Assembly: GCA_034003725.1 (NCBI GenBank) | Contig: JAVEYB010000002.1 | Span: forward strand, 265,392 to 329,391 | DNA length: 64,000 nucleotides | Source of the DNA: Candidatus Zixiibacteriota bacterium | GTDB lineage: Bacteria; Zixibacteria; MSB-5A5; GN15; FEB-12 | Direction: 5' to 3' | Shown here: positions 1 to 64,000 of the stretch, piece by piece | Layout: each line of letters begins with the position of its first letter | How positions within the stretch are numbered: position 1 is the first letter of the stretch | Notes under the pieces: generated by a model | The model's input: the letters and a program-made list of their open reading frames with translations, nothing else | What the model was told of the DNA's origin: nothing | Database searches by the model: none | Made by a program: the position numbers and the translations under genes

Positions 1-1625
1 CGATGCTTGGAAATCGTTGCGTTCATCCGGTCGAGGATGAACAGCCGGGCCCTGCGGGCTTTGTCCAGCGCCATGCGCATGGTGTCGATATCCAGACCGG
101 TGATCTTGATATCCATCTGGATGGCGTTGACTCCTTCGCTGGTGCCGGCCACCTTGAAGTCCATGTCACCGAAGTGATCTTCATCGCCGAGGATGTCGGT
201 CAGCACGACCGTTTTGGAGTCGGACTTGATCAATCCCATGGCGATACCGGCGACCGCAGTCTTGATCGGCACGCCCGCGTCCATGAGCGCGAGCGAACCT
301 CCGCACACGGAGGCCATCGACGAAGACCCGTTAGACTCCATGATGTCCGAGACGACCCGCACCGTATACGGGAAGGCTTCCTCGTTGGGGATCACCGGGA
401 CAAGCGCCCGCTCGGCGAGGTTGCCGTGGCCGATTTCACGACGCGAGGTGCCGCGAATTGGCTTGGTCTCGCCGGTCGAGAAGGGCGGGAAGTTGTAGTG
501 GAGCATGTAGCTCTTGGTAGACTCGCCTTCGAGTTCGTCCAGGCGCTGTTCATCATACTTGGTACCGAGCGTCGCCGCCACCAGCGCCTGCGTCTGACCA
601 CGGGTGAAAAGCGCAGAGCCATGGGCGCGCGGAAGCACGCCGACTTCACAGGTAATCTCGCGGATGTCGTCAGGACCGCGGCCGTCGATACGGCGCTCTT
701 CAGTCAGGATCATGTTTCGCGCGGAGGCGCTGTCAAGATCGTGCAGCACGGTTTTGATATCGCTCTCGCACTCTTCGAATTCCTCGGCGAGGGCTTCCAG
801 AACTTCGGCTTCGATTTCTTTCTTGCGCTTGCGGCGATCTTCCTTGGCGACGATTCGGTTGGCATCGTCGAATTTTGTGCCCACGAGTTCAGTCACGCGG
901 TCGACCAGCGGTTTCTCGATGGCCACCGGCGTGTACTCGAACTGCTCCTTGCCGCACATGCGCTTGAGTTCTTCGATTTTTTCAACAATCAGCTTGATGT
1001 GATCGTGACCGAACATCAGCGCGCCGATCAGGTCTTCCTCGCTGACCTCCCGGCCGCCGCCCTCGACCATCGTGATCGCATCGGCCGAACCGGCCATGAC
1101 GATAGTCAGGTCGCTCTCTTCGAGCTGGTCGACAGTGGGGAAAACGACATACTGCCCGTCGACGCGGCCGACCCGCAGCCCCGCGACCGTCTTGGAAATC
1201 GGGACGTCCGAAATCGCAATGGCGGCCGCCGTCCCGATCAGCGCGAGGACGTCGGTATCATTCTGCTGATCGTGTGAGATGACGAAGCTGATGCACTGTG
1301 TTTCCCCCCGGAAGTCATCCGGGAACAGGGGTCGAATGGGTCGGTCGATAATGCGAGCCGACAGGATTTCCTTTTCCGACGGGCGGCCTTCGCGCTTGAA
1401 AAATCCGCCCGGGATTTTACCGGCAGCGTACGATTTCTCGCGATACTCGACCGTCAACGGGAAGAAGTCGAATCCCGATTTCGGTTCGGTGTCGGCACAG
1501 ACGGTGGAGATCACCATCGAGTCGGCGAGCCGAACCGTAACGGCTCCGTTCGCCTGCTTCGCCATTCTGCCGCTCTCGATGGTCAGGGTACGGCCACCGA
1601 TTTCTAACTCTACTGTATACGCCAT
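1..1625 (-). CDS. pnp: polyribonucleotide nucleotidyltransferase (PNPase), N-terminal 541 codons; 3' end lies beyond the window start
   Basis: My own translation of the minus strand from ATG 1625..1623 gives MAYTVELEIGGRTLTIESGRMAKQANGAVTVRLADSMVISTVCADTEPKSGFDFFPLTVEYREKSYAAGKIPGGFFKREGRPSEKEILSARIIDRPIRPLFP... The frame stays open to position 3. It is missing from the ORF track only because there is no stop in the window. The listed 3..1277 + ORF is its antisense shadow. It lies directly downstream of rpsO, the usual arrangement. Confidence 0.95.
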   Translation of the reverse strand, partial: MAYTVELEIGGRTLTIESGRMAKQANGAVTVRLADSMVISTVCADTEPKSGFDFFPLTVEYREKSYAAGKIPGGFFKREGRPSEKEILSARIIDRPIRPLFPDDFRGETQCISFVISHDQQNDTDVLALIGTAAAIAISDVPISKTVAGLRVGRVDGQYVVFPTVDQLEESDLTIVMAGSADAITMVEGGGREVSEEDLIGALMFGHDHIKLIVEKIEELKRMCGKEQFEYTPVAIEKPLVDRVTELVGTKFDDANRIVAKEDRRKRKKEIEAEVLEALAEEFEECESDIKTVLHDLDSASARNMILTEERRIDGRGPDDIREITCEVGVLPRAHGSALFTRGQTQALVAATLGTKYDEQRLDELEGESTKSYMLHYNFPPFSTGETKPIRGTSRREIGHGNLAERALVPVIPNEEAFPYTVRVVSDIMESNGSSSMASVCGGSLALMDAGVPIKTAVAGIAMGLIKSDSKTVVLTDILGDEDHFGDMDFKVAGTSEGVNAIQMDIKITGLDIDTMRMALDKARRARLFILDRMNATISKH

Positions 1626-1637
1626 GCAATTGTTTCC

Positions 1638-1907
1638 TTACCGCCGCAAACCGAGTCTCGATATGACGTCGCGATAGCTCTCGATGTCGCGATCGGCCAG
1701 GTAGTCGAGAAGGCGTCGACGCTGCCCGACCAGCTTCAGCAAGCCGTGCCGGGAGTGAAAGTCCTTCGAGTGATCTTTAAGATGTTCGGTCAAATACGCG
1801 ATCCGCTCCGTCAACAGCGCGATCTGCACCTCCGGCGAGCCGGTGTCTTTGTCGTGCAGCTTGTGCTTGTCGACGATGTCTGCCTTTTGCTCCTTTGTCA
1901 AAGGCAT
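1638..1907 (-). CDS. rpsO: 30S ribosomal protein S15
   Basis: 89-aa [73 protein letters not shown], a canonical S15 sequence. It sits between ribF and pnp. Confidence 0.97.
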
Positions 1908-2851
1908 TTTCTCTCTCCTTCAGATAGTATGTTCAGTACGCGTTGTTTGTCGTTCTCAATCTGGCGCACCAGCGCCTCGGTCGAATCGTACTTCCGATTC
2001 TCGCGGACGTAGCGAGACGGGTACACGATAATCTCTTCGTCGTAGATGTCCCGGTCGAAGTCGAAAATATTCGCTTCGACCGTCACGCGCGCCGTGGGAT
2101 TGAAGTGGTTCTGCCCGATAAACATCATCCCGCAATACGACTCGTTTCCCACTTCCACCCAACATGCATAGACTCCGTCGGTCGGCAGCAGTTTGCGATT
2201 GGAATAGCGAACGTTGGCGGTCGGGAAGCCGAGCTTGCGCCCCAGCCCGATCCCGCGTTCGACAGTACCGTAGATCGCGTATTCATGTCCCAGCAGGCGC
2301 ACCGCTTCGCTGAACTGACCTTCGGCCAGCGCGCGACGTATGCGCGAGGAAGAAACCGCTTCGCCGCCGACGATAACCGGCTGTACGACATCGACCTCAA
2401 AGCCGTATTGCCCGCCCAGCGTGCGCAGCAGGTCAATCGTCCCGGTGCGATTCCGTCCGAACTGGTGATCGTAGCCGACGATCACCTGCCTGACGCCGAC
2501 CGTATCCACCAGCACGCGTTTGACAAATTCCTCTGCCGACCAACTCCTCAGCTCGTCGTTGAATTCCAGCACCAGCACTCGACCATCGAGAAAATCCGGT
2601 ATGAACTTGATCTTCTCCTCTATGGTCGTCAGAAGCATCGGCGGGTCGTGCGGTGTCACAACGACTCTCGGATGCGGATGAAAGGTGACGAGCACCGGCT
2701 CGAGTGCGCGCCGCATAGCGCAATCACGCACCCGGCAGAGTATCTCCTGGTGGCCCCGATGAATGCCATCGAAGGTTCCCAATGTGGCCACCGCCCCGTT
2801 TTCGTTCGTGCGGGAGTAATTGTGTAATCCGCGAATGAAGCTGGTGGTCAA
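1898..2851 (-). CDS. ribF: bifunctional riboflavin kinase / FAD synthetase
   Basis: 317 aa. The N-terminal nucleotidyltransferase motif is [11 protein letters not shown], and the C-terminal riboflavin-kinase part has GFPTAN ... FDFD.DIY. The TTG start overlaps the truB stop. Confidence 0.92.
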
Positions 2852-3795
2852 TTCAATACTCTGTCGTACCTAAAAAGTTCTGCATCCGCCGGGCCGTCGC
2901 ACGCGTCCGAATCGACCTGCGCGCGACCAACCGCGAGACATGTCCCGGCCCGATCTTTCAGGACGACCGTTTCTCCGGCCGCAAACCGGCCGTCGAACCG
3001 AACCACGTCGCCATACCGCACGGGCGGACCCTGGACCACGCGTCCGGCAAGTTCGTCCGAAATCTCGATCGCCGCAAACGGCAACACCCGTTCCAGCGGC
3101 AGTAAGTGCTTTTCTAACTCGCGGTTAGAGTGCAATTGATTAATATCATTCAAAGTCAAAGACTCGTCAAGAGAGAATACACCAACCCGGGTTCTTTTCA
3201 GTGCCGACAGGTACGCTCCACACCCCAGCCGTTGCCCCAGTTCGTCGGCCAGGCTCCTGACGTATGTCCCCTTGCTGCAACGCATTACAATGCTCAAATC
3301 GGGCGGTTCCCAGGCGAGCAGATCCAGCCCGTCGATAATCACCGTTCGTACGGGCAGTTCGGCGACGGCCCTGCCCTTCCGGGCCTCTTTATAGAGCGGC
3401 CGACCGTCGATTTTGACCGCAGAAAAGGGAGGAACGGTCTGCTGTACCGTCCCGACAAACGTATCAAGTGTCGCCCTGAGAAGACCAGTATCGATCCCCG
3501 ACACATCGGCGGGTACGGCCGCGTCATCGACGCCTTCCGCATCATAGGTTCGCGAAGAGAGGCCGAGGCGGATGACGGCTTCATACGTTTTGTCCATATC
3601 GTTCAGGTAGCGGGAAACTTTTGTTGCACGGCCCAGACAAATCACGAGCAGCCCTTCGGCCAGCGGATCCAGTGTCCCGGTATGTCCGCCGCCCTTCTGA
3701 TCGATTGCCCGCCGCACGGCGTAGATCGCGTCGTGGCTGCTCATGCCGACCGGTTTGTGCAACAGCAGAATCCCGTGGTACCGCTCACCGGCCAT
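2848..3795 (-). CDS. truB: tRNA pseudouridine(55) synthase
   Basis: 315 aa with HKPVGMSSHD and the catalytic-Asp motif GHTGTLDPLAEGLLVICLGRATK. It has a C-terminal PUA-like region. Confidence 0.95.
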   Translation of the reverse strand: MAGERYHGILLLHKPVGMSSHDAIYAVRRAIDQKGGGHTGTLDPLAEGLLVICLGRATKVSRYLNDMDKTYEAVIRLGLSSRTYDAEGVDDAAVPADVSGIDTGLLRATLDTFVGTVQQTVPPFSAVKIDGRPLYKEARKGRAVAELPVRTVIIDGLDLLAWEPPDLSIVMRCSKGTYVRSLADELGQRLGCGAYLSALKRTRVGVFSLDESLTLNDINQLHSNRELEKHLLPLERVLPFAAIEISDELAGRVVQGPPVRYGDVVRFDGRFAAGETVVLKDRAGTCLAVGRAQVDSDACDGPADAELFRYDRVLN

Positions 3796-4807
3796 GGATC
3801 GCCTTCTTCAGCAACTGCAGCAGCATCTCTCTGGCGCGGGAAACGGGCTGGTTTATGGTACATCCCGCCGCGGCGAAGTGTCCGCCGCCGCCGAACTGCG
3901 AGGCAATTTCAGCGACGTTGATCCCGTCCTTGGACCGCAGCGATACTTTTGTCACGCCCCCGTCTACTTCTTTTAGCAGCGCCCCGGCGAGCACGCCGTG
4001 ACTGTACAGCGTGTAGTCGACCAGCCCTTCCGTCTGTGAGACGTCCGCGCCGGACTCTTTCAGCATCTCCTGTGTGAGATACAGAAGACAGACACGCTGG
4101 TCGAAGTGAAATTCGATACTGTTCAAGACACGTCCCGTGAGAATCATGGTCGAGGGCTTCATGTCGAAGTAGACGCGATCCGTGATGCGTCTTGGATCGG
4201 CGCCAAGCGCGATAAGCGCGCCGCCGATTTCCATCGTGCGCCGTGTCGTCGCCGGATACCGAAAACGCCCCGTGTCCGTAAGAATGGCCGTATACAGCGA
4301 CGTCGCCATGCTGGGCGAGATACTCGCGTCAACGGCGTGAAGATACTCGTAGACCATCTCGCCAACCGACGACATGTCTGTTTCGATCCAATTGACAACA
4401 CCTAACGGCAGGGCGTCCGGGTGGTGATCGATATTCACTATGGTCACTGACGAGTTCAGCAGCCGCCGCGGCTTACCGACCCGTTCGAGTGTCGGGCACT
4501 CAAGTATAACGGCGGTGTCGATCGGCGGATCGACCGACAGGGAATCGGTGGGTACGATGGTCTCCACCGACGGAAGGAACTGGTATTTCTCCGGAATGTC
4601 CGAATCCCGCAGCAAAACGACCTGTTTGCCGATGGTCCGGAGGTACTCGCCAAACGCGAGCTGGGAGCCGAGCGCGTCGCCGTCCGGATCGAGGTGAGAA
4701 ACGACCATTACGATCTTTGCGGAGTCGAGCTGCGCTTTGATGCGCCCGATTGTCTCTGATCGCCGCTCAGTCAGATTCGTCGTCTTTTCGTTCACGCTTG
4801 ATTTCAT
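3785..4807 (-). CDS. DHH-family phosphoesterase (NrnA-like oligoribonuclease / pAp phosphatase)
   Basis: DHH motifs VSHLDPDGDALGS, NIDHHPD and a C-terminal GGGGH. The ORF opens at 4858. I take ATG 4807 (MKSSVNEK...) as the start, and GTG 4795 is also possible. Either start overlaps the rbfA 3' end. Confidence 0.85.
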   Translation of the reverse strand: MKSSVNEKTTNLTERRSETIGRIKAQLDSAKIVMVVSHLDPDGDALGSQLAFGEYLRTIGKQVVLLRDSDIPEKYQFLPSVETIVPTDSLSVDPPIDTAVILECPTLERVGKPRRLLNSSVTIVNIDHHPDALPLGVVNWIETDMSSVGEMVYEYLHAVDASISPSMATSLYTAILTDTGRFRYPATTRRTMEIGGALIALGADPRRITDRVYFDMKPSTMILTGRVLNSIEFHFDQRVCLLYLTQEMLKESGADVSQTEGLVDYTLYSHGVLAGALLKEVDGGVTKVSLRSKDGINVAEIASQFGGGGHFAAAGCTINQPVSRAREMLLQLLKKAIHGR

Positions 4808-5135
4808 TAAGAAGCTGTTCGATGCGGATGCTGCCCTCGATGGACTTGTCGAACACAAACCGGAGTTCCGGGACGTGGCGGATACGCAGTTGTCGTCCTA
4901 TTCTTGCACGGATGTGCGGACTTTCCTGCTGGAGATACGCCGCCAGCTGTTCGCGTTCGGCCTCGCTGCCGAAGCAGGAGTAGAACACCTTGGCATAGCG
5001 GAGGTCGTCGGTCAGTTCCACGCGGGTGAAGGTCAGCATACCGGAAATGGGGGGCTGCATGTCCGTCTCGAACAGGTGAGATATATCCCGCAACATCTGG
5101 CCGCTGAGACGGTCGGAACGTTTATACTGACGCAT
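4767..5135 (-). CDS. rbfA: ribosome-binding factor A
   Basis: 122 aa, MRQYKRSDRLSGQMLRDISHLFE...KVFYS...IRHVPELRFVFD. It lies directly downstream of infB. Confidence 0.92.
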   Translation of the reverse strand: MRQYKRSDRLSGQMLRDISHLFETDMQPPISGMLTFTRVELTDDLRYAKVFYSCFGSEAEREQLAAYLQQESPHIRARIGRQLRIRHVPELRFVFDKSIEGSIRIEQLLNEIKRERKDDESD

Positions 5136-5152
5136 CGCCGTACCGTACCGGG

Positions 5153-7405
5153 TCAGCTCTGAAGCGTGCGCGCCGTTTCGACCAGCTCATACGCCTCGAT
5201 CACGTCGCCGAGTTTGACATCCTGGAAGTTCTCGATACCGATACCGCACTCGTAGCCTTCCTTGACCTCGCGAGCGTCATCCTTGAAGCGCCGGAGCGAA
5301 CCGATCGATCCGCTGTACACGATCTTGCCGTCGCGCACCAGCTTGATTCTGTCTTTGCGGTTGATGCGGCCTTCCTTCACGTAGCAGCCCGCGATCAGCC
5401 CCACCTTGGGGACACGAAACGTGTTACGCACCTCGGCAGATCCGACCAGATTCTCGGATACTGTCGGCGACAACAGGCCTTCCAGCGCCTTGCGAATATC
5501 GCTTTCCGCTTCATAGATGATCGAGTATTGCCGGATATCAACTTTCTCGGTCCTTGCAAGTTCGCGTGCGCGCGTATCCGGAGCGACCTGGAATCCGATA
5601 ATGACGGCGTCCGACGCTGCCGCCAGAAGAACATCGGACTCCGTAACGGCCCCTACCCCGCTTCGTATGATATGAGTCTTCACTTCGTCGGTGGCGATCT
5701 TCCCAAGCGTGTCCGACAACACTTCCACCGAGCCGTCGACATCGCCCTTGATGATAAGCCGGAGTTCCCTGATCTGTCCTTCGCGAATCTGGTCGAAGAC
5801 TTTCTCGAGGGTAACGGCACCCTGCGGCCTGCGGTGTTCGTATTCGCGCTTGATCTGGCTGCGTCGCAGGGTGATTTCGCGCGCCTCCTGATCGTCATGC
5901 ACGACGAGGAAGCTGTCCCCTGCCTGAGGGACGCCGGAGAGACCCGTAATCTGTGCGGGAGTCGACGGTCCGATTATCTCCATCTTCTCCTCGCGGTCAT
6001 TGACCATCGTCCGGATGCGGCCGGAGTACATGCCCGCGACGATAGGATCTCCGATAGCGCACGTTCCGCGCTGGATGAGCACGGTGGCGACCGGACCGCG
6101 GCCACGCTCGAGTCGAGAGTCGACTATGACGCCCTGCCCGCGAATGCCGGGATCGGCCTTCAGCTCCAACAGCTCCGCCTGCAGCAACACCATATCGAGC
6201 AGTCTGTCGATGCCCTGCCCCGATTTGGCGGAGACTTCGACCATTATCGTTTTGCCACCCCAGGACTCGTCCAGCAGATTATGCTGTGACAACTGGGTGC
6301 GCACGTTGTCCGGATTGGCGTTAGGCTTGTCGATTTTGTTGATGGCGACGATTATCGGGACGTTGGCAGCACGCGCGTGATCGATCGCTTCCAGCGTCTG
6401 CGGCATCACCGATTCGTCGGCCGCGACAACCAGGATGACGATATCCGTAATCTGCGTCCCGCGCGCCCGCATGGCGGTGAACGCCTCGTGACCGGGCGTA
6501 TCAAGGAAAACGATGCGCTGGTCATTGTGGTGCACTTCGTACGCCCCGATATGCTGCGTGATCGCGCCGGCTTCACCGGCGACTACGTTGGTGTGCCTGA
6601 TGTAGTCGAGCAGCGATGTCTTGCCGTGGTCGACATGCCCCATGACGGTGACGACCGGGGCGCGCAATTCGAGTTGATCTTCATGTTCGTCTTCGCGGGC
6701 CTCGTCGCCGATGTCGCCGACCTCGCGTGTCTCGAAACCGAACTCGCTGGCCACCATCTGTATCGTGTCCATGTCGAGGCGCTGATTGATTGTGGCCATG
6801 GCGCCCATGCCCATGAGTTTGCCGATAACGTCTACCGGCTTTACGTCCATCAGTTTTGCCAACTCGGCAACCGACATGTACTCGTTGATCTCGATGACGT
6901 TGCTGTCGTGGTTGTCGGCCTCGTCGAATTCCGATCCGCCGCGACGGTATTTCCGGCGGGCCTTGCCGCCGCTGATGCCGGCCATTGTAGCTTTAAACGC
7001 ACGCGCGACCTCGGCCTTGTCGACTTCTCGACGCCCCTTTTTGCGGCGACGTTCTTTTTTCTTTTTCTTTTTCTCAATCCGCCGGAGCACACTTGACAGC
7101 TTGTCGGTCGAGTCCTTGACCTTGATACCGCCGCTGCTGGTCACCACGGACGCATCGGAAACCGGGCCCTGGCCCTGGACGGCAGGCACTTTCGCCTTGG
7201 CCTGGATCTTCTGCTTCATGTCCTTTTTGGCTTCCTGTTTTTCGACGGCGAACTTTTTCTCCACCGCCTCGACCATCTCAGGGGTCGCCACGGACATGTG
7301 CGACTTGGGCTCAAACTTCAACTCTTCGAGAATCGTGAGCATAGCGTTCGAGGAAATCTTGTATTCCTTTGCCAGCTCGTAGATGCGTTTAGATTTGCCT
7401 GGCAC
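5153..7405 (-). CDS. infB: translation initiation factor IF-2
   Basis: 750 aa. GTPase motifs are [24 protein letters not shown] and NKIDK, with a Lys/Arg-rich linker. It has a GTG start and lies downstream of nusA. Confidence 0.97.
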
Positions 7406-7466
7406 GTGTAACCTCCTCGAATGGTCGCCTGTGTGGTGTATACGCCGGTTCGTGACTGCGGTTCAC

Positions 7467-8927
7467 TCAGGCAGACTCCTTGTCGTCCTCTGGTTCATCC
7501 GTTGACTCTTCGTCATCCTCGTCATCCTCATTACCGGCGGCGGCTTCCGGAACATCATCTTCTTCCGTGACATATTCGTCATCCGACGTAAACACATCGT
7601 CTACCTTCAGCGGCTGTTCATCGTCGGACGGTTCCTCGGTGGCTTTTTCGGCCGCCCGTGCCGCATCATACTCAGCCTCGAGTTTGCGGACGTACTCCTT
7701 GGCCCGCTCAATCAGCGTCTCAGCGGTCTTCTGGCCAAGCCCTTCGATCTTGGTAAGCGTCTCAGCCGAGGCTTCAGCCAGCCGCTGTACGGAACTGATA
7801 TCCGCCTCAACAAGGCGATTGCGGATCTTCTCGCCCACGCCCTCCAATTGACCGACCGGCACCAGCATCTCGGCCTCGCGGCGCTTGGCCTCGCTGTACT
7901 CCGTTTCGGACATGATATTGACTTTCCATCCGGTGAGCTTCGAGGCCAGACGCGCATTTTGACCGTTGCGGCCGATCGCAAGAGAGAGTTTTTCGTCTTC
8001 GACCGCCACGGTCATTTTCTGCTCCAACTCGAACATGTCGATATTGGTGACCTTGGCGGGGGCCAGCGCGCGCGTTACGAATAGCTCCGGATTGGAGGCC
8101 CACGGTACGATGTCGATTCGTTCGTTATTCAATTCGCGCACGATACTCTGCACGCGGACGCCCTTGATGCCCACACAGGCGCCCACCGGGTCGATGCGCT
8201 CGTCGGACGAATACACCGCCACCTTGGCCCGTTCGCCGGGTTCGCGGGCGATCGCCTTTATCTCGATCACGCGCTCATAGATTTCAGGAACCTCCAGCGC
8301 GAATAGCGCGCGAAGGAACTCGTCATTGACGCGCGAGAGCAGAATCACCGGACCTCGGGGCGACTGCTGGACATCCAGAATGTACGCTCTGACCCGGTCT
8401 CCCTGGCGGAATTTCTCACGGGGGATTTGCTCCCTGACCGGCAGAATGCCCTCGCCCCTGCCGAGATTCACGATGACATTTCCCTTGTCGATCTGCTGCA
8501 CGATGCCCGACACGAGGGTACCGACCTTGGAGATGAATTCGCCGTAAATGCGTTCATGCTCGACATCGCGGATCTTCTGAATCAGGATCTGCTTGGCCGA
8601 AGCGATCGCGTTGCGGCCGAACTCGAACTCGTAGTCGAGGTAGATGTCGATTTCGTCGCCGATTTCCGCGGTCGAGTCTATTTCGCGGGCGTCATCGAGT
8701 TTAATTTCGATCGTCGGATCGGATACCGAGTCCACCACTTTCTTCGTGGCGATCATGAACAACTCGTTCGACTTCTTTTCGTACTTAAACGAGATGTTGT
8801 CGGTGTACTCGTATTTCTTTTTGGCGGCGGCCAGCAGACTCGCTTCCAGCGTTTCCACGACGGCGTCAAAATCGATGTTCTTTTCCCGCGCGATCAGCGT
8901 CATCGCATCCAAAATGTCGAATGCCAT
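7467..8927 (-). CDS. nusA: transcription termination/antitermination factor NusA
   Basis: 486 aa, starting MAFDILDAMTLIAREKNI, with S1 and KH regions and a long acidic C-terminal tail. It sits between rimP and infB. Confidence 0.97.
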   Translation of the reverse strand: MAFDILDAMTLIAREKNIDFDAVVETLEASLLAAAKKKYEYTDNISFKYEKKSNELFMIATKKVVDSVSDPTIEIKLDDAREIDSTAEIGDEIDIYLDYEFEFGRNAIASAKQILIQKIRDVEHERIYGEFISKVGTLVSGIVQQIDKGNVIVNLGRGEGILPVREQIPREKFRQGDRVRAYILDVQQSPRGPVILLSRVNDEFLRALFALEVPEIYERVIEIKAIAREPGERAKVAVYSSDERIDPVGACVGIKGVRVQSIVRELNNERIDIVPWASNPELFVTRALAPAKVTNIDMFELEQKMTVAVEDEKLSLAIGRNGQNARLASKLTGWKVNIMSETEYSEAKRREAEMLVPVGQLEGVGEKIRNRLVEADISSVQRLAEASAETLTKIEGLGQKTAETLIERAKEYVRKLEAEYDAARAAEKATEEPSDDEQPLKVDDVFTSDDEYVTEEDDVPEAAAGNEDDEDDEESTDEPEDDKESA

Positions 8928-8942
8928 CCAAGCACTCCCTCG

Positions 8943-9404
8943 TCAAAAGACAATGGTCGCCTTCTTGATCTCCGCAAGCGGAACCGACAGCGTTTCGGTT
9001 CCATCCGAAAACGTGACCGTGCCGTCACCGGCGGAGACAATCTCGGCCGTTACTTTTTTGCGCGCCGGGTCAGCGAACAGCACTCTAACGGTCTCCCCGA
9101 CCCGGAAGCGGAAGTCCCGCTCCGTCGTCAGGGGGCGATCGAGCCCCGGCGAGGATACCTCGAGCGTGTACCCGTTTTCAAACCAGTCGGTATTGTCGAT
9201 CAGGTCACCGACCGCCCGCGAGAGGCGGGCGCACCGGTCCAGATCCACACCATCGCTGCCGTACACGAACAGCTTCAGCGTCACGCTGCTTTTGTACCGC
9301 GACAGCACGATGTCAGCCAGTTCACAGCGTTCCGCGGCGAGCGGCGCCGTGACCAGATCCGCTATCCGGTCTTTCAATTCCTGATCGCGATTCATCGACC
9401 TCAA
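8943..9404 (-). CDS. rimP: ribosome maturation factor RimP
   Basis: 153 aa with the LEVSSPGLDRPL motif. It is the first gene of the nusA-infB operon. Confidence 0.9.
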   Translation of the reverse strand: MRSMNRDQELKDRIADLVTAPLAAERCELADIVLSRYKSSVTLKLFVYGSDGVDLDRCARLSRAVGDLIDNTDWFENGYTLEVSSPGLDRPLTTERDFRFRVGETVRVLFADPARKKVTAEIVSAGDGTVTFSDGTETLSVPLAEIKKATIVF

Positions 9405-9481
9405 TACGCCACGCCGGGTCCATGCCCGGCGTAACCTGCAATTATAAACGCTATCTTATTCGGGCGCAACCTATTTATGTT

Positions 9482-11200
9482 TCAGTTCAGCTTCCCGGCC
9501 AGGTCTCTGACAGCCTGCACGATGTCCGAAAGCGGAACCAGAGCCACGTCCGAGCCGCTGCGCGCTTTCATCTCTACCTTGTTATCCTTCAGAGACTTAT
9601 CGCCGATCGTGATTCTAATCGGGATACCGATCAGATCCGCATCGTTGAACTTCACTCCCGGTCGTTCATCCCGATCATCCCATAACACGTCAATTCCCGC
9701 ATCGTTCAACTGATCATAGACTTTTTGGGCGGCGGCGACGTGGTTTTCGTTGTCCATGCTGATAGGAATGACCTCAACCAGGTACGGCGCGATGCTCTTG
9801 GGCCAGATAATACCTCGTTCGTCGTAATATTTCTCGAGTGCGGCCTGCGGCGTACGGGTTATCCCGATGCCGTAGGAACCCATGATGCAGGGACGTTCTT
9901 TGCCCTCCGCATCGAGGAAGGTCGCGCCCAGCGTCTCTGAGTACTTGGTACCGAGCATAAACGTGTTGCCGACTTCGATACCGCTTTTGGCGATGAGTTT
10001 CGAGTCGTGGTAGGGGGCCAGATCCCCTTCGCGGGCTTCGGTTATGTCGGCGAGGGTCGATGCCGCGAAGTCCCGGTCGAGATTGACGTTGATGAGGTGT
10101 CGTTCGTTTTGATTGGCACCCACGACGAAATTGCGGAGGTTGGCAACCAGCCGATCGACGATTATCGGGACGTTTTTAAGTCCGACCGGCCCGGCAAACC
10201 CCACCGGAGCGCCGGTGGCTGATTCGATTTCTGCCGGCGACGCCATAACAAGCTCGTTCGCCTTTATCGCGTTCTTGAGTTTGACCTCGCTCAGCTCCCG
10301 GTCTCCCCTTACCAGGGCGGCGACAGGCTTACCATCGGCCATGTAAATGAGCGTTTTGACGAGTCTGGTCGGTCGTATCCGGAGGAAGGCGCTCACTTCC
10401 TCGATGGTGGCGGCTCCCGGCGTATCGACCGCCTCCACCGTCTTCAAGTCCGGCTCGACCTCGATAATGGCGGTATCTCGGAACTCGGCTTTTTCGACAT
10501 TGGCTGCATACTTGCCGTCTTCGCTGACGATAATCGTTTCCTCGCCGGCGTCCGTATCTACGAGCAGCATAAATTCATGGGCCGCTTTGCCGCCCATTAC
10601 GCCCGTATCCGATTCGACTTTGATGACATCCAGGCCTGCCCGCCGGAATACCGCGAAGTAGGCGTCCACCATCTTCTGATACGTGACGGCAAACGAGTCC
10701 TCGTCGGCATCGAACGTGTAGGCATCCTTCATAATGAACTCACGCCCGCGCATGAGACCGAAGCGGGGGCGGATTTCATCACGGAATTTTACCTGTATCT
10801 GGTACAGGTTGAGCGGAAGCTGGCGGTACGAGCGCACTTCGCCGGCGATCAGGTTTGTGACCGTTTCCTCGTGCGTTCCACACAGCACCATGTCCTGATC
10901 GTGGCGGTCCTTGAGCCGCATCTGCTCCTTACCGACGGTGTCATACCGGCCGGATTTTTGCCACAGCGACGCCGGGCACAGCACGGACATCGTGATTTCC
11001 AGCCCGCCGGCGCGGTTCATCTCTTCACGGACGATGGTGGAGAACTTCTCGATGACACGCTGCATCAACGGCAGATACAGATAGATACCGGCGCCGAGTT
11101 TTCGGATGTAGCCACCGCGCAGCAACAGCTGATGAGATACCAGCTCGGCATCGGATTGCGCTTCGCGCAGCGTCGGGATGTATGTCCTGGTCCAGCGCAT
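9482..11200 (-). CDS. proS: proline--tRNA ligase (bacterial type with editing insertion)
   Basis: Class II aaRS, MRWTRTYIPTLREAQSDAELVSHQLLLRGGYIRKLGAGIY... The ORF opens at 11263. ATG 11200 matches the conserved ProRS N-terminus. Confidence 0.95.
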   Translation of the reverse strand: MRWTRTYIPTLREAQSDAELVSHQLLLRGGYIRKLGAGIYLYLPLMQRVIEKFSTIVREEMNRAGGLEITMSVLCPASLWQKSGRYDTVGKEQMRLKDRHDQDMVLCGTHEETVTNLIAGEVRSYRQLPLNLYQIQVKFRDEIRPRFGLMRGREFIMKDAYTFDADEDSFAVTYQKMVDAYFAVFRRAGLDVIKVESDTGVMGGKAAHEFMLLVDTDAGEETIIVSEDGKYAANVEKAEFRDTAIIEVEPDLKTVEAVDTPGAATIEEVSAFLRIRPTRLVKTLIYMADGKPVAALVRGDRELSEVKLKNAIKANELVMASPAEIESATGAPVGFAGPVGLKNVPIIVDRLVANLRNFVVGANQNERHLINVNLDRDFAASTLADITEAREGDLAPYHDSKLIAKSGIEVGNTFMLGTKYSETLGATFLDAEGKERPCIMGSYGIGITRTPQAALEKYYDERGIIWPKSIAPYLVEVIPISMDNENHVAAAQKVYDQLNDAGIDVLWDDRDERPGVKFNDADLIGIPIRITIGDKSLKDNKVEMKARSGSDVALVPLSDIVQAVRDLAGKLN

Positions 11201-11428
11201 GCTGTTTATCCTTGTCTGACAATATGTTACTTCTATCCGCGAGTCGGCGCCCGAAATTGCCATGTCGCGGAGAATTTTTAAAATACCTAATCATTATCTC
11301 AAAGCAACGGAAAAGTTTACGCTGGAACTGAGCATGCTCGCCGATACCCGCTGCATTTTGTAGTTGCGGATCACACCCACGCCGTATAAACTGTAGCGCC
11401 TGAGCGTTACAGCTCGGCACTTCTGAAT

Positions 11429-11500
11429 GCCCCCGTGGTGTAACGGATAACGCGTCGGCCTCCGGAGCCGGAAATTCAGGTTCGATTCCTGACGGGGGTA
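11429..11500 (+). tRNA. tRNA-Arg (anticodon CCG)
   Basis: Hand-folded 72-nt cloverleaf: GCCCCCG TG GTGT AACGGATA ACGC G TCGGC CTCCGGA GCCGG AAAT TCAGG TTCGATT CCTGA CGGGGGT A. The T-loop is the GGTTCGATTCC type. It has a G1-U72 wobble and no encoded CCA. Confidence 0.85.
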
Positions 11501-11624
11501 TTTTCTATTGCCAGTTATCACCCCGACATCGATGTCAATCAGGCCCGGAGATCAAAAGGGCCGGCGGCATTGCTGCCGTCGGCCCCTGGTCAATGAAGGG
11601 ATACTAAGATACAGTGAGGATTTC

Positions 11625-13361
11625 TTATCGTTTGTCGGACAGCGTAATCGTCACACCCCAGTTCATGGGGTCCCGGGGCGGCGCCGAATTCCAATTGTTG
11701 AACGAGTGCGAGTCATCAGTGACGTAGATAACTTCGTATTCGCCTTTCGGCAATAGAACCGTGTCGTCCACTCTGCGGTTTTTGCTGGCGCCGCCGGCGT
11801 GGTCGGTCTTTCGCCAGGTCATTTCCCATACGTCCCGGCCGGTACTGCTGTCGATGATATACGCGTAGTCATACATGCGACCGCCCGTCCCTTCACCGAC
11901 AGCATAGATATGCACCCAGGAATCTTTCTTTAGCGTGAAGCGCTGCCGGAGCCGTTCCCCGTCACGGACACGGGTCAGGCGGGCCAGCACATTACTTTGC
12001 TCGCTCACTTCGTCGGCAGTCACCAGCGTAATGGCCGACGCGGTTCCCTCGCGAGACGGATACAACGCCAACCCGTAGCTGCGGGCGTCATACGGCGCTG
12101 AGGCGTTCCAGTCGTCAAATGCATGCGAGTCATCGGTCGAATAGAACGCGTAATATAGACCGGGCTCGAGGGTAATGGTGCCGTCGAACATCCGGTTTTT
12201 CTCCGCACCCCCGGCATGCGTGGTGTTCCGATAGTCCATTTCCCAGACGACGCGCCCGGTTCCCGCCTCCTGGATCGCACCATAATCCACGAACTGTTTG
12301 TCGCTGCCGCACTCACCGATGGCATACACGTGGACATCGGTGGTTTTGCTGACGCGGAACGGCTGCTCCATGAAGTCGTTATCGCGTGCCCGGGTGAAGT
12401 CGATAATGGGTTTCTGCGACTCCGGGAGGTCGATTACCGCGAATGATGCCCGATCGGAATTGCGGCCCGGCAGCAGAGTCACGCCCCAGTTGATAGGATC
12501 GTACGGGGGCGCAGTATTGAACTCTTCGTATGAATGGGAATCGTCGGTCACGGCATACAGCGTGTATTCGCCTTTGGGTAGTGAGATCTCATCGTCGTAA
12601 ACCTGGTTTTTCCTGCCGCCTCCGGCGTAGTCGGCATCCCATCGGGAGATTTCCCATACCCGTTCCCGGGTGCTATTGTTGATAATCCAGGCCTGATCAA
12701 CCGGCTCGCGGTATCCGCTCGGGAACTCAATGAGGGCATAGATGCGGATGTTCATGTCCCGATTGAGACGGAAAGCGGTTTGAAGGTATTCGGAGTCCCT
12801 CAGTTTTGTGTGCCGGATTAAGGCGTCGGGGAAGCCGCCATCGGGCGTAAACGACTTGACCTGACCGGCCGACAGACCGTCGGCAGAGATCGTGACGTGA
12901 CATTCGCGCAGTTCCTCGATGTCCTCTTCGTCCCACTCGCCTGAGAAAATCTCCGTAAACAGGTTTTTGAGGTTTATCGAGTTGTCGCCCCAGTTCCAGT
13001 GTCGACCTGCGTACATGTATAGCTCGTACTTGCCCGCCTGCAGTGATTCAGTTTCGTTAACCTGACGAAGCTGCCGGCTGCCGCGCACCCGGTCAGTAGC
13101 GCCGGGCTGCATAATCCACACGAGCTCCCGCGTATCAGTGTTCAAAATCCACGCGTACACGCTCAACTGATCAGCATCGCGCGGGCGCATTCCAACGGCG
13201 TCGATGGTCACCGAAGCGTCTTTGGTCAACTCAAACCCGGTGGCTCCCAGGTCTCCGGGTTGGAGCTTGTCGAGACGGGCGATTTCGACCGCCTCAGACG
13301 ATACCGCGGCACACACCGCAATGACGAATATGATCAGCCCGAGTCTGTTTATGTTGCGCAC
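11625..13361 (-). CDS. secreted protein of unknown function with four ~120-140-aa internal repeats
   Basis: Signal peptide MRNINRLGLIIFVIAVCAAVSSEA. Repeats 2-4 share VWE(M/I)...(H/Y)AGG..KN....D..(I/L)L..G.Y..Y..TDDSH(S/A)...(W/F)N..PP.DP..WG. Repeat 1 is degenerate. Confidence 0.85.
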   Translation of the reverse strand: MRNINRLGLIIFVIAVCAAVSSEAVEIARLDKLQPGDLGATGFELTKDASVTIDAVGMRPRDADQLSVYAWILNTDTRELVWIMQPGATDRVRGSRQLRQVNETESLQAGKYELYMYAGRHWNWGDNSINLKNLFTEIFSGEWDEEDIEELRECHVTISADGLSAGQVKSFTPDGGFPDALIRHTKLRDSEYLQTAFRLNRDMNIRIYALIEFPSGYREPVDQAWIINNSTRERVWEISRWDADYAGGGRKNQVYDDEISLPKGEYTLYAVTDDSHSYEEFNTAPPYDPINWGVTLLPGRNSDRASFAVIDLPESQKPIIDFTRARDNDFMEQPFRVSKTTDVHVYAIGECGSDKQFVDYGAIQEAGTGRVVWEMDYRNTTHAGGAEKNRMFDGTITLEPGLYYAFYSTDDSHAFDDWNASAPYDARSYGLALYPSREGTASAITLVTADEVSEQSNVLARLTRVRDGERLRQRFTLKKDSWVHIYAVGEGTGGRMYDYAYIIDSSTGRDVWEMTWRKTDHAGGASKNRRVDDTVLLPKGEYEVIYVTDDSHSFNNWNSAPPRDPMNWGVTITLSDKR

Positions 13362-13565
13362 TCAGGGTCTCCTTCTTTGGTCCATGCTCCCAGATGGAAT
13401 TCAGACTTTCATTCCCTGTCAATACGTACGGAGCCGGCATAAGTTTCGCCGGCGCTGTGTCTTACGGCGACGTCCCGGAGCCTCCCAAGGGGCCGCGATC
13501 TGTTTGCGTTGGTTACCAATCGGTTACGCCACAACCCGCAAGTGAAACATCAATTCGATGATAAA

Positions 13566-14804
13566 CTACTGGAAGAATGAACGAACAAGTGTGGCGACTG
13601 CGAAGACCTTTCGGGGATCCCCCGTATCCGAAACAAAGTCTTTGAAGCGCCGCTGCAAAAGCGGGCTGCTTTGAATGCGCCAGGACACGAAATCGTTGAG
13701 CCACGGGCGTGACAGCCACTTCTCCGCGAAGAAGTATCCTCGGTATCTGGGGCGGAGTTCTTCGGCGACACGCCTCGGATAGGCTTCAAGTTGAGAAAAG
13801 TCCCTGGAGCTGAGCGCCCGTGTGATGGCGTCAGCCGCCAATTCGCCGGTCTCCATGGCCTTCCCGATACCCTCGCCGGTGAACGGAAAGGTCGCCCCGG
13901 CGGTTTCACCGACCGCCACAAATCGACTCGTGGCGTCGATCAGGCGTGCACCTTGAAGTCCGCAGCGAAGTGCGGCCCCACCGAGTCTGGATACCTCCTC
14001 GGATTGCTCCATCAACCGCCGGCTCTCGGGAAACTCTTTCAGAAACGTCTCCAGCACGCGCTTGAGGCTGCCGTACGACTCTCCCTTCTCGAATTGGCAT
14101 CCGCATCCGACATTGTATTCTCCGTCGCCGAGCGGTATGATCCAGGCATACCCGGGGATCAGCGAGCGGTCGTAGGAGAGGATCATCCTGTCGATGGGAT
14201 ATCGGGACCGTACGTAGCGGCGGACGGCGACTGCGCTGGGTTCCTCACGGGCAACCAGGCCTGTGCGGCCGGCCAGTCGGACTTGTGCGCCGGTGGCGAC
14301 GACCGCAAGTCTCGAACGGATGACGCGATCGCACCCGGTGACGTGCAGGCAGACTATTCCCTCGCGATCTACGGAGGCTTCGTTGATTTCCGCATGACCG
14401 AACAGCACTCCGCGCCGTGCCGCGGCGAAGGCCAGTACAGCGTCGAATGTCCTTCTCTTAATAGTCCAGTACGTCCCGGGAACATCGAAGTGATATCGCC
14501 TCGGGCTGTAAATTGTCGCGACCGGCGGCTGGTGACCCCGGCGAGTTATTTCGTCCAACAGATCGGCGCGGCGGAGGGCATCAATGGCATCAAAGAGAAG
14601 ACAATCCCCGCAGACTTTTTCTCGGGGAAAGCGATCGCGGTCGACGAGAAGCACTTCGAGCCCGGCGGCAGCGAGGTGGATGGAGGTAATGGATCCTGCC
14701 GGGCCGGCGCCAACCACGACAACATCGAACACTCGATCGGGCAGTCGATCGAGGGGACGTTGCAGCGTTTCGGCGGCGGCCTGTGTATCCGTTTCTTTGT
14801 GCAT
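13566..14804 (-). CDS. FAD-dependent oxidoreductase, geranylgeranyl-reductase family
   Basis: 412 aa. It has the Rossmann motif DVVVVGAGPAGS followed by FPREKVCGDCL, which is typical of geranylgeranyl reductase-like flavoproteins. Confidence 0.82.
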   Translation of the reverse strand: MHKETDTQAAAETLQRPLDRLPDRVFDVVVVGAGPAGSITSIHLAAAGLEVLLVDRDRFPREKVCGDCLLFDAIDALRRADLLDEITRRGHQPPVATIYSPRRYHFDVPGTYWTIKRRTFDAVLAFAAARRGVLFGHAEINEASVDREGIVCLHVTGCDRVIRSRLAVVATGAQVRLAGRTGLVAREEPSAVAVRRYVRSRYPIDRMILSYDRSLIPGYAWIIPLGDGEYNVGCGCQFEKGESYGSLKRVLETFLKEFPESRRLMEQSEEVSRLGGAALRCGLQGARLIDATSRFVAVGETAGATFPFTGEGIGKAMETGELAADAITRALSSRDFSQLEAYPRRVAEELRPRYRGYFFAEKWLSRPWLNDFVSWRIQSSPLLQRRFKDFVSDTGDPRKVFAVATLVRSFFQ

Positions 14805-14823
14805 AAGCCCTGGATTTCGAGCA

Positions 14824-16077
14824 CTAAAAAGACGTCAGGCACAACGGCGGAGTCTCAGTCGCAAACAGGCGCGTGACATCGGCAACTCGTGCAGGTTTGT
14901 CGATCGTCGCGATACCGTATTCACACAGCTTATCAAAAGTCACCGCGCCCATTACCATGGACGAGAATTCCGCTATCGGGAGGTTTATCTCAACCGTCGG
15001 TGAATCGACGGCTACCAATTCAGCACGTCCACCCCGAAACGCTACAACCCGTCGACCGTCATTCTCCGGAAGGAAGGTGTCTCGCAGCATAATACCGACT
15101 GAGATCTCGGACCCGGGAAATGCCACGGGTTGGAGTTGTCCGCACAGTCGATCGAAGTCAATCACGCGAAACATGATACCGACACCTGCGGTGTTGGTCT
15201 GGTGAAACACCGGCTGCTCCAAAACATCGCTGTTGTCACGGGGGTCCTGACAGAGATAATGAAAGGCGTCATCCGGTGATGCGATCAGCACGTGGCGCAC
15301 CTGATCGAATTGGCTGTGAAGAAATCCCAACATTCCGCTCAAGGCGCGGGGAGTCAGGTACAACAGGTGGTGTACTCTCAGGTCATACTTAATGAAGTTG
15401 CCGGGGTCAAAGTTCGTAAAGGCCAGCACGGCGTAGCCTTCGAGGACACCGTCGAATTCATAGCCCAGGACTTTGTGCATGCGCTCCGGCCGAAAGGTCT
15501 TGAAAAACGTATGTTCGTTTTCCTCGGCCATGCCGTGCCGTTCGGCGGCGATCGCATTGTGGCAGCCCAGCAACTGCGGGATATCGTTGGCGTTCAGGAA
15601 TCGACATCGGAATCGCTCTTCAGATGGAGGTAGCTGTTGCGCTGTCACGCGATACCGGTACATTTTGGCTCCGTAGCCAAATCCCATCTGGTGATAGAAG
15701 TCCGGTCGAAAGGGCCATAACAGGGCCAGCGAGGCTTCTCGCGAGCGGTACTGTCGCAGATAGTATTCCATCATTGCTTTGGCGACACCGCGTTTCTTGT
15801 GGGTCAGGTCAACCGCCACGCCGCCGACTCCTCCCCCGCTTATCAAAGTGCCCCTCACGTTGATGCGAAAATCGTGCAATCGCATAAACCCGACCAGTCG
15901 CCGGTCATCATAACAGCCGCAGTACGACACACGCGGATCCAGCAGTTCGTCCCGCATATACTGCCGCACGCGTTCGAGGCCCGCACTGCCATCCCGGGCG
16001 ATACCTGGGTAAGCGTTAGTCATCAATGTGACGGCATCGTCAAACGATGCCTCGTCCAGTGGTCTGATCGAGTACAT
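14824..16077 (-). CDS. GNAT acetyltransferase, Eis-like (GNAT plus SCP2-like C-terminus)
   Basis: About 418 aa from MYSIRPLDEASFDDAVTLM, with acetyl-CoA site GGVGGVAVDLTHKKRGVAKAMM. The ORF opens at 16170. ATG 16077 overlaps the upstream stop (TGATG), which suggests translational coupling. Confidence 0.8.
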   Translation of the reverse strand: MYSIRPLDEASFDDAVTLMTNAYPGIARDGSAGLERVRQYMRDELLDPRVSYCGCYDDRRLVGFMRLHDFRINVRGTLISGGGVGGVAVDLTHKKRGVAKAMMEYYLRQYRSREASLALLWPFRPDFYHQMGFGYGAKMYRYRVTAQQLPPSEERFRCRFLNANDIPQLLGCHNAIAAERHGMAEENEHTFFKTFRPERMHKVLGYEFDGVLEGYAVLAFTNFDPGNFIKYDLRVHHLLYLTPRALSGMLGFLHSQFDQVRHVLIASPDDAFHYLCQDPRDNSDVLEQPVFHQTNTAGVGIMFRVIDFDRLCGQLQPVAFPGSEISVGIMLRDTFLPENDGRRVVAFRGGRAELVAVDSPTVEINLPIAEFSSMVMGAVTFDKLCEYGIATIDKPARVADVTRLFATETPPLCLTSF

Positions 16078-16535
16078 CAACTGACACCCCGTAGACGTGA
16101 AAACAACCTGGAGAGATACCGGTGAACGGCGTGTATACCGCCAACCGGCTCCGCGTACATGAGGATGCACTTGCCGGTGACAACATCGAGCCCCGCGGCC
16201 TTTGCCAGCGCGGCGGCCTCGGTGAAATCTGCACCCTGCTGAAACCAGATCCGGCGCACCCCGGTCCGAACAGCTTCGTCGACTAAACCGCCGACCCGCT
16301 CCGGTTTCACCACGACAATGACCGATTCAGGAGGATCCGGGATTACAGATAGGGACAGAAAGGCACGTTTCCCCTCAATCGGAACGTCACTCATGGAGAC
16401 GGGGACAGCGTCGTACCCCCTCCGAAGCAATTCCCGAAAAACCGTATTACCGAACTTCCATCGGGTCCGGGATACTCCTACGACAGCGACACGTTGCGGC
16501 GTCGAAAAAGCGACAATGGCGGGGTCGGGTTTCAC
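16077..16535 (-). CDS. CoA-binding domain protein (YccU-like)
   Basis: 152 aa with VAVVGVSRTRWKFGNTVFRELLRRGYDAVPV and IWFQQGA, the CoA-binding Rossmann-like pattern. GTG start. Confidence 0.82.
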   Translation of the reverse strand: MKPDPAIVAFSTPQRVAVVGVSRTRWKFGNTVFRELLRRGYDAVPVSMSDVPIEGKRAFLSLSVIPDPPESVIVVVKPERVGGLVDEAVRTGVRRIWFQQGADFTEAAALAKAAGLDVVTGKCILMYAEPVGGIHAVHRYLSRLFSRLRGVS

Positions 16536-16776
16536 AGGCTAAGATTTCCTCTGGACATCATAATAGAGACGAACGGACTCCATGTGCAACCGCTTTTGGT
16601 TGCTCCGCGGGATCGTGGTGAGCTGTCACAGCGTTTGCATAGGTTTGCACGGGGAAACTTGACCGGAATCCGGGCCTCGTAGCTATATAACTTTATAACA
16701 ATGACTTGCAGGCGTCTCCCGTCATCCTGATTTTCGGCATGCCATTTACAGGAGGTACGGTTGAAAGGGAAAACCG

Positions 16777-17247
16777 ATGGAGCAACAACTGGTCGACATA
16801 TTCGGGCAGACGGCGTACCTGGTTCTGATCGGCACCACCGCCGCGGCGATGTTCTTTGCGATGACGGCCGTTCGCGAGCTCCAGTCGCACAACGTCGATG
16901 GTGTGCTATTCCTCGCTCTGGCAGTGTTCTTCGCTATAGCGCACGTCGTATACCTGAACACCTTGCCGAGCCAGAGTCCACTGAAGGTCACCACTACGCC
17001 TGACGATCTGTGGCGCTGGGTCAATCTCTACTTCGCCCCCTCTCTGATTGTTTTGTTCCTGCTTTTCGGCGTCTACCGGATGATCGCCGATTCGACCCCG
17101 ACCGGACTTGTGAAGGTCTTTTTCGGATTGACCCTGTTATGCTACATGTATATGGTGGGTCTACACTGGCCGGCCGACGTCAAGGGCATCATCGCACTCG
17201 TCTACACGGGCGCCTGGTTCGACATGGGCTTACGTACGGCGGTGTAA
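16777..17247 (+). CDS. small integral membrane protein, unknown function
   Basis: 156 aa with 4-5 hydrophobic helices. AAGGGA lies upstream of the ATG. There is no recognisable family motif. Confidence 0.6.
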   Translation: MEQQLVDIFGQTAYLVLIGTTAAAMFFAMTAVRELQSHNVDGVLFLALAVFFAIAHVVYLNTLPSQSPLKVTTTPDDLWRWVNLYFAPSLIVLFLLFGVYRMIADSTPTGLVKVFFGLTLLCYMYMVGLHWPADVKGIIALVYTGAWFDMGLRTAV

Positions 17248-17258
17248 AGCCGGAATGC

Positions 17259-18509
17259 CTATACATGAGGATCGAGCGGCTCGTCCGCGCGTCCGGAAAA
17301 CTCCCTCGTATTTGCGACTATCGCGGCGCCTACAGCATCTCCCCACACATTGACAGTGGTCCGACACCGGTCGAGAAACCAGTCGATGGCCCAGATGAAG
17401 CCGATTCCCTCCAGCGGAAGGTCCACCGCCGAGAGCACGAACACCATCATCACGGTACCTGCATGGGGTATCCCCGCCGCGCCGATTGACGCGAGGGTCG
17501 CTGTGAAGAAGATCACGACTTGCTGTCCGATCGTGAGATCGACTCCGTACACTTGAGCGATAAACAACGCCGCCACCGCTTCATACATCGCCGTCCCATC
17601 CATGTTGATGGTCGCCCCGAGCGGCAGGACAAAAGACGCGGCGCGGCTGTCTACCTTGTTACGGTCGACCACCTGTTCCATCGTCAGCGGGAGAGTTGCC
17701 GATGAAGACGCCGTCGTGAAGGCGGTGGCAAGCGCCTGGCCGATATTGGCGCCGTACGATAAGGCGTTTCGTTTTGCGAATACCCGGAGCAGCAGCGGCA
17801 GTGTGATTGCACCATGAATCATCAATCCGAGCAGCACAGTGAGTACGTACATCCCCAGCCGCGAGAGAAGGTCTGCGACCGAACCGCGCTCGCGCGCGAC
17901 AATCTCCCCTATGATAGCCAGAACGCCAATCGGGGCAAACCATATGATAAGGGTGACCATCTTCATGATGGCCAGGTTGAGTGACTCGAAGAACTCGATA
18001 ACCGGCTTGCCCTTCTCCCCCAGCGAACTCAGGACCGCTCCAAACAGGAGGGAGAAGAATATCAGTGGAAGGATGTCGCCGTCGGCAGCCGCTTTCACGA
18101 TATTGGAGGGAATAAGACTGACAAGCACATCAAGCAGCGTTTTTCCCTGTCCTTTGGCCACGATCTCCGACACGTCCGTTCCCAATTGCTCGACGCCTAC
18201 TCCCGGCTGGAGGAGATTCACCAAAATCAGGCCGGTGATCACCGCCAGTGCGGTCGTAGACAAGTAGTACAGGAAAGTGTATCCGGCGGTTCTGCCGAGC
18301 TTGCGCACGTCGCCGAGCGACGTGACGCCGACGATCATGGACGCAACGATCAGCGGTACAACTATCATCTTGAGGGCGTTCAGGAAGATCGTTCCGAGAA
18401 AACCGATAGAGCTGAAGAATTCCGGCAGGTAGTAACCACCCAGCGCTCCAAGGACGGCGGCGGCAATCATACCGGCCAGAACGATGTTGCCTGATTTTCG
18501 AGTCATCAT
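17259..18509 (-). CDS. dicarboxylate/amino acid:cation symporter (DAACS / GltP family)
   Basis: 416 aa, polytopic. It has family-typical segments SSSATLP and NMDGTA...EAVAALFIAQ. Confidence 0.92.
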   Translation of the reverse strand: MMTRKSGNIVLAGMIAAAVLGALGGYYLPEFFSSIGFLGTIFLNALKMIVVPLIVASMIVGVTSLGDVRKLGRTAGYTFLYYLSTTALAVITGLILVNLLQPGVGVEQLGTDVSEIVAKGQGKTLLDVLVSLIPSNIVKAAADGDILPLIFFSLLFGAVLSSLGEKGKPVIEFFESLNLAIMKMVTLIIWFAPIGVLAIIGEIVARERGSVADLLSRLGMYVLTVLLGLMIHGAITLPLLLRVFAKRNALSYGANIGQALATAFTTASSSATLPLTMEQVVDRNKVDSRAASFVLPLGATINMDGTAMYEAVAALFIAQVYGVDLTIGQQVVIFFTATLASIGAAGIPHAGTVMMVFVLSAVDLPLEGIGFIWAIDWFLDRCRTTVNVWGDAVGAAIVANTREFSGRADEPLDPHV

Positions 18510-18626
18510 AGGGAGAGCTGCCCTTTGTAGCTGAATCTCACGATGCAGTATATCTATGGGACGGTGCGCTCACAACGATAAAACTGCGCGCGGGTGCGAT
18601 TGGGCTCGCGGATCAGGACTATTGCA

Positions 18627-18655
18627 TTGACAGGCCCGGAAAGCGCGCATAGATT
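18627..18655 (+). promoter_or_regulatory. candidate sigma70-type promoter for the BNR/dockerin-like gene
   Basis: TTGACA (18627..18632), a 17-nt spacer, then TAGATT (18650..18655). It lies about 100 nt upstream of ATG 18755. Confidence 0.45.
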
Positions 18656-18754
18656 GATGTGAGCATTTCCTGTTCCCCTCACGGACGGTCGATAAACACT
18701 CAACATACCCACGGTCGCGGTCGATTATTGTTGATAACGATCAGGGAGACACAC

Positions 18755-21301
18755 ATGAAGAAACTGGTCGCGCTCTCGGGCGTCATAGTGCTGGCAGCGG
18801 GGATTTACTGGCTTCAGTACGACCGGCCGCGTTATATCACCGATGACTATCCAATCAAGGATCATCTCAGCCAGGGCGAGCGCCCCCCGAAGCCACCGGG
18901 TAAACGGCCCGGCGACTGGTTTCACGTCCAGCGAGCCTGGCCCCATGATACCCTATCAGTCGAGAAGCAATTGGTCGCAACCGAGTTCAGCCGCCAGGCG
19001 CTCGCCGCTTTCGCGCTCAAGGCCAGTGAGTCATCCGCCTGGCAGCAGGCAGGACCGACCAATATTCCGGGGCGCATTACGGCGATTGACGTCCATCCAT
19101 CGGATCTCGCGACCGTATACGCAGGTTCAGCCGCGGGCGGCGTTTTCAAATCAACTGATTCAGGTGTGACCTGGTCGCCCATCTTCGACGATGTCGGCAG
19201 CCCGGCGATCGGCGCCATCGCTATCGATCCCAGTGATCCGGCGACTGTCTACGTCGGGACCGGTGAGGCCAACCAGGGGGCCGACAACTATCCGGGGACG
19301 GGAATATACAAGTCAATCGATGCGGGGTTGACGTGGAGCCACCTCGGCCTGACCGAATCACGCCACATCGGCAGGATCATCGTGGATCCATCCAATTCGC
19401 AGCGCATCTTCGTGGCCGCTGGCGGGCGACATTTCGGCGACGGGAACCCCGTTCGTGGCGTGTATCGCTCCGACGATGGTGGCGCCACCTGGCTACAGAA
19501 ACTCTATATTTCCGATATCACGTCGTGTATAGACATCGTCTATAATCACAACGACGGCACGGTGCTGGCCGCCATGTGGGACAAAGTGCGGTATATCGAT
19601 CAGCCTACGATTCTCGGCGGGCCGAATACGGGTGTCTATCGATCCTCCAATTTCGGAGACACTTGGGCGCCGGCGGGAGGCGGCATCCCGGGGCCCTCGG
19701 ATACGCTTGGACGTATCGGACTGACGATGGCTCAGGCTTCAAACGTCGTGTACGCCATGTTTTCGAATCGAAGCGGCGAGTTTGTCAGCCTGTGGAAAAG
19801 CGTCAACAACGGGGCCACCTGGACGCGAGTGAATGACGGCGACCTGCTTGCCGCACCGTTGAACGCTTCGTGGGCAGGTGGCTGGTATTTCGGGCAGGTA
19901 CGGGTGGCGCCGTCGGATCCAGATCTTGTATTTGCCACCGGACTTGACATCTGGCGCAGCAACGACGGAGGGGCCACGTGGTTCTGGACCTCCGGCAACA
20001 TTCACGTGGATCAGCACGCCGTGTGGATCGATCCGAACAATCCAAACCGCGTATACTCCGGCGGTGATGGCGGCGTCAATTATTCGACCTCGGCCGGTAA
20101 CAGCTGGGCGGTTCGACTCAATCAGCCGAGCACGCAGTTTTACGCCATCGAGATCGACCCAAGTGATCCCAACCGTCTCTACGGCGGAACGCAGGACAAC
20201 GGTACGCTGCGCACGCTTACCGGCAACATAGATGATTGGACCGGGATTCTGGGCGGCGACGGATTCTACGTCATCGTCGATCCGACCGACCCGGACGTGA
20301 TTTACGCCGAAGCCCAGAACGGATACCTGTATAAGTCCACCGATGGTGGTTTCAACTGGGGCTGGGCGCTTTCGTCCATCAATTACAACAATTACCGGCA
20401 CAACTGGAGTACGCCGATCGCCATGGATCCGAATGACAACCTCGTGATCTACTACGGCACCAACCATTTGTTGCGCAGCATTGACGGCGCCGGCACGTTT
20501 GTCGAGATCAGCGGCGATCTGACAAACGGTCCGCATCCGCGCGGCAACTTCGGAACCATTACAACGATTGCCGTCGCGCCGTCCAACAGCAGTGTCGTGT
20601 ACGTGGGAACGGATGACGGCAACGTCTGGGTGAGTCAGAATGTCGGCGCAGGCAATACGTGGACCAGACTCGATGCCAGTCTGCCAGACCGCTGGGTGAC
20701 ACGGGTGAATGTTGATCCGCACCACGCGAACATCGCCTACGTCACCTTTTCCGGTTTCTGGGACGGGGAACCGCAGCCGCACATATTCCGGACCGAGAAC
20801 TATGGTGCGAATTGGACCGACATCGGTACGGGGCTTCCTGACTCTCCTATCAATGACGTTATCCCTGATCCGGAAGACTCATTGACGCTCTTCATCGGTA
20901 CCGACTACGGAGTGTTTACGACAATCAACCTAGGTGCGAGCTGGGCGCCGCTCGGTACCGGGCTTCCGGTAATTCCGGTTCACGATCTGGCCTTTGACCC
21001 CGGTACTCGGCTGCTGGCGGCAGGTACCCATGGCAGGTCGATGTTCACCATCGATCTGGGCGGATGCTGCACGGGACAATCGGGTAACGTCAACGATAAT
21101 ATCGCCGGTACAGTAGATCTCTCCGACCTCATCTACCTGGTCAACGCGCTTTTCCAGGGCGGACCACTGCCACCGTGCAGTGCAGCAGCCAATGTCAACG
21201 GGGACTCGAACTGTGATATCGATTTGTCCGACCTGGTCTTCCTCGTAAACTACCTGTTTATGGGAGGCCCGGCTCCGATGCCGTGCATTGCGGGCTGCTA
21301 A
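18755..21301 (+). CDS. secreted BNR/Asp-box double beta-propeller protein (sortilin/VPS10- or GH74-like) with C-terminal double dockerin-like module
   Basis: Start at ATG 18755 (AGGGAGA SD, MKKLVALSGVIVLAAGIYWL); the ORF opens at 18659. About 11 Asp-box repeats of the S.D.G.TW type are present, such as STDSGVTWSPI, SIDAGLTWSHL and SDDGGATWLQK. The C-terminus is CCTGQSGNVNDN..VDLSDLIYLVNALFQGGPLPPC...NVNGD..CDIDLSDLVFLVNYLFMGGPAP. Confidence 0.9.
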   Translation: MKKLVALSGVIVLAAGIYWLQYDRPRYITDDYPIKDHLSQGERPPKPPGKRPGDWFHVQRAWPHDTLSVEKQLVATEFSRQALAAFALKASESSAWQQAGPTNIPGRITAIDVHPSDLATVYAGSAAGGVFKSTDSGVTWSPIFDDVGSPAIGAIAIDPSDPATVYVGTGEANQGADNYPGTGIYKSIDAGLTWSHLGLTESRHIGRIIVDPSNSQRIFVAAGGRHFGDGNPVRGVYRSDDGGATWLQKLYISDITSCIDIVYNHNDGTVLAAMWDKVRYIDQPTILGGPNTGVYRSSNFGDTWAPAGGGIPGPSDTLGRIGLTMAQASNVVYAMFSNRSGEFVSLWKSVNNGATWTRVNDGDLLAAPLNASWAGGWYFGQVRVAPSDPDLVFATGLDIWRSNDGGATWFWTSGNIHVDQHAVWIDPNNPNRVYSGGDGGVNYSTSAGNSWAVRLNQPSTQFYAIEIDPSDPNRLYGGTQDNGTLRTLTGNIDDWTGILGGDGFYVIVDPTDPDVIYAEAQNGYLYKSTDGGFNWGWALSSINYNNYRHNWSTPIAMDPNDNLVIYYGTNHLLRSIDGAGTFVEISGDLTNGPHPRGNFGTITTIAVAPSNSSVVYVGTDDGNVWVSQNVGAGNTWTRLDASLPDRWVTRVNVDPHHANIAYVTFSGFWDGEPQPHIFRTENYGANWTDIGTGLPDSPINDVIPDPEDSLTLFIGTDYGVFTTINLGASWAPLGTGLPVIPVHDLAFDPGTRLLAAGTHGRSMFTIDLGGCCTGQSGNVNDNIAGTVDLSDLIYLVNALFQGGPLPPCSAAANVNGDSNCDIDLSDLVFLVNYLFMGGPAPMPCIAGC
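21065..21298 (+). other. CC-framed double dockerin-like C-terminal module, copy 1
   Basis: It has the same architecture as 31203..31439 and 52874..53092. There is also DNA-level similarity: gatctctccgacctcatctacctggtcaac here versus gatctctccgacctgatctacctggtgaac at about 31254. Confidence 0.6.
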
Positions 21302-21520
21302 GCCGATTTGCAGAGAGATTGGCAGGAGTCATTGTACGCGAGTGGTCGGCGGTCGCAGTCGGCCACTCTTTCTTGTTATTGCAGGATGGTCGCTCGGGGC
21401 TCTCCGTCGGTGAACGGCGTCAGTTCGGCAAGTCGCCGATCACCCAACTGAGATTCCATACTGCCTCAGGTTGCACTGAGCTGCCGCCGAACCTGACGGC
21501 CCGGCGGCTCTTTGAATCTA

Positions 21521-22879
21521 CTATTTCGCCATGGTCAGGTCCTGCCGGTCGAGCTTGAGTTTCTCGAAGCTGTCGGCGGAGATGACATAGTACCAGTCAG
21601 CGAACCGGTTGTTCAGGTCTTCGGAGAGCCTGCGCCCTCGCTCCACCCGGCTTTTCCACCGGTCATGTTCGGTCGATAGCTCTTTGTTGCGACGATCATC
21701 GTCACTCAGCAGCGAGTCGGGTTTGGTGCGGAACTCTTCGTTGGCCGGCCGGGGCGGCTCGTCGAACGCCTTTGTATCGAAAGTGGTCGTTACAAAAAGA
21801 TAGCGGCTCTCCTGCCCGTTCCCGGACGACTCCTCTGCGCCGTCCACACCGGCCGAAAGCGCGTCACCGGCGCCGAACAGGACTTCCCCGAACCGGAGCG
21901 TGTACGCTACACCGTCGTCGGTGAGCACCTTGAGCTCTCCCTCGTTTGAAAGTAACTGGCCATCCTGTCCGAGATAAAACCCCTTGCTCTGCAAAGACAG
22001 CACGTCGGCTTGTGAGATCGGCTCAGACGAAGAGGCCGTCAACGAACGAGACAGCCCTACCGGTTTGGGGCGCACCCCGACAATTGCGAGGCTGTCGAGC
22101 GCACCGAGCAGTCGATCGACGGCGATCGTATCGAGCGCGCGGCCGCTTGCGAGGTTATTGATTTTCCAGGCGCCGATATCGGTCCGCTCCAGCGTGATAC
22201 GATCTCGTTCCTCCACTCGCCGGGTCCGCTCATTAATCGAATAGTCATTGATCTCAACGCGGTTGACTTTGCCCCGCGTGACTTCCAGTAGATCGGTCTT
22301 AATCCAATCGCTGAAGCGGCCGCTCAAGTCGACATCGGCACGAACGGCATACACCCGTTTCTGGTCCGGCTGCCGCACGAACTTCATTCCGGCCCGTCCG
22401 GGAACATCGCGACCGAAAATGAGATCGGCGAGGACCACGTCGTTCTGCCCGCGCACCGTGACGCGGGTTCCCCGGCCGTTGATCGACGGGCTGCTCTCAT
22501 CGAGCGGATCTATCACCCCCAGCGTATCAAAATCGGCCGGCGAGTCGGTGCGGAAGTCGTCTTTCTTGAGTTCGATTATCCCCGCCGCGGTCCTGGCAAG
22601 CCGGTCGCGCGCGTCGGCCGGATAGTCGTGGTGGGATGGAATGGTCCATCGTCCATCCTTGAAATGCACTTTGAAAGGCCGCGCCGTGCCGGTTTCCTTG
22701 TCGAAGCTCACAATCTCAAGGCTCTGGGCCGCGTTCGGATCCGTGAAGTCGGCGAAGAATGGCTCGCCCTGATCCATGAAGGCCTCGGGAGTAATGCGTG
22801 ACGGCGATGCGATCCAGGCTATAACAGCCAACACGACCGCTACCGCAGCGTAGATGACGGTTTTCCGGGTCTGGTCCAT
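21521..22879 (-). CDS. DUF4340-like protein, accessory to the GldG-type ABC system
   Basis: 452 aa with an N-terminal anchor VIYAAVAVVLAVIAWI. It lies directly downstream of the permease/GldG gene, the usual partner position for DUF4340. Confidence 0.78.
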   Translation of the reverse strand: MDQTRKTVIYAAVAVVLAVIAWIASPSRITPEAFMDQGEPFFADFTDPNAAQSLEIVSFDKETGTARPFKVHFKDGRWTIPSHHDYPADARDRLARTAAGIIELKKDDFRTDSPADFDTLGVIDPLDESSPSINGRGTRVTVRGQNDVVLADLIFGRDVPGRAGMKFVRQPDQKRVYAVRADVDLSGRFSDWIKTDLLEVTRGKVNRVEINDYSINERTRRVEERDRITLERTDIGAWKINNLASGRALDTIAVDRLLGALDSLAIVGVRPKPVGLSRSLTASSSEPISQADVLSLQSKGFYLGQDGQLLSNEGELKVLTDDGVAYTLRFGEVLFGAGDALSAGVDGAEESSGNGQESRYLFVTTTFDTKAFDEPPRPANEEFRTKPDSLLSDDDRRNKELSTEHDRWKSRVERGRRLSEDLNNRFADWYYVISADSFEKLKLDRQDLTMAK

Positions 22880-22882
22880 TGC

Positions 22883-25552
22883 CTAACTCCTCATCCTTCG
22901 CGCCGTCCGCGCTCCTTCAATCTCCCGGCGGCGACGGCGAATGAAGATCACCGTTCCGAGTACCAGCGCGGGAATCGGCGGCAGCAGGACCGCGAGTGTC
23001 TTTATCCTGCTTTGGATGGCGCGAATCGATGCTTCCATCTGCTCTTTGCTGGCTAATACTTGCGCCTCTTTAGTCGCTTCGATGCCGGCTTTGACCGTCT
23101 CGAATCTGCGGTTTTCCACTTCCTGCAGGTTTCGCATCATGATTTGCTTGGTCTGGTCATCGAGATCCGAACGCGTCTGAACTTCAGCAACCCGCTCGTT
23201 GAGTCGCTGCTGCGCCTCATTAAGGGCCTGCTGGGCCTCTCGTTCGGCCTGTTGTTCTTCATCCAGACGGCGCTGGACAAACCCACGCGTTTGGTCTTCG
23301 ACCGCGGTCAAAGTACGATGCACCACTCGTTTCTTGCGCAATTCGATATAGGATGAATCCCCGACGAGTACGTCCATGCAGTTCAGCACAAAGGGGATGT
23401 TGTCGAAATTGAGCGCCGCAATGCCCTGTTGACGCAACATGAAAAACTGCTCGCCGATCAGGTCGGTATCGGCGATCACGATCGCATTGACTTTTTTGGG
23501 TGATGATGCCCCAGTTGTGTCGGACGACGGGAGTGTCCCACGGATCTGCGCAGCCAGGATGTACGATTCTCCGGCTGCCGTGCGCCGGACGTTTCGATTG
23601 AGCTGCATCCCGAAAAAGCCCCGCTGCACGAGCTGAGTGAAGTGTGATTTGCCGGAAATCCTCCCCGAACGGAGCAGCGGCGTAAACTCGAGCGGCGAGT
23701 CGATGGCATTGAACAAATACCCAGGAAATATCAGCACTACCTCCTGAAGTCCTGACGTCGCGGCGGTTTGCGTACTGAACGCTTCGCCGCTCTGATTGCC
23801 CTCGCCGACGAATACAATCTCCGGCTGGGCCTGGGACAGTTCCGGGTGCGGATTGTAATTGTCCCAGACGATTTCCGCCGGGTTCCACTTGACGCCAATC
23901 GTCGTGAGGAGGCTGTCCACATCGCCTTTCGGCTCCGGCGGCGGTCCTTGATTTTGCTGGAACGGGTTTCTCTGGGCATCCGCAGGCAGGACAGGTGACA
24001 TCGCGATATCGGACATCGGCATCGGGTCCACCAACAACAGCACCGGGTGACCTTCCAGAGTGTACGCCAGCAGGTTGTCCATTTGCTTTTGAGACAGCGA
24101 GGACGGCAGGATCACCAGGAGTCCATCGAGCTGTTCGGTAATCGGCGCATCGGCTGAAATCTGCACGACCTCGTATTGCTTGCGAAGTTCTTCGACGATC
24201 GACCATGCCGGTTTGTTCTGCATGGTCTGGAAGTCGAAGCCGCCGAAGACATCGACACCGGTGCGAAGGACGCCGACTTTCTTCCGTGCGGTCTGCGCGA
24301 CGGTGCGAATGGAGCGAGTGAGTTCGTATTCTACCGGCAGACCACGGTCGAAGAACGGGATTACCTCCTCGCCTGCGCCGCTGGTGAAAGCTATCCCGGC
24401 AAACACCATCTGTGTGCTTGTGCGGCTGCCGACGTCGACAACCATGTCTCTCGGCACGATACCGAACTTTTCCCGGGCGTCGCGAGCGGCATCGGAATAC
24501 GGCTCCGTATCATGTATAAGGACCTGCACCCTGCCCGCGCCGATCGCGCCGATCTCCTGCAGCATTGCAAGCAGGTTTGCCCGCGTTTCGACGTACGCCT
24601 GGGGCACGTCGGGCGAAATGAATGCCTGGATCAGGACCGGCCGGTCACCGGGTATCTCGTCGAGCAACTCCTCCGTCTGATCGGACAGCGAGTGCAGTCC
24701 CTCCGCTGTTACATCCAGGCGAGGACTGATCCGGTCGAGGATCACGTTGATGCTCACGACCGCCACGACGACAGCAATCGCTCGAATCAACTGGTGTCGC
24801 CAGTAACCGGCACCGCCGTTCTGCTGGGGCCAGTGGCGGCGACCCAACAGCAATACGTTGAAGTAGAGCATCACGCCGGCAAGCGATACGAAGTACAGGA
24901 CGCTCGACAGGGAGATCACGCCCCGTGCGAAGTCGCCGAAGTAGTCGAAGATGCCCATTGGCGCCAGCCGCTGCTGCAACCACTCGTTGACGACCCACTG
25001 GCGGGAGGTGACGAAAATGAGAAATGAACACAGCGCCGCGCCGAGCACGAAGGCGACGGTCGAGTTTCGCGTCAGCAACGACGCCACCATACCGACCGCG
25101 ATCAAAGCGCAGCCCAGCAGCCAGTATCCGACGTAGTTGCCCACCATCAAACCGAGATCCGGCGACCCCAGCCATCCCAGAACAAACACATGGCTTGCCG
25201 ACAGCAATAACGATCCGGTATACACGCCGACCACCGCGAGATACTTTCCGAGAACGACTTCAAGATCGGTTCCCGGAAGAGTCAAGAGCAGTTCGTCGGT
25301 GCCCCGTTTGCGTTCTTCGGCCCAGACGCCCATGGTGAGCGCGGGTATGAAAAACAGGAGAATATACGGGAAGTAGCTGTTGAGCTGGTCGAGGTTGGCC
25401 AGGTTGTTGGCAAAGAATCGTTCCTGCCAGAATGCCGCTGCGGCGCTGAGGAAGATAAACAGGGTGAGAAAGACATACCCGGTCGGGCTGCTGAACCAAC
25501 TGCGGAAATCGCGCCTGGCGACGGCGAGAACGAACTGGCGATTGATACTCAT
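22883..25552 (-). CDS. ABC-2 permease (GldF-like) fused to GldG-like periplasmic domain, with coiled-coil and C-terminal TM anchor
   Basis: 889 aa. The N-terminal ~250 aa are a polytopic ABC-2 permease ([28 protein letters not shown]...). This is followed by a GldG-like soluble domain, a Gln/Glu-rich coiled coil ([22 protein letters not shown]) and a terminal TM helix. The ATG overlaps the ATPase stop (ATGA). Confidence 0.85.
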
Positions 25553-26319
25553 GCCGCACCCCCCTCTTCCGCGACGCTTCCCGGGGCCCGGCCGTAATCG
25601 GTCATGCGATAGAAGGTCTCTTCGAGCGAGCCGGATGATCTCAACTGGTCCGGGCTGCCGTCGAACTTCAGTCGTCCGTTGTGTACCAGCAGCACTCTGT
25701 CCGCGACCGCATCGACCTCCTGCAGGATGTGCGTCGAGATCAGAATCGTTTTGTCCCGTCCGAGCTCGCGAATATCGCGCCGGAAATCGCGGATCTGGTT
25801 GGGGTCAAGCCCCGCGGTCGGCTCATCCATAATCAGCACGGCCGGGTCGTGCAGCAGGGCCTGGGCAAGCCCCGCCCGCTGTCGGTATCCGCGGGAGAGC
25901 TTGCCAATCGGTTTGTCGAAGACCAGATCAAGCGCGCACTGTCCAGCGACTTTTTGGATCCGGTCCTCGAGCGGCGCCCCGGTCAGCCCACGCGCCTCTC
26001 CGAAGAAGGCGAGCAACTCGCGCGGCGTCATGTCGTCGTACAACGGACCGTTCTCGGGCAAATAGCCGATAGTGCGGGCCGCGGCAAGACGGTCCGTCCG
26101 CACATCCCGCCCGGCTATCCGCACTGCCCCGCTGCTGGGGGCAAGATAGCCGGTCAGGATTTTCATGGTTGTGGTTTTGCCGGCGCCATTGGGGCCGAGA
26201 AAGGCGACTACCTGCCCGCGCGGAATCGAGAACGAAATATCCTCAATCGCGACAAAAGAGCCGTAGTACTTGCACAGCGATTGTGCCTCAATCATCACCT
26301 CGTAATCTTCGTGGCTCAC
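25549..26319 (-). CDS. ABC transporter ATP-binding protein (GldA-like)
   Basis: 256 aa with Walker [10 protein letters not shown], signature LSRGYRQR and Walker [15 protein letters not shown] start with a CGAGGT SD. Confidence 0.93.
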
Positions 26320-26478
26320 AGCGTACCTCGAATGTTTGTTCGCCCCCGCAACCTTCCGGCCTCGGCGGCCTCTGTTTCTGCCATGATATTACGGTAAATG
26401 TGGAACGGGTCGAACATATGCCCGCAGGACTCGCTTGTCAAGCGGGTTGCCCGAACTCACGTACAGCAGATTATAGTG

Positions 26479-28866
26479 CTAATGGGCGCGAGGAGTTCCC
26501 GAGGCCGGCGCGGCAGAATCCGTGAGCCGCCGGACGAATACAATCGAGCAGCCGACCAGTATCAGAATCGCGCCCGCCCATACGAGGTTGATGAGCGGCT
26601 TGCGGGACACATCAAGAACCAGCCGTTCCGGCTCGCCGGACTCCAGCAGCCCCGGGACATCGAGTACGATTTCGCCGCGATCGACCTGCAACCCGGCGAT
26701 CGTCACCAGAATCGTATCACCGCCGGCGGTCTGCAGCAGTCCCGGCTCATCGACGAGATGGTTGTGACCGGCATCGTCGATTCGCTGGATGACGGCCGGG
26801 GCGATGGTATCGATTCGCTCACCCTGCCTTACTTCAACCAGCGTGGTGGCGCGTAGCCCCATGGAGGCCTGCGCCGAGTGATCGGAAACGGAGAACCCCA
26901 AAAATGTGAATGTGAACTCGGCCACGGTCTTCGGTTCGTCTCTGGTGAGTGTCAGACCGGCGGCGCGACTAGCTTCGAGAATCTGCTCCGGCGCCATGTA
27001 GAGATCCTCGAGCGTCGTACGCACGATCGCGGGCTTCTTGAACAGCCCGTCCATACGACGAGAATAGTAGAGCTCCGGGCTGAGCTGCTGCGTACGCTGT
27101 TGATCGGTCATCGTCAGGATCAGACGATTGTGGGGTTCCATGACGTCGCCCTCCATCCCGCCGTAGGTGATGGAGACATCGAACGCCTGGCGCGCCTCGT
27201 TGAGCGGGATAATGACTTTCTCACTGGTGCTGAACGCCGATGACGCAAGGATCCCGATCAGCATTATCGTGAAGCCGGTGTGCGCAATATGTCCACCCGT
27301 ACTCCGCCAGTTTCGAATGATTCTTGGCGCCACGATAACAAGGTTCGAGGCAACCCCCATCGCGGCCGTCGCGATAAAGAGGATGTAAAGGGGCTCCGTC
27401 ACGCCGGTCAGGGCCATTGCAAGGACGGCGACAGCCAGCGCCGTGAGCGCCGGGATCAACTTGCCCGCGCCGACCGGCGCGGCAAGGTAGGTGGCGATGC
27501 CGCCAAGCACAATCGTGACAAGCACGGCCACGGTCAACCCCGCACCGAGTACCGCGTAGAAAAGGCCGAAACCCACCACGGCGCCGACCGCGAAACCGAT
27601 ACCGATCGATCGTGGCCGAGCCGGTATTGTCTCGGCAACGAAAGTCGAAAACGGCGAATACATCAGGATAAGCGAGAACAGGATGGCAAACGGAAGAGCG
27701 AAATTGTTGTACGTAGCGATTTCCGCCGCCCGTGGCTCCATGCCCACAAGCGAGGTGAGTACCGGCAGGGAGCTCCAGAAGAGTACCACCGCACCGGTCG
27801 CGAACAGCAACGACATGGCCGCAAACAGCGAAAACTCCCGGCCGTGCGGGTTGTAGTTCAGTGGGTGACTGGGAATGCCGCCCACACGCCAGAGAAACAC
27901 GGTCACGGTCAGCACAAAAAAGAGGGCCATGAATCCGACCAGGTAGACATTAACTCCCAGGTCGACAAAACTGTGGACGGAGAAGTCCGACAACACGCCG
28001 CTGCGGGTGAGAAAGGTTCCGTAGACAACCAGCAGAAACAGCAGCGCCGCCATTAGCAGGTTGACCCGCCGCAGCGCACCCGTTCGCCGTTCAATAATGA
28101 GACCGTGCAGGAGAGCCAGCGAGATCATCCAGGGCACGAACGAGGAGTTTTCCACCGGGTCCCAGCCCCAGTATCCTCCCCACCCGAGCGTCTTATAAGC
28201 CCAGAACCCGCCCAGGATATTGCCCGCGCCGAGCATCACGGCCGTCAGCGCAACCCATGGGAAAGCCAGCCGCAACCAATCGGAAAAGTCGTTTCGCACG
28301 AGCGCCGCGATCGCCAGAGTAAACGGTATGGCCGCGAGCGCGTATCCCACAAACATAATCGGTGGATGCACGACCATCCACGGGTCACGGAGCAGGGGGT
28401 TGAGACCGGCCCCATCCGGCGCATAAAACGACAAATAGGCAAACGGCGAGAGCTTTGTCATGATCAATAGAAAGAAAAGATTGATCAGGCAATAGACAGC
28501 CATCGCCGGTCCAGCGTAGCGACCACCCCGCCGGATGATGACGTAACCGAACAACGCGAGCAACAACAACCAGAGCAGATACGTGCCTTCCTGGCCCCCC
28601 CAGAATGCGGACAGGACATATAAAAACGGCTGCGCTCGTTCCGAGTACTCGAAGACATATTTGAATGCGTAATTGTGAGAGAAAAACAGGTAGTACAAGA
28701 GGGCGCTTGCAAGGACGGCCGATGCAGTGAACACGTGATAGGATCGAATCGCCAGGGATTCCCAGGACTGTCGCCCCCGGCCGAGCAGCCAGAAGCTGAT
28801 ACCGCACACTATATTCATGGCCACACCGACCAAAATCAGCAAATCACCGATGGCCTGTAGCGACAT
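26479..28866 (-). CDS. ccmF: cytochrome c-type biogenesis protein CcmF (heme lyase family)
   Basis: About 795 aa, polytopic. It has the WWD-type motif WGGYWGWDPVENSSFVPW and a CcmF-type C-terminal periplasmic extension. Start taken at ATG 28866 (GGAG SD); the ORF opens at 28986. Confidence 0.87.
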   Translation of the reverse strand: MSLQAIGDLLILVGVAMNIVCGISFWLLGRGRQSWESLAIRSYHVFTASAVLASALLYYLFFSHNYAFKYVFEYSERAQPFLYVLSAFWGGQEGTYLLWLLLLALFGYVIIRRGGRYAGPAMAVYCLINLFFLLIMTKLSPFAYLSFYAPDGAGLNPLLRDPWMVVHPPIMFVGYALAAIPFTLAIAALVRNDFSDWLRLAFPWVALTAVMLGAGNILGGFWAYKTLGWGGYWGWDPVENSSFVPWMISLALLHGLIIERRTGALRRVNLLMAALLFLLVVYGTFLTRSGVLSDFSVHSFVDLGVNVYLVGFMALFFVLTVTVFLWRVGGIPSHPLNYNPHGREFSLFAAMSLLFATGAVVLFWSSLPVLTSLVGMEPRAAEIATYNNFALPFAILFSLILMYSPFSTFVAETIPARPRSIGIGFAVGAVVGFGLFYAVLGAGLTVAVLVTIVLGGIATYLAAPVGAGKLIPALTALAVAVLAMALTGVTEPLYILFIATAAMGVASNLVIVAPRIIRNWRSTGGHIAHTGFTIMLIGILASSAFSTSEKVIIPLNEARQAFDVSITYGGMEGDVMEPHNRLILTMTDQQRTQQLSPELYYSRRMDGLFKKPAIVRTTLEDLYMAPEQILEASRAAGLTLTRDEPKTVAEFTFTFLGFSVSDHSAQASMGLRATTLVEVRQGERIDTIAPAVIQRIDDAGHNHLVDEPGLLQTAGGDTILVTIAGLQVDRGEIVLDVPGLLESGEPERLVLDVSRKPLINLVWAGAILILVGCSIVFVRRLTDSAAPASGTPRAH

Positions 28867-29229
28867 TTCCAACTCCTTCACTGCTGCGGCCCTTGTGATC
28901 ATCGTAACAAGCCGGCAGAGGTAACAGTATGTAACGGTCCGAAATGAAAGGCAAGTAAATAGATGTTGTATGTCCCCCCTGCGCATCGGAATGGCGATCG
29001 TTCAGGCATGACGTCGCACGATCGACACGCATCGGGGCGCGTCAACCATTTGACTTCGCGACATGCACACTCGATGCGAGTTGGCACCGCTGCCGGGCGG
29101 TGAGTCCGATCGGGGAGATAAAGAAAAAAGCAAGCTGCGGGCTCAGTTGACGAAACCGACCGTAGGCAGTATTATGTGCGGCATGTTCAAATGACCGCAT
29201 ATCCCGAGCATACGAGGAAAGGCAGCGTT

Positions 29230-30438
29230 ATGATAAAGCGCATCGGCATAATCACCAGCGGTGGTGACTGTGGTGGCTTAAACGGCGTGGTGAAAGGCGC
29301 GGCGCAAATGGCAACGCGCAAAGACGTCCAGACACTCGCTATCCCGAACGGTTACGCCGGGTTATACAACCTGGTCGACATGGACACGCTGGTGGACCTG
29401 ACCCCATCCCGGGTCGATACGTTCAGCATCGGACTCGCGGGCTCAGAGGCGGGTCACTCACGTGTCAAGATCTCGAAGATCGAAGACCCCGACAAGTACA
29501 ACCGCATTCGTACGGGTCTTGCGAAATTCGACATCGGAGGACTGGTAATTTCCGGTGGCGACGATACCGGATCCGTGATCATTGACCTGGACAAAAACGG
29601 CATTCAGTGCGTCCACGCTCCGAAGACCATGGATCTCGATCTGCAGCCGTATTCAGTAGGGGGCGACTCAACCATCAACAGGATTGCGGAAATCTGCCGC
29701 GACCTCAAGACCACCGGCCGGAGTCATAACCGGATCATGGTGCTTGAAGTATTCGGACGATATGCCGGTCATACGGCATTCCGTGGCGGAGTCGCAGGCG
29801 AGGCCGATGCGATCCTGATTCCCGAACTCCCGGTGGACTTCGAGGAGCTCTACCGCCACCTCAAGAAGGTCTATATGAAGCGCGTCATCGAGAGCGACGT
29901 CAACGCGGGGACGTATACAATCGTCGTTGCCGAGGGGCTGAAGAACGCCTCGGGGAAGGAAATCTACGACGACTCGGTGCCACCGGACGCGTTTGGACAC
30001 CGGAAACTCGCGGGTGCCGGCAAATATGTCGTACAGGAACTCAAGAAGATGCTGAAGGCCGACGATGAGATAAAGTCCTTCATGCACCGTCAGGGGATGT
30101 ACGTCAAGGGGCACTACGAGATTCCCGAAGTCCGGTCGGTGACGCCCGGCCATATTGTGCGCTCAGGATTTACGTCGGCTTATGATGCCAACTTCGGCAT
30201 GGAGGCAGGGGCAAGCGCCGTACTCCTTCTTTTGGACGGCCTCTCCGGCGTCACGGTAACCGGCTTCAGGAACGGCAAAATTCACTATATGAAGGTGTCC
30301 GACGCAATCAAGCAGCGCAATGTCGATCTCGATATGGTGAATCTGTACGAACAGCTTGGGTTTACGTTTGGACGGGTACGCCAGGAGTTCGCCCCGGGTC
30401 GAGTCGAAGTCACCGGGTTGATAGACCGCATTTATTGA
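29230..30438 (+). CDS. 6-phosphofructokinase, probably pyrophosphate-dependent
   Basis: MIKRIGIITSGGDCGGLNGVVKG. It has GGDDTGS and PKTMDLD where ATP-PFKs have GGDGS and PGTIDND. The Asp/Lys pair is the PPi-type signature. Start at ATG 29230 (GAGGAAAGG SD); the ORF opens at 29176. Confidence 0.9.
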   Translation: MIKRIGIITSGGDCGGLNGVVKGAAQMATRKDVQTLAIPNGYAGLYNLVDMDTLVDLTPSRVDTFSIGLAGSEAGHSRVKISKIEDPDKYNRIRTGLAKFDIGGLVISGGDDTGSVIIDLDKNGIQCVHAPKTMDLDLQPYSVGGDSTINRIAEICRDLKTTGRSHNRIMVLEVFGRYAGHTAFRGGVAGEADAILIPELPVDFEELYRHLKKVYMKRVIESDVNAGTYTIVVAEGLKNASGKEIYDDSVPPDAFGHRKLAGAGKYVVQELKKMLKADDEIKSFMHRQGMYVKGHYEIPEVRSVTPGHIVRSGFTSAYDANFGMEAGASAVLLLLDGLSGVTVTGFRNGKIHYMKVSDAIKQRNVDLDMVNLYEQLGFTFGRVRQEFAPGRVEVTGLIDRIY

Positions 30439-30499
30439 TTCGAGGTCGGAGTGCGCGGGCAGCCGTACTGACTGTCCGCGCGCTGTCCAATTCTTGCGC

Positions 30500-30527
30500 T
30501 TGTCAATTTGCCGCCGATCAGTATATT
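30500..30527 (+). promoter_or_regulatory. candidate promoter for the cohesin-like/dockerin-like gene
   Basis: TTGTCA (30500..30505), a 16-nt spacer, then TATATT (30522..30527). Confidence 0.3.
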
Positions 30528-30641
30528 AAGTCGGTACGCCGCGTCGGCGGGGCACCAATGCTTTTGCAGCCTTAAAGTTACTGCTCTGCTTCAAAGTACT
30601 GCTTTGTGCTGCACGGAAGATCGTATGAGGTAAAAAGCCGG

Positions 30642-31442
30642 ATGTCGCGTCTGCACCGTTACCAACGGTACGCCCTCGGAATGTGCCTGACTCTGGGCCT
30701 GCTCTGTCTGCTGCCCGGGCAGGAAGTTCAAGCGCAGGCCGAAGACCCTGGCGTTGCAGACACGGTTTCCGTGGACAGTCTCACGGTGGGGTTCGGAATC
30801 TCGTCGGTGGTGGGCATCCATCTCGCAAACGATGAGGCGCTGTCGGCAGTGGAAGTTACCATCAAGGCGTCAGACACGCTGGTCGCGATTGACTCCGCCT
30901 CCTTTCTAAACGGCCGACTGGCCGGCTATTTCGTAAAAGGCTGGGCGATCGATGACTCCAGCGGCGCCGTAACGTTTTACTGCTACCCTTCGGATGAACC
31001 GCTCCTGCAGCCCGGCACCGGACTTCTGGCGACTATTCACTTCTCTCATGAAATACTCCCGTTTTTCCCATACGACATTACGATCGACTCAGTTACCGTC
31101 GAGTTCGACCTGATTTACCGGACAACGGCACTTCGGGACAGTTTGGGAACGGTGTTTACGCCCCAATTCCGGTCCGGGATCCTACGTATCGTGGGCCAGA
31201 GTTGCTGCACGGGCTTCACCGGAAACATCAACGGTGACAGCGCAGGATCGGTGGATCTCTCCGACCTGATCTACCTGGTGAACTTTCTCTTCCTCGGGGG
31301 AGTCGAACCAATTTGCGGTGCCGCGTCCAACATCAACGGCGATGAGGGGTGTAGTATTGACCTGTCCGACCTGATTTATCTGGTCAATTTCCTCTTCCTG
31401 GGGGGGCCGAACCCTGCTGCCTGCCTGCCGTCCTGCGGCTGA
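30642..31442 (+). CDS. small secreted protein: cohesin-like beta-sandwich domain plus double dockerin-like module
   Basis: Signal peptide MSRLHRYQRYALGMCLTLGLLCLLPGQEVQAQA. The N-domain follows the cohesin pattern: VGIHLANDEALSAVEVTIKASDTLVAIDSASFLNG...GAVTF...GTGLLATIHFS...ITIDSVTVEFD...SGILRIV. The C-terminus is CCTGFTGNINGD..VDLSDLIYLVNFLFLGG..P.C...NINGD..CSIDLSDLIYLVNFLFLGGPNP. Confidence 0.8.
   Translation: MSRLHRYQRYALGMCLTLGLLCLLPGQEVQAQAEDPGVADTVSVDSLTVGFGISSVVGIHLANDEALSAVEVTIKASDTLVAIDSASFLNGRLAGYFVKGWAIDDSSGAVTFYCYPSDEPLLQPGTGLLATIHFSHEILPFFPYDITIDSVTVEFDLIYRTTALRDSLGTVFTPQFRSGILRIVGQSCCTGFTGNINGDSAGSVDLSDLIYLVNFLFLGGVEPICGAASNINGDEGCSIDLSDLIYLVNFLFLGGPNPAACLPSCG
31203..31439 (+). 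other. CC-framed double dockerin-like C-terminal module, copy 2
   Basis: See 21065..21298. There are two EF-hand-like N(V/I)NGD...DLSDL(I/V)(Y/F)LVN.LF.GGP.P segments. Confidence 0.6.
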
Positions 31443-31523
31443 GTCTGGATTCCGAAACAAGTAGACTGATCGGTGATTTTGCGGGCGGCGTGGTGACCGG
31501 GGATTCTTACCGGAAGCAAAAAG

Positions 31524-31596
31524 AGCCACCGCGCAGGCTCGAACTGCGGACCTGCTGATTACGAATCAGCTGCTCTACCAACTGAGCTACGGTGGC
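31524..31596 (-). tRNA. tRNA-Thr (anticodon CGT)
   Basis: The reverse complement folds as GCCACCG TA GCTC AGTTGGTA GAGC A GCTGA TTCGTAA TCAGC AGGTC CGCAG TTCGAGC CTGCG CGGTGGC T (73 nt). Confidence 0.9.
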
Positions 31597-31617
31597 TATT
31601 CGTGATTGTACCGCGCA

Positions 31618-31646
31618 AACGTACGGCCGGCCTTCCACTCTGTCAA
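31618..31646 (-). promoter_or_regulatory. candidate promoter for tRNA-Thr
   Basis: Minus strand: TTGACA (31646..31641), a 17-nt spacer, then TACGTT (31623..31618). It lies about 20 nt upstream of the tRNA 5' end. Confidence 0.35.
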
Positions 31647-32050
31647 GGAAATATACATTCAATCGGCCTTTGTTTGGGGAGTTAGGGCGATTGCGCTGTG
31701 GTCACTTGCAGGAACACGGGTACGGCAACCAATCGTGAATTGCCCTCAACCTCTGCCCCGCCGATTCGGCTGACGCGCAGAACGAGCAGCTCTTCTTTCA
31801 GGCCAGAGCAACAACCGGTTATTCGGATTCCAGTTCCAAAAGGACATGAACTGACGCTTCAGTTTCGCATCTTTACAGCTGAGAAACGCTTCGGTTCCTT
31901 ACGATCGCGCAGCTTCGATGGCGGTCGATGCGGTTAACGAGACGGCTTGACCGCCGAGGCCCAAACAACGGCGCGCACGGACCTGACTTGGTGTAAAGAA
32001 ACAGCACCGCCAGTCGACCCGGCAGCGCCTTCAAAAATAGGAGGGAGAAT

Positions 32051-32338
32051 TTGCAGCACTCACCAGCCCCTTGGCGTATTGACAAAGACCGCATATTCGC
32101 AGCCGACGACCGTCTTGTGTGCCAGGTCGCCGATGGCGACGGCGTACTGTGGAACAGAGACCTGGAAGATTTTCGAGGCTGCGGCGATTGCCACCTGATC
32201 CGATCGGCTCCGGAACTCCTGTTGGCCTTCTGGCAACTACTCGATGCGTACCGAAAGACGCCCAACTACGACTGGGAGTTCGCTGCGAGTATGGATGCAC
32301 TAATAGACAAAGCCGTCGGTATCGGCCGGCTTCGTTGA
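32051..32338 (+). CDS. hypothetical small protein (95 aa)
   Basis: TTG start preceded by a strong SD (AGGAGGGAG, 32037..32045). The composition looks coding (MQHSPAPWRIDKDRIFAADDRLVCQVADGDGVLWN...). No family was recognised. It is convergent with lexA. Confidence 0.55.
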   Translation: MQHSPAPWRIDKDRIFAADDRLVCQVADGDGVLWNRDLEDFRGCGDCHLIRSAPELLLAFWQLLDAYRKTPNYDWEFAASMDALIDKAVGIGRLR

Positions 32339-32366
32339 CTAACCTGATCACAGTGACGCGGGTCCA

Positions 32367-32984
32367 CTACCCCAATCGACGCAGGAGCCCGACCACTTTG
32401 CCGGCGATTCGGAACTCTCCCGAACTCCTCTCCACGATGATCGGGGCGAAGGAATCGTTCGCCGGCTCGAGGACTACCCGGGTCTTTTGCGGCACGTAGC
32501 GCTTGACGGTCGCTTCGCCGTTTATCAGCGCCACGACGATTTCACCTTTCTGCGCCGTGTCTTGCTTTTTGACAACGACAACGTCGCCGTCGAGAATACC
32601 CGCGTCTTTCATCGAGTCGCCTTTGACTTTCAGCGAGAAAGAATCGCCCGACGGCAGGAACGTGAAGTCTACCGCGATTTCCCCTTCGATATTCTCGATC
32701 GCGTCAATCGGCGATCCCGCGGGAACCGAGCCTACCAGCGGAACCCGGCCCACCTGCCCTGCCAATGGCCTGGTCAGTTCCAGCCCGCGCGAGATAAACT
32801 CCTGCTTTTTCAGTAATCCCTTTTTCAGGAGGGCGCTTATGTGCGTGCGGACACCGTTCGTGGATCGAATACCAAACGCCTCGCCGATTTCCCGTATGGT
32901 GGGCGCGTGTCCTCGGGACACGATGCGGTCCTGAATGAACTGGAAAATCGCGCGCTGCTTGTCTGTCAGCCTGGCTTTTACCAT
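32367..32984 (-). CDS. lexA: LexA repressor
   Basis: MVKARLTDKQRAIFQFIQDRIVSRGHAPTIREIGEAFGIRSTNGVRTHISALLKKGLL (wHTH). It also has the cleavage/peptidase S24 part VPLVGSVPAGSP...LKVKGDSMKDAGILDGD...VKRY. Start at ATG 32984; the ORF opens at 33041. Confidence 0.93.
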   Translation of the reverse strand: MVKARLTDKQRAIFQFIQDRIVSRGHAPTIREIGEAFGIRSTNGVRTHISALLKKGLLKKQEFISRGLELTRPLAGQVGRVPLVGSVPAGSPIDAIENIEGEIAVDFTFLPSGDSFSLKVKGDSMKDAGILDGDVVVVKKQDTAQKGEIVVALINGEATVKRYVPQKTRVVLEPANDSFAPIIVERSSGEFRIAGKVVGLLRRLG

Positions 32985-33017
32985 TGGGCTTCCCTTGCGT
33001 TTTCGTCCTTCCTGCTT

Positions 33018-33037
33018 ACAGGTTACTGCCCACCTGT
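33018..33037. promoter_or_regulatory. inverted repeat ACAGGT-N8-ACCTGT upstream of lexA (candidate operator)
   Basis: Perfect 6-bp arms at 33018..33023 and 33032..33037, located 34-53 nt upstream of the lexA ATG. It does not match the E. coli-type CTGT-N8-ACAG box. Confidence 0.3.
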
Positions 33038-33154
33038 TCACCTGTCAATAACAAATCTGTGGAAAAGTCCGCTTGCTGAGTTCACGTTTATCCAAAAGAG
33101 AAGCGGCGATCCGGATGCCGGATCGCCGCGACGCATAGATCATTCTGCCGATGG

Positions 33155-35236
33155 TCAGCCCTCAGCCTCTTTTTCGGCCTGGGCCTCGGCGATTATCTTC
33201 TGTGCAGCCTCGTGCGGGACCTCTTCGTAATGTGAGAAGTCCATCGAATAGAACCCCTGACCCTGGGTCATGGAACGCAGGTCCACAGAATACTGATAGA
33301 GCTCTGCCTGAGGTACCGTGGCGCGAATCCGCTGAGATCTTCCCTCCGGATCCATACCGGCGATTTTACCCCGACGCGACGAAAGGTCGCCCATGACGTC
33401 GCCGGTGAAGTCCTCGGGAACCAGAATCTCAATGTTGTAGATCGGCTCAAGGATTACCGGTTTGCATTTCAGGTAGCCCTCTTTGAACGCCATCGAGCCG
33501 GCAATCTTGAAAGCCATATCCGATGAATCAACATCGTGATAGGAGCCGAAATACAGTGCCACTTTGACGTCAACGACCGGTGCACCGCACAGTCCGCCCC
33601 GATCCAGTGACTCCACAATACCCTTCTCGACGGCCGGTATGTATTTGCCCGGAATCACACCACCGGTGATTTCATCGGCGAACTCGAATCCTGCGCCCCG
33701 TTCATTCGGTTCAATTCGGATATAGACATCACCGTACTGACCGCGGCCGCCGCTCTGTTTCTTGTGCTTGTACTGCTGTTCGGTTTTGCCTTTGATCGTT
33801 TCTCGATACGGCACTTTGGGCTTTATCAGCTCGACGTCGACACCAAAACGCTTCTTGAGCTTCTCCACCAACAGTTCGATATGGGTCGAGCCCTGTCCCC
33901 AGAGAACCTGCTGGCGCAGGGCGGCATCAGGGACGAGTCTGAATGTCGGGTCTTCCTCGTGCAACTTGGAAAGACCAGTCGCAATTTTTTCTTCATCACC
34001 TTTGTTCTTGGACTTGACGGCTACATCCATAATCGGATTAGGATAAACCAGCGGTTTTACCGATACGCCAAAGTCCTTATCAGTCAGAGAATTGCCAATG
34101 TGAGTATTTTTCAGCTTTACGAGCACGCCGATGTCCCCGGCAGGTACCGCAGGGACTTCAATCCGGTTCTTCCCCTGAAAAGTATAAAGCTGACCGATTC
34201 GTTCGGCTGTGGATGTCTGCTGATTGTACAGCTCCAGTCCCTGCGACACGGTCCCGGAGACGGCCTTGATGAACGTCATGTCCCCCAAGTGGCCCTCGGA
34301 AAAGACCTTAAATACGAACGCGAGATGTTTGCCGGACGGGTCAGGTGAAACCTGGACGCTGTCATCTTTGCCCGTCTTGACAGCATTGGCCGCGGGCATC
34401 TGATCCGGAGACGGAAGATACTCGCCCATAAAGTCAAGCAGAACGCGTATTCCAATGTTGGCCGCAGCCGAGCCAAAAAGAATTGGATAGAGCTTGCCGG
34501 AGCGTATGCCCTTGCGAAGACCAATCAGCGCCTCTTCCTCGGAGAGGTTGCCGTTTTCAAAGAATTTCTCGAGGAGGGCGTCATCCGACTCCGCCGCCAC
34601 TTCGACCAACGCCTCGCGGGCGGCAGCAACATCGTCCTTCAGATCGGCCGGAACATCAATCTCCTTGCGCTCGTTGCCCTCGAAGGTATACGCCTTCATG
34701 TGGAGCAGGTCAACCAGGCCAATGAACTTCTCGGCTTCACCGATAGGGATCTGTACTGCGACGGCCTGTTTACCGAACGCGGCGTTGACCGACTCTACGT
34801 TCTGTTTCCAGTGAGCATTCTCCTTCTCTATCTTATTCACGAAGAAGAACCTGGCCAGATGGTATTTCTCAAGCATCTTCCACTGCAGACCCGTGCCCAC
34901 TTCAACGCCGGCCGTGGCATCAAGCACAAATCCAACAGCGTCGGCAACTTTGGCCGAAGAGAGCAGCTCACCGACAAAATCCGCGTGTCCCGGGCAATCG
35001 AGCAGGTTGATCTTTGCGTTATTCCACTCGCACGCGAGAAGCTTGGAGGTCACCGACGTTTTCCGGCCGATTTCGGCCTCAGTGTAATCCAGCAGAGAAC
35101 TGCCGTCGTCCACCCGTCCGACTCGGTTGTTGATGCCGGTGTGAAAGGCGATTGAATCGGCGACCGACGTTTTCCCGGAGCCGCGCTGACCGGCCAGACA
35201 GACGTTTCGAATCTTATCGGTAGTATACTGCTTCAC
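33155..35236 (-). CDS. elongation factor G paralog (EF-G2-type)
   Basis: 693 aa with the full EF-G domain order. G1 is AGQRGSGKT rather than AHIDAGKTT, and it has DCPGHADF and NKIE. The layout resembles EF-G-2 of Thermus (GHAGSGKTT). Confidence 0.88.
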   Translation of the reverse strand: MKQYTTDKIRNVCLAGQRGSGKTSVADSIAFHTGINNRVGRVDDGSSLLDYTEAEIGRKTSVTSKLLACEWNNAKINLLDCPGHADFVGELLSSAKVADAVGFVLDATAGVEVGTGLQWKMLEKYHLARFFFVNKIEKENAHWKQNVESVNAAFGKQAVAVQIPIGEAEKFIGLVDLLHMKAYTFEGNERKEIDVPADLKDDVAAAREALVEVAAESDDALLEKFFENGNLSEEEALIGLRKGIRSGKLYPILFGSAAANIGIRVLLDFMGEYLPSPDQMPAANAVKTGKDDSVQVSPDPSGKHLAFVFKVFSEGHLGDMTFIKAVSGTVSQGLELYNQQTSTAERIGQLYTFQGKNRIEVPAVPAGDIGVLVKLKNTHIGNSLTDKDFGVSVKPLVYPNPIMDVAVKSKNKGDEEKIATGLSKLHEEDPTFRLVPDAALRQQVLWGQGSTHIELLVEKLKKRFGVDVELIKPKVPYRETIKGKTEQQYKHKKQSGGRGQYGDVYIRIEPNERGAGFEFADEITGGVIPGKYIPAVEKGIVESLDRGGLCGAPVVDVKVALYFGSYHDVDSSDMAFKIAGSMAFKEGYLKCKPVILEPIYNIEILVPEDFTGDVMGDLSSRRGKIAGMDPEGRSQRIRATVPQAELYQYSVDLRSMTQGQGFYSMDFSHYEEVPHEAAQKIIAEAQAEKEAEG

Positions 35237-35457
35237 CAGCGAACCTCCATAGCGTAGTTAGCCCGATCGGGAATCCCGACGGGATCGGTCAAAAAGACAA
35301 GAATTCAAGAATATACTATCAACGTAGCCTTGTCAATCGGTTTTGGGCGGATAGATATGCAGCACAACGGTCTTGACGGATTCGACGGCAGCGTCAAACC
35401 GGTGATCGCCCATGCTCGCCGTGCCCGGTGGCCTATGCGGCGGAAAAGCAGCGACAA

Positions 35458-35955
35458 TCAGCTGGCGGATTTGGCCGCGGCAACGCTCTGATCAGTCGGC
35501 AGTCCATTCCGTTCCATATAAGTAGACAAAAAGCGGCTGGCCTCGGGCTGCGGTGAAAGCAGAAACTCCATGAACGAGAGAAGCTTCCCGGTCGTTTGCG
35601 GACTCAACAGATGTTCCACCTTACACGCATCCTCCTGCGCCCGGTCTCCCTCGACCAAAAGCACTGTTCGAAAGAAGCGTTCGATAGTGCGGCGGCGGTC
35701 CAACACAGAATTGACAGCATCGACCCCCTTGACCGTCAACCGATAGAATTTGTTGTTATCCTCTGTCAAGTATCCTTTGGCTTTCAGCTTGCCGAGAGTG
35801 ACAGACACCGAACCCCGGGTGATGTCGAGATAGCGCGCGATGTCGATACCCCGTGCGTAACCGTGCTGCTTGTGAAGCTCATGGACGGCCATCAGGTGAT
35901 GAACACCGCTGTGACTTAACTCGGCCTCGTCGAATTTTTTCCAGACTTCGTCCAT
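35458..35955 (-). CDS. DtxR/MntR-family metal-dependent transcriptional regulator
   Basis: 165 aa: LSHSGVHHLMAVHEL...ARGIDIARYLDITRGSVSVTLGKLKAKGYL (wHTH), followed by a metal-site helix region with ...EDACKVEHLLS. Confidence 0.82.
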   Translation of the reverse strand: MDEVWKKFDEAELSHSGVHHLMAVHELHKQHGYARGIDIARYLDITRGSVSVTLGKLKAKGYLTEDNNKFYRLTVKGVDAVNSVLDRRRTIERFFRTVLLVEGDRAQEDACKVEHLLSPQTTGKLLSFMEFLLSPQPEASRFLSTYMERNGLPTDQSVAAAKSAS

Positions 35956-36021
35956 AGTCGTAACCTACCGTCAGGATGCTTTAATGCTCAAACCAATGTA
36001 TAGTCACTAACTGTCTTGTGA

Positions 36022-36050
36022 ATTATATAACAAGCTCCAAGTTGCGTCAA
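36022..36050 (-). promoter_or_regulatory. near-consensus sigma70-type promoter for the DtxR-family gene
   Basis: Minus strand: TTGACG (36050..36045), a 17-nt spacer, then TATAAT (36027..36022). The -10 element lies inside the AT-rich palindrome CTTGTGAATTATATAACAAG (36015..36034), which could serve as an operator. Confidence 0.45.
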
Positions 36051-36280
36051 GTGTTTCTTTGAGCCCACGCTCGAATCTCGCACCACGCAGGTGTCCCCCA
36101 CGACGGCTCTCATCTGCTTATGCCATAATGCACTACAATTGGCTTGCCTCATCCCTTCAAGGGCTAGCACAAAGCTAGGATGATCCAAGATCGAGAATTT
36201 GGTCGGGGTACGGGCTTGTAAGAACTATTTCATGCTTCGGGTTACCGTGAAGACAAGTTACGGTTGTCACAAAGCATCAC

Positions 36281-36306
36281 AAAAAAAGACCCGCCGGCGG
36301 CGGGTC
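36281..36306 (-). terminator. rho-independent terminator of the yceI-like gene
   Basis: Stem GACCCGCC/GGCGGGTC (36288..36295 and 36299..36306) with a 3-nt loop. The A7 run at 36281..36287 reads as T7 on the minus strand. Confidence 0.6.
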
Positions 36307-36330
36307 TTCGACTAAAGTGACCGGTTGTCC

Positions 36331-36927
36331 TCAGCCTTCTTTGGCCTGAACGGCCTCAATCTCGATATTGATCTGCACGTTATCGCTGACGACGAGCCCG
36401 CCGGCATCGAGGCTCTTGCTCCACGACACACCGAAGTCCTGCCGGTTGATATCAGCGGTCGCCGAAAATCCCGCGCGCGTGTTGCCCCATGGGTCGGTAA
36501 CCACGCCGTTGAATTCACAGTCAAAGGTCACCGGCTTGGTCACGCCACGGATGGTAAGATCACCCATGAGCTGGAAGCGATTTCCTTCGCCAGGCACGAC
36601 TTTGGTCGACACAAACTTCAGTTCCGGGTGTTCCTCGACAGCAAAGAAGTCCGGAGATTTCAGATGTTTGTCGCGGTCGACGTTATCGGTGTTAATCGAA
36701 GCGGACTTTGCGGTAAAGGTAACCGCGCCGCCCTCGAGCGTTGTGCCGTCAAACCCGGTTATCACGCCATCAAATTCGGTGAACTGCCCGTTGACCTTCG
36801 ACACCACCATATGACGCACGGTGAATCCGACTTCCGAGTGTGTCACATCGAGCTTCCAGTCGGCCGCGACGGCTGAGGCGGCAATCACGCCCGTTCCGAC
36901 AATCGCAGGCAAAACGTGTTTCAACAT
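36331..36927 (-). CDS. YceI-family periplasmic (polyisoprenoid-binding) protein
   Basis: Signal peptide followed by WKLDVTHSEVGFTVRHMVVSKVNGQFTEFDG, the YceI signature. GGAG SD. Confidence 0.9.
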   Translation of the reverse strand: MLKHVLPAIVGTGVIAASAVAADWKLDVTHSEVGFTVRHMVVSKVNGQFTEFDGVITGFDGTTLEGGAVTFTAKSASINTDNVDRDKHLKSPDFFAVEEHPELKFVSTKVVPGEGNRFQLMGDLTIRGVTKPVTFDCEFNGVVTDPWGNTRAGFSATADINRQDFGVSWSKSLDAGGLVVSDNVQINIEIEAVQAKEG

Positions 36928-37012
36928 ACTTCTTCTCCTGTTTCAACAGCGGTTTCAATTGGATTATCCTTCGATAACGGCCACCCGCCAGCGTTTGTTC
37001 CCAAGGGGATGA

Positions 37013-37597
37013 CTATCGTCCGACGTGCGTTCTCTGTCGGACGGCCTCGTACAGGCAGATGCCGGCAGCCACCGAGACATTCAGGCTTTCAACCCGGCCG
37101 TGCATCGGCAGGCTGGCGAGAAAATCACAGGACTCACGGGTCAATCGCCGGATGCCGGTCCCCTCCGATCCCATCACCAGAGCAGTCGGCCCGGTAAGAT
37201 CGCATTCATAGATTGTGCGCTCTGCGTCCATCACGGTGCCGACCAGCCATACGCCGGCCTGCCGCAACTCACGGAGCGATCGAGCCAGATTGGTAACCTG
37301 AATAAGGGGCACGTGCTCGGCAGCTCCACACGCCACGGTGCGGACGGTCGCGGTCATCGATACGGATCGATCTTTCGGTATGACGACCGCATGCGCTCCC
37401 GCGCCATCGGCCGACCTCAGGCAAGCGCCAAGGTTGTGGGGGTCAGTGATGCCGTCAAGGACCAGCAACAGGGGCCGGTCAACCTTCTCGAGCAGGACAA
37501 ACAGTTCATCTTCGGATCGCGCTCCCACCTCGGCGGAGAGGTTGGCATGCGGATTGACTCGCGGCCCGGTACGACTATTTCCATATCTCTTTGGCAT
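37013..37597 (-). CDS. SpoU/TrmH-family RNA 2'-O-methyltransferase (RlmB-like catalytic domain only)
   Basis: [24 protein letters not shown]...[17 protein letters not shown]....[22 protein letters not shown]. Start at ATG 37597 (GGAG SD). The 331-aa track ORF (to 38008) is an unlikely N-terminal extension that overlaps the opposite-strand gene. Confidence 0.85.
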
Positions 37598-37738
37598 CTT
37601 GACTCCTCTAGTGTTACTCCAATGAATGCCGACGGCAACCCCGGTGCAACGTCTTTCTGGAGTTTCGGGAGGCAATTGCATATGACAATAAGATTCCGAC
37701 AACCGTATATTGATGGAAACCTTCGTCGAGGATGAACC

Positions 37739-38353
37739 ATGTCTGCCAAAATACTGATCTTTGTCCTGCCGGCACTTGTGCTGTCGGCCTGCGCGTCGGT
37801 CGACAGGCACACGCTGCGCGACGGCGACATTCTCTTCCAGGACTTCGCCTCCTCGCAAAGCGAAGCGATTAAAATCGCCACCGGCTCGGAGTACAGCCAC
37901 TGCGGTGTCGTGTTTTTCGACGGTGATCGGCCGATGGTCTGGGAAGCGGTGCAACCGGTCACAATCACGCCGCTGACGGAGTGGATCGGTCGAGACATTG
38001 ACAGCCACTATGTGGTCATGCGGCTTCGGGATGGCGACAAACAGCTCTCCCCTGCGGCAATCGATGCCATGAAATCGTATGGCCGAGCGGTGATGGGACG
38101 CGACTACGATGCGCTGTTCGAGTGGAGCGATGATCGCTTCTACTGCTCGGAACTGGTTTGGAAGATCTACTCCGAGGGGGCGGCCATTGAGCTCTGTCCC
38201 CGCCGACCGATCGGTGATTACTCGCTGGACAATCCGGTCGTGCGAGAGAAACTCGCCGAACGCTACGGCGACTTAGTACCGCTGGACCGTATGGTCGTAG
38301 CGCCGTCCGACCTTTACAACTCACCTTTGGTAGAACTCGTGTACAGGAAGTAA
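37739..38353 (+). CDS. YiiX-like permuted papain/NlpC-P60-family lipoprotein
   Basis: Lipobox LVLSAC. It has GDILFQ...[10 protein letters not shown]...[12 protein letters not shown], matching the YiiX/YebB-type cysteine hydrolase pattern. Confidence 0.78.
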
Positions 38354-38359
38354 CGGCGC

Positions 38360-40162
38360 TTACTCTTCGGGCCGGGGGTCCACTATGCTGACGAGCGTAT
38401 CGCCCGGGCGCGGCGCCAGTTTGCCGTCAAGCGTATACATCTGCAGGACGCCCGAAGATGTAACTATGAACAACGGAATCACAGTGGAGCCGTATATCGA
38501 ACGCAGACGATCCATATTAAACTCGTCGGTGATGGATGTTCGTTTGACCACGGCTCCGCGCTGGAATCGTCCCGACAGAACCGCATAGGTCGCCTCGCTG
38601 GTAAAGAGAAGACGACCGCGCAGGTGGCGAGGCAGCTCGTTGCGCCTGTCTTTTCTGGCAGTACTGCTCGGCGGCAGTTGATAGACTTCGGATCGTCCGA
38701 ACAACTCCACGAAATGCAGGGCGGCAAGCGAATTGACTTCGTCGTTGGACGTCACGGCAATGAGCCGACCTATACCATCAAGCTGGAGTTCGTTGAGGAC
38801 ATCTTCAGCCAGAATACTGCCGTAATGCGCACGCAGGCCCAGATTGCGCGCCGCGGTCACGTTGTTCCAGTTTGAGTCGACCAGGGCCGCCTGAATACCG
38901 AGGTCATTGAGCAATTTGCCCAGTTCGCGTGCCCAGGCGTGCGCCCCCGCGATCAGGACTCCCTGAGGATCGGGCTGCGATATCTTCAGCCGCCGGGCAA
39001 CCGGGCCGGCCGTGATACCATAGACGGCGACCGTGCCGACGATGACTTGAAAGATCAACGGCACCAGCGGCTCGAATTGCGGATGACCGGCATCGCTGAG
39101 GCGCAGCACGAACACTGACGTCACGGCGGCTGCCACGATCCCGCGCGGAGCCATCCAGCCTACAAACAGTTTCTCAGCACGCGACAGCTTCGAACGAAAG
39201 GTCGCCGCCGCCACGGAAACCGGTCGCACGAGAACAATCAGCACCACGACAAATACCCAGTTGGCGAGACTTCCGGGAGCCAGTTCCGCAATCGGCAGCC
39301 GGGCCGACAGGATAACAAACAGTCCCGCTATCAGCAGCACGCGGAGGTTTTCTTTGAACTCAAGGATGTGCTTGACAGAGACGAACCGCTGGTTTGCCAG
39401 TGCGATGCCCATAACGGTCACGGCCAGCAGCCCGGATTCGGTCTGGATGGCGTTGGCAGCTATAAAAACCAGCAGGACCAGTACCAGGGAAATCGGGTTT
39501 TGAAGGAAATCCGGAACCCAATAACGCCGCAGGAGCAGTACCATGATGGCGGCGCCGAACAGTCCGAGTCCGCCCCCGAAAAAGACGGCCTTCAAAACCG
39601 CCGGGATGACAATGCCGATACCTTCGCGAAGACCGCCTTCAAGTATGACCTCGAACACGATAACGGCGATAATGGCTCCGATCGGGTCGTTGACAATACC
39701 TTCCCATTTGACGACCGATCCGATCCGCCCGAGCGGGCGCACCTGACGAAGAAGCGGAATGATGACGGTTGGCCCAGTCACCACCAGGACGGCACCGATA
39801 AGCAGCGACGGGCCCAGCGGCAAGCCCACGATCAAGTGCGCTGCAAAGCTGGACAGTACCCACGTCACCAGGGCGCCGATCGTAATAAGGCTCGTCACCA
39901 CCGCGCCGACCTTGCGAACCTCCTGAAAATGAAGACTGAGCCCACCTTCGAACAGAATGACCGCTACCGACATGGAAACAATCGGGAAAAGTATGTCGCC
40001 GAACAACTCGTCGGGATGCAACAGGCCAAACACAGGTCCGGCGAAAAACCCGGTCAGCAGGAGCAAGAGAATGGCAGGCAGGTGCAGACGCCAGGCCAGC
40101 CACTGGGCCAGAATGCCCAGCACGATTATGCTGCCAAGACCGATGATTATGTGTTCGGACAT
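38360..40162 (-). CDS. Na+/H+ (cation:proton) antiporter, CPA1 family, with C-terminal RCK/TrkA-like domain
   Basis: 600 aa. About 400 aa are polytopic (LPAILLLLLTGFFAGP...), followed by a soluble part VLIAGAHAWARELGKLL... Confidence 0.88.
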   Translation of the reverse strand: MSEHIIIGLGSIIVLGILAQWLAWRLHLPAILLLLLTGFFAGPVFGLLHPDELFGDILFPIVSMSVAVILFEGGLSLHFQEVRKVGAVVTSLITIGALVTWVLSSFAAHLIVGLPLGPSLLIGAVLVVTGPTVIIPLLRQVRPLGRIGSVVKWEGIVNDPIGAIIAVIVFEVILEGGLREGIGIVIPAVLKAVFFGGGLGLFGAAIMVLLLRRYWVPDFLQNPISLVLVLLVFIAANAIQTESGLLAVTVMGIALANQRFVSVKHILEFKENLRVLLIAGLFVILSARLPIAELAPGSLANWVFVVVLIVLVRPVSVAAATFRSKLSRAEKLFVGWMAPRGIVAAAVTSVFVLRLSDAGHPQFEPLVPLIFQVIVGTVAVYGITAGPVARRLKISQPDPQGVLIAGAHAWARELGKLLNDLGIQAALVDSNWNNVTAARNLGLRAHYGSILAEDVLNELQLDGIGRLIAVTSNDEVNSLAALHFVELFGRSEVYQLPPSSTARKDRRNELPRHLRGRLLFTSEATYAVLSGRFQRGAVVKRTSITDEFNMDRLRSIYGSTVIPLFIVTSSGVLQMYTLDGKLAPRPGDTLVSIVDPRPEE

Positions 40163-40306
40163 GGATGCCTGATTCCCACTTGCGGTACGCTTCTACCCTC
40201 AAGGTACAGCGTGAGCGCACTGAAGCAATAAAAACGAGATACCCTTTGAAGATACCGCCCGCTTTCGTATACTGCCTGTAACACGCACGATGCACGGAGA
40301 GGTCGT

Positions 40307-41503
40307 ATGTTTATCCGCTTACGCACACTTCTCATAGCCGGCTTGATGACAGTGCTGTTATCGCTGGCGTGTGGCGATGATGACGAGCCGACCGGGCCCG
40401 ACACCGGCGCCAGCCTTTTCGACTCGATCACCCCAACATCGGGTAAGGTAGGCGATACCGTAACAATATACGGGCGTGACTTCGAGACCACGGCCGGCCC
40501 CCTGTCGCTTCGCATCGGCTACGGCTCTATCGCACCGATCTTCAGCAGCGATTCTCTGCTCAGGTTCCGGGTTCCGGGCGGCGCTACCACGGCGCGGCCG
40601 GTGTTGACACACGGGTCAGCCAATAGCGCGGCGCGTGAAGTATTCACGGTCCGGTGGCAGCACGTCTCCCCCGGACCGTCGACGAGACACATCAACGATA
40701 TCGTCCGCTTCGCGGATTACTTCGTAATTGTCGGCGATGACGGGCTGGCCATGGCCGGTTCGGCCGGGGCCTGGGCCGACAGGAGCCGCGGTACTACGAC
40801 GCACTATGCGGCAGTCGCCTTCGGTGACCGGGTTGTCGCGTCATACGGTGTTTCGCAGGTGCGGACGTTTCAACCGGAGGGTCTTGTCGATACGGTCATA
40901 GACTTCTCGACATCGTCGATCGGCGGTTATCTGCTGGCAGCGTCGGCCGACGCCGCTGTCGCAGTGCCCCGGCAGGGCGGGTTTGTCCTTACGTCGGCCG
41001 ACGGTCTCGCGTGGCAGAAGGTTGACCTCCCCGACACGGTCGCTCCGGCCGTGTTTGTTCACACCGATCGTTTCGTCATTTATTCCGGCGGCCCGGAGAT
41101 CTGGGTCTCGACCGACGGTCTCAATTGGTCCGGCGAATTCTGCAATCTGACCGCGCCGGCTCTTCGCGCGGCCTGTTGGACCGGCCAGCTGTTGATGATC
41201 GTCAAGCCGAGCGCGGTGATGTATTCGTATGACTCGCAGAATTTCTCCGAAGCTACTCCGCGCGATTTCCCGAATGCCGACTTCCTGGGCGTGAGCTGGA
41301 CCGGCGACATCTTTCTCGTCCATACCGACGACGGCCTGATCTGGTCGACCGGCGGTCCGCAGTGGGCCCGGCATGCCGAGTTCCCCGCGGTGCCGACGAC
41401 GGTGCCGAAAATTGCGTGCGACGACCGGGTGTGTATTGCGGCGGGCGGGTTCGGTAACGGCTACATGATCTGGTGGCTGACCACCGGCCAGCCCCAGCCG
41501 TAG
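40307..41503 (+). CDS. lipoprotein with N-terminal IPT/TIG domain and probable beta-propeller
   Basis: Lipobox LLSLAC. The TIG-like part is ITPTSGKVGDTVTIYGRDF...LRFRVPGGATTARPVL. The remainder is repetitive and beta-rich. GGAGAGG SD. Confidence 0.75.
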   Translation: MFIRLRTLLIAGLMTVLLSLACGDDDEPTGPDTGASLFDSITPTSGKVGDTVTIYGRDFETTAGPLSLRIGYGSIAPIFSSDSLLRFRVPGGATTARPVLTHGSANSAAREVFTVRWQHVSPGPSTRHINDIVRFADYFVIVGDDGLAMAGSAGAWADRSRGTTTHYAAVAFGDRVVASYGVSQVRTFQPEGLVDTVIDFSTSSIGGYLLAASADAAVAVPRQGGFVLTSADGLAWQKVDLPDTVAPAVFVHTDRFVIYSGGPEIWVSTDGLNWSGEFCNLTAPALRAACWTGQLLMIVKPSAVMYSYDSQNFSEATPRDFPNADFLGVSWTGDIFLVHTDDGLIWSTGGPQWARHAEFPAVPTTVPKIACDDRVCIAAGGFGNGYMIWWLTTGQPQP

Positions 41504-41522
41504 GCCCGGAGTGGATTCGATG

Positions 41523-41557
41523 AAAAAGCCCCGACTCGTGAGAGATCGGGGCTTTCT
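41523..41557. terminator. bidirectional rho-independent terminator between the TIG lipoprotein gene and the rRNA operon
   Basis: Stem AGCCCCGA/TCGGGGCT (41527..41534 and 41546..41553) with an 11-nt loop, flanked by AAAAA on the 5' side and TTTCT on the 3' side. Confidence 0.55.
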
Positions 41558-41564
41558 ATTTAAA

Positions 41565-41680
41565 CCCGGCAGCGTTCTACTCTCCCACACAGTCTCCCAT
41601 GCAGTACCATCGACGTAAACGGGCTTAACTGCTGTGTTCGGAATGGGAACAGGTGTTTCCCCGTCACTATCGCTACCGGA
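41565..41680 (-). rRNA. rrf: 5S rRNA
   Basis: The reverse complement reads CCGGTAGCGATAGTGACGGGGAAACACCTGTTCCCATTCCGAACACAGCAGTTAAGCCCGTTTACGTCGATGGTACTGCATGGGAGACTGTGTGGGAGAGTAGAACGCTGCCGGG, which carries canonical 5S motifs. Ends are accurate to a few nt. Confidence 0.9.
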
Positions 41681-41789
41681 ATATCTATCATAGTTTCTGC
41701 TGCGATGCGGTTTGGCATGCATCGCCCAACAGGCGCGCAGATCGCGCGGTTCTACGGCTTACTCTTAGAAGAGCGTTGATCGTAATTTA

Positions 41790-44803
<3,014 letters not shown>

Positions 44804-44894
44804 GATAACTCACCTAAGAGCATACCTATAGATGCAACGAATCTGCGCAGCCTGTTGGAAGATGCGCAAACCGTTTATTACAGCAGAAACTATG

Positions 44895-44909
44895 TAGTTG
44901 TCAAAGAAC
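44895..44909 (-). promoter_or_regulatory. boxA-like antitermination element in the spacer upstream of 23S
   Basis: The minus strand reads GTTCTTTGACAACTA. This is identical to the 15-mer in the 16S leader (46988..47002) and similar to E. coli rrn boxA TGCTCTTTAACAA. Confidence 0.5.
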
Positions 44910-44965
44910 CGTTGCCCGCCACCGGCGGGCTCTATCACACGCGAACTTGCGTTCGATAGCTGTCA

Positions 44966-45038
44966 TGGAGATGACCGGGATCGAACCGGTGACCTGTGGC
45001 TTGCAAAGCCACCGCTCTCCCAACTGAGCTACATCCCC
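44966..45038 (-). tRNA. tRNA-Ala (anticodon TGC)
   Basis: The reverse complement is GGGGATGTAGCTCAGTTGGGAGAGCGGTGGCTTTGCAAGCCACAGGTCACCGGTTCGATCCCGGTCATCTCCA. The G3-U70 identity pair is present. It lies in the 16S-23S spacer. Confidence 0.95.
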
Positions 45039-45052
45039 GAAATTCTCAGATA

Positions 45053-45129
45053 TGGTGGGCCTAAATGGAGTTGAACCATTGACCTCGCGCTTATCAGGCG
45101 CGCGCTCTAACCAACTGAGCTATAGGCCC
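45053..45129 (-). tRNA. tRNA-Ile (anticodon GAT), CCA encoded
   Basis: The reverse complement is GGGCCTATAGCTCAGTTGGTTAGAGCGCGCGCCTGATAAGCGCGAGGTCAATGGTTCAACTCCATTTAGGCCCACCA. Confidence 0.95.
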
Positions 45130-45286
45130 TTCCACGTAGGCCACCGCCTTACGGCAGTAACGTCATTTATATCTAAACAGCCAGCTAAAGAGCGGGCGAC
45201 ACGAAATCGCCCAAGATGCATGTCTCGAGGCTCGACCTGGATGCGATACCGGTCCGTGAGACCGGCGTGCACACCGTACTCCTTAG

Positions 45287-46838
<1,552 letters not shown>

Positions 46839-46987
46839 TATTTCGAATCGTTTGAAGTCGACTCTATCAATACGAACGTGTCGTTTTTGTTGAACACATT
46901 CACTCGGAATACACAAAATCAAAGGATTTTGCGAAAGACCTCGCCACATGCGAGCGGTCGCATGTGCCCGTCTTTAGCATGGCTATT

Positions 46988-47002
46988 TAGTTGTCAAAGA
47001 AC
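46988..47002 (-). promoter_or_regulatory. boxA-like antitermination element in the 16S leader
   Basis: The minus strand reads GTTCTTTGACAACTA, the same 15-mer as at 44895..44909. Confidence 0.5.
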
Positions 47003-47051
47003 TTGTTCGGTCGAAAAAAAACCTGCGCGACATTTCTGTCGGCAGATGCCC

Positions 47052-47080
47052 AGTATACCGGGGCTCGGTCGGTCTGTCAA
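47052..47080 (-). promoter_or_regulatory. candidate rrn promoter P2
   Basis: Minus strand: TTGACA (47080..47075), a 17-nt spacer, then TATACT (47057..47052). An A/T-rich UP-like tract (AAAAAGTCGAAAAAAAGG) lies immediately upstream. Confidence 0.5.
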
Positions 47081-47212
47081 GACCTTTTTTTCGACTTTTT
47101 AATCCGGTGTGATCCGGTGCGACCCTTCCGGGCCGCCTGCCGGCTCAACTAAAACAACCGTCGATATGGCGTTGTTCCCGTATTCGATGGCCGTCTTTTG
47201 AATCGGCCGACA

Positions 47213-47241
47213 AGACTAATACTTTAGCCGAACCTTGTCAA
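47213..47241 (-). promoter_or_regulatory. candidate rrn promoter P1
   Basis: Minus strand: TTGACA (47241..47236), a 17-nt spacer, then TAGTCT (47218..47213). An A/T-rich tract (ACAAAAATTTAACGAAAGG) lies upstream. Confidence 0.4.
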
Positions 47242-47620
47242 GCCCTTTCGTTAAATTTTTGTAAACCGCGGTCTGCAAGTTCATTAGTCCCGATACCCCG
47301 CCCCCTGAAAAACCGCAACCCGCAGCCCATTTCGGGCAACGCCAAGCCGTCTCATATCCTCAAAAAAACTGGCTTTTCGCGCCCCGCCCGGAACCTCGTG
47401 ATCGACCGCGACTCATTGGTGTCCGTTCGCGGCCCCGGATTGCCGGCACCGCCGTCCGACAATAATTGACACGATTATGGGCTCCCGCCCCGAACCGATA
47501 TGGGTCGCCCCGGTCAGCGGGGTCGAGCGATCGGAGTTTTTTGATTTTTGTCAAGTCGTTCCCGCAGAATCCTCCATATATTGGGCGGTAGTAGTTTCAA
47601 CCTCTGAGGGTGTATTGAGT

Positions 47621-47956
47621 ATGCTGGCAGTATCTGACAAGGCCTGTGAAGAGCTTCACAAGTTCTTCGAATCCGACCGTGGCAAAGACAACCACCTGAT
47701 CATCTTCTTCCAGGGCATGGCCTGTTCCGGACCATCGCTGGGCCTGACAGTCGACACCAAAGTCGACGAACTGGAGCGGATCGAAGCGAACGGAATCGAA
47801 GCGTATATCGACCCGAAACTTCGCGAGTTTCTGTCGCAGTTCAAGGGGATCCGAATCGACTACATCACGATGGACGACCGGTCGGGGTTTACGATCAAAG
47901 TTGAGGGCGCCGGCGGCTGCGCCAGCTGCGGCGACAAAAGCGAGCACTGCGGGTAG
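47621..47956 (+). CDS. HesB/IscA-like (A-type Fe-S carrier fold) protein, Cys form
   Basis: 111 aa from ATG 47621; the ORF opens at 47477. Sequence: MLAVSDKACEELHKFFESDRGKDNHLIIFFQGMACSGPSLGLTVDTKVDELERIEANGIEAYIDPKLREFLSQFKGIRIDYITMDDRSGFTIKVEGAGGCASCGDKSEHCG. It has the IscA-like layout, with Cys35 and a C-terminal Cys cluster. Confidence 0.82.
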   Translation: MLAVSDKACEELHKFFESDRGKDNHLIIFFQGMACSGPSLGLTVDTKVDELERIEANGIEAYIDPKLREFLSQFKGIRIDYITMDDRSGFTIKVEGAGGCASCGDKSEHCG

Positions 47957-48144
47957 GTATTTCCGCATCGCACGCAATAACAACAGACTTTCCGCGTGAC
48001 ACTCGGCGGTAGAAGGCATTAGCTTACAAGAGCGAGCGGTGATTCACCGCACGATGATTGAAATGCGGGGGAGGCATCCAGCCTCAGCATCATTGTCCAT
48101 CTTCCCCATCAGACAAACAATAATCAGTTCAGGGGAGGTACCTG

Positions 48145-50334
48145 ATGTTGGAAAAACCCGTTCAGTGGCGGCTTGCTTTCTTGCTTTGCGGCCTGATCTC
48201 TTGCCTGTCCTCAGCCAGCCTTACTGCGGCGGCAGAAGACACAACTATGAGCCGGCTGGAGTATTTGGCCACGTACGGATTCAATGCGGATTCGACCCAG
48301 AAATACCCGCTGTACATCCCAGGCGATTCTACCACGTATCTCGGCCCACGACAGACACTCTTTAGCAGACAGCACATAATCAACCAGTGGGTCGATTGCA
48401 GCCCTTCCCAAATGCCGACTTTGGTGTACTACTTCTATGCAGATTATGGTTACATAGATGTCAAGGTCGAGCCAATGGATTACAGCGTCAATTGGGATTT
48501 CTACGTGAGAACCAACGGGCTTTACCCCGAATCCGGCTCAATAGTGCTCCGAGGAGATGCTCACTCCTACGGAGAAGCAGAGGAAGGGTACTTCCACAAC
48601 GATTCCAAAGACAAGTTCGTTCTGATAATGGGACCTTCGGCTATTGACCAATGCGAGGGATTCGGTTGGGTGCAGGGAGTGACCATTACGCTCACGTACA
48701 CGCCCTACGAGTGGGATCTCCAGCTTACAAACGTGACGACCAGCACAGTATACCCCCAGAACTCAGCAACCATTACTGTGAACTGGCGAAACAATAATCC
48801 GGATAGCTTGTATGCAAGATCCAAGTTCGAGTATGGGTTCGACGTTGACCTCAAGTGGACGCCACACACGTGCTATTCGTCAGTCGATAGATCTAATCGT
48901 GTCTGGGATGATATTGCTCCATACGAAACAGTCTCGGAAACGTTCACAATCAATGGTCCTCAATCAGGGGCTATGAACGTGTTCGCCGTCATTGACGACT
49001 CGCAGGAACTACCACATTCTCCCTCGGGCGGTCCGTGGAACAACTGCTCTTCCCCTTTGCAGCTGCTTTGGTCAGTGCATCTAGAAGGTCAGTTATCATT
49101 ACTTGATCCACTGACTGCCACCTACCAGAACCTCGCTGGGTTTCAGTTTGAGTTCGTGCGCCCCGGCTGGACAACCACGGTCCTCGCCCAGGTCACCACA
49201 GATGCCAATGGACACTACACGGCTGAAATAGCCTCAGGAAACTTCGATATATATGCTCGAATCTCTTCAGAACAACCACCGCCGTACTTGCCTGTCAAGA
49301 ACTATGGCACGAGCGGGTACTTCCGCAGATCGTTCAACACCAACACCACTGCAACCGCAGCACAACATACAATCACCCTCCTTATTGATAGCTCAACTTT
49401 CGTCAGCCCTGACGCACTCTATCCTGCCTTGCGTATCACTCGCGACCTCTTCACTACCGACTCCCTGTTGTCTCAGGTTGAACCGTTCAGTTTGGCGGGC
49501 TGGGATTTCCGAAGTCTCGTTGATGTTTACATGGATACATCCGGGACCGCCACCCTCAGTGGTTGGGGGTTGGCTGGCCTCAATCCAGTGATCGTAATGC
49601 CTGCGTCGGAGTATGTTAATCAGATCGCCTGCCATGAGCTTGGGCATCAAGCCATGTATATGCTACAAAACAACGTGGTGCGGCCTCCGGCGCCCAGTTC
49701 TTCGCCGCACTGGCGGAATTCGGTCACCGATACGGTTTTCGCATTCGATGAGGGGTTCTCGGAGTTCGTCCATGGGATATCCACCAAGGACGAATTGCTC
49801 CGATCAACTACGGGGCTGACCGGCCCTCATCATCTGGAAACGAACCAGTACTGGCAGGGGACGGACTCAAATGTTGCGACGACGTACGAGGCGGATAGCG
49901 TCGAAGGTTGCGTGGCAAGTATACTGTACGACTTATATGACAACCGGACCACGCCTGCTTCGCGAACAATCGCCGAAGATGACCTTGTGCGCAGTCCGCA
50001 GTATATGCTCGAAGTCATCATGAAGAGCATCTTCAACTACCGCACTGGCGGTCAACAGACGCGGGCGCTGCGCACGTTCCTGGACAGAATGCTTCACGAC
50101 CCGGCCAATCCGTGGTTCACCGATTCGCTGGTGTTCGATCCAATGCGCACTGAGATATGCAATATCTTTCGAGACAATCACCTGACGACAGACTCCGATT
50201 TCTGCCAGGCATCAAGTATAGTATACGACATCGATACCAGCGCCACATACAACAGTCGCGCGGACCGGACAACCGAATTCTCGTCACAGCCGAGCGAGCC
50301 GACTGAAACCATGAAGAACGATGGTGACCTATGA
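48145..50334 (+). CDS. secreted multidomain HEXXH zinc-metalloprotease-like protein
   Basis: GGGGAGG SD and signal peptide MLEKPVQWRLAFLLCGLISCLSSASLTAAA. It has PPC-like, CARDB-like and carboxypeptidase-regulatory-like beta domains. The HELGH motif is at codons 497-501 (49633..49647), with a downstream FDEGFSEF as a candidate third-ligand Glu. Confidence 0.83.
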   Translation: MLEKPVQWRLAFLLCGLISCLSSASLTAAAEDTTMSRLEYLATYGFNADSTQKYPLYIPGDSTTYLGPRQTLFSRQHIINQWVDCSPSQMPTLVYYFYADYGYIDVKVEPMDYSVNWDFYVRTNGLYPESGSIVLRGDAHSYGEAEEGYFHNDSKDKFVLIMGPSAIDQCEGFGWVQGVTITLTYTPYEWDLQLTNVTTSTVYPQNSATITVNWRNNNPDSLYARSKFEYGFDVDLKWTPHTCYSSVDRSNRVWDDIAPYETVSETFTINGPQSGAMNVFAVIDDSQELPHSPSGGPWNNCSSPLQLLWSVHLEGQLSLLDPLTATYQNLAGFQFEFVRPGWTTTVLAQVTTDANGHYTAEIASGNFDIYARISSEQPPPYLPVKNYGTSGYFRRSFNTNTTATAAQHTITLLIDSSTFVSPDALYPALRITRDLFTTDSLLSQVEPFSLAGWDFRSLVDVYMDTSGTATLSGWGLAGLNPVIVMPASEYVNQIACHELGHQAMYMLQNNVVRPPAPSSSPHWRNSVTDTVFAFDEGFSEFVHGISTKDELLRSTTGLTGPHHLETNQYWQGTDSNVATTYEADSVEGCVASILYDLYDNRTTPASRTIAEDDLVRSPQYMLEVIMKSIFNYRTGGQQTRALRTFLDRMLHDPANPWFTDSLVFDPMRTEICNIFRDNHLTTDSDFCQASSIVYDIDTSATYNSRADRTTEFSSQPSEPTETMKNDGDL

Positions 50335-51401
50335 AATACTTCCTTATTACCATAACCGGCCTGGCGCTACTGACATTCTCAGCATCGCAGGCGCAGATCA
50401 ACCAGACCATAGAATTCCACACCTTCGACCAGATTGGTTTGAGATACGCCCCTCGGATAATCTCCGGCACGGTCTATTTTGAGAGTCTGCCGGAACCGCT
50501 GAAGAAGACGAGAGTTCGATTCGAAATCTACTTCAACTCCGTGGCCAACTACATTGGCGATAACCCCCTCGAACGTGACACCCTGGTGCACATTGCCTTC
50601 GAAGAATACCGGGTGGAAGTCTCAGATACGCTCTTTGTCTGGCCGGCACCAATTTACACCAACGAACCATTTAAAGGTGAGTTCGAAATAACACCGCTAA
50701 TGGCAGGAAACAGCTCCTTCGCCATTCACCTGATCGATCAACGGTTCGGGGCGCTTGGGGTTAGCTGGACCTTTGACGTTGACGGCAACCTTCTCTACCT
50801 GGGTAATCCAGCCGATACCACTCAAAAAGGAACCCGAGCTTACAAAGGCATCAACTACCCTGCCATCTTCTTTGAGGGTGACAGTATCGCTTTTGAACCA
50901 TACCCCGCATCAAATGCTCCGCCCTATGATGCATTGCGTTTCGCGTGCGTTATTACACCTGTCCCCCGAATTGGAGACACCTCGTACATCTCCTGCCGTG
51001 TCAACGCAATCAAGAGCATCGCTGATTCGGTCAGGATTGAACTTCGGAGGCGAGGCATTAGCGTACTTGGTGAACCTACAACGGCGGTGAAGTCGCTCAC
51101 AAGAGGTGAGGAGGAAGAATTTCGCACTGGGTTCGTCCCTTTGGCCGTGAACGGACCTCAGTACTTGTCATTCACTTTCAGGACAGTCGAGACCGAGCAG
51201 CAGCAAGTTATACCGCTCGACTTCGTCTTCAACAACGACAGCACTCTGCGATTCATCGGGAATCTCTTCAACTACGGCGATCATCCCCCCGATTCATATC
51301 TCCCGACTGCCTTCCAGAGTATGGAGGTCTATGAAGCGGCCCGCAAGGAAGAGAAGCGAAAAGTTGACTCTATCAAGAACGCCGGCGCCAAGCGGTTCTA
51401 A
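50331..51401 (+). CDS. secreted hypothetical protein (orphan) between the two peptidase-like genes
   Basis: 356 aa with signal peptide MKYFLITITGLALLTFSASQAQ. A 4-nt ATGA overlap with the upstream gene suggests translational coupling. It has a Lys/Glu-rich C-terminal tail and no recognised family motif. Confidence 0.78.
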   Translation: MKYFLITITGLALLTFSASQAQINQTIEFHTFDQIGLRYAPRIISGTVYFESLPEPLKKTRVRFEIYFNSVANYIGDNPLERDTLVHIAFEEYRVEVSDTLFVWPAPIYTNEPFKGEFEITPLMAGNSSFAIHLIDQRFGALGVSWTFDVDGNLLYLGNPADTTQKGTRAYKGINYPAIFFEGDSIAFEPYPASNAPPYDALRFACVITPVPRIGDTSYISCRVNAIKSIADSVRIELRRRGISVLGEPTTAVKSLTRGEEEEFRTGFVPLAVNGPQYLSFTFRTVETEQQQVIPLDFVFNNDSTLRFIGNLFNYGDHPPDSYLPTAFQSMEVYEAARKEEKRKVDSIKNAGAKRF

Positions 51402-51421
51402 CGGAATAGAGGGAGGACAAG

Positions 51422-53095
51422 ATGAAAACGAAACTTGTGATAGTAGCGCTGTTTGCAGCCGTGTGCCTGTCGAACGCTCAGGTACTCGCCCTCGGGCGAC
51501 TACTAATCATCACGAACGAAGAGATGAAGCCTGCGTTCGAGCACTATTCAGAATGGAAGTCGCTGTTCGGCATCCCTGCCGATATCGTCACGGTCGAATA
51601 CATCCAGACATCGTACGCCGGGGACAGCCTTCAAGTGAAGATCAGAGAGTGCCTGCGTGACTACCACAACAACCACCAGTCGGACTGGGCTATCCTCGGC
51701 GGAGATATCGACATTATCCCTCACATGATCGTTAATTCTCTCAGGGCGCATCCCGCCGGTGACACGTACTATACCAATCTGGACGGCGACTGGAACGCTA
51801 ACGGCAACGATCTTTTCGGAGAACCCCCGGGATACGGCGACCAGACGGACTATGAGCCGGATATTTTCGTCGCGCGCATCCCGTGTGTGGACAGCACCCA
51901 GGCAGCGACCGTTATTCGGAAGCTGGTCGAATACCAGTCCTGCCCGGCCGACACCAACTACCAGAATGAGGTGCTTCTGATGGGAACTCGCGTGATCGTG
52001 TCGATAGACAAGTCCGAAGACTTCTATCACCCGGTCGAAACAGAATATTTTCTGGACACCCTCATCCCCCATCTCCCAGCGAATCTCAACAGAACAAGAC
52101 TCTTCGAAGAGGCGTCACAGACCGTGAAGACGGAGTTGAGCGCCGGGTATGGCTTGATCGTCAACAACAGCCAGGCTCAATGGGCGGGCAACTTCCTCAC
52201 GCACTGGACTACCACCCCGTGGCATCGAGACGCCATTGAGTTCCCGTTTATGGCAGACTCCATGATGAACACTGGGAAATACAGCGTGTTTTTCAACTCG
52301 ACCTGCCTCAACAACTGCCTCTCCTCAACCGCTGCCATCGGCCGGCATTTTATGCTGAACCCGAATGGCGGCGGCGTTGCTTACATCGGGTCAAGCAATC
52401 TGGACTGGTTGGCCGCCAGCTACCCGGATTTCTGTTACGACATGATGGACTTGATGTTCGAGGACGGGTACGAAATCGGCAAAGCGTTCGCACTGGCAAA
52501 AGCTGCGCTGACACCCTCAGATGCCTGGCTTGACAACTACCGTCGGTTCGCCTACCACGCCTATATGCTGCTTGGAGATCCCCAGCTCAGCGTGTTCTCT
52601 GATGTCCCAAAAACACTGCGCAGCTCGCTCTCGATTCCACTTACGCCCGGCCAGATGACCTTTGTCGTGGCCGTGATATCGGACTCGGGCGAATCGGTGG
52701 CTGGCGCAACCGTATGCCTGACCCAGGACAGCACGGTATATGTAACCAGGCAGACCGATGGACTCGGGATCGCTACCTTCAGCGATGTTCTCTTTGAACA
52801 TGAAGGACTTGCGACAATCGGCATGATGAAGAGCGGCTACCTGATGCATCTCGATTCCGTGTTCGTAGGCGCCTGCTGTCTTGGTGTCCGGGGCAATGTA
52901 AACGGCGACCAACAGGATATCTGCGATCTAGCAGACCTTATGTTCCTTGTCAACTACCTCTTGCAAGGCGGGGCCGCACCTGAATGCTTTGACGAAGCAG
53001 ATCTCAACGCCGACGGTTCCATTGATTTGAGTGACGAGATTTACCTCACGAATTATTTGTTCCTGGGTGGTCAGGTACCTTACGATTGCCAGTAA
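51422..53095 (+). CDS. peptidase C25 (gingipain)-like secreted protein with double dockerin-like C-terminus
   Basis: AGGGAGGA SD and signal peptide MKTKLVIVALFAAVCLSNAQ. The C25 pattern is LLIITNEE...W.SLFGI...WAILGGDIDIIP...YTNLDGDW...EPDIFVARIP...VIRKLVEYQ. The candidate dyad is His261 (LTHW) and Cys295 (NSTCLNN), 34 residues apart. The C-terminus is CCLGVRGNVNGD..CDLADLMFLVNYLLQGG..P.C...LNADGSIDLSDEIYLTNYLFLGG. Confidence 0.86.
   Translation: MKTKLVIVALFAAVCLSNAQVLALGRLLIITNEEMKPAFEHYSEWKSLFGIPADIVTVEYIQTSYAGDSLQVKIRECLRDYHNNHQSDWAILGGDIDIIPHMIVNSLRAHPAGDTYYTNLDGDWNANGNDLFGEPPGYGDQTDYEPDIFVARIPCVDSTQAATVIRKLVEYQSCPADTNYQNEVLLMGTRVIVSIDKSEDFYHPVETEYFLDTLIPHLPANLNRTRLFEEASQTVKTELSAGYGLIVNNSQAQWAGNFLTHWTTTPWHRDAIEFPFMADSMMNTGKYSVFFNSTCLNNCLSSTAAIGRHFMLNPNGGGVAYIGSSNLDWLAASYPDFCYDMMDLMFEDGYEIGKAFALAKAALTPSDAWLDNYRRFAYHAYMLLGDPQLSVFSDVPKTLRSSLSIPLTPGQMTFVVAVISDSGESVAGATVCLTQDSTVYVTRQTDGLGIATFSDVLFEHEGLATIGMMKSGYLMHLDSVFVGACCLGVRGNVNGDQQDICDLADLMFLVNYLLQGGAAPECFDEADLNADGSIDLSDEIYLTNYLFLGGQVPYDCQ
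52874..53092 (+). other. CC-framed double dockerin-like C-terminal module, copy 3
   Basis: See 21065..21298 and 31203..31439. Confidence 0.6.
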
Positions 53096-53122
53096 CCCCT
53101 TAATTGCAAATATCTTACAGCG

Positions 53123-53151
53123 ATAGACGTCGCCGTCCCGGTGGCGTCTAT
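53123..53151 (+). terminator. hairpin downstream of the C25-like gene (possible terminator)
   Basis: ATAGACGTCGCC / GGTGGCGTCTAT form a 12-bp stem with two G-U pairs and a 5-nt loop (GTCCC). It is followed by TCCATTT, a weak T-tract. Confidence 0.4.
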
Positions 53152-53261
53152 TCCATTTATGGTGAATTTGAGACTCTTTGATCGCTATTCTGAATCAAAA
53201 GGGGTATATTTTCATCTAAAGATTGACCGATATCGACGAAGACGGCAATTTGAGGACTACT

Positions 53262-53591
53262 ATGCTAAACGTTTCCGACAAGGCCAGCCAGGAGCTCAAG
53301 ACATTCCTGGCGTCCGATAAAGGCAAGGGCAACCACCTTGTCATTTACTTCCAGGGCATGGGCTGAGGGGGCCCCAGTTTGGGGTTGGCTCTGGATGAGT
53401 CAGTGGATGGATTAGAAAAGCTCGAACACAACGGTATCGAGACGTATATTGAGGCCGGGCTGAAGGAGTTCCTGAAGCAGTTCGACGAAATCTCGATCGA
53501 TCATGTTACGATCGGGGGTCGTACGGGATTCGTCGTACGAGTCGGCGCGGGTTGCGACAGCGGCAGTTGCTCGTCCGGAACCTGCGGCTGA
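53262..53591 (+). CDS. HesB/IscA-like protein with in-frame TGA at codon 35 (candidate selenocysteine form)
   Basis: ATG 53262 follows a GAGGA SD. Sequence: MLNVSDKASQELKTFLASDKGKGNHLVIYFQGMG-[TGA 53364..53366]-GGPSLGLALDESVDGLEKLEHNGIETYIEAGLKEFLKQFDEISIDHVTIGGRTGFVVRVGAGCDSGSCSSGTCG. It aligns without gaps to the 47621..47956 paralog through residue 95 (the Cys-rich tails differ by 2 residues), and the TGA falls on that paralog's Cys35. The track lists only the 70-aa tail (53379..53591). Confidence 0.7.
53370..53386 (+). promoter_or_regulatory. candidate bacterial SECIS-like hairpin immediately 3' of the TGA
   Basis: GGCCCC (53370..53375) pairs with GGGGUU (53381..53386) through 4 G-C and 2 G-U pairs. 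The apical loop is AGUUU. The stem starts 4 nt after the UGA. Confidence 0.3.
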
Positions 53592-53619
53592 TATTAAACT
53601 GATAACGTGAACAAACACC

Positions 53620-53654
53620 CAGGCGGGTCGACCGCGGTCGTACCCGCCTGTTTT
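53620..53654 (+). terminator. rho-independent terminator of the TGA-containing hesB-like gene
   Basis: CAGGCGGGT (53620..53628) pairs with ACCCGCCTG (53642..53650), a 9-bp GC-rich stem, followed by TTTT. Confidence 0.6.
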
Positions 53655-53674
53655 GTGTCAGGGGCAAATCAATC

Positions 53675-53702
53675 TTGACTTGCCCGATCTTTGTGTTACT
53701 TT
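53675..53702 (+). promoter_or_regulatory. candidate promoter for tRNA-His
   Basis: TTGACT (53675..53680), a 16-nt spacer, then TACTTT (53697..53702). It lies about 12 nt upstream of the tRNA. Confidence 0.35.
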
Positions 53703-53713
53703 TGGTCTCGCCA

Positions 53714-53788
53714 TGCCGGGGTAGCTCAGTTGGTTAGAGCACCAGATTGTGGATCTGGGGGTCGAGCGTTCGAGCCGCTCCCCCGGTA
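53714..53788 (+). tRNA. tRNA-His (anticodon GTG)
   Basis: GCCGGGG TA GCTC AGTTGGTTA GAGC A CCAGA TTGTGGA TCTGG GGGGTC GAGCG TTCGAGC CGCTC CCCCGGT A. Position -1 is T rather than G, the discriminator is A, and there is a G1-U72 wobble. Confidence 0.85.
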
Positions 53789-54073
53789 TTTTCTCTTAAT
53801 GTCTCCGTAACAACCAGACGCGTCAGGATCCGACCGGAAGCGGTCCGGTTGTGTCACACCTGACTAAGCCGGCTGCAATCGTCCGCATCGCATTACGGTG
53901 CCGATTCTGTGCGTCCGCATGATCCTTTCGTGAAATCAGCTTCTTCGGCCCCATACGACGCGTGTTGCATTGCAAGCACTTCGCACTTCGGCACCGAACT
54001 TGCATTCTTCCCGGTTCACACGCGGAACGGGGGCACATCATGTGACAGCCTTCGACGCAGGGAGGTACCGAAG

Positions 54074-54682
54074 ATGAAACACGCGCTGCGCGCACTCATC
54101 GCCGGAATGATCATCCTCCTCGTTGGCCCGGGTTCGGACATCGTCGCATTTCCACTGACAACTATCGACTTTGATGATCTTTCCGACGGAACGTTGGTCA
54201 GTGACCAGTATGCCGCGCTCGGTATCACGTTTGCCGGATATGACATATTCGGCTCACGCGATATACGATCGGGCTATTTCGGAGGACCGTCGGGCACAAT
54301 CGTGCTCGATTCGTATTGTAACGGCGGGGGGTATATCCAGGCCACGTTTACCGGACCGGTCGACTTCGTGTCAGTCGACTTCCAGCTCTTCGAGGGCGAT
54401 GATCCGTTGACACTCGAACTGTACAATGCGGCCGGGGAAATCGTAGTCAGCCGGACGGTTTTCGGGCTCGATGATCAGTGGTACACGCTGACGGCGCGAT
54501 CTGCCGCCCAGGACGTAGCCTTCGCCCGATTCTATGGATTCGGCGACGACGGAGTAAACGCCGTGTACAACGACAACATCTCATTCGGAAACTCTGCCGT
54601 CATACCGGAGCCCGCCACATTTGGACTGGTCGGCCTGGGGTTGTTGTCGCTCGCCGTAGTACGACGGCAGCATCGGCGATAG
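54074..54682 (+). CDS. PEP-CTERM sorting-domain protein
   Basis: GGAGG SD and ATG 54074 (MKHALRALIAGMIILLVGPG). The C-terminus VIPEPATFGLVGLGLLSLAVVRRQHRR has the PEP motif, a TM helix and a basic tail. The ORF opens at 53909. Confidence 0.85.
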   Translation: MKHALRALIAGMIILLVGPGSDIVAFPLTTIDFDDLSDGTLVSDQYAALGITFAGYDIFGSRDIRSGYFGGPSGTIVLDSYCNGGGYIQATFTGPVDFVSVDFQLFEGDDPLTLELYNAAGEIVVSRTVFGLDDQWYTLTARSAAQDVAFARFYGFGDDGVNAVYNDNISFGNSAVIPEPATFGLVGLGLLSLAVVRRQHRR

Positions 54683-54799
54683 TGGCCGAGTCGCTCCTGA
54701 TCCGCAGTGTGACCGGCGGAACCAGACGGATGGTTCCGCCTGCTTTTTTGAGGAATCAGCTGTCGGTACTGGTGTGGCGAATGACTGGCGGTCACGTGC

Positions 54800-55177
54800 T
54801 CAACGTCCGGTGGCCCCGGGGTAGACATCATCGGGGCCCGCCTCCCGGCGCCGTTCCTGCCACTGGTCGAACAGGCGGCCTTTGCGAAGTCCCTGCAAGC
54901 GGGCTTTCTGACGGGCCTCCTGAATCGGCTGATTGGGGCGCAGGGGAAGGTCGCACAATCCCTGCAGCGCCATTACCTGCTCGCGCTCGCCTTCCCGGCG
55001 GCGGAAATGAATGATGTTGAATTCCAGGTCCGGGAGGTCGTCCTCGTCCTCCGGCAGGAATATCGACCACAGCTCGCGAGGCAGACCGTCCAGCATCAGT
55101 TGGATGTTGTCATAGTGGTACAGTGCTTCGTCCACGTCGTAGTTCATTGCCGACTCGATGACTTGGAGACCGGACAC
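54800..55177 (-). CDS. hypothetical protein (acidic N-half, basic C-half)
   Basis: 125 aa with a GTG start; ATG 55147 is an alternative. No family was recognised. It lies downstream of the signalling gene on the same strand. Confidence 0.5.
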   Translation of the reverse strand: MSGLQVIESAMNYDVDEALYHYDNIQLMLDGLPRELWSIFLPEDEDDLPDLEFNIIHFRRREGEREQVMALQGLCDLPLRPNQPIQEARQKARLQGLRKGRLFDQWQERRREAGPDDVYPGATGR

Positions 55178-55311
55178 GGCCCGTCCAGTATGGGCATTGT
55201 GTGTCCTTATTATCCATTTTACTCATTAGAGAACGCAGGCCCGAGCCGCTAAGTTCCGGATTTTTGATCGGAGAAGTGATGACTTTCCGGCGGAACGCCG
55301 GCACGGGACGG

Positions 55312-57426
55312 TCAGAACAGGTGCCGGGCGATTTCGTCTTTGCGGCGGCAACCCTCGATCAGGATCGCTTCGTTGGACAGGAAGTTATTGGGCTGGCTCA
55401 CGTTACCGTCGAGAATCGGCTCCACCGACCAGCTGCCGCGCTCCCAGGTCATGCCGATATAAATGGCGTCTGCGCCCTCGAGCGCACCCAACTTGGCCCA
55501 GACGATATTGCCGTGATCCAGACAGATTTCCAGGCGCTCCCTGCTCGGCGATTCCGGAGTGACGGTGATGCGGGTGGTCTTGCGGCTTGGCCCGAGTGCC
55601 TGCAGCAGATCGATCAGGTTCATGTCATTGAGGCTGCCGCGGGACTGTAGATGACCGTTCTCGCCGTCACGGTCCTGCTCGGGAAGTCTTTCTTTCTGAT
55701 TCCATGCCTTCTTGATCTTGAGGGCGACCATATCCAGACTGGAGTCATTGTCGATGATGTCTTCTATGCCTTCCTCGAGTAGCGACGTAAGGTGCGGCAT
55801 GACACTTCCCCGCGCGATCAAAAACGTGGGTACGGACTTGAAGTCAATCCCCAAGCGGACCAGGTCGTTGACTTGTGAAATGATTTCGCGCGGGTGCGCC
55901 TGAAGATACAAAACAAGAACATCGGGTACGCTGCGCCGGTACAACTGCAAGAACAGCTCCCGCAGGTCGCAGCTGATCGTGCGAAATGACTCCGCCCTGA
56001 GGCGCAGTTCGAGCGGCTCGGTTGCCGTCGCATCATCGGTGAAAATCATGATCTGCCCGAGCCGGGAAAACATCGGCGAGTTCAGCACCTCTTCCCGGAT
56101 CAGGGCAACGAATGCGACAAGCACGTCGGGTAATACCAGCCGGCCGACGTGAGCCTCAAGCGCGGTGCGAATGGCCTCGAACCGCTCCAGCGTGAGTCTC
56201 TGGTTCGGTACGACCTGCTCGTGGAACATGTCAACGATAGTCAGAATGTTTCCGCCGATCGCCTGCACCGGCAGGTCGCTTTGCTGCCATGCCGACAGGT
56301 CGAGGTACATGCAACGGAGCATGTCCAGGGCGTCGGGTTTGTAGTAGACCGACTGCAGGATCTTCGTTGCGAGACTGAGCAGTCTTCGCAGGCTGCGCGG
56401 ACCGGTCGCCATGTTGTACAGCTTGGCGCGGTCGAGCAGATGGCACGCCTCGATGAGGCTTCGGCGCTGGCTCTCGTTGAGATTCAGGCGGACGGCAAGG
56501 CGGTCGGCATAGTGGGTTGTTTTCGCGCTGTACGAAGTCGGCTGGCGGTCCTTGATCGTGAGAAGTGAGGTAAACAGTTCGAGATCATGATGGAGCGGAT
56601 CATTGGGGTACAAGGCCGTGTCGTTCTCGAGGATCAGGTCGGCGATCGTATCGAAGCAGCGCAGGCGCGGGGCGCGCTGCAGGTCTCCGAGGTGCTGGAG
56701 CAGATCGGCGCCCTCCCCCTTCCCCGTGTCGTGCACGAGAACGATCGCGTAGTCACCCCCGGCCAGGAGCTTGCGGGCTTTCTCCACCGACTCGGCGTGC
56801 TGGACCTTGTAGGTGCTCCGTTCGAGCAGGAGCTTTATTACCGACGCGTAGCTGGTGTCGCCGGTGACGAGCAAAACGGTTCCTTCCTCCGGATTTCGCC
56901 GTGCCAGCTCGTAGGTGTATCCGCCGGCCAGTGAGGCGCCCCGGTGCTCGCCGATGAAGCCCGATTCTGAGGCGTGGTCGCCGCCATAGTACCGGCTTAT
57001 GGCAAGGTTCAAAGACAGTTCGACAGCCACGCAGAGCCTGATCGTGCGACCGGGCACGAGCGCGTGCAGTTCATCGAGCAGCGCCCCATCGCGTGGATTC
57101 TCGCAGGCCACCGTCAGTGTGTTGGTTTTTTCGTCGAACGCACAGGGAATGATCTTGCGGGTAAACGCCACGCTCGCCGGCAGCATTGCGATTATAGGTT
57201 GAGGGATATCCAGTCCGGAGAGTTGAACGCCTTTGCACTCGAGTTGTTTTTCGAGTGCCGCCACCAGCTCGCCCTCGCTGACAAAACCGTGATGGAGCAG
57301 ATGAGAGCCGAATTTCCCGCCGAATGTCTTCTGGTGCTTGAGGGCAATTCGAATTTGCTCGTCCGACAGCTGCTGCTTATCGGCCAGGATTTCATCGAGG
57401 CGAGGACGATGGTTGGCTGAAGTCAT
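55312..57426 (-). CDS. multidomain signalling protein: T2SSE_N/MshEN-like N-domain, REC-like domains, C-terminal DUF4388
   Basis: The N-terminus RLDEILADKQQLSDEQIRIALKHQ...GELVAALEKQL...LTVACENPRD follows the GspE/MshE N-domain pattern. VLLVTGDTSYASVIKLLL...YAIVLVHD is REC-like. The C-terminus GSLNDMNLIDLLQALGPSRKTTRITV...GNIVWAKLG...A....MTWERGSWSVEP matches the DUF4388 pattern. Start taken at ATG 57426; GTG 57474 is possible. Confidence 0.82.
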   Translation of the reverse strand: MTSANHRPRLDEILADKQQLSDEQIRIALKHQKTFGGKFGSHLLHHGFVSEGELVAALEKQLECKGVQLSGLDIPQPIIAMLPASVAFTRKIIPCAFDEKTNTLTVACENPRDGALLDELHALVPGRTIRLCVAVELSLNLAISRYYGGDHASESGFIGEHRGASLAGGYTYELARRNPEEGTVLLVTGDTSYASVIKLLLERSTYKVQHAESVEKARKLLAGGDYAIVLVHDTGKGEGADLLQHLGDLQRAPRLRCFDTIADLILENDTALYPNDPLHHDLELFTSLLTIKDRQPTSYSAKTTHYADRLAVRLNLNESQRRSLIEACHLLDRAKLYNMATGPRSLRRLLSLATKILQSVYYKPDALDMLRCMYLDLSAWQQSDLPVQAIGGNILTIVDMFHEQVVPNQRLTLERFEAIRTALEAHVGRLVLPDVLVAFVALIREEVLNSPMFSRLGQIMIFTDDATATEPLELRLRAESFRTISCDLRELFLQLYRRSVPDVLVLYLQAHPREIISQVNDLVRLGIDFKSVPTFLIARGSVMPHLTSLLEEGIEDIIDNDSSLDMVALKIKKAWNQKERLPEQDRDGENGHLQSRGSLNDMNLIDLLQALGPSRKTTRITVTPESPSRERLEICLDHGNIVWAKLGALEGADAIYIGMTWERGSWSVEPILDGNVSQPNNFLSNEAILIEGCRRKDEIARHLF

Positions 57427-57590
57427 AGCGCTTTCATCACTTCTTTGGCGTTCGGCGGGGCGCTGGACCCTCACAGGGTCAAACCGCGCGAGCCCCGTCT
57501 ACACTAGTATCGGTCGATCCGGTACGGTCATAACCGCGGTTACCCCCGGATACTGCGCATGATTTGCACAATAGCATCGGAGAAAGACTT

Positions 57591-57956
57591 TCACCGTGGT
57601 GGATGCGGCGCCGGCCTCGTCTCGGGGGATTCGCGAACCAGGCGTTCATATACCGCGCGGTCGCCGGCGGGCATGGCAACGATAAACAGCCCTGTTTCAA
57701 ACCAGTCGCTTTTTTCATTGTGACGACCCCAGCGACTCTCGGCGTCGAGCAGTACCTCAGACCTCCCGTCTACGGGACGCGGCAGGGTCATCCGACAGCG
57801 CAGGAGATGAGGGATCGGTATCTGCTCCGCGCTCATGATGAGCAGCCCGTTTTCAGAGAAGTTCAGGACACGGCCTATGGCCTCCCCCGATTCCCGATCG
57901 AAAAGCACGTAATAGTCGCTTGTCCAGCGTCGGTCATTCCGTCTGAGGTCTTTCAT
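57591..57956 (-). CDS. PilZ-domain protein
   Basis: 121 aa with RRNDRRW (RxxxR) and VLNFSENGLLI (D/NxSxxG), which are c-di-GMP-binding PilZ motifs. Confidence 0.78.
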   Translation of the reverse strand: MKDLRRNDRRWTSDYYVLFDRESGEAIGRVLNFSENGLLIMSAEQIPIPHLLRCRMTLPRPVDGRSEVLLDAESRWGRHNEKSDWFETGLFIVAMPAGDRAVYERLVRESPETRPAPHPPR

Positions 57957-58076
57957 GTGAGTGCGGCCACCCCGTTTTGCAGCAGTTGATCTGCATATAC
58001 TGATTATCGGCCATTGAGACCACGTAATTGAGCGGCGCCTCCATGATTGGGCATAAAGCCGCCAGCCGGGAGAGGT

Positions 58077-58571
58077 TTATCGAACGAGGTCGCCGGGCAG
58101 AGGACCGGTCAGCGATCGAGCCATCACGACCGTCTCGCGCTTGTATGGGATAGGACCAATAACCGAAGAGTCTACGTACTCGAAGCCACACGACAGATAC
58201 AGGTGGTTCGCGGTCTCGAGGATCCTGCTGGTTCCCAACACAAGGCTCTCCGCTCCGAGTTCTCGCGCCCGTTGGCAGGCCGCTTCGACCAGCTTCCGGC
58301 CGACCCCTCTCCCCTGACAGGATTCGTCCACAGCCATCTTGGTCAGCTCGTACTTCTTTTCCGTGTGCTTGAGCAGGGCACAGGTGCCGACGATCTGACC
58401 CTCGAACCTGGCAAACAGGACACACCCACCGAGCCGAATAACCTGCCCCAACGGATCGTTCAACACGATCCGGTCATACGGCTCGATCTCGAAATATCGT
58501 TCCAGCCAGGAGTAGTTCAGGTCGCGAAAGTATCGGGCCAGCTTTGGGCGGAAATCGACTATCTCCACCAC
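58077..58571 (-). CDS. GNAT-family N-acetyltransferase
   Basis: QIVGTCALL...LTKMAVDESCQGRGVGRKLVEAACQRARELG...ANHLYLSCGFEYV. I prefer GTG 58571 (about 165 aa). The track start (TTG 58706) lies only 5 nt from the upstream gene's terminator T-run. Confidence 0.78.
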   Translation of the reverse strand: MVEIVDFRPKLARYFRDLNYSWLERYFEIEPYDRIVLNDPLGQVIRLGGCVLFARFEGQIVGTCALLKHTEKKYELTKMAVDESCQGRGVGRKLVEAACQRARELGAESLVLGTSRILETANHLYLSCGFEYVDSSVIGPIPYKRETVVMARSLTGPLPGDLVR

Positions 58572-58710
58572 CGAGGTCTTGTGAAGATCTCCGGACACCG
58601 TTTGCCTCGTACTTGATTGGGTTGACTCTTGTACCCGACAACCGGCCTGCGGGTTCGACAGGCCACTATGTGCTATAAGATAAGTATTGGCAACCCGCGA
58701 GTACAATTCG

Positions 58711-58741
58711 AAAAAAAACCGAAGCGCCCCCTCCGGGCGCT
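58711..58741 (-). terminator. rho-independent terminator of the yfiR-like gene
   Basis: Stem AGCGCCC/GGGCGCT (58723..58729 and 58735..58741) with a 5-nt loop. The A8 run at 58711..58718 reads as T8 on the minus strand. Confidence 0.6.
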
Positions 58742-58798
58742 CCGGTCCGCCTGACGAATTCCGTCTGCTCTAAAAGCCGGATAGGCTTTGACCGCCGG

Positions 58799-59341
58799 TC
58801 AGCCCTCCTCGATAATGCGCGCCAGTTTCAGAAACTTCGAACTGATCTTCAGATCCGCGTCTTTGACCTTGGGCAGGTTGACTTCGAACTTCTCCTTCGC
58901 CTTCGCGTCGACGTTGCGGATGAAGTTCACCATGACACCGGCCTGACCGAATCCTTCTGCGTCACCGACCGTCAGAATCGACTCGCTTTCGATCTTTCCG
59001 AGGATGGTCGCAAGCGTCGACTCGTCAGACGTAGTGATAAACATGACGTGAGTTCCGGAAAAGTCGCCGTCTTCGGCGAGGTGTTGGACTTTCGGCTTCG
59101 GTTCCAGAGCCGAGAAGTTGGCGATTTTCTGCAATTCCTCGAAGATCTTCGAGTCACCGACCACAGAGATGACCATGGACTCTCCGGCCGCCGGTCCCTG
59201 TCCTTCGGGCCAGCTCACATACTCCACGAGTTTGATCATCAGGGCAGCCTTATACGCGGCGACCGCCTGTTCGTCCGGTTGCGCCTGACTGACTGAGATC
59301 AGGCACAGCACGAATCCCACGATCGATACCATACGTCGCAT
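58799..59341 (-). CDS. YfiR-family (DUF4154) periplasmic protein
   Basis: Signal peptide MRRMVSIVGFVLCLISVSQA. It has LVEYVSWP...VISVVGD...ILTVGDAEGFGQAGVMVNF......F.VNL...K.A.LKISSKFLKLARI, the YfiR/DUF4154 pattern. GGGGAG SD. Confidence 0.78.
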   Translation of the reverse strand: MRRMVSIVGFVLCLISVSQAQPDEQAVAAYKAALMIKLVEYVSWPEGQGPAAGESMVISVVGDSKIFEELQKIANFSALEPKPKVQHLAEDGDFSGTHVMFITTSDESTLATILGKIESESILTVGDAEGFGQAGVMVNFIRNVDAKAKEKFEVNLPKVKDADLKISSKFLKLARIIEEG

Positions 59342-59653
59342 TGCTTACTCCCCTTCCAGCGCCCGCGACCACGGGCGCAGACCAGTCAATTCTACGGGCA
59401 GGCGCCTTGTCCGGTCCCGTTCCACTTCAACGGCATCGACAAGAGACGGGCAGTGATTAACGCCCGGACATAAATCGCGCGCCCGTTTGTCCGTAAATTG
59501 CGCAGTTCATTCCTGGCACCGGCCCGTGAACGGACCCGCCGGGATGATCACGGGAGGGGTTATTAAAGGGTTAGCGGCAATGTTCGATAACAGACATACA
59601 AGCTCGTGCGTAAAAACCGATTCGCTACTTCTATCTGCGAGGGAGGACCATTG

Positions 59654-61312
59654 ATGCGCCTGAGAGACCTGTCTATCGGATTTCGCCTGGCGGTGGGGAT
59701 CGTGACAACCACTACCGCACTGCTCGTCCTGACATCGATGGTTTACTACAACTTCCAGAAGGAAAGCATTGCCGACAGTCTGAAGGAGGAATTCCGGCTG
59801 CTGGCTGACATCGTATCCGAGAATAGCCGCCCTGCGGTAGAATTTGACGATACCGAAAGCGCCAACGAGATACTCGGTGCACTCTCACGTGACCAGAATG
59901 TCATGTGGGCTGCCCTCACCCTGTCCGACAACACAACCTTTGCATCGTATCTCGGCCAGGACCTTGCGGCGCTGCCCTCGTTGCCGGCCGAAGCGCGTAA
60001 GAAACCCTTGATGACCGATCACGCGCTCACGGTGTCCAGGGGAATAGAAAGCAACGGCAAGGAAATTGCCCGGCTCTGGATTCAGACGGATTTGAATGAT
60101 CTGCATCGGCGCAGCGGTTTCACACTGAAACTCATGATCGTGGTATCGATAGTCGGCTCGCTCATAGGGCTGCTCATGGCGTACATCTTCCAGCGCACGA
60201 TCACCCGGCCGATCAAGATGCTGCAGGGCGCCGGCTCGGCGCTCGCCCAGGGCGACATCTCTTTCAACGTGACTTACACCGGACGAGATGAGATCGGTGG
60301 TCTGGCCGAGGCGTTTCGAGCATCCCAGGAGTACCTGAGGGAGTTGGCGGATGCGGCGCGACGGATCGCTGACAACGATCTCACCGTGCGCGTCAAGCCA
60401 AAGTCGGAACAGGACGCGCTGGGGACATCGTTCTCGGTCATGGCGATGAATCTCTCCGGAATGGTACGCCAGCTGGCGGACAATGCCTCTCAGCTGGTCA
60501 CCGCCGCAAACCAGATCTCGTCGTCGTCGGAAGAGATGTCGCGGGGGGCACAGACACAGACAGATCAGATGTCGCAGGTCACCGCCGCCATAGAGGAGAT
60601 GAGTCAGACCATTATGGAATCGTCACAGAACGCCGGTGAAGCGAGCAGCGCCTCGGAAAACGCCTCGGAGGTCGCGCGTCAGGGCGGTGAGATCGTCAGC
60701 CGGACGATCCGGGAGATGCAACAGGTGAACGCAGTCGTCAGCGCTTCGGCCGACGCCATCCGCAAGCTGGCGACGTCGGCCGACGAAATCGGAAAAATCG
60801 TCTCCGTCATCGATGAGATATCCGACCAGACAAATCTGCTGGCACTGAATGCTGCTATCGAAGCGGCCCGCGCAGGAGAACAAGGACGGGGGTTCGCGGT
60901 CGTGGCCGACGAAGTTCGAAAACTTGCCGAGCGCACCGGCCGCGCCACCGGCGAAATCGCCTCGATGATCAAGACGATACAGGCCGAAACCGCCGATGCG
61001 GTATCATCGATGGAGGTCGGCATCTCTGAAGTCGGCAAAGGGCGCGAACTCGTGGATCAGGCCGGTGACAGCCTGACCGAAATCGTGGCAATTTCCCAGC
61101 GGGTCATGGATATGATCAGACACATCGCTGAGGCCGCCCAGGAACAGTCCAGCACGGCCGAAGAGATCTCCAAAAACGTTCAGAGTGTGGCCAATATCGC
61201 CCGCGATACCAGTTCCGGCGCGGACCAGTCCGCAGCGGCAGCAGAACAACTCCACCGTCAGGCCGAGAGTCTGCAACAAATGGTAGCACGATTTAAAGTC
61301 GCCAACTCCTGA
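59654..61312 (+). CDS. methyl-accepting chemotaxis protein with about 135-aa periplasmic sensor (CHASE8-like?) and HAMP
   Basis: GGGAGGA SD and ATG 59654. It has two TM helices and a HAMP region ([19 protein letters not shown]...). The MCP signalling domain has the hairpin core [41 protein letters not shown]. Confidence 0.92.
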
Positions 61313-61335
61313 GATCTTTTTGCGATAATGTTTTC

Positions 61336-61375
61336 GGGCGATGGCTCTTCAGAAAGCCGTCGCCCTCTGATTTTT
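61336..61375 (+). terminator. hairpin/terminator downstream of the MCP gene
   Basis: GGGCGATGGCT (61336..61346) pairs with AGCCGTCGCCC (61355..61365), an 11-bp stem with one G-U pair. A T5 run follows at 61371..61375. Confidence 0.45.
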
Positions 61376-61495
61376 CGGATCCCTATCAGCATTCTTCTCA
61401 TCTGCTGAACCAACCAACTTCTAGCAACCATCACTCTCCGTACCTGTTATCTTCCACCTACGCGAACTTAACTGATGTTACGCGGAGAGAAATCA

Positions 61496-62056
61496 ATGAG
61501 AAGGATCGCAATGCCAGCCGGCCTTGCGTTGTTGATCACGGCAACGGGGTGTTCGGATAGTAGAATCAGGTCCGATGTGCGTGATGGACGCGTCAATCGT
61601 GACAGGCGCTCGCTAGTCGGGTTGGACTCGATGCACATTTATGTGTCCAGCCATATAGAGGGACGGACGGCCGATGCCTCGACGTCCGACGTAACCGCCC
61701 ATTTGACCTCGCGCTTTGACCCGGCTGGACTGGCGATCACTCGTTCCGCATTCCTGTTGAATGCAGGGTATGTAAGCGTTTGGATAGACGGCTACTCGGC
61801 AGATACCCAGCCGGACAGTATCCTTCCACACAACTTCTTCGGTGCCCTGATGCAACTGGAACGCTATGTACAGATTCGTACTGCACGACCGCCCAAGGCC
61901 GAAGATGAGAGACTCAGCCCTGCGGCGACGTGGAAGAAATTTGGCTTGGGATCATGTCCGGTTGATTCACTCAACGAGTACACACGGCGTCTAATCGCGG
62001 CATGGACGGACACCCTTCTATTGGAATTTCAGGTCCAGCGCCAACCCGTGCATTAG
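61496..62056 (+). CDS. hypothetical lipoprotein
   Basis: GGAGAGA SD and ATG 61496 (MRRIAMPAGLALLITATGC, lipobox). No family was recognised. Confidence 0.68.
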   Translation: MRRIAMPAGLALLITATGCSDSRIRSDVRDGRVNRDRRSLVGLDSMHIYVSSHIEGRTADASTSDVTAHLTSRFDPAGLAITRSAFLLNAGYVSVWIDGYSADTQPDSILPHNFFGALMQLERYVQIRTARPPKAEDERLSPAATWKKFGLGSCPVDSLNEYTRRLIAAWTDTLLLEFQVQRQPVH

Positions 62057-62094
62057 ATATCCGAGCCTGAGTTGTCCGATACTGGTCAGTCGCA

Positions 62095-62262
62095 TCATGC
62101 GCCCACTATGTCAGCGATACGATCCGCGGCGGCCATCCCCGAGAGAAAGGCGCCTTCGATATCCTGCCCCCCGAACGCATCGCCGGCAAACGCGATCGGA
62201 GTGGGTCCGGGCAAACAGACAGTGGGTTCCGACGCCGACGAAAACACACCTGCTGTGTTTGT
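62095..62262 (-). pseudogene. possible remnant: C-terminal ~40 codons of an FAD-dependent amine-oxidase/desaturase-type oxidoreductase
   Basis: My own minus-strand translation gives ...VCLPGPTPIAFAGDAFGGQDIEGAFLSGMAAADRIADIVGA*. This is the typical C-terminal FAD-binding signature (.aGD....g.veGA..SG..AA..i). An in-frame TGA lies at 62265..62263 and no N-terminal part is recognisable. Confidence 0.3.
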
Positions 62263-62417
62263 TCAGATTGGATACCATGGCTATTTGCATTACTTCCTAA
62301 CGTCACGAAGCGATTTTCCAGCCATGAACAGAAGGCTGCGGTCAATCGTTTCTGCGCCGGGAATCACGTTGTATCAGAGGATGTGGAGTAAACGGGCGGT
62401 CCGCCTGCCGGGGAACC

Positions 62418-62873
62418 CTACCTATCGGGCGCCACCAGCTCCACTTTGATTCGATCAGGATCTTCGAAATAGACGGCGTAATGTTCGGGTCCGCCGGCGT
62501 AAGGGTGCAGGTCTTCGTAGAGAATCGTGGCACCCCGCCCTCGAAGCTGATTGGTCAGTTCGTCCACTGCCTTCCGGGAGTCAACATACAGGGCGATGTG
62601 GTTGAGCCCAACGCGACATCGATGATACGCCGGCTGGAGATGCTCTTCTTCGGCCTGAACAAAAACGAGGTAGGAATCTCCGAGCCGGTAGCTGAACCCG
62701 TGCTCCCATTGTTGGTATAGCGTATATCCAAGTCGCAACAGAAGCCACCGCCAGAATTCCTGACTGCGATCGAGGTCGCTTACGTACAGCTCTATATGAT
62801 GGATACGCCCGGCAATCGACTGCTTACCGCCGATCAGCCTCCCCGCCCTCTTCCCTTCGTGCTCCAGTCCCAC
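62418..62873 (-). CDS. VOC (glyoxalase/bleomycin-resistance/dioxygenase) family protein
   Basis: RIHHIELYVSDLDRSQEFW...GLNHIALYV...AVYFEDPDRIKVELV. GTG 62873 is the only canonical start upstream of the first beta-strand. It overlaps the dipeptidase 3' end by 50 nt. Confidence 0.78.
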   Translation of the reverse strand: MGLEHEGKRAGRLIGGKQSIAGRIHHIELYVSDLDRSQEFWRWLLLRLGYTLYQQWEHGFSYRLGDSYLVFVQAEEEHLQPAYHRCRVGLNHIALYVDSRKAVDELTNQLRGRGATILYEDLHPYAGGPEHYAVYFEDPDRIKVELVAPDR

Positions 62874-63939
62874 CCAGAACCGCCTTCAATACGCGAATCC
62901 AGTTCTCGATTGCGATCTTGCGGCAGCTGTCGTCGTCAAAACCGCGCTCCTTCAGTCTCCCTAATAATATCGGCAATCCGCTTGCGTCGCACAACTGCGA
63001 TGGAATCGTGGCGCCATCGAAATCCGAGCCGAGCGCAACGTGTTCGATCCCGATCCGGGAGGCTATGTGGGCAATGTGATCTACGATGCGGTCAATCGGC
63101 GTGTCCGGGTTCAGCGCCCCGTCTTCCCGGAGGTCGGCGACATGAAAGGTCACGCCGACCAGCCCGCCGGTTCGGCCGATCGTGTCCAACTGCTGATCAG
63201 TCAGATTCCTCGCAGACCGGCACAAAGCATGAGCCCCGGCATGAGATACGACCAGCGACTGAACGCTCTGCGCCGCCACATCATCAAAGCCCCTTTTCGT
63301 GATGTGGCTTAGGTCGACGAGAATCCCGAGTCGCTGACACGCTTCCACCAGCCTCCGCCCTGCCTTTGTCAGACCTGGGCCCGTGTCCGGAGAGGACGGG
63401 AACTTGAATGGAACTCCGTGGCCGAAAACGTTGGGCCGGCTCCACACCGGACCGATCGATCTCACCCCCAAGTCATACAATCGCTGCAGGTTAGAGAGGT
63501 CCTCGCAGACCGGCTCGGCCCCCTCAAGATGGATGATGATCCAAAACGTCTCGTCAGTCGCGAGGCGATCCAAATCTGCGGAAGTGCGGACAACTCTCAG
63601 TCTGCCGTGAGCTTTCCGCTCGAGAGCGTGCATCGCCTCCACCGCAACCAGGCCGAATTCTGCGGCGTACTCCGGATCCAGAGGCGCCGGCAGCGGTACC
63701 TCGTATCCGCCCGCTCGCCGAATCGCCCTGTCACGCGAGGACTCGTGTCCTCCCCAGCTCGGCGGCGTGCAAATAGCGCATAAGCCGCCGACCATTCCTG
63801 CCGCCCGGGCGCGGACGATGTCCATGTGCTTTGAACCCTGGCCCTCCAGGAAGGCCGACATATCCCTTTCGCCCTCAAAGAACCACTCGAGCAGCGAGTC
63901 GCTGTGGCCGTCAAAAACGGGAATCGGATTCCCCTGCAT
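62824..63939 (-). CDS. membrane (renal-type) dipeptidase, peptidase family M19
   Basis: PVFDGHSD...HLEGAEP......L..LY.LGVRSIGPVWSRPN...GLT.AG..LV..C..LGILVDLSH......DV.......LVVSHAGA...C...RNL.D.QL..I...GGLVGV.F....IVDHI.HI....G..HVALGSDFDG. GGAG SD. Confidence 0.9.
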   Translation of the reverse strand: MQGNPIPVFDGHSDSLLEWFFEGERDMSAFLEGQGSKHMDIVRARAAGMVGGLCAICTPPSWGGHESSRDRAIRRAGGYEVPLPAPLDPEYAAEFGLVAVEAMHALERKAHGRLRVVRTSADLDRLATDETFWIIIHLEGAEPVCEDLSNLQRLYDLGVRSIGPVWSRPNVFGHGVPFKFPSSPDTGPGLTKAGRRLVEACQRLGILVDLSHITKRGFDDVAAQSVQSLVVSHAGAHALCRSARNLTDQQLDTIGRTGGLVGVTFHVADLREDGALNPDTPIDRIVDHIAHIASRIGIEHVALGSDFDGATIPSQLCDASGLPILLGRLKERGFDDDSCRKIAIENWIRVLKAVLGGTGARREEGGEADRR

Positions 63940-64000
63940 TTATCGATCTCCTGTTCGCTCGAACGGGACCTCCGGCGGAGTCCTGTGTCCGGCCGCGGGC

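Follow-up and report, generated by a model that had tools for sequence, protein, structure and literature searches.

Cohesin–dockerin recognition is the textbook case of programmable extracellular protein assembly, and has mostly been studied in Gram-positive cellulose degraders. Cohesin and dockerin modules outside cellulosomes are reportedly the subject of work by Peer et al. from 2009, and Archaeoglobus fulgidus proteins that carry both a cohesin and a dockerin are among the archaeal pairs verified to bind. Beyond cellulose degraders, the two modules are known from ANME archaea (PMC9012536) and from Omnitrophota (PMC10066038). Known dockerins are stabilized by a non-covalent “intramolecular clasp” between the N- and C-terminus (Slutzki et al. 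2013, PMC3821032): contacts of residues that precede the first Ca loop with the C-terminus stabilize both the fold and the cohesin-binding surface; such clasps are formed by stacking or electrostatic interactions, and that study mentions neither cysteine nor disulfide.

Here we compare with these systems a C-terminal module that is shared by three proteins encoded in the window, i.e. the whole 64,000-nucleotide stretch of Zixibacteria DNA that was analysed. The proteins and their parts are as follows.

18755..21301, whole open reading frame of protein 1
18755..21064, plus strand, cargo 1: a hydrophobic N-terminal segment (signal or anchor) followed by a BNR/Asp-box beta-propeller
21065..21298, plus strand, module copy 1: 78 residues, six cysteines; C-terminus of the BNR/sortilin-type propeller protein
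21299..21301, stop codon after module copy 1
30642..31442, whole open reading frame of protein 2 (NCBI label “hypothetical protein”)
30642..30740, plus strand, signal peptide region of protein 2 (MSRLHRYQRYALGMCLTLGLLCLLPGQEVQAQA), read from the sequence, with a putative cleavage site
30741..31202, plus strand, divergent cohesin-like beta-sandwich of protein 2, stopping 2–3 residues ahead of the CC of the module
31203..31439, plus strand, module copy 2: 79 residues, six cysteines; C-terminus of the small cohesin-like protein
51422..53095, whole open reading frame of protein 3
51422..52873, plus strand, cargo 3: signal peptide, Peptidase_C25 domain (residues 28–390) and Ig-like domain (residues 408–456)
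52874..53092, plus strand, module copy 3: 73 residues, five-cysteine variant; C-terminus of the C25 peptidase

Results

Three unrelated proteins end in the same module

The preliminary description of this DNA had proposed that three otherwise unrelated proteins share a C-terminal module, and the module can be seen in all three translations at the coordinates listed above. Pairwise BLASTP of the full proteins confines their similarity to the last 75–86 residues (E 8e-32, 8e-20 and 8e-21), with nothing under E 0.6 outside the module, and the N-terminal parts belong to three different families: Sortilin-Vps10/BNR in protein 1, no Pfam family in a Pfam search of protein 2, and Peptidase_C25 in protein 3. 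When the window was translated in all six frames and scanned with an HMM of the three copies, whose construction had been suggested, just these three were recovered (E 1e-40 to 1e-44); the next-best match has an E of 2.3. In the alignment of the copies 33 of 78 columns are invariant, among them C1, C2, C38 and C74 and both D-L-(S/A)-D...L-x-N-x-L...G-G-x-x-P helices. Relative to copy 1, identity is 64% for copy 2 and 51% for copy 3. Each module contains clear internal repeats that align over 22–34 residues; in copies 1 and 2 the repeats are nearly the same, and in copy 3 they have diverged further. The stretch gatctctccgacct[c/g]atctacctggt[c/g]aac, quoted earlier as a sign of DNA-level identity between copies 1 and 2, is indeed present, but overall DNA identity between the copies is just 55–66%; the shared stretch therefore reflects a conserved peptide and codon usage, and gene conversion between the copies is ruled out, as is a recent duplication.

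Cargo 1 matches Pfam Sortilin-Vps10 (3.7e-23) and BNR, as well as the NCBIfam F510_1955-type glycosylhydrolase model (1.4e-39, under the model's cut-off); NCBI labels the protein “glycosyl hydrolase” (MDX9856959.1). Cargo 3 matches Peptidase_C25 (2.4e-44), DUF7382 and CarboxypepD_reg, and is labelled “C25 family cysteine peptidase” (MDX9856978.1); its identification as PorU was ruled out by a score of 30 bits against a cut-off of 420. The NCBI names of the three proteins make no mention of a tag. A dedicated gene cluster was also ruled out: the three genes are dispersed among housekeeping genes (IF-2, NusA, ProRS, EF-G, PFK and an rRNA operon). The window further encodes a genuine PEP-CTERM protein (53909..54682).

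Profiles and models point to a divergent dockerin

As judged from sequence profiles and a predicted structure, the module is a genuine dockerin of a divergent, type-I-like kind. The dockerin-like character of its two halves, which the preliminary description had recognized, appears at the level of profiles, in a Pfam match of copy 3, and in the fold. The subfamily profile matched 22 PDB chains, all of them dockerins (best 4fl4_A, E 1.3e-4), and the D/N ligand positions of the Ca loops align with those of 4FL4 and 2Y3N, apart from loop insertions of 1–2 residues. Each duplicated segment consists of an EF-hand-like loop (D/N at positions 1, 3, 5, 9 and 12) followed by a helix, from which Ca binding is predicted; position 1 is mostly Asn instead of Asp, and the loops are 1–2 residues over canonical length. 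We assume that the loops do bind Ca2+. Copy 3, with a second Ca loop of the canonical 12 residues that weakly matches EF-hand_5 and EF-hand_1, scores 29.1 bits against Pfam Dockerin_1 (PF00404 gathering score, 22.9). Copies 1 and 2 have no Pfam match of their own, copy 2 as a single-sequence query matched nothing in the PDB, and the Pfam dockerin model is reached at E≤1e-3 by 8 of 39 relatives in one set and 1 of 10 in another. A dedicated NCBIfam model for the module was not found; NF045500 (“Omp28-related selenoprotein”) matched weakly, through its C-terminal end.

Structure prediction, which had also been suggested, yielded a dockerin fold for copy 1 (AlphaFold, pLDDT 94.7, pTM 0.83). In this model two F-hand repeats in tandem, each with a putative Ca-binding loop and then a helix, make up a three-helix bundle (helices 19–30, 39–42 and 54–65, the two main ones antiparallel), and a beta-bridge between residues 5 and 73 brings the N- and C-termini side by side. 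The best 30 Foldseek matches of the model are all dockerins (target-normalised TM 0.57–0.84, rmsd 1.6–3.9 Å), for example 5nrk_B (TMt 0.81, rmsd 1.6 Å). Copy 2, taken from the model of full-length protein 2, has a pLDDT of 73–90 and helices at 206–218, 226–229 and 241–253. The subfamily-profile and Foldseek searches of the PDB, which might have revealed some other module or a secretion C-terminal domain, returned dockerins in all 22 and in the best 30 matches, respectively.

Conserved cysteines come in nested pairs

The extra cysteines pointed out in the preliminary description are real and are kept far beyond the window: CC at the entry, one C behind each GGPxP, and an optional pair in the loop and the tail. 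Their number per module is even, mostly four or six, and the patterns are nested: (1,2,38,74) occurs 45 times and (1,2,38,50,74,78) 38 times, and two-cysteine variants with a C right ahead of the first loop plus C74 also exist. In raw counts, in which kinship is ignored, the loop and tail cysteines are both present in 41 modules and both absent in 53; seven have the loop cysteine only and none the tail cysteine only.

In our reading the conserved cysteines form disulfide staples, by which the clasp, non-covalent in known dockerins, would here be covalent. The exported module would fold outside the cytoplasm and would probably be locked by one, two or three disulfides; co-occurrence and register suggest the pairs C2–C74 (N-to-C clasp), C1–C38 (inter-repeat linker) and C50–C78 (second loop to C-terminal tail).

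A cohesin-like domain directly precedes the module

Protein 2 was modelled at low confidence (mean pLDDT 59.8), with a helix at residues 4–21 of the signal region and ten strands, likewise of low confidence (block pLDDT ~50–69), in the N-domain; the cohesin fold is a nine-stranded jelly-roll. In a Foldseek search with the N-domain, cohesins rank first (5nrm_A, E 3.5e-6; 2jh2_C, TMt 0.63). An iterated HMM places the N-domain in a family of which two members match Pfam Cohesin with 27.7 and 20.5 bits (PF00963 gathering score, 24.1); protein 2 itself has no match to PF00963. The best PDB matches of the family profile are cohesins (4uyp_A, E 0.003; 2xdh_A, E 0.015). The earlier term “cohesin-like” is thus backed by the fold search, by relatives that reach the Pfam model and by the PDB profile search, and the N-domain is probably a divergent cohesin, whose own sequence link is transitive or weak.

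The preliminary description had asked whether the module co-occurs with such domains, and fused Coh-Doc arrangements are found in the window as well as in relatives. A cohesin-like domain stands directly ahead of the module in 25 ORFs from related genomes and metagenomes, in the arrangement [peptidase]-PKD-Coh-Doc, and immediately before it in eight other proteins of related-genome loci. In the metagenomes, scanned with a 3-sequence alignment because a 7-sequence alignment was too divergent, it precedes the module in 14/14 ORFs of 12 independent loci, at a constant spacing of ~46 residues. Doc-Coh-Doc and Coh..Doc-Doc arrangements also occur. In searches that were all seeded from dockerin-bearing proteins, every cohesin-like domain seen is fused to a dockerin, and neither a cohesin-bearing anchor nor a multi-cohesin scaffoldin was found.

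The module is abundant and its cargo rich in proteases

The heavy use anticipated from three cargoes in one window is borne out by at least 54 distinct instances in the examined parts of one related genome. Nor is the module restricted to the three window proteins: the window's own MAG holds further copies in P0162 (on the same 464,501-bp contig) and P0163 (same RBT76_ locus-tag prefix). The idea that the module is lineage-specific did not survive for the wider family; an exhaustive profile search gave 28,741 matches, and 4,437 protein clusters (50% identity) match at E≤1e-10. Among the matches seen, the 6-Cys “DLSDLIYLVNYLFLGG” flavour occurs mainly in the Zixibacteria clade. Across the 54 modules from a single genome, whose cargoes are unrelated, the two helices (DLSDLIYLVNYLFLGGPAP) show 80–99% conservation, as expected if the modules share a partner; other family sequences use DISDLVYLVDYMF in the helices.

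The cargo is rich in proteases (C25, C10, S8, M4, M14 and M43) and further includes peptidyl-arginine deiminase (PAD_porph), BNR propellers and lectin/PKD proteins; of 37 cargoes, 34 start with a signal-peptide-like segment. The module lies 0–5 residues from the C-terminal end in nearly all of 62 ORFs, and arrays of up to 12 copies exist.

Discussion

Our results are probably best explained by a cysteine-braced, divergent type-I-like dockerin that plugs into cohesin-like domains of the same genomes and gathers an extracellular complex. Sec-exported hydrolases and binding proteins would bear the module at their extreme C-terminus; the module would plug into divergent cohesin-like domains, here that of the Coh-Doc protein at 30642..31442 and elsewhere those of the [peptidase]-PKD-Coh-Doc proteins; and Coh-Doc proteins, as socket and plug in one, could chain or branch. 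Proteases, peptidyl-arginine deiminase, lectin/PKD proteins and BNR propellers would in this way be brought together in one complex, either extracellular or at the cell surface.

The same fold might instead serve as a Ca-dependent adhesion domain for a non-cohesin ligand (surface glycan, LPS, S-layer or substrate); the cohesin-like sandwich would then support the module structurally, as the X-module does in type II/III X-Doc dyads, and would not be a socket. The linker of just ~2–5 residues and its constant spacing recall such rigid dyads, and a Coh-Doc pair joined by a near-zero linker could form one rigid structural unit in which the cohesin-like part is no free socket; most module-bearing proteins, including window proteins 1 and 3, lack a cohesin-like domain; no cohesin-only anchor emerged from searches seeded from dockerin-bearing proteins; and non-cellulosomal dockerins of other uncultivated phyla have been suggested to be adhesins (PMC10066038). 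We nevertheless regard this alternative as unlikely, as the beta-sandwich matches cohesins and not X-modules in both fold and profile searches, archaeal non-cellulosomal cohesin–dockerin pairs are stated to have been verified to bind (PMC9012536), and the near-identical duplicated helices agree with the symmetry of the surface by which type I dockerins bind cohesins. A related question concerns the cysteines, which might be metal ligands (e.g. a Zn-Cys4 site extended to Cys6) that stabilize the dockerin in reducing, sulfidic habitats. Zixibacteria MAGs often come from anoxic sediments, where extracellular disulfides would be less stable, and the four invariant cysteines, including the vicinal CC, cluster where the termini meet the linker; but the cysteine sets are nested by twos, down to two-cysteine variants that are unable to form a metal site, and the loop and tail cysteines come and go as a pair, which makes metal binding improbable.

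The preliminary description had spoken of a sorting or assembly tag; assembly fits our data, whereas sorting does not. A C-terminal secretion or sorting signal that functions like the T9SS C-terminal domain and is read by a translocon in the outer membrane or by a sortase-like enzyme would agree with the strictly C-terminal position in nearly all of the 62 ORFs, with the dozens of cargoes per genome, with a cargo that resembles the Bacteroidota T9SS set (C25 gingipain-like peptidases, PAD_porph, M14, PKD), and with a C25 peptidase of faint PorU similarity among the cargoes. T9SS C-terminal domains (Por_Secre_tail, CHU_C, TIGR04183-type), however, are beta-sandwiches of ~70–100 residues, whereas the module has the three-helix dockerin fold and matched neither Por_Secre_tail nor any other sorting-signal model; the module also occurs in Doc-Coh-Doc proteins and in arrays that reach 12 copies; and classical dockerins are usually C-terminal too. 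Moreover, close relatives carry a genuine Por_Secre_tail, FlgD_ig or CHU_C domain behind a module that is internal, including a module of the 6-Cys type in P0110, which shows the module to be independent of the T9SS signal and suggests a docking unit. A sorting role thus seems very improbable. The hallmarks of a PEP-CTERM/LPXTG-type signal (motif, transmembrane helix and basic tail) are absent as well: the C-terminal ends of the modules read ...P-x-x-C(-x3-C) and lack a hydrophobic helix.

Docking of the module into cohesin-like domains, our preferred reading, leads to a broader proposal, which we put forward tentatively: Zixibacteria and allied uncultivated lineages may possess an undescribed cohesin–dockerin system, in which disulfide-stapled dockerins and chaining Coh-Doc polypeptides build a surface-bound or free “proteolysome”. 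In the literature searched, neither the Cys-framed dockerin subfamily nor the fixed [peptidase]-PKD-Coh-Doc cassette was found. If the proposal is correct, dozens of secreted peptidases and binding proteins would form a protein-degrading counterpart of the cellulosome in presumed two-membrane bacteria, through a system that is mostly invisible to present domain annotation. A large protease-centred repertoire in a phylum widespread in sediment and soil is largely missed by standard annotation, and recognition of the tag would alter genome-based inference of extracellular protein degradation by Zixibacteria and their relatives. Naturally disulfide-locked dockerins, if that is what they are, would be useful for designer enzyme complexes in low calcium or under harsh conditions, and the nested two-, four- and six-cysteine series makes a concrete prediction on the evolution of dockerin stability.

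Among described systems, the type I dockerins of clostridial cellulosomes (PF00404; PDB 4FL4, 1OHZ, 2CCL and 5NRK) share with the module two tandem repeats of ~22–35 residues, each an EF-hand-like loop plus a helix; a three-helix fold with adjacent termini; C-terminal placement on secreted enzymes; near-identical repeats with a potential dual binding mode; and a conserved binding face among the numerous paralogues of a genome. The module differs from them in its two, four or six conserved cysteines, in loops that are 1–2 residues longer with Asn at position 1, in a conserved GGPxP extension behind each helix, in a host that belongs to an uncultivated, presumably diderm Zixibacteria lineage, and in a cargo that consists mostly of peptidases and non-CAZyme proteins; most of its copies score below the Pfam threshold. 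As in the dockerin intramolecular clasp, the termini of the module are paired (beta-bridge 5–73), whereas its clasp would be covalent and would probably reach the linker and the second loop. T9SS C-terminal sorting domains resemble the module in their extreme C-terminal place, in the dozens of cargoes and in a similar cargo (C25, PAD, M14 and PKD) within the FCB superphylum, but differ in fold and have no sequence relation to it, and the two co-occur in the same polypeptides of relatives. Non-cellulosomal cohesins and dockerins (PMC9012536, PMC10066038) are likewise often found on proteases, binding proteins or adhesins, with some proteins carrying both modules and no large scaffoldins; compared with these, the scale is unusual here: the examined part of a single genome holds at least 54 copies.

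Results

Three proteins share a C-terminal module

The translations of the three ORFs match the preliminary description, and the last 73–79 residues of the proteins align with 33 of 78 columns invariant across the three copies, including C1, C2, C38, C74 (module numbering) and both helix motifs. Pairwise BLASTP of the full-length proteins detected only C-terminal similarity (E = 8e-32, 8e-20 and 8e-21); the N-terminal parts differ in Pfam content, confirming that they are unrelated:

18755..21301, protein 1, module at 21065..21298; N-terminal part: Sortilin-Vps10/BNR propeller
30642..31442, protein 2, module at 31203..31439; N-terminal part: no Pfam family
51422..53095, protein 3, module at 52874..53092; N-terminal part: Peptidase_C25, then an Ig-like domain

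When the window was translated in all six frames and scanned with an HMM built from the three copies, three instances and no more were recovered; each copy is internally duplicated. The 30-nt DNA match previously quoted between copies 1 and 2 is present; DNA identity among the copies overall is only 55–66%, which rules out recent duplicates and indicates old paralogous modules under protein-level constraint. We also rejected a single cluster of module genes: the three tagged genes are scattered across the window, which also holds housekeeping genes (IF-2, NusA, ProRS, EF-G, PFK, CcmF-like, ABC-2 transporter). The NCBI names of proteins 1–3 (“glycosyl hydrolase”, “hypothetical protein” and “C25 family cysteine peptidase”) do not mention the tag; the module is therefore not annotated.

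Other features of the window

The window carries a complete rRNA operon:

41564..46838, minus, complete rRNA operon
45287..46838, minus, 16S
44966..45129, minus, two tRNAs
41791..44803, minus, 23S
41564..41680, minus, 5S

Directly upstream of the C25 peptidase gene lie two overlapping co-directional ORFs (48145..50334 and 50331..51401, both plus strand) with signal-peptide-like N-termini, no Pfam or NCBIfam family and no module; the former (729 aa) contains a HELGH zinc-metallopeptidase-type motif. These two ORFs and the peptidase gene may constitute one operon for secreted proteins. A 257-aa protein (53909..54682, plus) ends in a PEP-CTERM sorting motif (Pfam PF07589, 27.2 bits), indicating that this genome makes use of a second kind of tag, for exosortase-type sorting, that differs from the dockerin module. 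The ORF at 47477..47956 (plus) is IscA/HesB-like, its best NCBIfam matches being selenoprotein-associated (IscA_HesB_Se, HesB_rel_seleno). Three further sizeable ORFs without the module (40307..41503, plus; 11625..13361, minus; 3..1277, plus) can hardly be assigned to families, or not at all: an IPT/TIG domain is all that one of them shows, and two have no Pfam match.

The module is a divergent dockerin

Four lines of evidence establish the module as a genuine but divergent type-I-like dockerin: copy 3 passes Pfam Dockerin_1 (29.1 bits; threshold 22.9), and its second loop matches EF-hand models weakly; a profile representing 50 diverse members of the family matches 22 PDB chains, without exception dockerins (best match 4fl4_A, E = 1.3e-4), in an alignment where both helices and the D/N calcium-ligand positions coincide and the loops have insertions of 1–2 residues; AlphaFold, given a 129-sequence alignment, models copy 1 at pLDDT 94.7 and pTM 0.83, with helices at 19–30, 39–42 and 54–65 and residues 5 and 73 joined by a beta-bridge; and dockerins account for all of the best 30 Foldseek matches of this model in the PDB (TM 0.57–0.84 normalised to target, rmsd mostly 1.6–2.3 Å). 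The profile matches, predicted fold and Foldseek ranking thus bear out the original dockerin-like assignment, and the module is not confined to the three proteins. Copies 1 and 2 have no Pfam match; one relative is already named “dockerin type I repeat-containing protein” by NCBI. In proteins 2 and 3 the C-terminal end also has a weak match to the last 60 positions of NF045500 (“Omp28-related selenoprotein”), a family that apparently ends in a module-like domain.

The module is heavily used

We searched 1.84 billion cluster representatives exhaustively with a profile; 28,741 proteins matched at E ≤ 1e-3, of which 4,437 passed E ≤ 1e-10 and 43 passed E ≤ 1e-30. In nearly all top matches the module forms the extreme C-terminus, and most have the CC...C...C frame; most matches lack a precomputed Pfam domain, and among named ones Zixibacteria predominate, with a single one from Calditrichaeota. 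Scanning genomes with two narrow peptide patterns gave 39 loci, 35 in the related Zixibacteria genome MAG50 (JAHLKV01) and four in other Zixibacteria MAGs, including orthologues of proteins 1 and 2; with the window and neighbouring genes counted, module-bearing ORFs total 62. The suspected heavy use is evident in the 54 distinct instances that these ORFs include from MAG50, almost always 0–5 residues before the stop codon, and in further copies from the MAG that contains the window: P0162, encoded on the same contig, and P0163 (RBT76_09800). MAG50 cargoes include Peptidase_C25 (3), S8 (2), M14, M4, PAD_porph and PKD, as well as BNR propellers, lectins and beta-helix proteins; 34 of 37 cargoes have signal-peptide-like N-termini. 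Although these cargoes are unrelated, both helices (DLSDLIYLVNYLFLGGPAP) are 80–99% conserved among the 54 paralogues, the pattern expected if all copies in a genome serve one partner; other family sequences have different helix motifs, e.g. DISDLVYLVDYMF.

A few MAG50 proteins (L016:3789-5246, aa 108–171; L018:5467-8649; L024:1-1089) carry a divergent low-Cys dockerin upstream of a C-terminal 4- or 6-Cys module, recalling the double-dockerin of C. thermocellum Clo1313_0689 (PDB 8X39), itself among the structural matches.

A cohesin-like domain precedes the module

The N-domain of protein 2 (aa 34–187) is predicted, in a low-confidence model, to be a 10-strand beta-sandwich for which cohesins top the Foldseek ranking (5nrm_A, E = 3.5e-6; 2jh2_C, TMt 0.63). 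Cohesins are also the best PDB matches of its family profile, in keeping with the earlier label “cohesin-like”. Co-occurrence of the tag with such domains was found: in an iterated HMM search seeded from this domain (Coh), it directly precedes the module (Doc) in eight other proteins, two of which match Pfam Cohesin (27.7 and 20.5 bits; cut-off 24.1), and a metagenome scan yielded 12 loci, with Coh followed by a Cys-framed dockerin at the C-terminus in 14 of 14 Coh-carrying ORFs. The Coh-to-Doc spacing in these ORFs is constant at about 46 residues, which corresponds to the rest of the cohesin domain and leaves a linker of only a few residues. Their N-terminal parts are peptidases (C10 ×3, S8 ×3, M43, C39-like) followed by PKD; Pfam recognizes Dockerin in one of ten and Cohesin in none of ten. 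Doc-Coh-Doc and Coh..Doc-Doc occur among cluster representatives, and protein 2 has the simplest arrangement, with just a signal peptide, Coh and Doc.

The cysteine frame

Two patterns dominate full-length instances from the exhaustive search, (1,2,38,74) 45 times and (1,2,38,50,74,78) 38 times, frequencies biased by seeding with Cys-containing copies. The loop (C50) and tail (C78) cysteines co-occur (both 41, neither 53, loop only 7, tail only 0; p = 2e-21 by Fisher's test, which ignores relatedness), and even cysteine counts overwhelmingly prevail. One related genome has 6-Cys (23) and 4-Cys (14) forms plus low-Cys variants, the latter with a single C before the first loop and one C after the last GGPxP. 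From the nested cysteine sets and the 5–73 strand register, we infer three disulfides: C2–C74, an N-to-C clasp; C1–C38, to the inter-repeat linker; and C50–C78, second loop to tail. Metal binding by the cysteines is a minority alternative.

Discussion

Our analysis somewhat favours a module that acts as a docking plug for cohesin-like sockets: Coh-Doc proteins would connect other components or form chains, those with only a dockerin (proteins 1 and 3, for example) would be terminal cargo, and together they would make up an extracellular or surface complex rich in proteases. It is unlikely, yet conceivable, that the ligand is not a cohesin and the beta-sandwich is an X-module-like support; the near-zero Coh-Doc linker speaks for this, whereas the failure to find a cohesin-only anchor is uninformative, every search having been seeded from dockerin-bearing proteins. 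A secretion signal is a weak explanation, since the module's fold does not fit a T9SS CTD and relatives carry a true Por_Secre_tail, FlgD_ig or CHU_C domain after the module, among them the protein P0110 with a 6-Cys-type module.

Non-cellulosomal cohesins and dockerins are known from every domain of life (Peer et al. 2009, as cited in PMC9012536 and PMC10066038), with examples described from ANME archaea (PMC9012536) and Omnitrophota (PMC10066038). Classical dockerins are stabilised by a non-covalent “intramolecular clasp” in a study that mentions neither cysteine nor disulfide (PMC3821032); the disulfides predicted here would be a covalent elaboration of it. Metagenome proteins among P0005, P0006, P0012 and P0093 (exhaustive search) are unlike classical scaffoldins: they bear 7–12 tandem dockerin modules, some with a C-terminal S8 peptidase or peptidoglycan-binding domain, or alternate Doc-Coh-Doc-Coh. 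In open-access full text we found no prior description of a Cys-stapled dockerin subfamily, of a fixed [peptidase]-PKD-Coh-Doc cassette or of its scale in Zixibacteria, and descriptions elsewhere are possible. The Cys-framed Coh-Doc set introduces no new principle, but it extends cohesin–dockerin biology, on a large scale and in a testable, under-annotated form, to a system centred on proteases in an uncultivated and presumably diderm phylum.

What the first reader, a model, noticed from the sequence alone, without database searches (positions are those of the whole stretch)
30642..31442. Small secreted protein combining a cohesin-like domain with the dockerin-like tag: a possible self-assembling adaptor
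Between the signal peptide and the dockerin-like tail, about 150 residues follow the cohesin beta-sandwich pattern. They read VGIHLANDEALSAVEVTIKASDTLVAIDSASFLNGRLAGYFVKGWAIDDSSGAVTFYCYP...GTGLLATIHFSHE...YDITIDSVTVEFD...FRSGILRIV. This matches the canonical layout of v.vpv.l...v.g.qf.l.yD..vl....v..G.l...f..n...G.i.f......G.la.i.F.v.....i.i......d..G.v.v.

A protein with one cohesin-like receptor and one dockerin-like plug could polymerise. It could also bridge other tagged cargoes, such as the BNR protein and the C25-like peptidase, in a minimal cellulosome-like surface scaffold. The cohesin call is pattern-level only.
Basis: inference. Interest (0 to 1): 0.65.

Follow-up and report, generated by a model that had tools for sequence, protein, structure and literature searches.

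The report
Small secreted cohesin–dockerin connector protein
This Zixibacteria gene encodes a small secreted protein that joins a very divergent cohesin "socket" to a cysteine-clasped dockerin "plug"; it probably acts as a connector in a cellulosome-like protein display system on the cell surface, a kind of system already proposed for a related phylum.

Summary
Window 30642-31442 (+) is a real 266-aa gene that is conserved, syntenic and under purifying selection. It encodes a signal peptide, a ~150-aa beta-sandwich and a ~79-aa C-terminal tag.

- **N-domain:** Pfam and NCBIfam do not recognise it. A profile of it finds 268 cluster representatives. An AlphaFold2 model built on 50 of them (pLDDT 91.5) matches only cohesins among the top 50 PDB hits. 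Inner domains of family members pass Pfam's Cohesin threshold.
- **Tag:** it is a dockerin variant with two 14-residue Ca-type loops and conserved cysteines. The same tag ends a BNR/sortilin protein and a C25 peptidase in the window, and the C25 copy passes Pfam's Dockerin_1 threshold.
- **Family architectures:** there are two main types, one cohesin plus this dockerin (~250 aa), and two cohesins plus a T9SS sorting domain (~435 aa). Both occur in Zixibacteria genomes.

The most likely role is a monovalent adaptor, like ScaC of Ruminococcus flavefaciens, that plugs into T9SS-anchored cohesins. Self-polymerisation, as in R. bromii Amy4, is not excluded. No binding was tested, and this protein carries no anchor of its own. 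A comparable system was already inferred in Cloacimonadota, so this is a new variant of a known kind.

The parts
30500..30527 (+). Promoter-like site, TTGTCA-16-TATATT (10 of 12 matches), upstream of the gene
   Evidence: This is a consensus match only; about 0.8 such sites are expected by chance in this region.
30627..30630 (+). GAGG ribosome-binding-like motif, 11 nt before ATG 30642
   Evidence: Read from the sequence. Orthologue P0001 starts at the same Met.
30642..31442 (+). Coding sequence of the 266-aa secreted cohesin-dockerin protein, stop codon included
   Evidence: Synteny is conserved. dN/dS is 0.17.
30642..30740 (+). Signal peptide, residues 1-33, with predicted cleavage after AQA
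   Evidence: Read from the sequence. It is modelled as a helix followed by coil. The mature N-terminus starts the conserved DPGxPDT motif.
30744..31196 (+). Divergent cohesin domain, residues ~35-185, a beta-sandwich
   Evidence: AF2 pLDDT is mostly above 90. The Foldseek top 50 are all cohesins. The family profile hits only cohesins among PDB sequences, best E=0.0033. It is homologous to Pfam-positive cohesin domains in P0014 and P0020. Pfam gives no direct hit.
31203..31439 (+). Cys-flanked dockerin-type module, residues 188-266: CC, then repeat 1 (31224-31292), a linker Cys, repeat 2 (31329-31397), then C-x3-C at the end
   Evidence: The family profile hits C. thermocellum type I dockerins, 4fl4_A E=5.4e-5. 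11 of 50 family members hit Pfam Dockerin_1. There is no direct Pfam hit for this copy. The model shows two helices per the dockerin pattern, plus isolated bridge residues at 192 and 260 that may pair.
18659..21301 (+). 880-aa BNR/Sortilin-Vps10 protein ending in the same tag (repeats at 21086-21154 and 21191-21259); a candidate cargo
   Evidence: Pfam Sortilin-Vps10, 5e-23. Tag HMM, 1.5e-28. Its tag is 63% identical to the target's tag.
51422..53095 (+). 557-aa Peptidase_C25 (gingipain-like) protein ending in the same tag (about 52871-53092); a candidate cargo
   Evidence: Pfam Peptidase_C25, 2.4e-44, and Dockerin_1 at 23.8 bits against a cut-off of 22.9. Tag HMM, 1.6e-23.

Best explanation
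**What the protein is.** It is exported by Sec. After signal-peptide cleavage it is a compact two-module unit: a divergent cohesin (the receptor module) joined by only about 3 residues to a dockerin (the Ca-loop plug module). The dockerin is probably clasped by disulfides between its conserved CC, linker and C-terminal cysteines.

**Most likely role (inferred).** It is a monovalent connector in a non-cellulosomal cohesin-dockerin display system of Zixibacteria.
- Its dockerin has almost the same helix residues as the tags on the BNR/sortilin protein and the C25 peptidase. It would therefore plug into the same receptors as those cargoes.
- The best receptor candidates are the tandem-cohesin proteins with a T9SS C-terminal sorting domain found in Zixibacteria genomes. 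These would be fixed to the outer membrane.
- Its own, more divergent cohesin then offers a further socket. This would extend or diversify what can be attached, as ScaC does in Ruminococcus flavefaciens.

**Shown:** gene reality, both folds and homologies, tag sharing, the family architectures, and their presence in Zixibacteria.

**Inferred:** every binding step, the disulfide clasp, and that this particular genome carries the T9SS-anchored partners.
For: **Cohesin**
- AF2 model with pLDDT 91.5.
- Foldseek top 50 are all cohesins, for example 4ums at 3.8e-9 and 4uyq_A with TMt 0.80. They include the non-cellulosomal A. fulgidus cohesin 2xdh.
- The profile hits only cohesins among PDB sequences.
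- A profile built only from the window's subfamily hits both domains of P0014 and all four of P0020. Their inner domains pass Pfam Cohesin (28.9 and 77 bits against a cut-off of 24.1).

**Dockerin**
-.

**Shared tag**
- It is found on three proteins in the window and on PKD, Fib_succ_major and other proteins of Zixibacteria.

**Family**
- There are 268 representatives. About 46 of the best 150 are cohesin plus dockerin, and about 52 are one or two cohesins plus a T9SS-type tail.
- Por_Secre_tail is confirmed in P0016, at 31.7 bits against a cut-off of 27.
- Both architectures occur in MAGs named Zixibacteria.

**Precedents**
- Monovalent adaptor scaffoldins such as ScaC (PMC4959524).
- A CTD-anchored cohesin scaffoldin plus dockerin-tagged C25 peptidase, inferred in Cloacimonadota (PMC8542988).
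Against: - No cohesin-dockerin contact was modelled or measured.
- The window holds no second cohesin and no T9SS-tailed ORF. The anchoring partner is documented only in other Zixibacteria genomes.
- The gene sits alone among housekeeping genes, not with cargo or scaffold genes.
- Its dockerin is of the same type as the cargo tags. Nothing marks it as a specialised adaptor dockerin.
- The near absence of a linker is unlike classical scaffoldins.
- The strongly conserved polar motifs (DPGxPDT, NDE, DSxSFxGxR) are not features I know from canonical cohesins. They could mark a different ligand site.
Confidence: 0.45

Rival explanations
1. Self-polymerising unit. The cohesin recognises the common tag, including its own, so molecules join head to tail into chains or a matrix that can also capture tagged cargo.
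For: - The protein has one socket and one plug with no other module.
- All three tags in the window share nearly the same helix residues, so a cohesin that binds one would probably bind its own.
- The 3-residue linker makes binding within one molecule sterically unlikely, which leaves binding between molecules (inference).
- There is a measured precedent: the cohesin of R. bromii Amy4 binds its own dockerin (PMC4611034).
Against: - No interaction data exist.
- The window's cohesin subfamily is only about 25-40% identical to the other family cohesins. This fits a changed specificity as well as it fits self-recognition.
- Uncontrolled polymerisation would compete with cargo display.
Confidence: 0.2
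2. The protein is an ordinary tagged cargo. Its cohesin-fold domain binds something other than a dockerin, for example a glycan, a mineral or cell surface, or another protein. The dockerin merely tethers it like the BNR and C25 proteins.
For: - The invariant polar residues (D40, D84, S85, R92, D149, and the N-terminal DPGxPDT) are family-specific.
- Pfam's Cohesin model does not see this domain at all.
- In large relatives the family domain sits beside BACON and Ig-like binding modules, and one relative carries a TonB_C module.
Against: - The closest structures are all dockerin-binding cohesins rather than CBMs.
- The same domain type is repeated in tandem on T9SS-anchored proteins, the layout of a scaffoldin.
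- Dockerin-tagged partners are plentiful in the same phylum.
Confidence: 0.2
3. The Cys-rich tag is mainly an export or envelope-retention signal of this diderm phylum, not a cohesin ligand. It would be functionally parallel to the T9SS C-terminal domain that replaces it in paralogues.
For: - In the family, the tag and the T9SS sorting domain occupy the same C-terminal position on otherwise similar proteins.
- The tag follows its passenger domain with almost no linker and has conserved cysteines.
- No T9SS-tailed protein is seen in the window, although three tagged proteins are.
Against: - The tag is clearly homologous to true dockerins.
- It occurs near the N-terminus of P0012 as predicted (which could be a truncated gene model), and P0010 has an additional canonical dockerin repeat near its N-terminus besides the C-terminal tag. 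This argues against a strictly C-terminal sorting signal.
- Cohesins co-occur in the phylum.
Confidence: 0.1

Closest known systems
ScaC of Ruminococcus flavefaciens (monovalent adaptor scaffoldin)
   Same: A monovalent adaptor that carries a cohesin widening the range of dockerin proteins that can join the complex (PMC4959524 discussion and its reference 7). From my own knowledge, not checked here because the ScaC paper was not held: ScaC is also a small secreted protein with one cohesin and one C-terminal dockerin and no enzyme. The R. flavefaciens ScaC cohesin structure 5lxv is among the best fold matches.
   Different: - ScaC comes from a Gram-positive cellulolytic Firmicute with sortase-anchored ScaE.
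- Sequence identity is only about 10-15%.
- The protein here has almost no linker, 14-residue Ca loops, a cysteine clasp, non-cellulolytic cargo (BNR, C25 peptidase, PKD) and probable T9SS-based anchoring.
- Binding is measured for ScaC but not here.
Cellulosome-like system inferred in Cloacimonadota 'Ca. Stygibacter' (Williams et al. 2021, PMC8542988)
   Same: It is in the FCB-group candidate phyla. It has dockerin-tagged secreted enzymes, including a gingipain-like C25 peptidase, and a cohesin scaffoldin with a conserved C-terminal domain for surface attachment. It too is inferred from genomes only.
   Different: - That scaffoldin is one giant protein (3,755 aa) with cohesins and CBM2/CBM3 modules.
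- No small cohesin-dockerin connector was described there.
- Here the family consists of small 250-aa and 435-aa proteins whose N-terminal cohesins escape Pfam.
Amy4 of Ruminococcus bromii (amylosome)
   Same: [quoted passage not shown] Its cohesin binds its own dockerin as well as those of other enzymes, which gives possible multimers (PMC4611034).
   Different: Amy4 is a 1,356-aa amylase with a catalytic GH13 module, from a Gram-positive bacterium. Its interactions were measured.
Non-cellulosomal cohesin and dockerin modules of Archaeoglobus fulgidus (structure 2xdh)
   Same: It is a non-cellulosomal cohesin in an organism that does not degrade cellulose. 2xdh is rank 9 in the fold search, at 1.9e-8. 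PMC4611034 cites the A. fulgidus papers among its examples of cohesin-dockerin pairs that presumably multimerise.
   Different: It is archaeal, has no T9SS context, and has a canonical dockerin without the cysteine pattern. That cohesin and dockerin sit on one protein there is from my own knowledge and was not checked here.

Membership tests
Cohesin (Pfam PF00963) | Beta-sandwich (jelly-roll) fold of about 140-150 residues, superposable on solved cohesins | tested here: met
   The AF2 model has pLDDT 91.5. The Foldseek top-50 PDB matches are all cohesins, with E down to 3.8e-9 and target TM-scores of 0.7-0.8 over about 150 columns.
Cohesin (Pfam PF00963) | Direct match of this protein to the Pfam Cohesin model above its gathering score | tested here: not met
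   No Pfam hits at all at E<=10. Only 1 of 50 family members gives a weak Cohesin hit, at 0.0083.
Cohesin (Pfam PF00963) | Sequence homology to accepted cohesins, by profile or by transitive links | tested here: met
   The family profile hits six PDB sequences at E<=10. The three whose molecule names identify them (4uyp_A anchoring scaffoldin C, 10uv_A 'Cohesin domain number 2', 2vn5_A/1g1k_A scaffolding protein) and 5nrk_A/5nrm_A (listed as cohesins) are all cohesins; best is 4uyp_A at E=0.0033. The window-subfamily profile hits P0014 residues 179-329 and all four domains of P0020. These regions pass Pfam Cohesin at 28.9 and 77 bits against a cut-off of 24.1.
Cohesin (Pfam PF00963) | Binds a dockerin | not testable with these tools
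This needs a binding assay.
Dockerin type I (Pfam PF00404) | Two tandem segments of about 22 residues, each a Ca-binding loop (D/N at positions 1, 3, 5, 9, 12) followed by a helix | tested here: met
   There are two repeats, N-I-N-G-D-x4-[VI]-D-L-S-D-L-IYLVNFLF. Helices are predicted at 206-218 and 241-253. Each loop carries a 2-residue insertion relative to C. thermocellum dockerins (alignment).
Dockerin type I (Pfam PF00404) | Match to the Pfam Dockerin_1 model above its gathering score | tested here: inconclusive
   This copy gives no hit. The homologous tag of the C25 peptidase in the window passes at 23.8 bits against a cut-off of 22.9. 11 of 50 family members hit, best 3.5e-11. The family profile hits dockerin 4fl4_A at 5.4e-5.
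Dockerin type I (Pfam PF00404) | Ca2+-dependent folding and cohesin binding | not testable with these tools
   Needs biochemistry.
Monovalent adaptor scaffoldin (ScaC type) | Secreted, one cohesin plus one dockerin, no catalytic module | tested here: met
   No other Pfam or NCBIfam domain was found.
Monovalent adaptor scaffoldin (ScaC type) | The same organism has a scaffoldin whose cohesins receive the adaptor's dockerin | tested here: inconclusive
   Tandem-cohesin plus T9SS-tail proteins exist in other Zixibacteria MAGs. None is in this 64-kb window. The rest of the genome could not be read.
Monovalent adaptor scaffoldin (ScaC type) | The adaptor cohesin binds dockerins that the main scaffoldin does not | not testable with these tools
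   Needs interaction assays or multimer models.
T9SS cargo (Por_Secre_tail C-terminal domain) | C-terminal sorting domain of about 75 residues | tested here: not met
   This protein ends in the dockerin, with no Por_Secre_tail hit. The T9SS tail is found only in paralogous family members.

The most novel reading that the evidence does not exclude
The ~250-aa cohesin-dockerin proteins are rigid building blocks, with almost no linker and a disulfide-clasped plug. They would polymerise head to tail on T9SS-anchored tandem cohesins and form a previously unrecognised kind of Ca-dependent surface fibre or lattice in Zixibacteria and related FCB phyla. That structure would also display peptidases and binding proteins. 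In effect it would be a cohesin-dockerin-based cell-surface layer in a diderm bacterium.
Probability: 0.12. Interest if true: 0.75.

Novelty: new variant of a known kind. Interest (0 to 1): 0.45.

Why it matters
Cohesin-dockerin assembly is best known from Gram-positive cellulose degraders. This gene represents a sizeable family (268 clusters at 50% identity) that is invisible to Pfam and NCBIfam. The family shows the same plug-and-socket logic in an uncultured diderm phylum. There the cargo is peptidases and binding proteins rather than cellulases, and T9SS sorting domains are the probable anchor.

If the interactions are confirmed, three things follow:
- cellulosome-like display extends to Zixibacteria;
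- many 'hypothetical' proteins gain an annotation;
- a compact, possibly disulfide-stabilised cohesin-dockerin pair becomes available for protein engineering.

The idea itself is not new, because a similar system was inferred in Cloacimonadota.

Tried and rejected
- **Direct searches found nothing useful.** Pfam, NCBIfam and PDB-sequence searches of the single protein gave nothing beyond a weak match to the tail of an Omp28 selenoprotein model.
- **The first AF2 run was uninformative.** It used only 5 orthologues and reached pLDDT 40.8. The run with 50 family members was used instead.
- The broad alignments A4 and A5 had no sufficiently conserved stretch. A narrower alignment, A6, worked, but its single pattern [KQA][IV]DSFSFxGG samples only part of the family.
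- **The word-indexed protein search is not a census.** With the domain profile it returned only 19 small proteins. It missed the T9SS-tailed members that were in the query alignment.
- **The genome record could not be identified.** Exact look-ups of the window protein and of P0009 found no record.
- **Gene neighbourhoods gave no functional clue.** The neighbourhoods of P0002, P0001, P0178 and P0011 show no operon with cargo or scaffold genes.
- **An anchor in the window was rejected.** There is no second cohesin, no T9SS tail and no lipobox. The PEP-CTERM protein at 53909-54682 has no cohesin.
- **Considered but not run.** Inter-domain covariation on about 55 sequences was skipped. It would be too shallow, and it could not separate packing within a molecule from binding between molecules.
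- **Literature.** No paper in the library holds both 'Zixibacteria' and 'dockerin', or the phrase 'GC-type dockerin'. Peer et al. 2009 and the ScaC paper are not held.

Full report
**The gene.** The finding's coordinates match an ORF on the + strand that ends at 31442. ATG 30642 is the probable start. A GAGG lies 11 nt upstream, and a promoter-like TTGTCA-16-TATATT lies at 30500-30527. The closest relative starts with the same MSRLHRY.

Four full-length relatives were found, at 93, 68, 64 and 57% identity. In two of them the neighbourhood is the same as in the window: ABC transporter, CcmF, phosphofructokinase, this gene, LexA (both relatives), then EF-G in the 93% relative. Against the 93% orthologue, dN/dS is 0.17. 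This is a real, conserved gene. Named relatives and the tag-sharing proteins come from candidate division Zixibacteria.

**Anatomy.**
- Residues 1-33 form a Sec-type signal peptide: a basic start, a hydrophobic core, then AQA before E34, with no lipobox (read from the sequence).
- Residues ~35-185 are all-beta.
- Residues 188-266 are the tag: CC-x-G-x-T-G, then two near-identical repeats N-I-N-G-D-x4-[VI]-D-L-S-D-L-I-Y-L-V-N-F-L-F-L-G-G (31224-31292 and 31329-31397). A Cys lies between the repeats, one lies in the second loop, and C-x3-C lies at the end.
- Only about 3 residues separate the last beta strand from the CC motif, both here and across the family.

**The N-domain is a cohesin.** Direct searches are blind to it: Pfam gives no hit at E<=10, NCBIfam nothing relevant, and PDB sequences nothing.

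A profile of the five orthologous N-domains, scored against 1.84 billion cluster representatives, finds 268 proteins at E<=0.001 and 100 at E<=1e-10. With only five sequences AlphaFold2 failed (pLDDT 40.8). With 50 family members it gave pLDDT 91.5 and pTM 0.70.

Foldseek against the PDB returns cohesins in all top 50 places. Examples are 4ums at 3.8e-9, 4uyq_A with target TM 0.80, R. flavefaciens ScaC cohesin 5lxv, and the non-cellulosomal Archaeoglobus cohesin 2xdh.

A 28-sequence domain profile searched against PDB sequences hits six chains, all identifiable as cohesins from their names or (best 4uyp_A, E=0.0033).

The link is also transitive. The profile built only from the window's subfamily hits both domains of P0014 and all four of P0020. 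Pfam's Cohesin model passes its threshold on those inner domains, at 28.9 and 77 bits against a cut-off of 24.1.

**The tag is a dockerin variant.**
- 11 of the 50 family members hit Pfam Dockerin_1, best 3.5e-11.
- The family profile hits C. thermocellum type I dockerins (4fl4_A, 5.4e-5). The alignment shows a 2-residue insertion in each Ca loop, which explains the miss by Pfam.
- A tag HMM finds the module on exactly three window proteins: this one; the 880-aa Sortilin/BNR protein at 18659-21301; and the 557-aa Peptidase_C25 protein at 51422-53095, whose tag passes Pfam's Dockerin_1 threshold.
- The helix residues of the three tags are nearly the same (LSDLIYLVNFLF, LSDLVFLVNYLF, LADLMFLVNYLL). 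They probably share receptor specificity (inference).
- Elsewhere in Zixibacteria the tag ends PKD-domain and other small proteins, and it lies near the N-terminus of a Fib_succ_major protein (P0012).
- The conserved CC, linker Cys and C-terminal Cys suggest a disulfide clasp that ties the ends of the dockerin. The model also has isolated bridge residues at 192 and 260 that may pair. The clasp is an inference.

**The family and its architectures.** Among the best 150 representatives:
- about 46 have one cohesin plus this Cys-flanked dockerin (~250 aa);
- about 36 have two tandem cohesins plus a tail ending ...GVYFYRL...KMxLLK (~435 aa);
- 16 have one cohesin plus that tail;
- the rest include large proteins with BACON and Ig-like modules.

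The tail is the T9SS sorting domain (Por_Secre_tail at 31.7 bits against a cut-off of 27 in P0016). A scan of GTDB species genomes with one conserved motif returned 17 loci. Eleven are from MAGs named Zixibacteria or Zixiibacteriota. Across the 17 loci, eight encode tandem-cohesin/T9SS proteins of 420-450 aa and seven encode ~250-270-aa cohesin-dockerin proteins; the other two are cut off by contig ends (L010 breaks off at the start of a tag, L020 within the cohesin). Both architectures occur among the Zixibacteria-named MAGs.

The window itself has only this one cohesin and no T9SS-tailed ORF. It does hold one PEP-CTERM protein, at 53909-54682.

**Mechanism.** The evidence best supports a secreted connector. 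Its dockerin would plug, like the cargo tags, into cohesins of outer-membrane-anchored T9SS tandem-cohesin proteins. Its own divergent cohesin would provide an extra socket. This is the logic of monovalent adaptor scaffoldins such as ScaC (PMC4959524). I give this 0.45.

The tag type is shared, the short linker argues against binding within one molecule, and R. bromii Amy4 shows experimentally that a cohesin can bind its own protein's dockerin (PMC4611034).

Two further rivals remain.
- The cohesin-fold domain may bind a ligand other than a dockerin. The family-specific invariant polar residues D40, D84/S85, R92 and D149, and the DPGxPDT start, are unexplained (about 0.2).
- The tag may be mainly a retention or sorting signal that takes the place of the T9SS tail (about 0.1). 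This is weakened by a tag near the N-terminus of P0012 and by the additional N-terminal dockerin repeat in P0010.

No binding step was tested.

**Comparison with what is known.** Cohesin and dockerin modules outside cellulosomes are long known. A cellulosome-like system was also inferred from Cloacimonadota MAGs: a cohesin scaffoldin with a conserved C-terminal domain for surface attachment, plus dockerin-tagged enzymes that include a C25 peptidase (PMC8542988).

The following appear not to have been described:
- this compact, almost linker-less cohesin-dockerin family;
- its Pfam-invisible N-terminal cohesin subtype with the DPGxPDT start;
- the 14-residue-loop, Cys-flanked dockerin;
- the pairing with small tandem-cohesin/T9SS proteins in Zixibacteria.

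No paper in the library holds both 'Zixibacteria' and 'dockerin', and no NCBIfam model covers the family. I rate it a new variant of a known kind, with interest 0.45.

**Limits.** The rest of the genome could not be read, so co-occurrence of anchor, connector and cargo in one genome is inferred at phylum level only. The GTDB scan used a single peptide pattern and is not a census. The disulfide clasp and the domain orientation rest on summary output from the model, because no coordinates were available.

Noticed in passing
window 48145-53095 (+): The C25 peptidase gene (51422-53095) follows two genes with no Pfam match (48145-50334, 729 aa; 50331-51401, 356 aa). Both of those start with signal-peptide-like sequences. 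The first two overlap by 4 nt, which suggests an operon. The stretch is lower in GC (about 0.53) than the rest of the window (about 0.58).
   Followed up: partly
window 53909-54682 (+): A 257-aa protein ends in a PEP-CTERM motif (Pfam 27.2 bits against a cut-off of 20.7). The organism therefore also uses exosortase-type sorting. This protein has no cohesin domain.
   Followed up: partly
window 41564-46838 (-): A complete rRNA operon (16S, tRNA-Ile, tRNA-Ala, 23S, 5S). It could place the organism precisely within Zixibacteria.
   Followed up: no
window 21521-26319 (-): A DUF4340 protein, a fused ABC-2 permease/ABC_transp_aux protein (my reading: GldF/GldG-like) and an adjacent ORF (25549-26319) lie between the BNR cargo gene and CcmF. 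The orthologous ORF in relatives carries the ABC_tran ATPase domain; the window ORF itself was not scanned. The block is syntenic in relatives. A possible link to gliding or surface functions was not examined.
   Followed up: no
tags at window 31203-31439, 21062-21298 and 52871-53092: The tags give weak matches to the C-terminal ~60 residues of NCBIfam NF045500, 'Omp28-related selenoprotein' (best 2.5e-5 for the C25 tag). Two family members weakly hit NF041540, 'GC-type dockerin domain-anchored protein'. Cys- or Sec-containing dockerin-like tails may be a wider, little-described class.
   Followed up: partly
P0011 (365 aa, Zixibacteria; locus L024 10001-11098): This is another tag-bearing protein. 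By eye its N-terminal region looks cohesin-like (…VITVYLENYQDTVGAFTLWLRF…). Neither the family profile nor Pfam hits it. It may be a second divergent cohesin type.
   Followed up: no
cohesin domain, window 30744-31196: Family-wide invariant or near-invariant polar residues are not explained by what I know of canonical cohesins. They are D35-P-G-x-P-D40-T at the mature N-terminus, N63-D64, D84-S85-x-S-F-x-G-x-R92 and D149. They might form a metal or ligand site. Cys114 is invariant in the window's subfamily and gives the mature protein an odd number of cysteines (7).
   Followed up: no
window 31523-31596 (-) and 32367-33041 (-): A tRNA-Thr(CGT) lies 81 nt downstream of the gene on the opposite strand. 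After a gap of about 770 nt containing only short overlapping ORFs comes lexA. In the 93% relative a 95-aa ORF with a weak phage-P22-like Pfam hit is called in that gap (L025 11410-11697).
   Followed up: no

What the first reader, a model, noticed from the sequence alone, without database searches (positions are those of the whole stretch)
47621..53788. Cys and TGA forms of the HesB-like gene bracket a lower-GC three-gene secreted-peptidase cassette between the rrn promoters and tRNA-His
The two paralogs sit immediately outside a co-directional block of three signal-peptide proteins at 48145..50334, 50331..51401 and 51422..53095. Within the block there is a 4-nt ATGA overlap and then a 20-nt gap with a strong SD. 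It is therefore probably one transcript, ending near hairpin 53123..53151.

Spot GC counts of single 60-nt lines inside the block were:
- 48361: 30
- 48781: 26
- 49021: 36
- 49261: 32
- 50401: 29
- 50641: 27
- 51721: 30
- 52201: 35
- 52621: 35

The mean is about 31/60. Lines in core genes gave 36-39/60: 5161: 36, 8401: 39, 24001: 36, 38401: 39. The drop is clearest in the first two genes.

The block lies between an rRNA operon and a tRNA gene, both common recombination landmarks. I see no integrase, no transposase and no tRNA-derived direct repeat.

Two readings are possible. A tandem hesB-like duplication may have been split by a foreign cassette. Alternatively, the five genes may work together, for example as carrier-type Cys/Sec proteins linked to maturation or metal loading of secreted Cys and Zn peptidases. 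The second reading would be undescribed.
Basis: partly seen in the sequence, partly recalled or inferred. Interest (0 to 1): 0.7.

Follow-up and report, generated by a model that had tools for sequence, protein, structure and literature searches.

The report
Foreign secreted-protein operon splitting a Cys/Sec gene pair
In this Zixibacteria genome, a small lower-GC operon for three secreted proteins has been inserted between two old neighbouring copies of a HesB-like gene, one using cysteine and one using selenocysteine; this is an ordinary gene-gain event, not a new five-gene system.

Summary
A Cys form (47621..47956) and an in-frame-TGA form (53262..53591) of a HesB-like gene flank three co-directional signal-peptide genes. 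The block lies between the 16S 5' end and tRNA-His. Its GC is 0.531 against 0.577±0.012 for the rest of the window, and its codon and tetranucleotide usage are atypical.

Two related genomes, a GN15 bin and MAG50, have rrn – hesB(Cys) – 135/136 bp – hesB(Sec) – tRNA-His with no cassette. A third relative (L002 type) has the cassette with the same junctions but has lost about 2 kb, the first gene.

The same three-gene unit occurs at 28–40% identity on an unrelated contig with no hesB-like gene upstream. None of 32 further C25-relative loci carries a hesB-like gene. The cassette is therefore an autonomous, acquired operon inserted into an ancestral tandem Cys/Sec pair. The five-gene functional reading is not supported.

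The TGA form belongs to the known HesB-like selenoprotein kind: it has the UxGP motif, and the 39 nt after TGA are nearly invariant in four orthologs. The cassette's "C25 peptidase" has Gln in place of the catalytic His. Gene 1 is a near-orphan with a conserved HExxH motif. Interest is low to moderate.

The parts
45287..46838 (-). 16S rRNA gene, the first gene of the rrn operon (16S, tRNA-Ile, tRNA-Ala, 23S, 5S; 41564..46838). Its promoter and leader region (46839..~47600) faces the hesB-like Cys gene.
   Evidence: Rfam RF00177, 1592.7 bits. A promoter-like site lies on the minus strand at 47080..47052. The leader is conserved in L002, L011 and L012.
47621..47956 (+). HesB/IscA-like gene, Cys form (111 aa, CxGP motif at Cys35). 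Left member of the ancestral tandem pair.
   Evidence: Best NCBIfam matches are NF038090 IscA_HesB_Se (57.7 bits) and TIGR01911 (42.9 bits), and PF01521 scores 21.1; all are below the curated cut-offs. Orthologs are 95, 88-89 and 78-79% identical in L002, L012 and L011.
47957..48144 (+). Left intergenic region belonging to the insert, probably the cassette's promoter and 5' UTR with an SD (GGGGAGG) before 48145. There is no strong terminator after the Cys gene.
   Evidence: 47957..48122 is about 80% identical to L002 1175..1336, although L002 lacks gene 1. It is not alignable to the 135/136-bp spacers of L011 and L012. The fold is no better than shuffles, z -0.6.
48145..50334 (+). Cassette gene 1: 729-aa signal-peptide protein. 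It is a near-orphan. Its C-terminal domain has conserved HELGH and a downstream EGF motif, so it is a putative zinc metallopeptidase on motif evidence only.
   Evidence: Among 5.8 billion proteins only its own sequence was found. One homolog at 38% identity, split into 433 + 332 aa, is on L014. The motifs are conserved in alignment A6. There is no Pfam, NCBIfam, PHROG or PDB match. It has the strongest codon-usage deviation, z -8.4.
50331..51401 (+). Cassette gene 2: 356-aa signal-peptide protein of an uncharacterised family.
   Evidence: 84 cluster representatives have E <= 1e-3 among 1.84 billion; most are 24-38% identical, one is 57%. There is no Pfam, NCBIfam or PHROG hit. Orthologs are in L002 (59%) and L014 (28%). 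Family members also occur alone, without a C25 neighbour, in L018 and L020.
51422..53095 (+). Cassette gene 3: 557-aa signal-peptide protein with a Peptidase_C25 (gingipain-like) domain, an Ig-like domain and a C-terminal type I dockerin. The catalytic Cys (C295) is kept, and the catalytic His is replaced by Gln (Q251).
   Evidence: PF01364 scores 152.5 bits and PF00404 scores 23.8 (26.2 for the isolated C-terminal fragment). A profile alignment to gingipain R places the GHG motif on the column that reads Q in the window, L002-type, L014 and L015/16 proteins, and H in all more distant homologs, including L023.
53122..53152 (+). Hairpin ending the cassette transcript: terminator-like with a weak T tail.
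   Evidence: 14-bp stem, -21.7 kcal/mol, z -3.9. L002 has a classical hairpin plus T-run at the same position.
53262..53591 (+). HesB/IscA-like gene, selenocysteine form (109 codons, TGA at 53364..53366, UxGP motif). Right member of the ancestral tandem pair.
   Evidence: The translation reads through one TGA aligned to Cys35 of the paralog. TGA is kept in all four orthologs, and the protein downstream of it is conserved (84-91% overall) while third-codon positions are only 58-70% identical. NF038090 scores 68.2 bits with Cys substituted.
53364..53405 (+). TGA codon plus candidate bacterial SECIS stem-loop(s) overlapping the coding sequence.
   Evidence: Only 2 of 42 columns vary among four Sec orthologs, against 12 of 42 in the four Cys orthologs and 26/102 and 57/141 in the rest of the Sec gene. 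The predicted stem-loop starts at the UGA and has a GUU apical loop. No Rfam family matches.
53620..53650 (+). Terminator-like hairpin after the Sec gene, followed by GUUUUGUGU.
   Evidence: -27 kcal/mol, z -3.5.
53714..53789 (+). tRNA-His (GTG). Conserved right-hand landmark of the locus in all relatives.
   Evidence: ARAGORN and Rfam.
53909..54682 (+). PEP-CTERM protein gene: a second, independent variable insert just after tRNA-His. It is not part of the cassette.
   Evidence: PF07589 scores 27.2 bits. It is absent in L012 and replaced by a P-type ATPase in L002.

Best explanation
The ancestral state in this Zixibacteria/GN15 group is rrn promoter region, then hesB-like (Cys), then a spacer of about 135 bp, then hesB-like (Sec, TGA plus SECIS), then tRNA-His.

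The two hesB-like genes are old paralogs, 55% identical, of the known HesB-like selenoprotein kind. They are small cytoplasmic IscA/HesB-type proteins whose key ligand or redox residue is either Cys or Sec. By analogy with Sec/Cys isoform pairs, the Cys copy is most plausibly a selenium-independent counterpart of the Sec copy. This step is inferred.

In the common ancestor of the window genome and the L002-type genomes, an operon of about 5.2 kb with lower GC was inserted into the spacer. It carries its own upstream region, translationally coupled genes and a terminator hairpin. It encodes three secreted proteins:
1. A new HExxH protein, possibly a zinc peptidase.
2. A protein of an uncharacterised 340-360-aa family.
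3. A gingipain-like C25 protein with a dockerin, whose catalytic His is Gln.

The L002 lineage later deleted about 2 kb, removing gene 1.

The insertion left both hesB-like genes intact, along with the roughly 95 bp upstream of the Sec gene. The mechanism was probably illegitimate or homology-facilitated recombination of foreign DNA. No integrase, transposase, att-like repeat or target duplication is visible, so this step is also inferred.

The bracketing of the cassette by the two paralogs is a historical accident of where the DNA landed, not a functional unit.
For: 1. Uninterrupted tandem pairs with intact Cys and Sec genes, 135 and 136 bp apart and flanked by 16S and tRNA-His, occur in L011 (GN15 bin WJMS01000292.1) and L012 (MAG50 JAHLKV010000001.1). 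tblastn finds no remnant of any cassette protein there.
2. The window and L002 share both junction sequences: 47957..48122 matches L002 1175..1336, and there is one continuous alignment from gene 2 to tRNA-His. This indicates a single insertion event.
3. L002 keeps the region upstream of gene 1 and a remnant of the gene's last ~50 codons directly before its 372-aa gene, so it lost gene 1 by deletion.
4. Composition is atypical. Cassette GC is 0.531 against 0.577 ± 0.012, with 0 of 418 windows as low. The tetranucleotide z is 7.8, and codon-usage z values are -8.4, -4.9 and -2.3. In L002 the cassette is 0.505 against 0.575.
5. The same three-gene order occurs on L014 (GC 0.489) at 38, 28 and 40% identity, with an unrelated upstream gene. 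On L015 the gene downstream of the C25 gene is a signal-peptide protein, not hesB-like.
6. None of the 32 loci around C25 relatives (up to 8 kb of flank each side where the contig allows) encodes a hesB-like protein.
7. Orthologs of each hesB form are closer to each other (78-95%) than the paralogs are (55%), so the duplication predates the four genomes.
8. Selenoprotein status is supported by the conserved TGA at the Cys35 column, the UxGP motif listed for the HesB-like family (PMC13188914), the near-invariant 39 nt after TGA, and the predicted hairpin.
Against: - The branching order of the window, L002 and L012 is not resolved by the short shared sequences. The Cys gene, leader and tRNA spacer favour window+L002, while the Sec gene favours L002+L012. 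One gain plus one clean loss therefore cannot be excluded.
- The spacers have diverged too far to map the insertion point to the base, and no mechanistic scar was found.
- The lower GC is partly due to amino-acid composition, seen in low GC1. Gene 3 is only marginally atypical in codon usage.
- No terminator follows the Cys gene, so read-through into the cassette is possible.
- Sec-decoding genes are not in the window, so Sec insertion rests on sequence signatures alone.
Confidence: 0.85

Rival explanations
1. The five genes form one functional module. The Cys and Sec HesB-like carriers would mature or metal-load the secreted Cys and Zn peptidases.
For: All five genes are co-directional. There is no strong terminator between the Cys gene and gene 1. 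The arrangement is kept in two lineages, the window and the L002 type.
Against: - The hesB-like pair exists without the cassette in L011 and L012.
- The cassette exists without hesB-like neighbours in L014 and L015, and in 0 of 32 further C25 loci.
- The HesB-like proteins lack signal peptides, while the cassette proteins are exported.
- L002 has lost the only candidate Zn enzyme.
- The C25 homolog lacks the catalytic His.
- The cassette's composition differs from that of the hesB-like genes, whose codon z values are +2.3 and -0.7.
Confidence: 0.04
2. The cassette is ancestral at this site and was deleted cleanly in the L011 and L012 lineages.
For: The window/L002/L012 branching order is unresolved. 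Deletions do occur here: about 2 kb was lost in L002.
Against: - It needs two independent deletions, each leaving both hesB-like genes intact and almost the same spacer length (135 and 136 bp), with no remnant.
- The most divergent genome, L011, lacks the cassette.
- The cassette is compositionally foreign in both carriers.
- A diverged copy of the unit sits in another context.
Confidence: 0.08
3. The TGA form is a decaying pseudogene of a duplicated hesB-like gene, not a selenoprotein gene.
For: No Sec machinery is present in the 64-kb window. No Rfam SECIS family matches. The local hairpin energy in the window sequence is no better than shuffles.
Against: - TGA is the only stop, sits at the same codon in four genomes and aligns with the conserved Cys.
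- The reading frame after it is intact and under purifying selection: 84-91% amino-acid identity against about 60% third-position identity.
- The 39 nt after TGA are nearly invariant, unlike in the Cys paralog.
- HesB-like is an established selenoprotein family with a UxGP motif (PMC1794560, PMC13188914).
Confidence: 0.04

Closest known systems
HesB-like selenoprotein family (TIGR01911 HesB_rel_seleno; NF038090 IscA_HesB_Se), described in bacterial and archaeal selenoproteome surveys (PMC1794560, PMC13188914)
   Same: It is a small (~110 aa) IscA/HesB-type protein. Sec or Cys sits in a U/CxGP motif at the conserved Cys of the Fe-S_biosyn domain, with an in-frame TGA followed by a constrained stem-loop region. 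Both Sec and Cys forms are known for this family.
   Different: Both window proteins score below the curated cut-offs of both NCBIfam models and of PF01521, so they form a divergent subgroup. The C-terminus carries C-x2-C-x6-C (Cys form) or C-x4-C-x5-C (Sec form) instead of the CGC motif of A-type carriers. The conserved tandem Cys+Sec pair next to rrn and tRNA-His was not found described in the papers read.
Sec/Cys isoform gene pairs of Methanococcus maripaludis (PMC11097638)
   Same: One genome encodes both a selenocysteine and a cysteine version of the same protein. This is the basis for the inferred back-up role of the Cys copy.
   Different: In M. maripaludis the switch is shown experimentally for methanogenesis enzymes and is controlled by HrsM. 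Its HesB-like selenoprotein has no reported Cys isoform, and its function is unknown. Nothing about regulation is shown here.
Gingipain / PorU family (MEROPS C25; PF01364; PDB 1CVR, 4RBM, 6ZA2)
   Same: Gene 3 has a full-length C25 domain followed by an Ig-like domain, and it retains the catalytic Cys column.
   Different: The catalytic His is Gln across the whole cassette clade, and no His is invariant among its four members. It has a C-terminal type I dockerin instead of a T9SS C-terminal domain. Protease activity is therefore doubtful.
Small genomic islets at tRNA/rRNA-proximal variable sites
   Same: The cassette shows atypical composition, presence/absence polymorphism among close relatives, and a location beside rrn and a tRNA gene. 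A second variable insert lies just after tRNA-His.
   Different: There is no integrase, no tRNA-derived direct repeat and no mobility gene. The insertion is not in or at the tRNA but in the spacer of a gene pair about 350 bp upstream of it.

Membership tests
HesB-like selenoprotein (TIGR01911 / NF038090) | Score at or above the curated whole-protein cut-off of the family model | tested here: not met
   TIGR01911 scores 42.9 and 40.5 against a cut-off of 66.35. NF038090 scores 57.7 and 68.2 against 85. These are the best-scoring families but remain below cut-off.
HesB-like selenoprotein (TIGR01911 / NF038090) | Sec (or Cys) in a UxGP / CxGP motif at the conserved Cys of the HesB domain | tested here: met
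   The motifs are MG-U-GGP and MA-C-SGP at column 35, which is invariant in six sequences. The UxGP motif is listed for the family in PMC13188914.
HesB-like selenoprotein (TIGR01911 / NF038090) | In-frame TGA followed by a bacterial SECIS stem-loop | tested here: inconclusive
   TGA is conserved in four orthologs. Only 2 of 42 columns vary after it, against 12 of 42 in the Cys orthologs. A stem-loop with a GUU loop is predicted. However, there is no covariation because the region is invariant, no Rfam match, and the energy is not better than shuffles in the window copy.
HesB-like selenoprotein (TIGR01911 / NF038090) | Host has the Sec-decoding trait (selA, selB, selC, selD) | not testable with these tools
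   None of these genes is in the 64-kb window. The rest of the 464-kb contig and the genome could not be read.
A-type Fe-S carrier (IscA/SufA/ErpA; PF01521) | Pfam gathering score, and the three Cys ligands C...CGC | tested here: not met
   PF01521 scores 21.1 and 22.1 against 26.3. The equivalog models for IscA, SufA and ErpA are far below their cut-offs. The C-terminal cysteines are spaced C-x2-C-x6-C and C-x4-C-x5-C, not CGC.
Peptidase family C25 (gingipain-like) | Domain match above the gathering score | tested here: met
   PF01364 scores 152.5 bits against 23 and covers profile positions 2-373 of 374. A profile hits gingipain R and K structures at E of 1e-23 or below.
Peptidase family C25 (gingipain-like) | Catalytic His-Cys dyad | tested here: not met
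   The Cys column is kept (C295). The His column (GHG of RgpB) is Gln (Q251) in the window protein and its three closest relatives, and His in all more distant homologs. No His is invariant in the clade.
Zinc metallopeptidase with HExxH (gluzincin-like) | HExxH plus a third ligand, and a match to a peptidase family model or structure | tested here: inconclusive
   HELGH and a downstream EGF glutamate are conserved between the only two homologs. There is no Pfam, NCBIfam or PDB match, and the single-sequence AlphaFold model was unusable, with pLDDT 36.
tRNA-associated integrative genomic island | Integrase or recombinase gene, and a direct repeat of the tRNA 3' end | tested here: not met
   No such gene lies between 46838 and 55300. 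The tRNA-His 3' 20-mer occurs only once with up to 3 mismatches allowed. No flanking repeats were found.
Horizontally acquired gene block (operational definition) | Atypical composition plus presence/absence among close relatives | tested here: met
   GC, tetranucleotide and codon usage are all atypical. The block is absent from L011 and L012 and present in the window, L001 and the L002 type.

The most novel reading that the evidence does not exclude
The cassette may be a previously undescribed three-component secreted module. A new HExxH protein family, currently known from only two sequences, would work together with a 340-360-aa protein of unknown fold and a dockerin-bearing C25 homolog whose catalytic His has become Gln. 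The C25 homolog would then act as a non-proteolytic binding or scaffold partner, or use altered chemistry. Separately, the conserved tandem Cys/Sec HesB-like pair could be a bacterial selenium-responsive isoform switch. Because no terminator follows the Cys gene, it could have placed the inserted operon under selenium-dependent read-through.
Probability: 0.2. Interest if true: 0.45.

Novelty: new member of a known kind. Interest (0 to 1): 0.27.

Why it matters
This is a clean, small example of operon gain without any mobile-element hallmark, and comparative data resolve its history: insertion into the spacer of a gene pair, followed by partial deletion in a sister lineage. It adds Zixibacteria/GN15 members, as a conserved tandem Cys+Sec pair, to the HesB-like selenoprotein family, whose function remains unknown. 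NCBI names the Cys gene only 'hypothetical protein', and gene callers split the Sec gene into 34-aa and 70-aa fragments. The analysis also flags a clade of C25 'peptidases' that lack the catalytic His, which should not be annotated as active cysteine peptidases. None of this changes current understanding of selenoproteins or secretion.

Tried and rejected
- **Structure of gene 1.** A single-sequence AlphaFold2 run on the C-terminal domain gave pLDDT 36 and pTM 0.24, which is unusable, so no fold search was run.
- **Sequence and profile searches for gene 1.** Searches against the PDB found nothing. Pfam at E <= 10 gave only chance-level hits to SprT-like and DUF4595.
- **SECIS in Rfam.** An E-value-threshold scan of 53200..53700 gave only chance hits and no SECIS family.
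- **Insertion junctions.** Aligning the L011 and L012 spacers with the window and L002 intergenic regions showed only weak shared blocks in the ~95 bp upstream of the Sec gene. No target duplication or inverted repeat was found.
- **Possible microhomology.** AGAYAWRCAATAWTC occurs at 48103 and 50153 and could have mediated the L002 deletion. I noted it but it is too weak to claim.
- **tRNA-His-derived att repeat.** None was found.
- **Phage origin.** The viral contig scan found no relative, and there were no PHROG hits.
- **More hesB-like loci.** A scan of JGI metagenome contigs with the HesB alignment found nothing. The word-index protein search found only two relatives, so the synteny sample is four lineages.
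- **Taxonomy of the 356-aa family.** The cluster look-up returned no organism names.
- **Assembly artefact.** Rejected, because an independent assembly (L001) gives the same structure and 17 contigs were read that carry the L002-type protein (9 places shown).
- **GC drop explained purely by amino-acid composition of secreted proteins.** Rejected, because usage of synonymous codons (normalised for amino-acid content) is also deviant in genes 1 and 2, while other secreted proteins in the window are typical: z is -1.4 for the PEP-CTERM protein and +1.6 for the TIG-domain protein.

Full report
**1. What is at the coordinates**

The window comes from a candidate division Zixibacteria MAG. The cassette proteins are identical to NCBI entries named 'MAG... 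[candidate division Zixibacteria bacterium]', locus tag RBT76_04255, on a contig of 464,501 bp.

An rRNA operon lies on the minus strand at 41564..46838, ordered 5S, 23S, tRNA-Ala, tRNA-Ile, 16S. Downstream on the plus strand the order is:
- A 111-aa HesB/IscA-like gene with Cys35 in the motif MACSGP, at 47621..47956.
- Three co-directional genes at 48145..50334 (729 aa), 50331..51401 (356 aa) and 51422..53095 (557 aa).
- A second HesB-like gene starting at 53262, with a single in-frame TGA at 53364..53366 (MG-U-GGP) and a stop at 53591.
- tRNA-His at 53714..53789.

All three cassette proteins begin with signal-peptide-like N-termini. An independent assembly from another run (L001) has the identical arrangement, so this is not a mis-assembly.

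**2. Composition**

The cassette has GC 0.531. Equal-size windows outside the rrn operon and the cassette average 0.577 ± 0.012, and none of 418 is as low. Its tetranucleotide distance from the window background has z = 7.8.

I scored each gene's synonymous-codon choice against the pooled usage of the 35 other long ORFs in the window. This was done leave-one-out and normalised for each gene's amino-acid content. The cassette genes score z = -8.4, -4.9 and -2.3, against a background mean of -0.2, sd of 1.85 and worst value of -5.4. The two hesB-like genes are typical, at +2.3 and -0.7.

Part of the GC drop comes from first-codon positions, which reflects amino-acid content.

**3. Synteny test**

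The Cys protein has few detectable relatives, but their contexts are decisive.
- **L011** (candidate division GN15 bin, WJMS01000292.1; Cys protein 79% identical): 16S, hesB(Cys), 135 bp, hesB(Sec, TGA), tRNA-His.
- **L012** (MAG50, JAHLKV010000001.1; 89% identical; rrn operon 95.6% identical over 5.7 kb): the same layout with a 136-bp spacer. tblastn finds no trace of any cassette protein in these loci.
- **L002 type** (17 contigs read that carry it, 9 places shown; Cys protein 95% identical): hesB(Cys), a 372-aa gene, a 557-aa C25 gene, hesB(Sec), tRNA-His.

The window and L002 share the sequence on both sides of the insert. Window 47957..48122 matches L002 1175..1336 at about 80%. A continuous alignment runs from gene 2 through tRNA-His. 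This indicates one insertion event.

L002 lacks the 729-aa gene. It retains that gene's upstream intergenic region and a recognisable remnant of its last ~50 codons just before the 372-aa gene. L002 therefore lost about 2 kb by deletion.

Orthologs of each hesB form are 78-95% identical across the four genomes, whereas the Cys and Sec paralogs are about 55% identical. The duplication is therefore older than these lineages.

One caveat applies. The branching order of the window, L002 and L012 is not resolved by the short shared segments. 'One gain' is the most parsimonious history, but it is not proven. It rests on four points:
- L011 is the most divergent genome in most of these comparisons and lacks the cassette.
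- The window and L002 share both junctions.
- The cassette is compositionally foreign in both carriers (0.505 against 0.575 in L002).
- The unit exists independently elsewhere (section 4).

**4. The cassette is an autonomous unit with no link to hesB-like genes**

The C25 protein's next relatives, at about 40% identity, lie on short metagenome contigs.
- On **L014** (5.6 kb, GC 0.489) the order is a 729-like gene (split into 433 + 332 aa, 38% identical), a 351-aa gene (28%) and a 575-aa C25 gene (40%). The partial gene upstream is not HesB-like.
- On **L015** the C25 gene is preceded by a member of the 356-aa family and followed by a signal-peptide protein, not a hesB-like gene.

A scan of JGI metagenome contigs returned 32 further loci around C25 relatives, each with up to 8 kb of flank per side where the contig allows. 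tblastn with both HesB-like forms finds none of them in any of these loci.

In addition, the HesB-like proteins have no signal peptide, while the three cassette proteins are exported.

**5. What the parts are**

*HesB-like genes.* The best family matches are NF038090 (IscA_HesB_Se) and TIGR01911 (HesB_rel_seleno). Both are below the curated cut-offs, as is PF01521.

HesB-like is an established selenoprotein family with Sec and Cys forms (PMC1794560) and a UxGP motif (PMC13188914). The motif here is U-G-G-P. Its function is still unclear even in Methanococcus (PMC11097638).

The evidence that the TGA is decoded as Sec, rather than marking a pseudogene, is as follows:
- It is the only stop, sits at the same codon in four genomes and aligns with the invariant Cys.
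- The frame after it is intact, with 84-91% amino-acid identity against about 60% third-position identity.
- In the 42 nt starting at the TGA, only 2 columns vary among the Sec orthologs. This compares with 12 in the Cys orthologs and with 26/102 and 57/141 elsewhere in the Sec gene.
- A stem-loop with a GUU loop starting at the UGA is predicted.

The limits are these. The region is invariant, so there is no covariation. No Rfam family matches. The window contains no selA, selB, selD or tRNA-Sec.

*Gene 1 (729 aa).* In a search of 5.8 billion proteins it matched only itself, and L014 is its only relative. HELGH and a downstream EGF glutamate are conserved between the two. This suggests a zinc metallopeptidase, but no family model or solved structure matches, and a single-sequence structure prediction failed.

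*Gene 2 (356 aa).* It belongs to an uncharacterised family of 340-360-aa signal-peptide proteins, with 84 representatives among 1.84 billion. Members also occur alone, far from any C25 gene.

*Gene 3 (557 aa).* It has a full Peptidase_C25 domain (152.5 bits), an Ig-like domain and a type I dockerin. A profile of 12 homologs aligns to gingipain R and K and to PorU structures. The GHG catalytic-His column is Gln (Q251, 'NNSQAQW') in the window protein, the L002-type protein and the two 40%-identical relatives. It is His in every more distant homolog, including L023 at 35% identity. The catalytic Cys (C295) is kept, and no His is invariant within the clade. Calling it an active cysteine peptidase is therefore not justified.

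**6. Mechanism and what remains inferred**

*Shown:*
- The ancestral tandem pair.
- A single shared insertion in two lineages.
- A later deletion in one of them.
- The foreign composition of the cassette.
- The independent occurrence of the unit elsewhere.

*Inferred:*
- The mode of insertion. There is no integrase, transposase, att-like repeat, target duplication or viral relative.
- A back-up role for the Cys paralog.
- The functions of the secreted proteins.

The neighbourhood is generally plastic. A PEP-CTERM gene follows tRNA-His in the window, a P-type ATPase follows it in L002, and nothing follows it in L012.

**7. Verdict**

Reading 1, insertion into a tandem pair, is supported. Reading 2, a five-gene functional unit, is not. 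The components are new members of known kinds: a divergent HesB-like Cys/Sec pair and a small acquired operon. The details of modest interest are the His-to-Gln C25 clade and the near-orphan HExxH protein.

Noticed in passing
window 51422..53095 (residue Q251; C295): The cassette's C25 homolog and its three closest relatives (the L002 type, L014, and L015/L016) have Gln where gingipains and all more distant homologs have the catalytic His. The catalytic Cys is retained. This is probably a non-canonical or inactive 'peptidase' clade.
   Followed up: yes
window 53790..54860; L002 5004..8190; L012 9105..9270: A second variable site lies immediately after tRNA-His. The window carries a PEP-CTERM protein gene (53909..54682), L002 carries a 904-aa P-type ATPase, and L012 carries neither. 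No tRNA-derived repeat is present.
   Followed up: partly
window 55312..57474 (- strand): A 720-aa MshEN + DUF4388 (PatA_N) protein gene is present in the window and L002. It is absent from the corresponding position in L012, where 276 bp replace about 2.5 kb.
   Followed up: no
L002 1325..1504 vs window 50155..50330, and window 48103..48120: L002 keeps a remnant of the 3' end of the 729-aa gene. A short similar motif (AGAYAWRCAATAWTC) occurs at both deletion end-points in the window sequence, hinting at microhomology-mediated deletion.
   Followed up: partly
window 61475..62056 (+): This 193-aa ORF has no Pfam match. It has the most deviant codon usage outside the cassette (z -5.4, GC3 0.60) and may be another acquired gene or a non-coding ORF.
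   Followed up: no
window 31500..37950: This stretch has lower GC (0.536-0.582 in 1-kb windows from 32001 to 37000, against about 0.58) and raised tetranucleotide distance. Its genes were not characterised.
   Followed up: no
window 53262..53591: Gene callers split the Sec gene into 34-aa and 70-aa fragments in the related assemblies L002-L004 (the 34-aa fragment is also called on L001). NCBI names the Cys form only 'hypothetical protein', so the selenoprotein is probably unannotated in the public record.
   Followed up: partly

Follow-up and report, generated by a model that had tools for sequence, protein, structure and literature searches.

HesB-like selenoproteins were reportedly first described in surveys from 2004–2006. 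They constitute the family TIGR01911, characterized by the motif UxGP (2026 review, PMC13188914); 11 of them were counted in bacterial genomes (PMC1794560), and one, from Methanococcus maripaludis, was confirmed by 75Se labelling (PMC11097638). The members of this family, among them M. maripaludis MMJJ_08070 and proteins from Geobacter, Desulfovibrio, and Symbiobacterium, are small single-domain proteins related to IscA/HesB, with one selenocysteine (Sec, U) in UxGP at the position of the first ligand Cys and with Cys homologs elsewhere (PMC1794560, PMC13188914, PMC11097638). We analyzed a stretch of 64,000 nucleotides from a Zixibacteria genome, hereafter called the window, which carries at positions 53262–53591 a gene interrupted by an in-frame TGA. 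This gene very probably encodes a HesB/IscA-like selenoprotein. Its predicted product has the same organization as the TIGR01911 proteins and differs from them in having a longer Gly/Ser/Cys-rich tail. An earlier interpretation based on the letters of the window, the sequence-only reading, had noted that HesB-like selenoproteins are not new, and this is borne out by PMC1794560 and PMC13188914: the kind of protein is already known, and what is newer is the version carried by this lineage, which is annotated as a fragment in the public records consulted. Our literature search retrieved no report of Sec use (selenocysteine, selenoprotein, selD) in Zixibacteria, and neither Zixibacteria nor GN15 is mentioned in the selenoproteome papers searched.

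The window protein also resembles the NF038090 family, with which it shares the core C/U-G-G-P-S-L-G-L-A-L-D-E; Cys members of this family (P0014–P0016) are its nearest full-length database proteins. With IscA, SufA, and ErpA (PF01521), it has in common the fold, as judged from a model of its paralog, and the correspondence of position 35 to the first cluster-ligand Cys. Unlike these carriers, it would possess Sec instead of Cys35 and a disordered Cys-rich tail instead of the C-G-C motif, and its gene lies outside any isc/suf/nif operon, between an rRNA operon and tRNA-His. Methanococcus keeps pairs of Sec and Cys isoforms, fru/frc and vhu/vhc. A comparable coexistence of a Sec gene and a Cys paralog in one genome is seen here, the two being adjacent in the related loci L001, L003, and L004; unlike the Methanococcus pairs, this pairing is limited to one sub-lineage of the family.

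Results and discussion

Reading frame and gene context

The frame opens at ATG 53262, 5 nt downstream of a Shine-Dalgarno-like GAGGA (53252–53256, direct reading of the sequence), and is made up of 34 sense codons, a TGA (53364–53366), 74 sense codons, and a stop TGA (53589–53591). It translates as MLNVSDKASQELKTFLASDKGKGNHLVIYFQGMG-TGA(53364-53366)-GGPSLGLALDES...SSGTCG, and the residues flanking codon 35 are GMG-U-GGPSLGLALDESVDGLEK when the TGA is read as Sec. The full putative selenoprotein CDS (53262–53591, + strand) would thus comprise 109 codons, Sec35 included, before the terminal stop, and its conceptual translation has a length of about 108–109 residues. The ribosome-binding signal and the interrupted frame are seen as the sequence-only reading had described them; its remark that the ORF list contains solely a 70-aa tail starting at TTG 53379 matches the mechanical ORF list. 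Downstream of the terminal stop, on the same strand, we found an intrinsic-terminator-like hairpin followed by a U-tract (53620–53654, −30.5 kcal/mol, z = −4.2) and then a tRNA-His(GUG) gene (53714–53789, ARAGORN). The latter is a conserved neighbor, detected by ARAGORN 3′ of the gene in 19 sequences, counting the window, and the local gene order is 16S rRNA, Cys copy, Sec copy, and tRNA-His.

The Cys copy is located on the same strand at 47621–47956 and ends with TAG. It reads ...FFQGMA-C(TGT 47723-47725)-SGPSLGL..., the Cys being residue 35. Earlier estimated by eye to be roughly half identical to the interrupted gene, this paralog shows 54–55% identity over 111 residues, and the TGA indeed falls on its Cys35.

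Among 20 confident window genes, TGA serves as the stop codon in 12, including proS, nusA, infB, fusA, and the end of the interrupted gene itself. Since TGA is an ordinary stop in these genes, a reassignment as in code 4 or code 25 does not apply, and the recoding must be local.

Protein family and fold

For profile searches, the U of the predicted protein was changed to C. Among the NCBIfam models, NF038090 (IscA_HesB_Se) scored best, with 68.2 bits and E = 6e-19, residues 1–105 being aligned to positions 1–101 of the 101-position model; the next best is TIGR01911 (HesB_rel_seleno), with 40.5 bits and E = 3e-10. Both scores are below the curated cut-offs, 85 bits for NF038090, for which P0014 reaches 117 bits, and 66.35 bits for TIGR01911. 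By threshold, the window protein therefore belongs to a sister clade of NF038090 and is not a member, and since neither HesB-like model picks up the clade at its cut-off, either the threshold should be lowered or a new model built. Likewise, the gathering threshold of PF01521 (26.3 bits) is reached neither by the Sec form (22.1 bits) nor by the Cys paralog (21.1 bits).

A PDB sequence search aligned residue 35 with the Cys of GGGC*SG in HI1723 (2APN) and in Aquifex IscA (1NWB), in agreement with the earlier placement of the TGA at the first ligand Cys of A-type Fe–S carriers. Structural information comes from an AF2 model of the Cys paralog, not of the Sec form, with a pLDDT of 85.7 and a disordered tail (residues 99–111). 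Foldseek matched this model to HI1723 (2APN), E. coli IscA (1R94 and 1S98), the [2Fe-2S] IscA 1X0G, and SufA (2D2A), with TM scores of 0.6–0.7, E-values of 4e-6 to 6e-5, and a probability of 1.0. According to the model, residues 1–34 form a strand, a helix, and a long strand, and position 35 lies in the turn that precedes the next strand. As residues 1–34 build part of the fold, the 70-aa tail taken alone would be incomplete, lacking a third of it. The C-terminal tail of the Sec protein carries three conserved cysteines, C98, C103, and C108, arranged as C-x4-C-x4-C, a spacing unlike C-x-C; the tail of the paralog is modelled as disordered. Judged by the sequence alignments and by the paralog model, the predicted protein is IscA/HesB-like, with the fold of the A-type Fe–S carriers.

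Conservation of the TGA and of the codons on both sides

A search of the read-through product against 5.8 billion proteins gave 16 matches. Thirteen of these, NCBI entries of Zixibacteria and GN15 MAGs among them, are fragments of 62–72 aa whose first residue coincides with the same TTG/ATG just 3′ of the TGA or lies a few residues away from it. P0002, an NCBI entry from a Zixibacteria MAG, is a fragment with 98% identity to the window protein over its length; exact look-ups of P0002 and of the window Cys paralog in the contig index returned no match. Related loci were collected from genome, Logan, ENA, and JGI collections and correspond to MAGs or metagenome contigs of Zixibacteria, GN15, and related lineages. 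They comprise three Logan/NCBI contigs, 14 loci from GTDB species genomes (13 of them spanning the codon), 19 metagenome contigs, four further Logan contigs (the TGA itself being read in L037), and one ENA contig. The copy of locus L015 sits on the complete chromosome CP070796.1, and locus L004 is on JAHLKV010000001.1.

In each of the 36 loci examined, counting the window, the frame is first interrupted by a TGA at the homologous codon, with TAA, TAG, or a Cys codon in none. This TGA is codon 34 in L009 and L029 and codon 35 in all the others, and, read as U, it opens in 36/36 cases the motif U-[GS]-G-P, which is U-G-G-P in the window. These loci come from 14 genome assemblies and from about 20 contigs of metagenome or Logan origin, and their products are 44–90% identical to the window protein at the amino acid level. 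This bears directly on whether the codon at 53364–53366 might be a sequencing or assembly error, or the lesion of a nonsense pseudogene whose functional copy would be the nearby Cys paralog. A single window would leave room for an error, and a Cys paralog is present nearby. Against this, the TGA recurs in 35 loci that were assembled independently, and the codons on either side of it are under purifying selection. The supposed functional copy is rare: it is seen in only four loci besides the window and was not found in most loci that have at least 3 kb of upstream flank, and its family forms only 2 clusters in the 5.8 billion proteins. The recurrence of the TGA in 36 loci, 35 of them from other assemblies, in effect excludes an error or a nonsense pseudogene, to which we assign a vanishingly small probability. 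The codon is therefore a real feature of the gene and not a read error.

We then compared the two sides of the TGA in a codon alignment of 15 sequences. At codon positions 1/2/3, the mean entropy is 0.81/0.62/1.42 bits for codons 2–34 and 0.70/0.49/1.39 bits for codons 48–83, the two patterns being indistinguishable; the 60 nt located 5′ of the start codon show a flat entropy of about 1.7 bits. Thirteen sequences have ATG as the start codon and two have GTG. The 34 upstream codons are thus conserved as coding sequence, as the sequence-only reading required of a functional gene, since they behave like the downstream codons and unlike the region preceding the ATG. The signature from which a selenoprotein had been proposed, namely a UGA/Cys pair within sequence conserved as coding on both sides, is retained in full, with TGA in 36/36 loci and the same pattern of codon-position entropy 5′ and 3′. 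These comparisons indicate that purifying selection is acting on both sides of the TGA.

The same data weigh on a reading in which the locus consists of two small genes, one for a 34-aa peptide ending at the TGA and the other for a 70-aa protein initiated at the TTG/ATG of 53379. Gene callers do list 34-aa and 70-aa ORFs in several assemblies. Position 53379 is nevertheless preceded by no Shine-Dalgarno sequence, and a start codon is not conserved there: codon 42 is TTG, ATG, CTG, or ATT, and codon 40 is TTG, CTG, GTG, TCG, CTC, or TTA. Furthermore, the two parts, once joined, match single-domain IscA/HesB models and structures from one end to the other, and the fold, as seen in the paralog model, needs residues 1–34. 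We regard two separate genes as highly improbable and retain the single interrupted frame. The expectation that standard pipelines would mis-call such a gene is confirmed by the public entries examined for this clade, which appear as a fragment of 60–75 aa, as a 34 + 70 aa split, or as a read-through with ‘W’.

A conserved hairpin downstream of the UGA

The region that follows the UGA is constrained beyond its coding function. In the 15-sequence alignment, the third-position entropy goes down to 0.51 bits in codons 36–47. Each residue of codons 42–47 (L-A-L-D-E-S) is written with one codon, TTG in 8/8, GCT in 12/12, CTG in 15/15, GAT in 12/12, GAG in 15/15, and TCA in 15/15 cases, and Pro38 is CCC in 15/15; elsewhere in the gene, three to six codons are in use in the conserved columns for Leu, Ser, Ala, and Gly. 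Overall, a single codon is used in 6/9 columns within codons 36–47, compared with 1/37 outside (Fisher p = 5.9e-5).

RNAalifold, run unguided on the alignment of related loci, predicted two hairpins in this region, both on the + strand. The proximal small hairpin 1 (53372–53384) has a CCCC/GGGG stem, in which 53372–53375 pairs with 53381–53384, and an AGUUU loop, and it lies over the Gly-Pro...Gly codons. Hairpin 2 (53386–53402), the candidate SECIS apical hairpin, has a UGGCUC/GAGUCA stem, in which 53386–53391 pairs with 53397–53402, and a UGGAU loop (53392–53396). Its stem measures 5–6 bp, and its loop starts 26 nt past the UGA and carries a G at the second position. In 31 distinct sequences, hairpin 2 is paired in 97% of cells, compared with 26–54% in slid controls; five sequences show a change from G·U to A-U, and the hairpin was found again in L041. 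Because it hardly varies, hairpin 2 is nearly devoid of compensatory changes. Three of the pairs of hairpin 1 vary little or not at all. The fourth joins the third positions of two Gly codons and is seen as G-C, C-G, U-A, A-U, or G·U; it forms in 19/31 sequences and fails in 12/31, for which reason we treat hairpin 1 as auxiliary. It may in part be a by-product of the GP..G protein motif.

Two further pairings were considered and rejected: an extended hairpin 1 (UGAG with CUC), which is the minimum-free-energy fold in L001, has an A at the pairing position in most sequences, and a pairing of an upstream TCCAG with CUGGA is broken where that codon is ATG or GCC. The bSECISearch description is said to give a distance range of 16–37 nt. 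The position of hairpin 2 and its small G-containing loop are those expected of a bacterial SECIS (PMC1088965). The folding energy of the post-UGA sequence is no better than that of shuffled sequence (z = −1.1 and +0.3), so that the case for the hairpin is purely comparative, coming from conservation in excess of what the protein needs, and an Rfam scan of 131 nt gave no match to a SECIS family even at E ≤ 10. Of the SECIS check suggested by the sequence-only reading, the conserved hairpin with frozen synonymous sites came out as anticipated; the covariance-model match did not. We consider the conserved hairpin 3′ of the UGA a candidate bacterial SECIS element on the strength of its sequence conservation.

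Decoding of the UGA

Neither selA, selB, selD, nor a tRNA-Sec gene turned up in the 64 kb of the window or in the related loci, which amount to about 200 kb. NCBIfam scans of 20 large window ORFs returned housekeeping genes only, ARAGORN detected no tRNA-Sec in the window or in any of the fetched loci, and tblastn with approximate E. coli SelA, SelB, and SelD queries against the window and the loci retrieved only the GTPase domain of IF2. A scan of 267 kb for a TGA followed by a hairpin identified HesB genes only. In the window, a search that lengthened ORFs in the upstream direction through TGA pointed to lexA (33047) and to the gene of a membrane protein (29004) as possible Sec genes; both were discarded, as the translations upstream of their TGA are not coding extensions.

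A selenium-independent read-through of the UGA, in which the hairpin would promote near-cognate decoding (Trp, Cys, or Arg) or decoding by a suppressor tRNA and a standard amino acid would occupy position 35, is compatible with the lack of Sec machinery in the window and fetched loci, with the missing Rfam match over the 131 nt, and with a hairpin defined by conservation only. It accounts poorly for other observations. Homologs invariably have Cys, the family's functional ligand, at the aligned position, as is typical of Sec/Cys pairs, and the nearest curated families are the selenoprotein family TIGR01911 and NF038090. The placement and loop of hairpin 2, moreover, fit a bacterial SECIS (PMC1088965). 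Finally, the TGA is strictly kept even though one point mutation would give Cys or Trp, which argues that UGA specifies something beyond the reach of those codons. Selenium-independent read-through is, on this evidence, improbable. It is difficult to account for the strict retention of the UGA and of the hairpin throughout a deep clade if the lineage does not decode the UGA, and the Cys-aligned position combined with the kinship to HesB-like selenoproteins makes Sec by far the likeliest reading.

From these comparisons we infer decoding by SelB and a SECIS, the incorporation of selenium, and a biochemical role for the Sec protein, as follows. When the ribosome reaches the UGA at codon 35, the mRNA hairpin located 20–36 nt downstream would act as the SECIS, probably assisted by the small GC hairpin lying just 5′ of hairpin 2. 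It would recruit SelB-GTP-Sec-tRNA(Sec), so that Sec is inserted and translation does not terminate; the TGA at 53589, which lacks an element of this kind, would end translation. In the protein, Sec35 would occupy the turn between two β-strands, at the first cluster or metal ligand position (Cys35 of IscA), where, along with C98, C103, and C108 of the tail, it probably binds iron, an Fe–S cluster, or another thiophilic ligand. The gene implies Sec decoding in Zixibacteria, GN15, and related lineages; it can help annotation and serve as a marker for the use of Sec in Zixibacteria/GN15.

The Cys paralog as a recent duplicate

The Cys paralogs of the window and of L001, L002, and L003 have TGT or TGC at the relevant codon; the hairpin sequence is absent from them, their synonymous sites vary, and the motif LALDES has drifted to LTVDTK. 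In a neighbor-joining tree, the four Cys paralogs form the sister group of the Sec copies found in their own genomes (bootstrap 92/100) and are nested in an otherwise all-Sec clade, a position that indicates a lineage-specific duplication followed by a Sec-to-Cys conversion. The sequence comparisons thus indicate that the Cys paralog is a lineage-specific duplicate that has lost both Sec and the hairpin. The two copies constitute a natural experiment, in which a Sec copy with a frozen candidate SECIS can be set against a recent Cys duplicate whose hairpin is lost and whose overlapping motif has drifted.

The distance between the two genes is 135–136 bp in L001, L003, and L004. In the window, they are separated by an insert of 5.3 kb (47957–53261) that contains genes on the + strand at 48145–50334, 50331–51401, and 51422–53095 (peptidase C25 + dockerin; Pfam) and is outside the selenoprotein system. 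In L037–L039, the insert is 3.3 kb long with two genes, and the sequence of L040 ends within the second gene.

The Cys paralog (47621–47956) may serve as a selenium-independent isoform. By analogy with Methanococcus, one can speculate that the two neighboring paralogs, Sec and Cys, work as a selenium-responsive isoform switch in a bacterium and that Sec, in an A-type carrier, coordinates iron or an Fe–S cluster directly through its selenolate, a proposal that we put forward as tentative and rather unlikely. If true, it would make this Zixibacteria family a tractable model of why Fe–S trafficking uses selenium and would represent the first documented use of Sec in Zixibacteria/GN15.

Sec and Cys forms in the wider family

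A profile of the C-terminal part was searched against 1.84 billion cluster representatives and retrieved 366 relatives. Among the best 150 of these 366, 93 are fragments of at most 85 aa whose first residue directly follows the Sec column, 12 are full-length proteins with ‘W’ at this column, and 38 are full-length proteins with Cys. The sequence-only reading had suggested checking whether U and C alternate in this column of the alignment, and they do: the close subfamily has TGA throughout save for the tandem Cys paralogs, and the wider family is mixed. One of the ‘W’ cases, P0054, was checked at the DNA level, where the codon is TGA and is followed by the same GGCUCUGGAAGAGUC hairpin; the ‘W’ therefore reflects gene calling under code 4. 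About 70% of the 50%-identity representatives among the best 150 of 366 appear to carry UGA, which would make Sec in this Fe–S-carrier-like family the rule rather than the exception.

Annotation of the Sec gene and its relatives in public records

The HesB/IscA-like gene with an in-frame TGA at codon 35 (window 53262-53591, plus strand), hereafter the Sec gene, has its nearest public record in P0002 (NCBI, RBT76_04270, candidate division Zixibacteria, on a 464 kb contig), which is 98% identical over 62 aa and in which the gene is entered as a 62-aa hypothetical protein. Among the best 150 of 366 relatives, 12 full-length public predictions of the HesB/IscA-like family carry Trp at the alignment column of codon 35 (P0042, P0051, P0054, P0070, P0080, P0108, P0120, P0121, P0124, P0131, P0141, and P0162). 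In P0054, the sole record of this set examined at the DNA level (locus L041, 130-450), the codon at this column is TGA; the gene was therefore called under a code reading UGA as Trp. These Trp entries are hidden selenoprotein calls.

The candidate SECIS hairpin of the Sec gene (window 53386-53402), which has a GGA-containing loop, lies within a very weak, non-significant CsrB-like match at window 53381-53423 (5.5 bits, E = 9.4) that is probably meaningless.

Two other TGA codons of the window, both on the minus strand, are each located just 5' of a called start, with the frame open further upstream: one at 33047, before lexA (32367-33041), and one at 29004, before the gene of an 835-aa membrane protein (26479-28986). 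Both were discarded as selenoprotein candidates because the upstream translations are unlike coding extensions.

Genomic context of the Sec gene

In the sub-lineage of the window, an rRNA operon lies upstream of the Sec gene. The window carries it complete (16S, tRNA-Ile, tRNA-Ala, 23S, and 5S) on the minus strand at 41564-46838, with the 16S at 45287-46838. The segment 46000-47267, composed of the 16S 5' end and about 430 nt past it, is about 92.5% identical to the MAG50 contig JAHLKV010000001.1 (locus L004).

The Sec gene and its Cys paralog (window 47621-47956, plus strand) are separated by an insert of variable content. In the window, this stretch (47957-53261) holds three genes encoding proteins of 729, 356, and 557 aa; the first two have no Pfam match, and the third is a peptidase C25 that carries a dockerin domain. 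The closest relatives of the window, loci L037-L039, have a two-gene insert (1175-4475 in L037), and the sequence of L040 ends inside the second gene. No gene separates the paralogs in L001 (stretch 1177-1312), L003, and L004.

On the 3' side, the window and 18 related loci (19 sequences in all), distant ones among them, share a tRNA-His(GUG) gene at a distance of 100-750 bp from the Sec gene; in the window it occupies 53714-53789. It is directly followed in the window by the gene of a PEP-CTERM-anchored protein (53909-54682; PF07589, 27 bits), whose counterpart is absent at the equivalent site in L004 and L001. In these two loci, a block conserved with window 54863-55148 sits nearer the tRNA than it does in the window.
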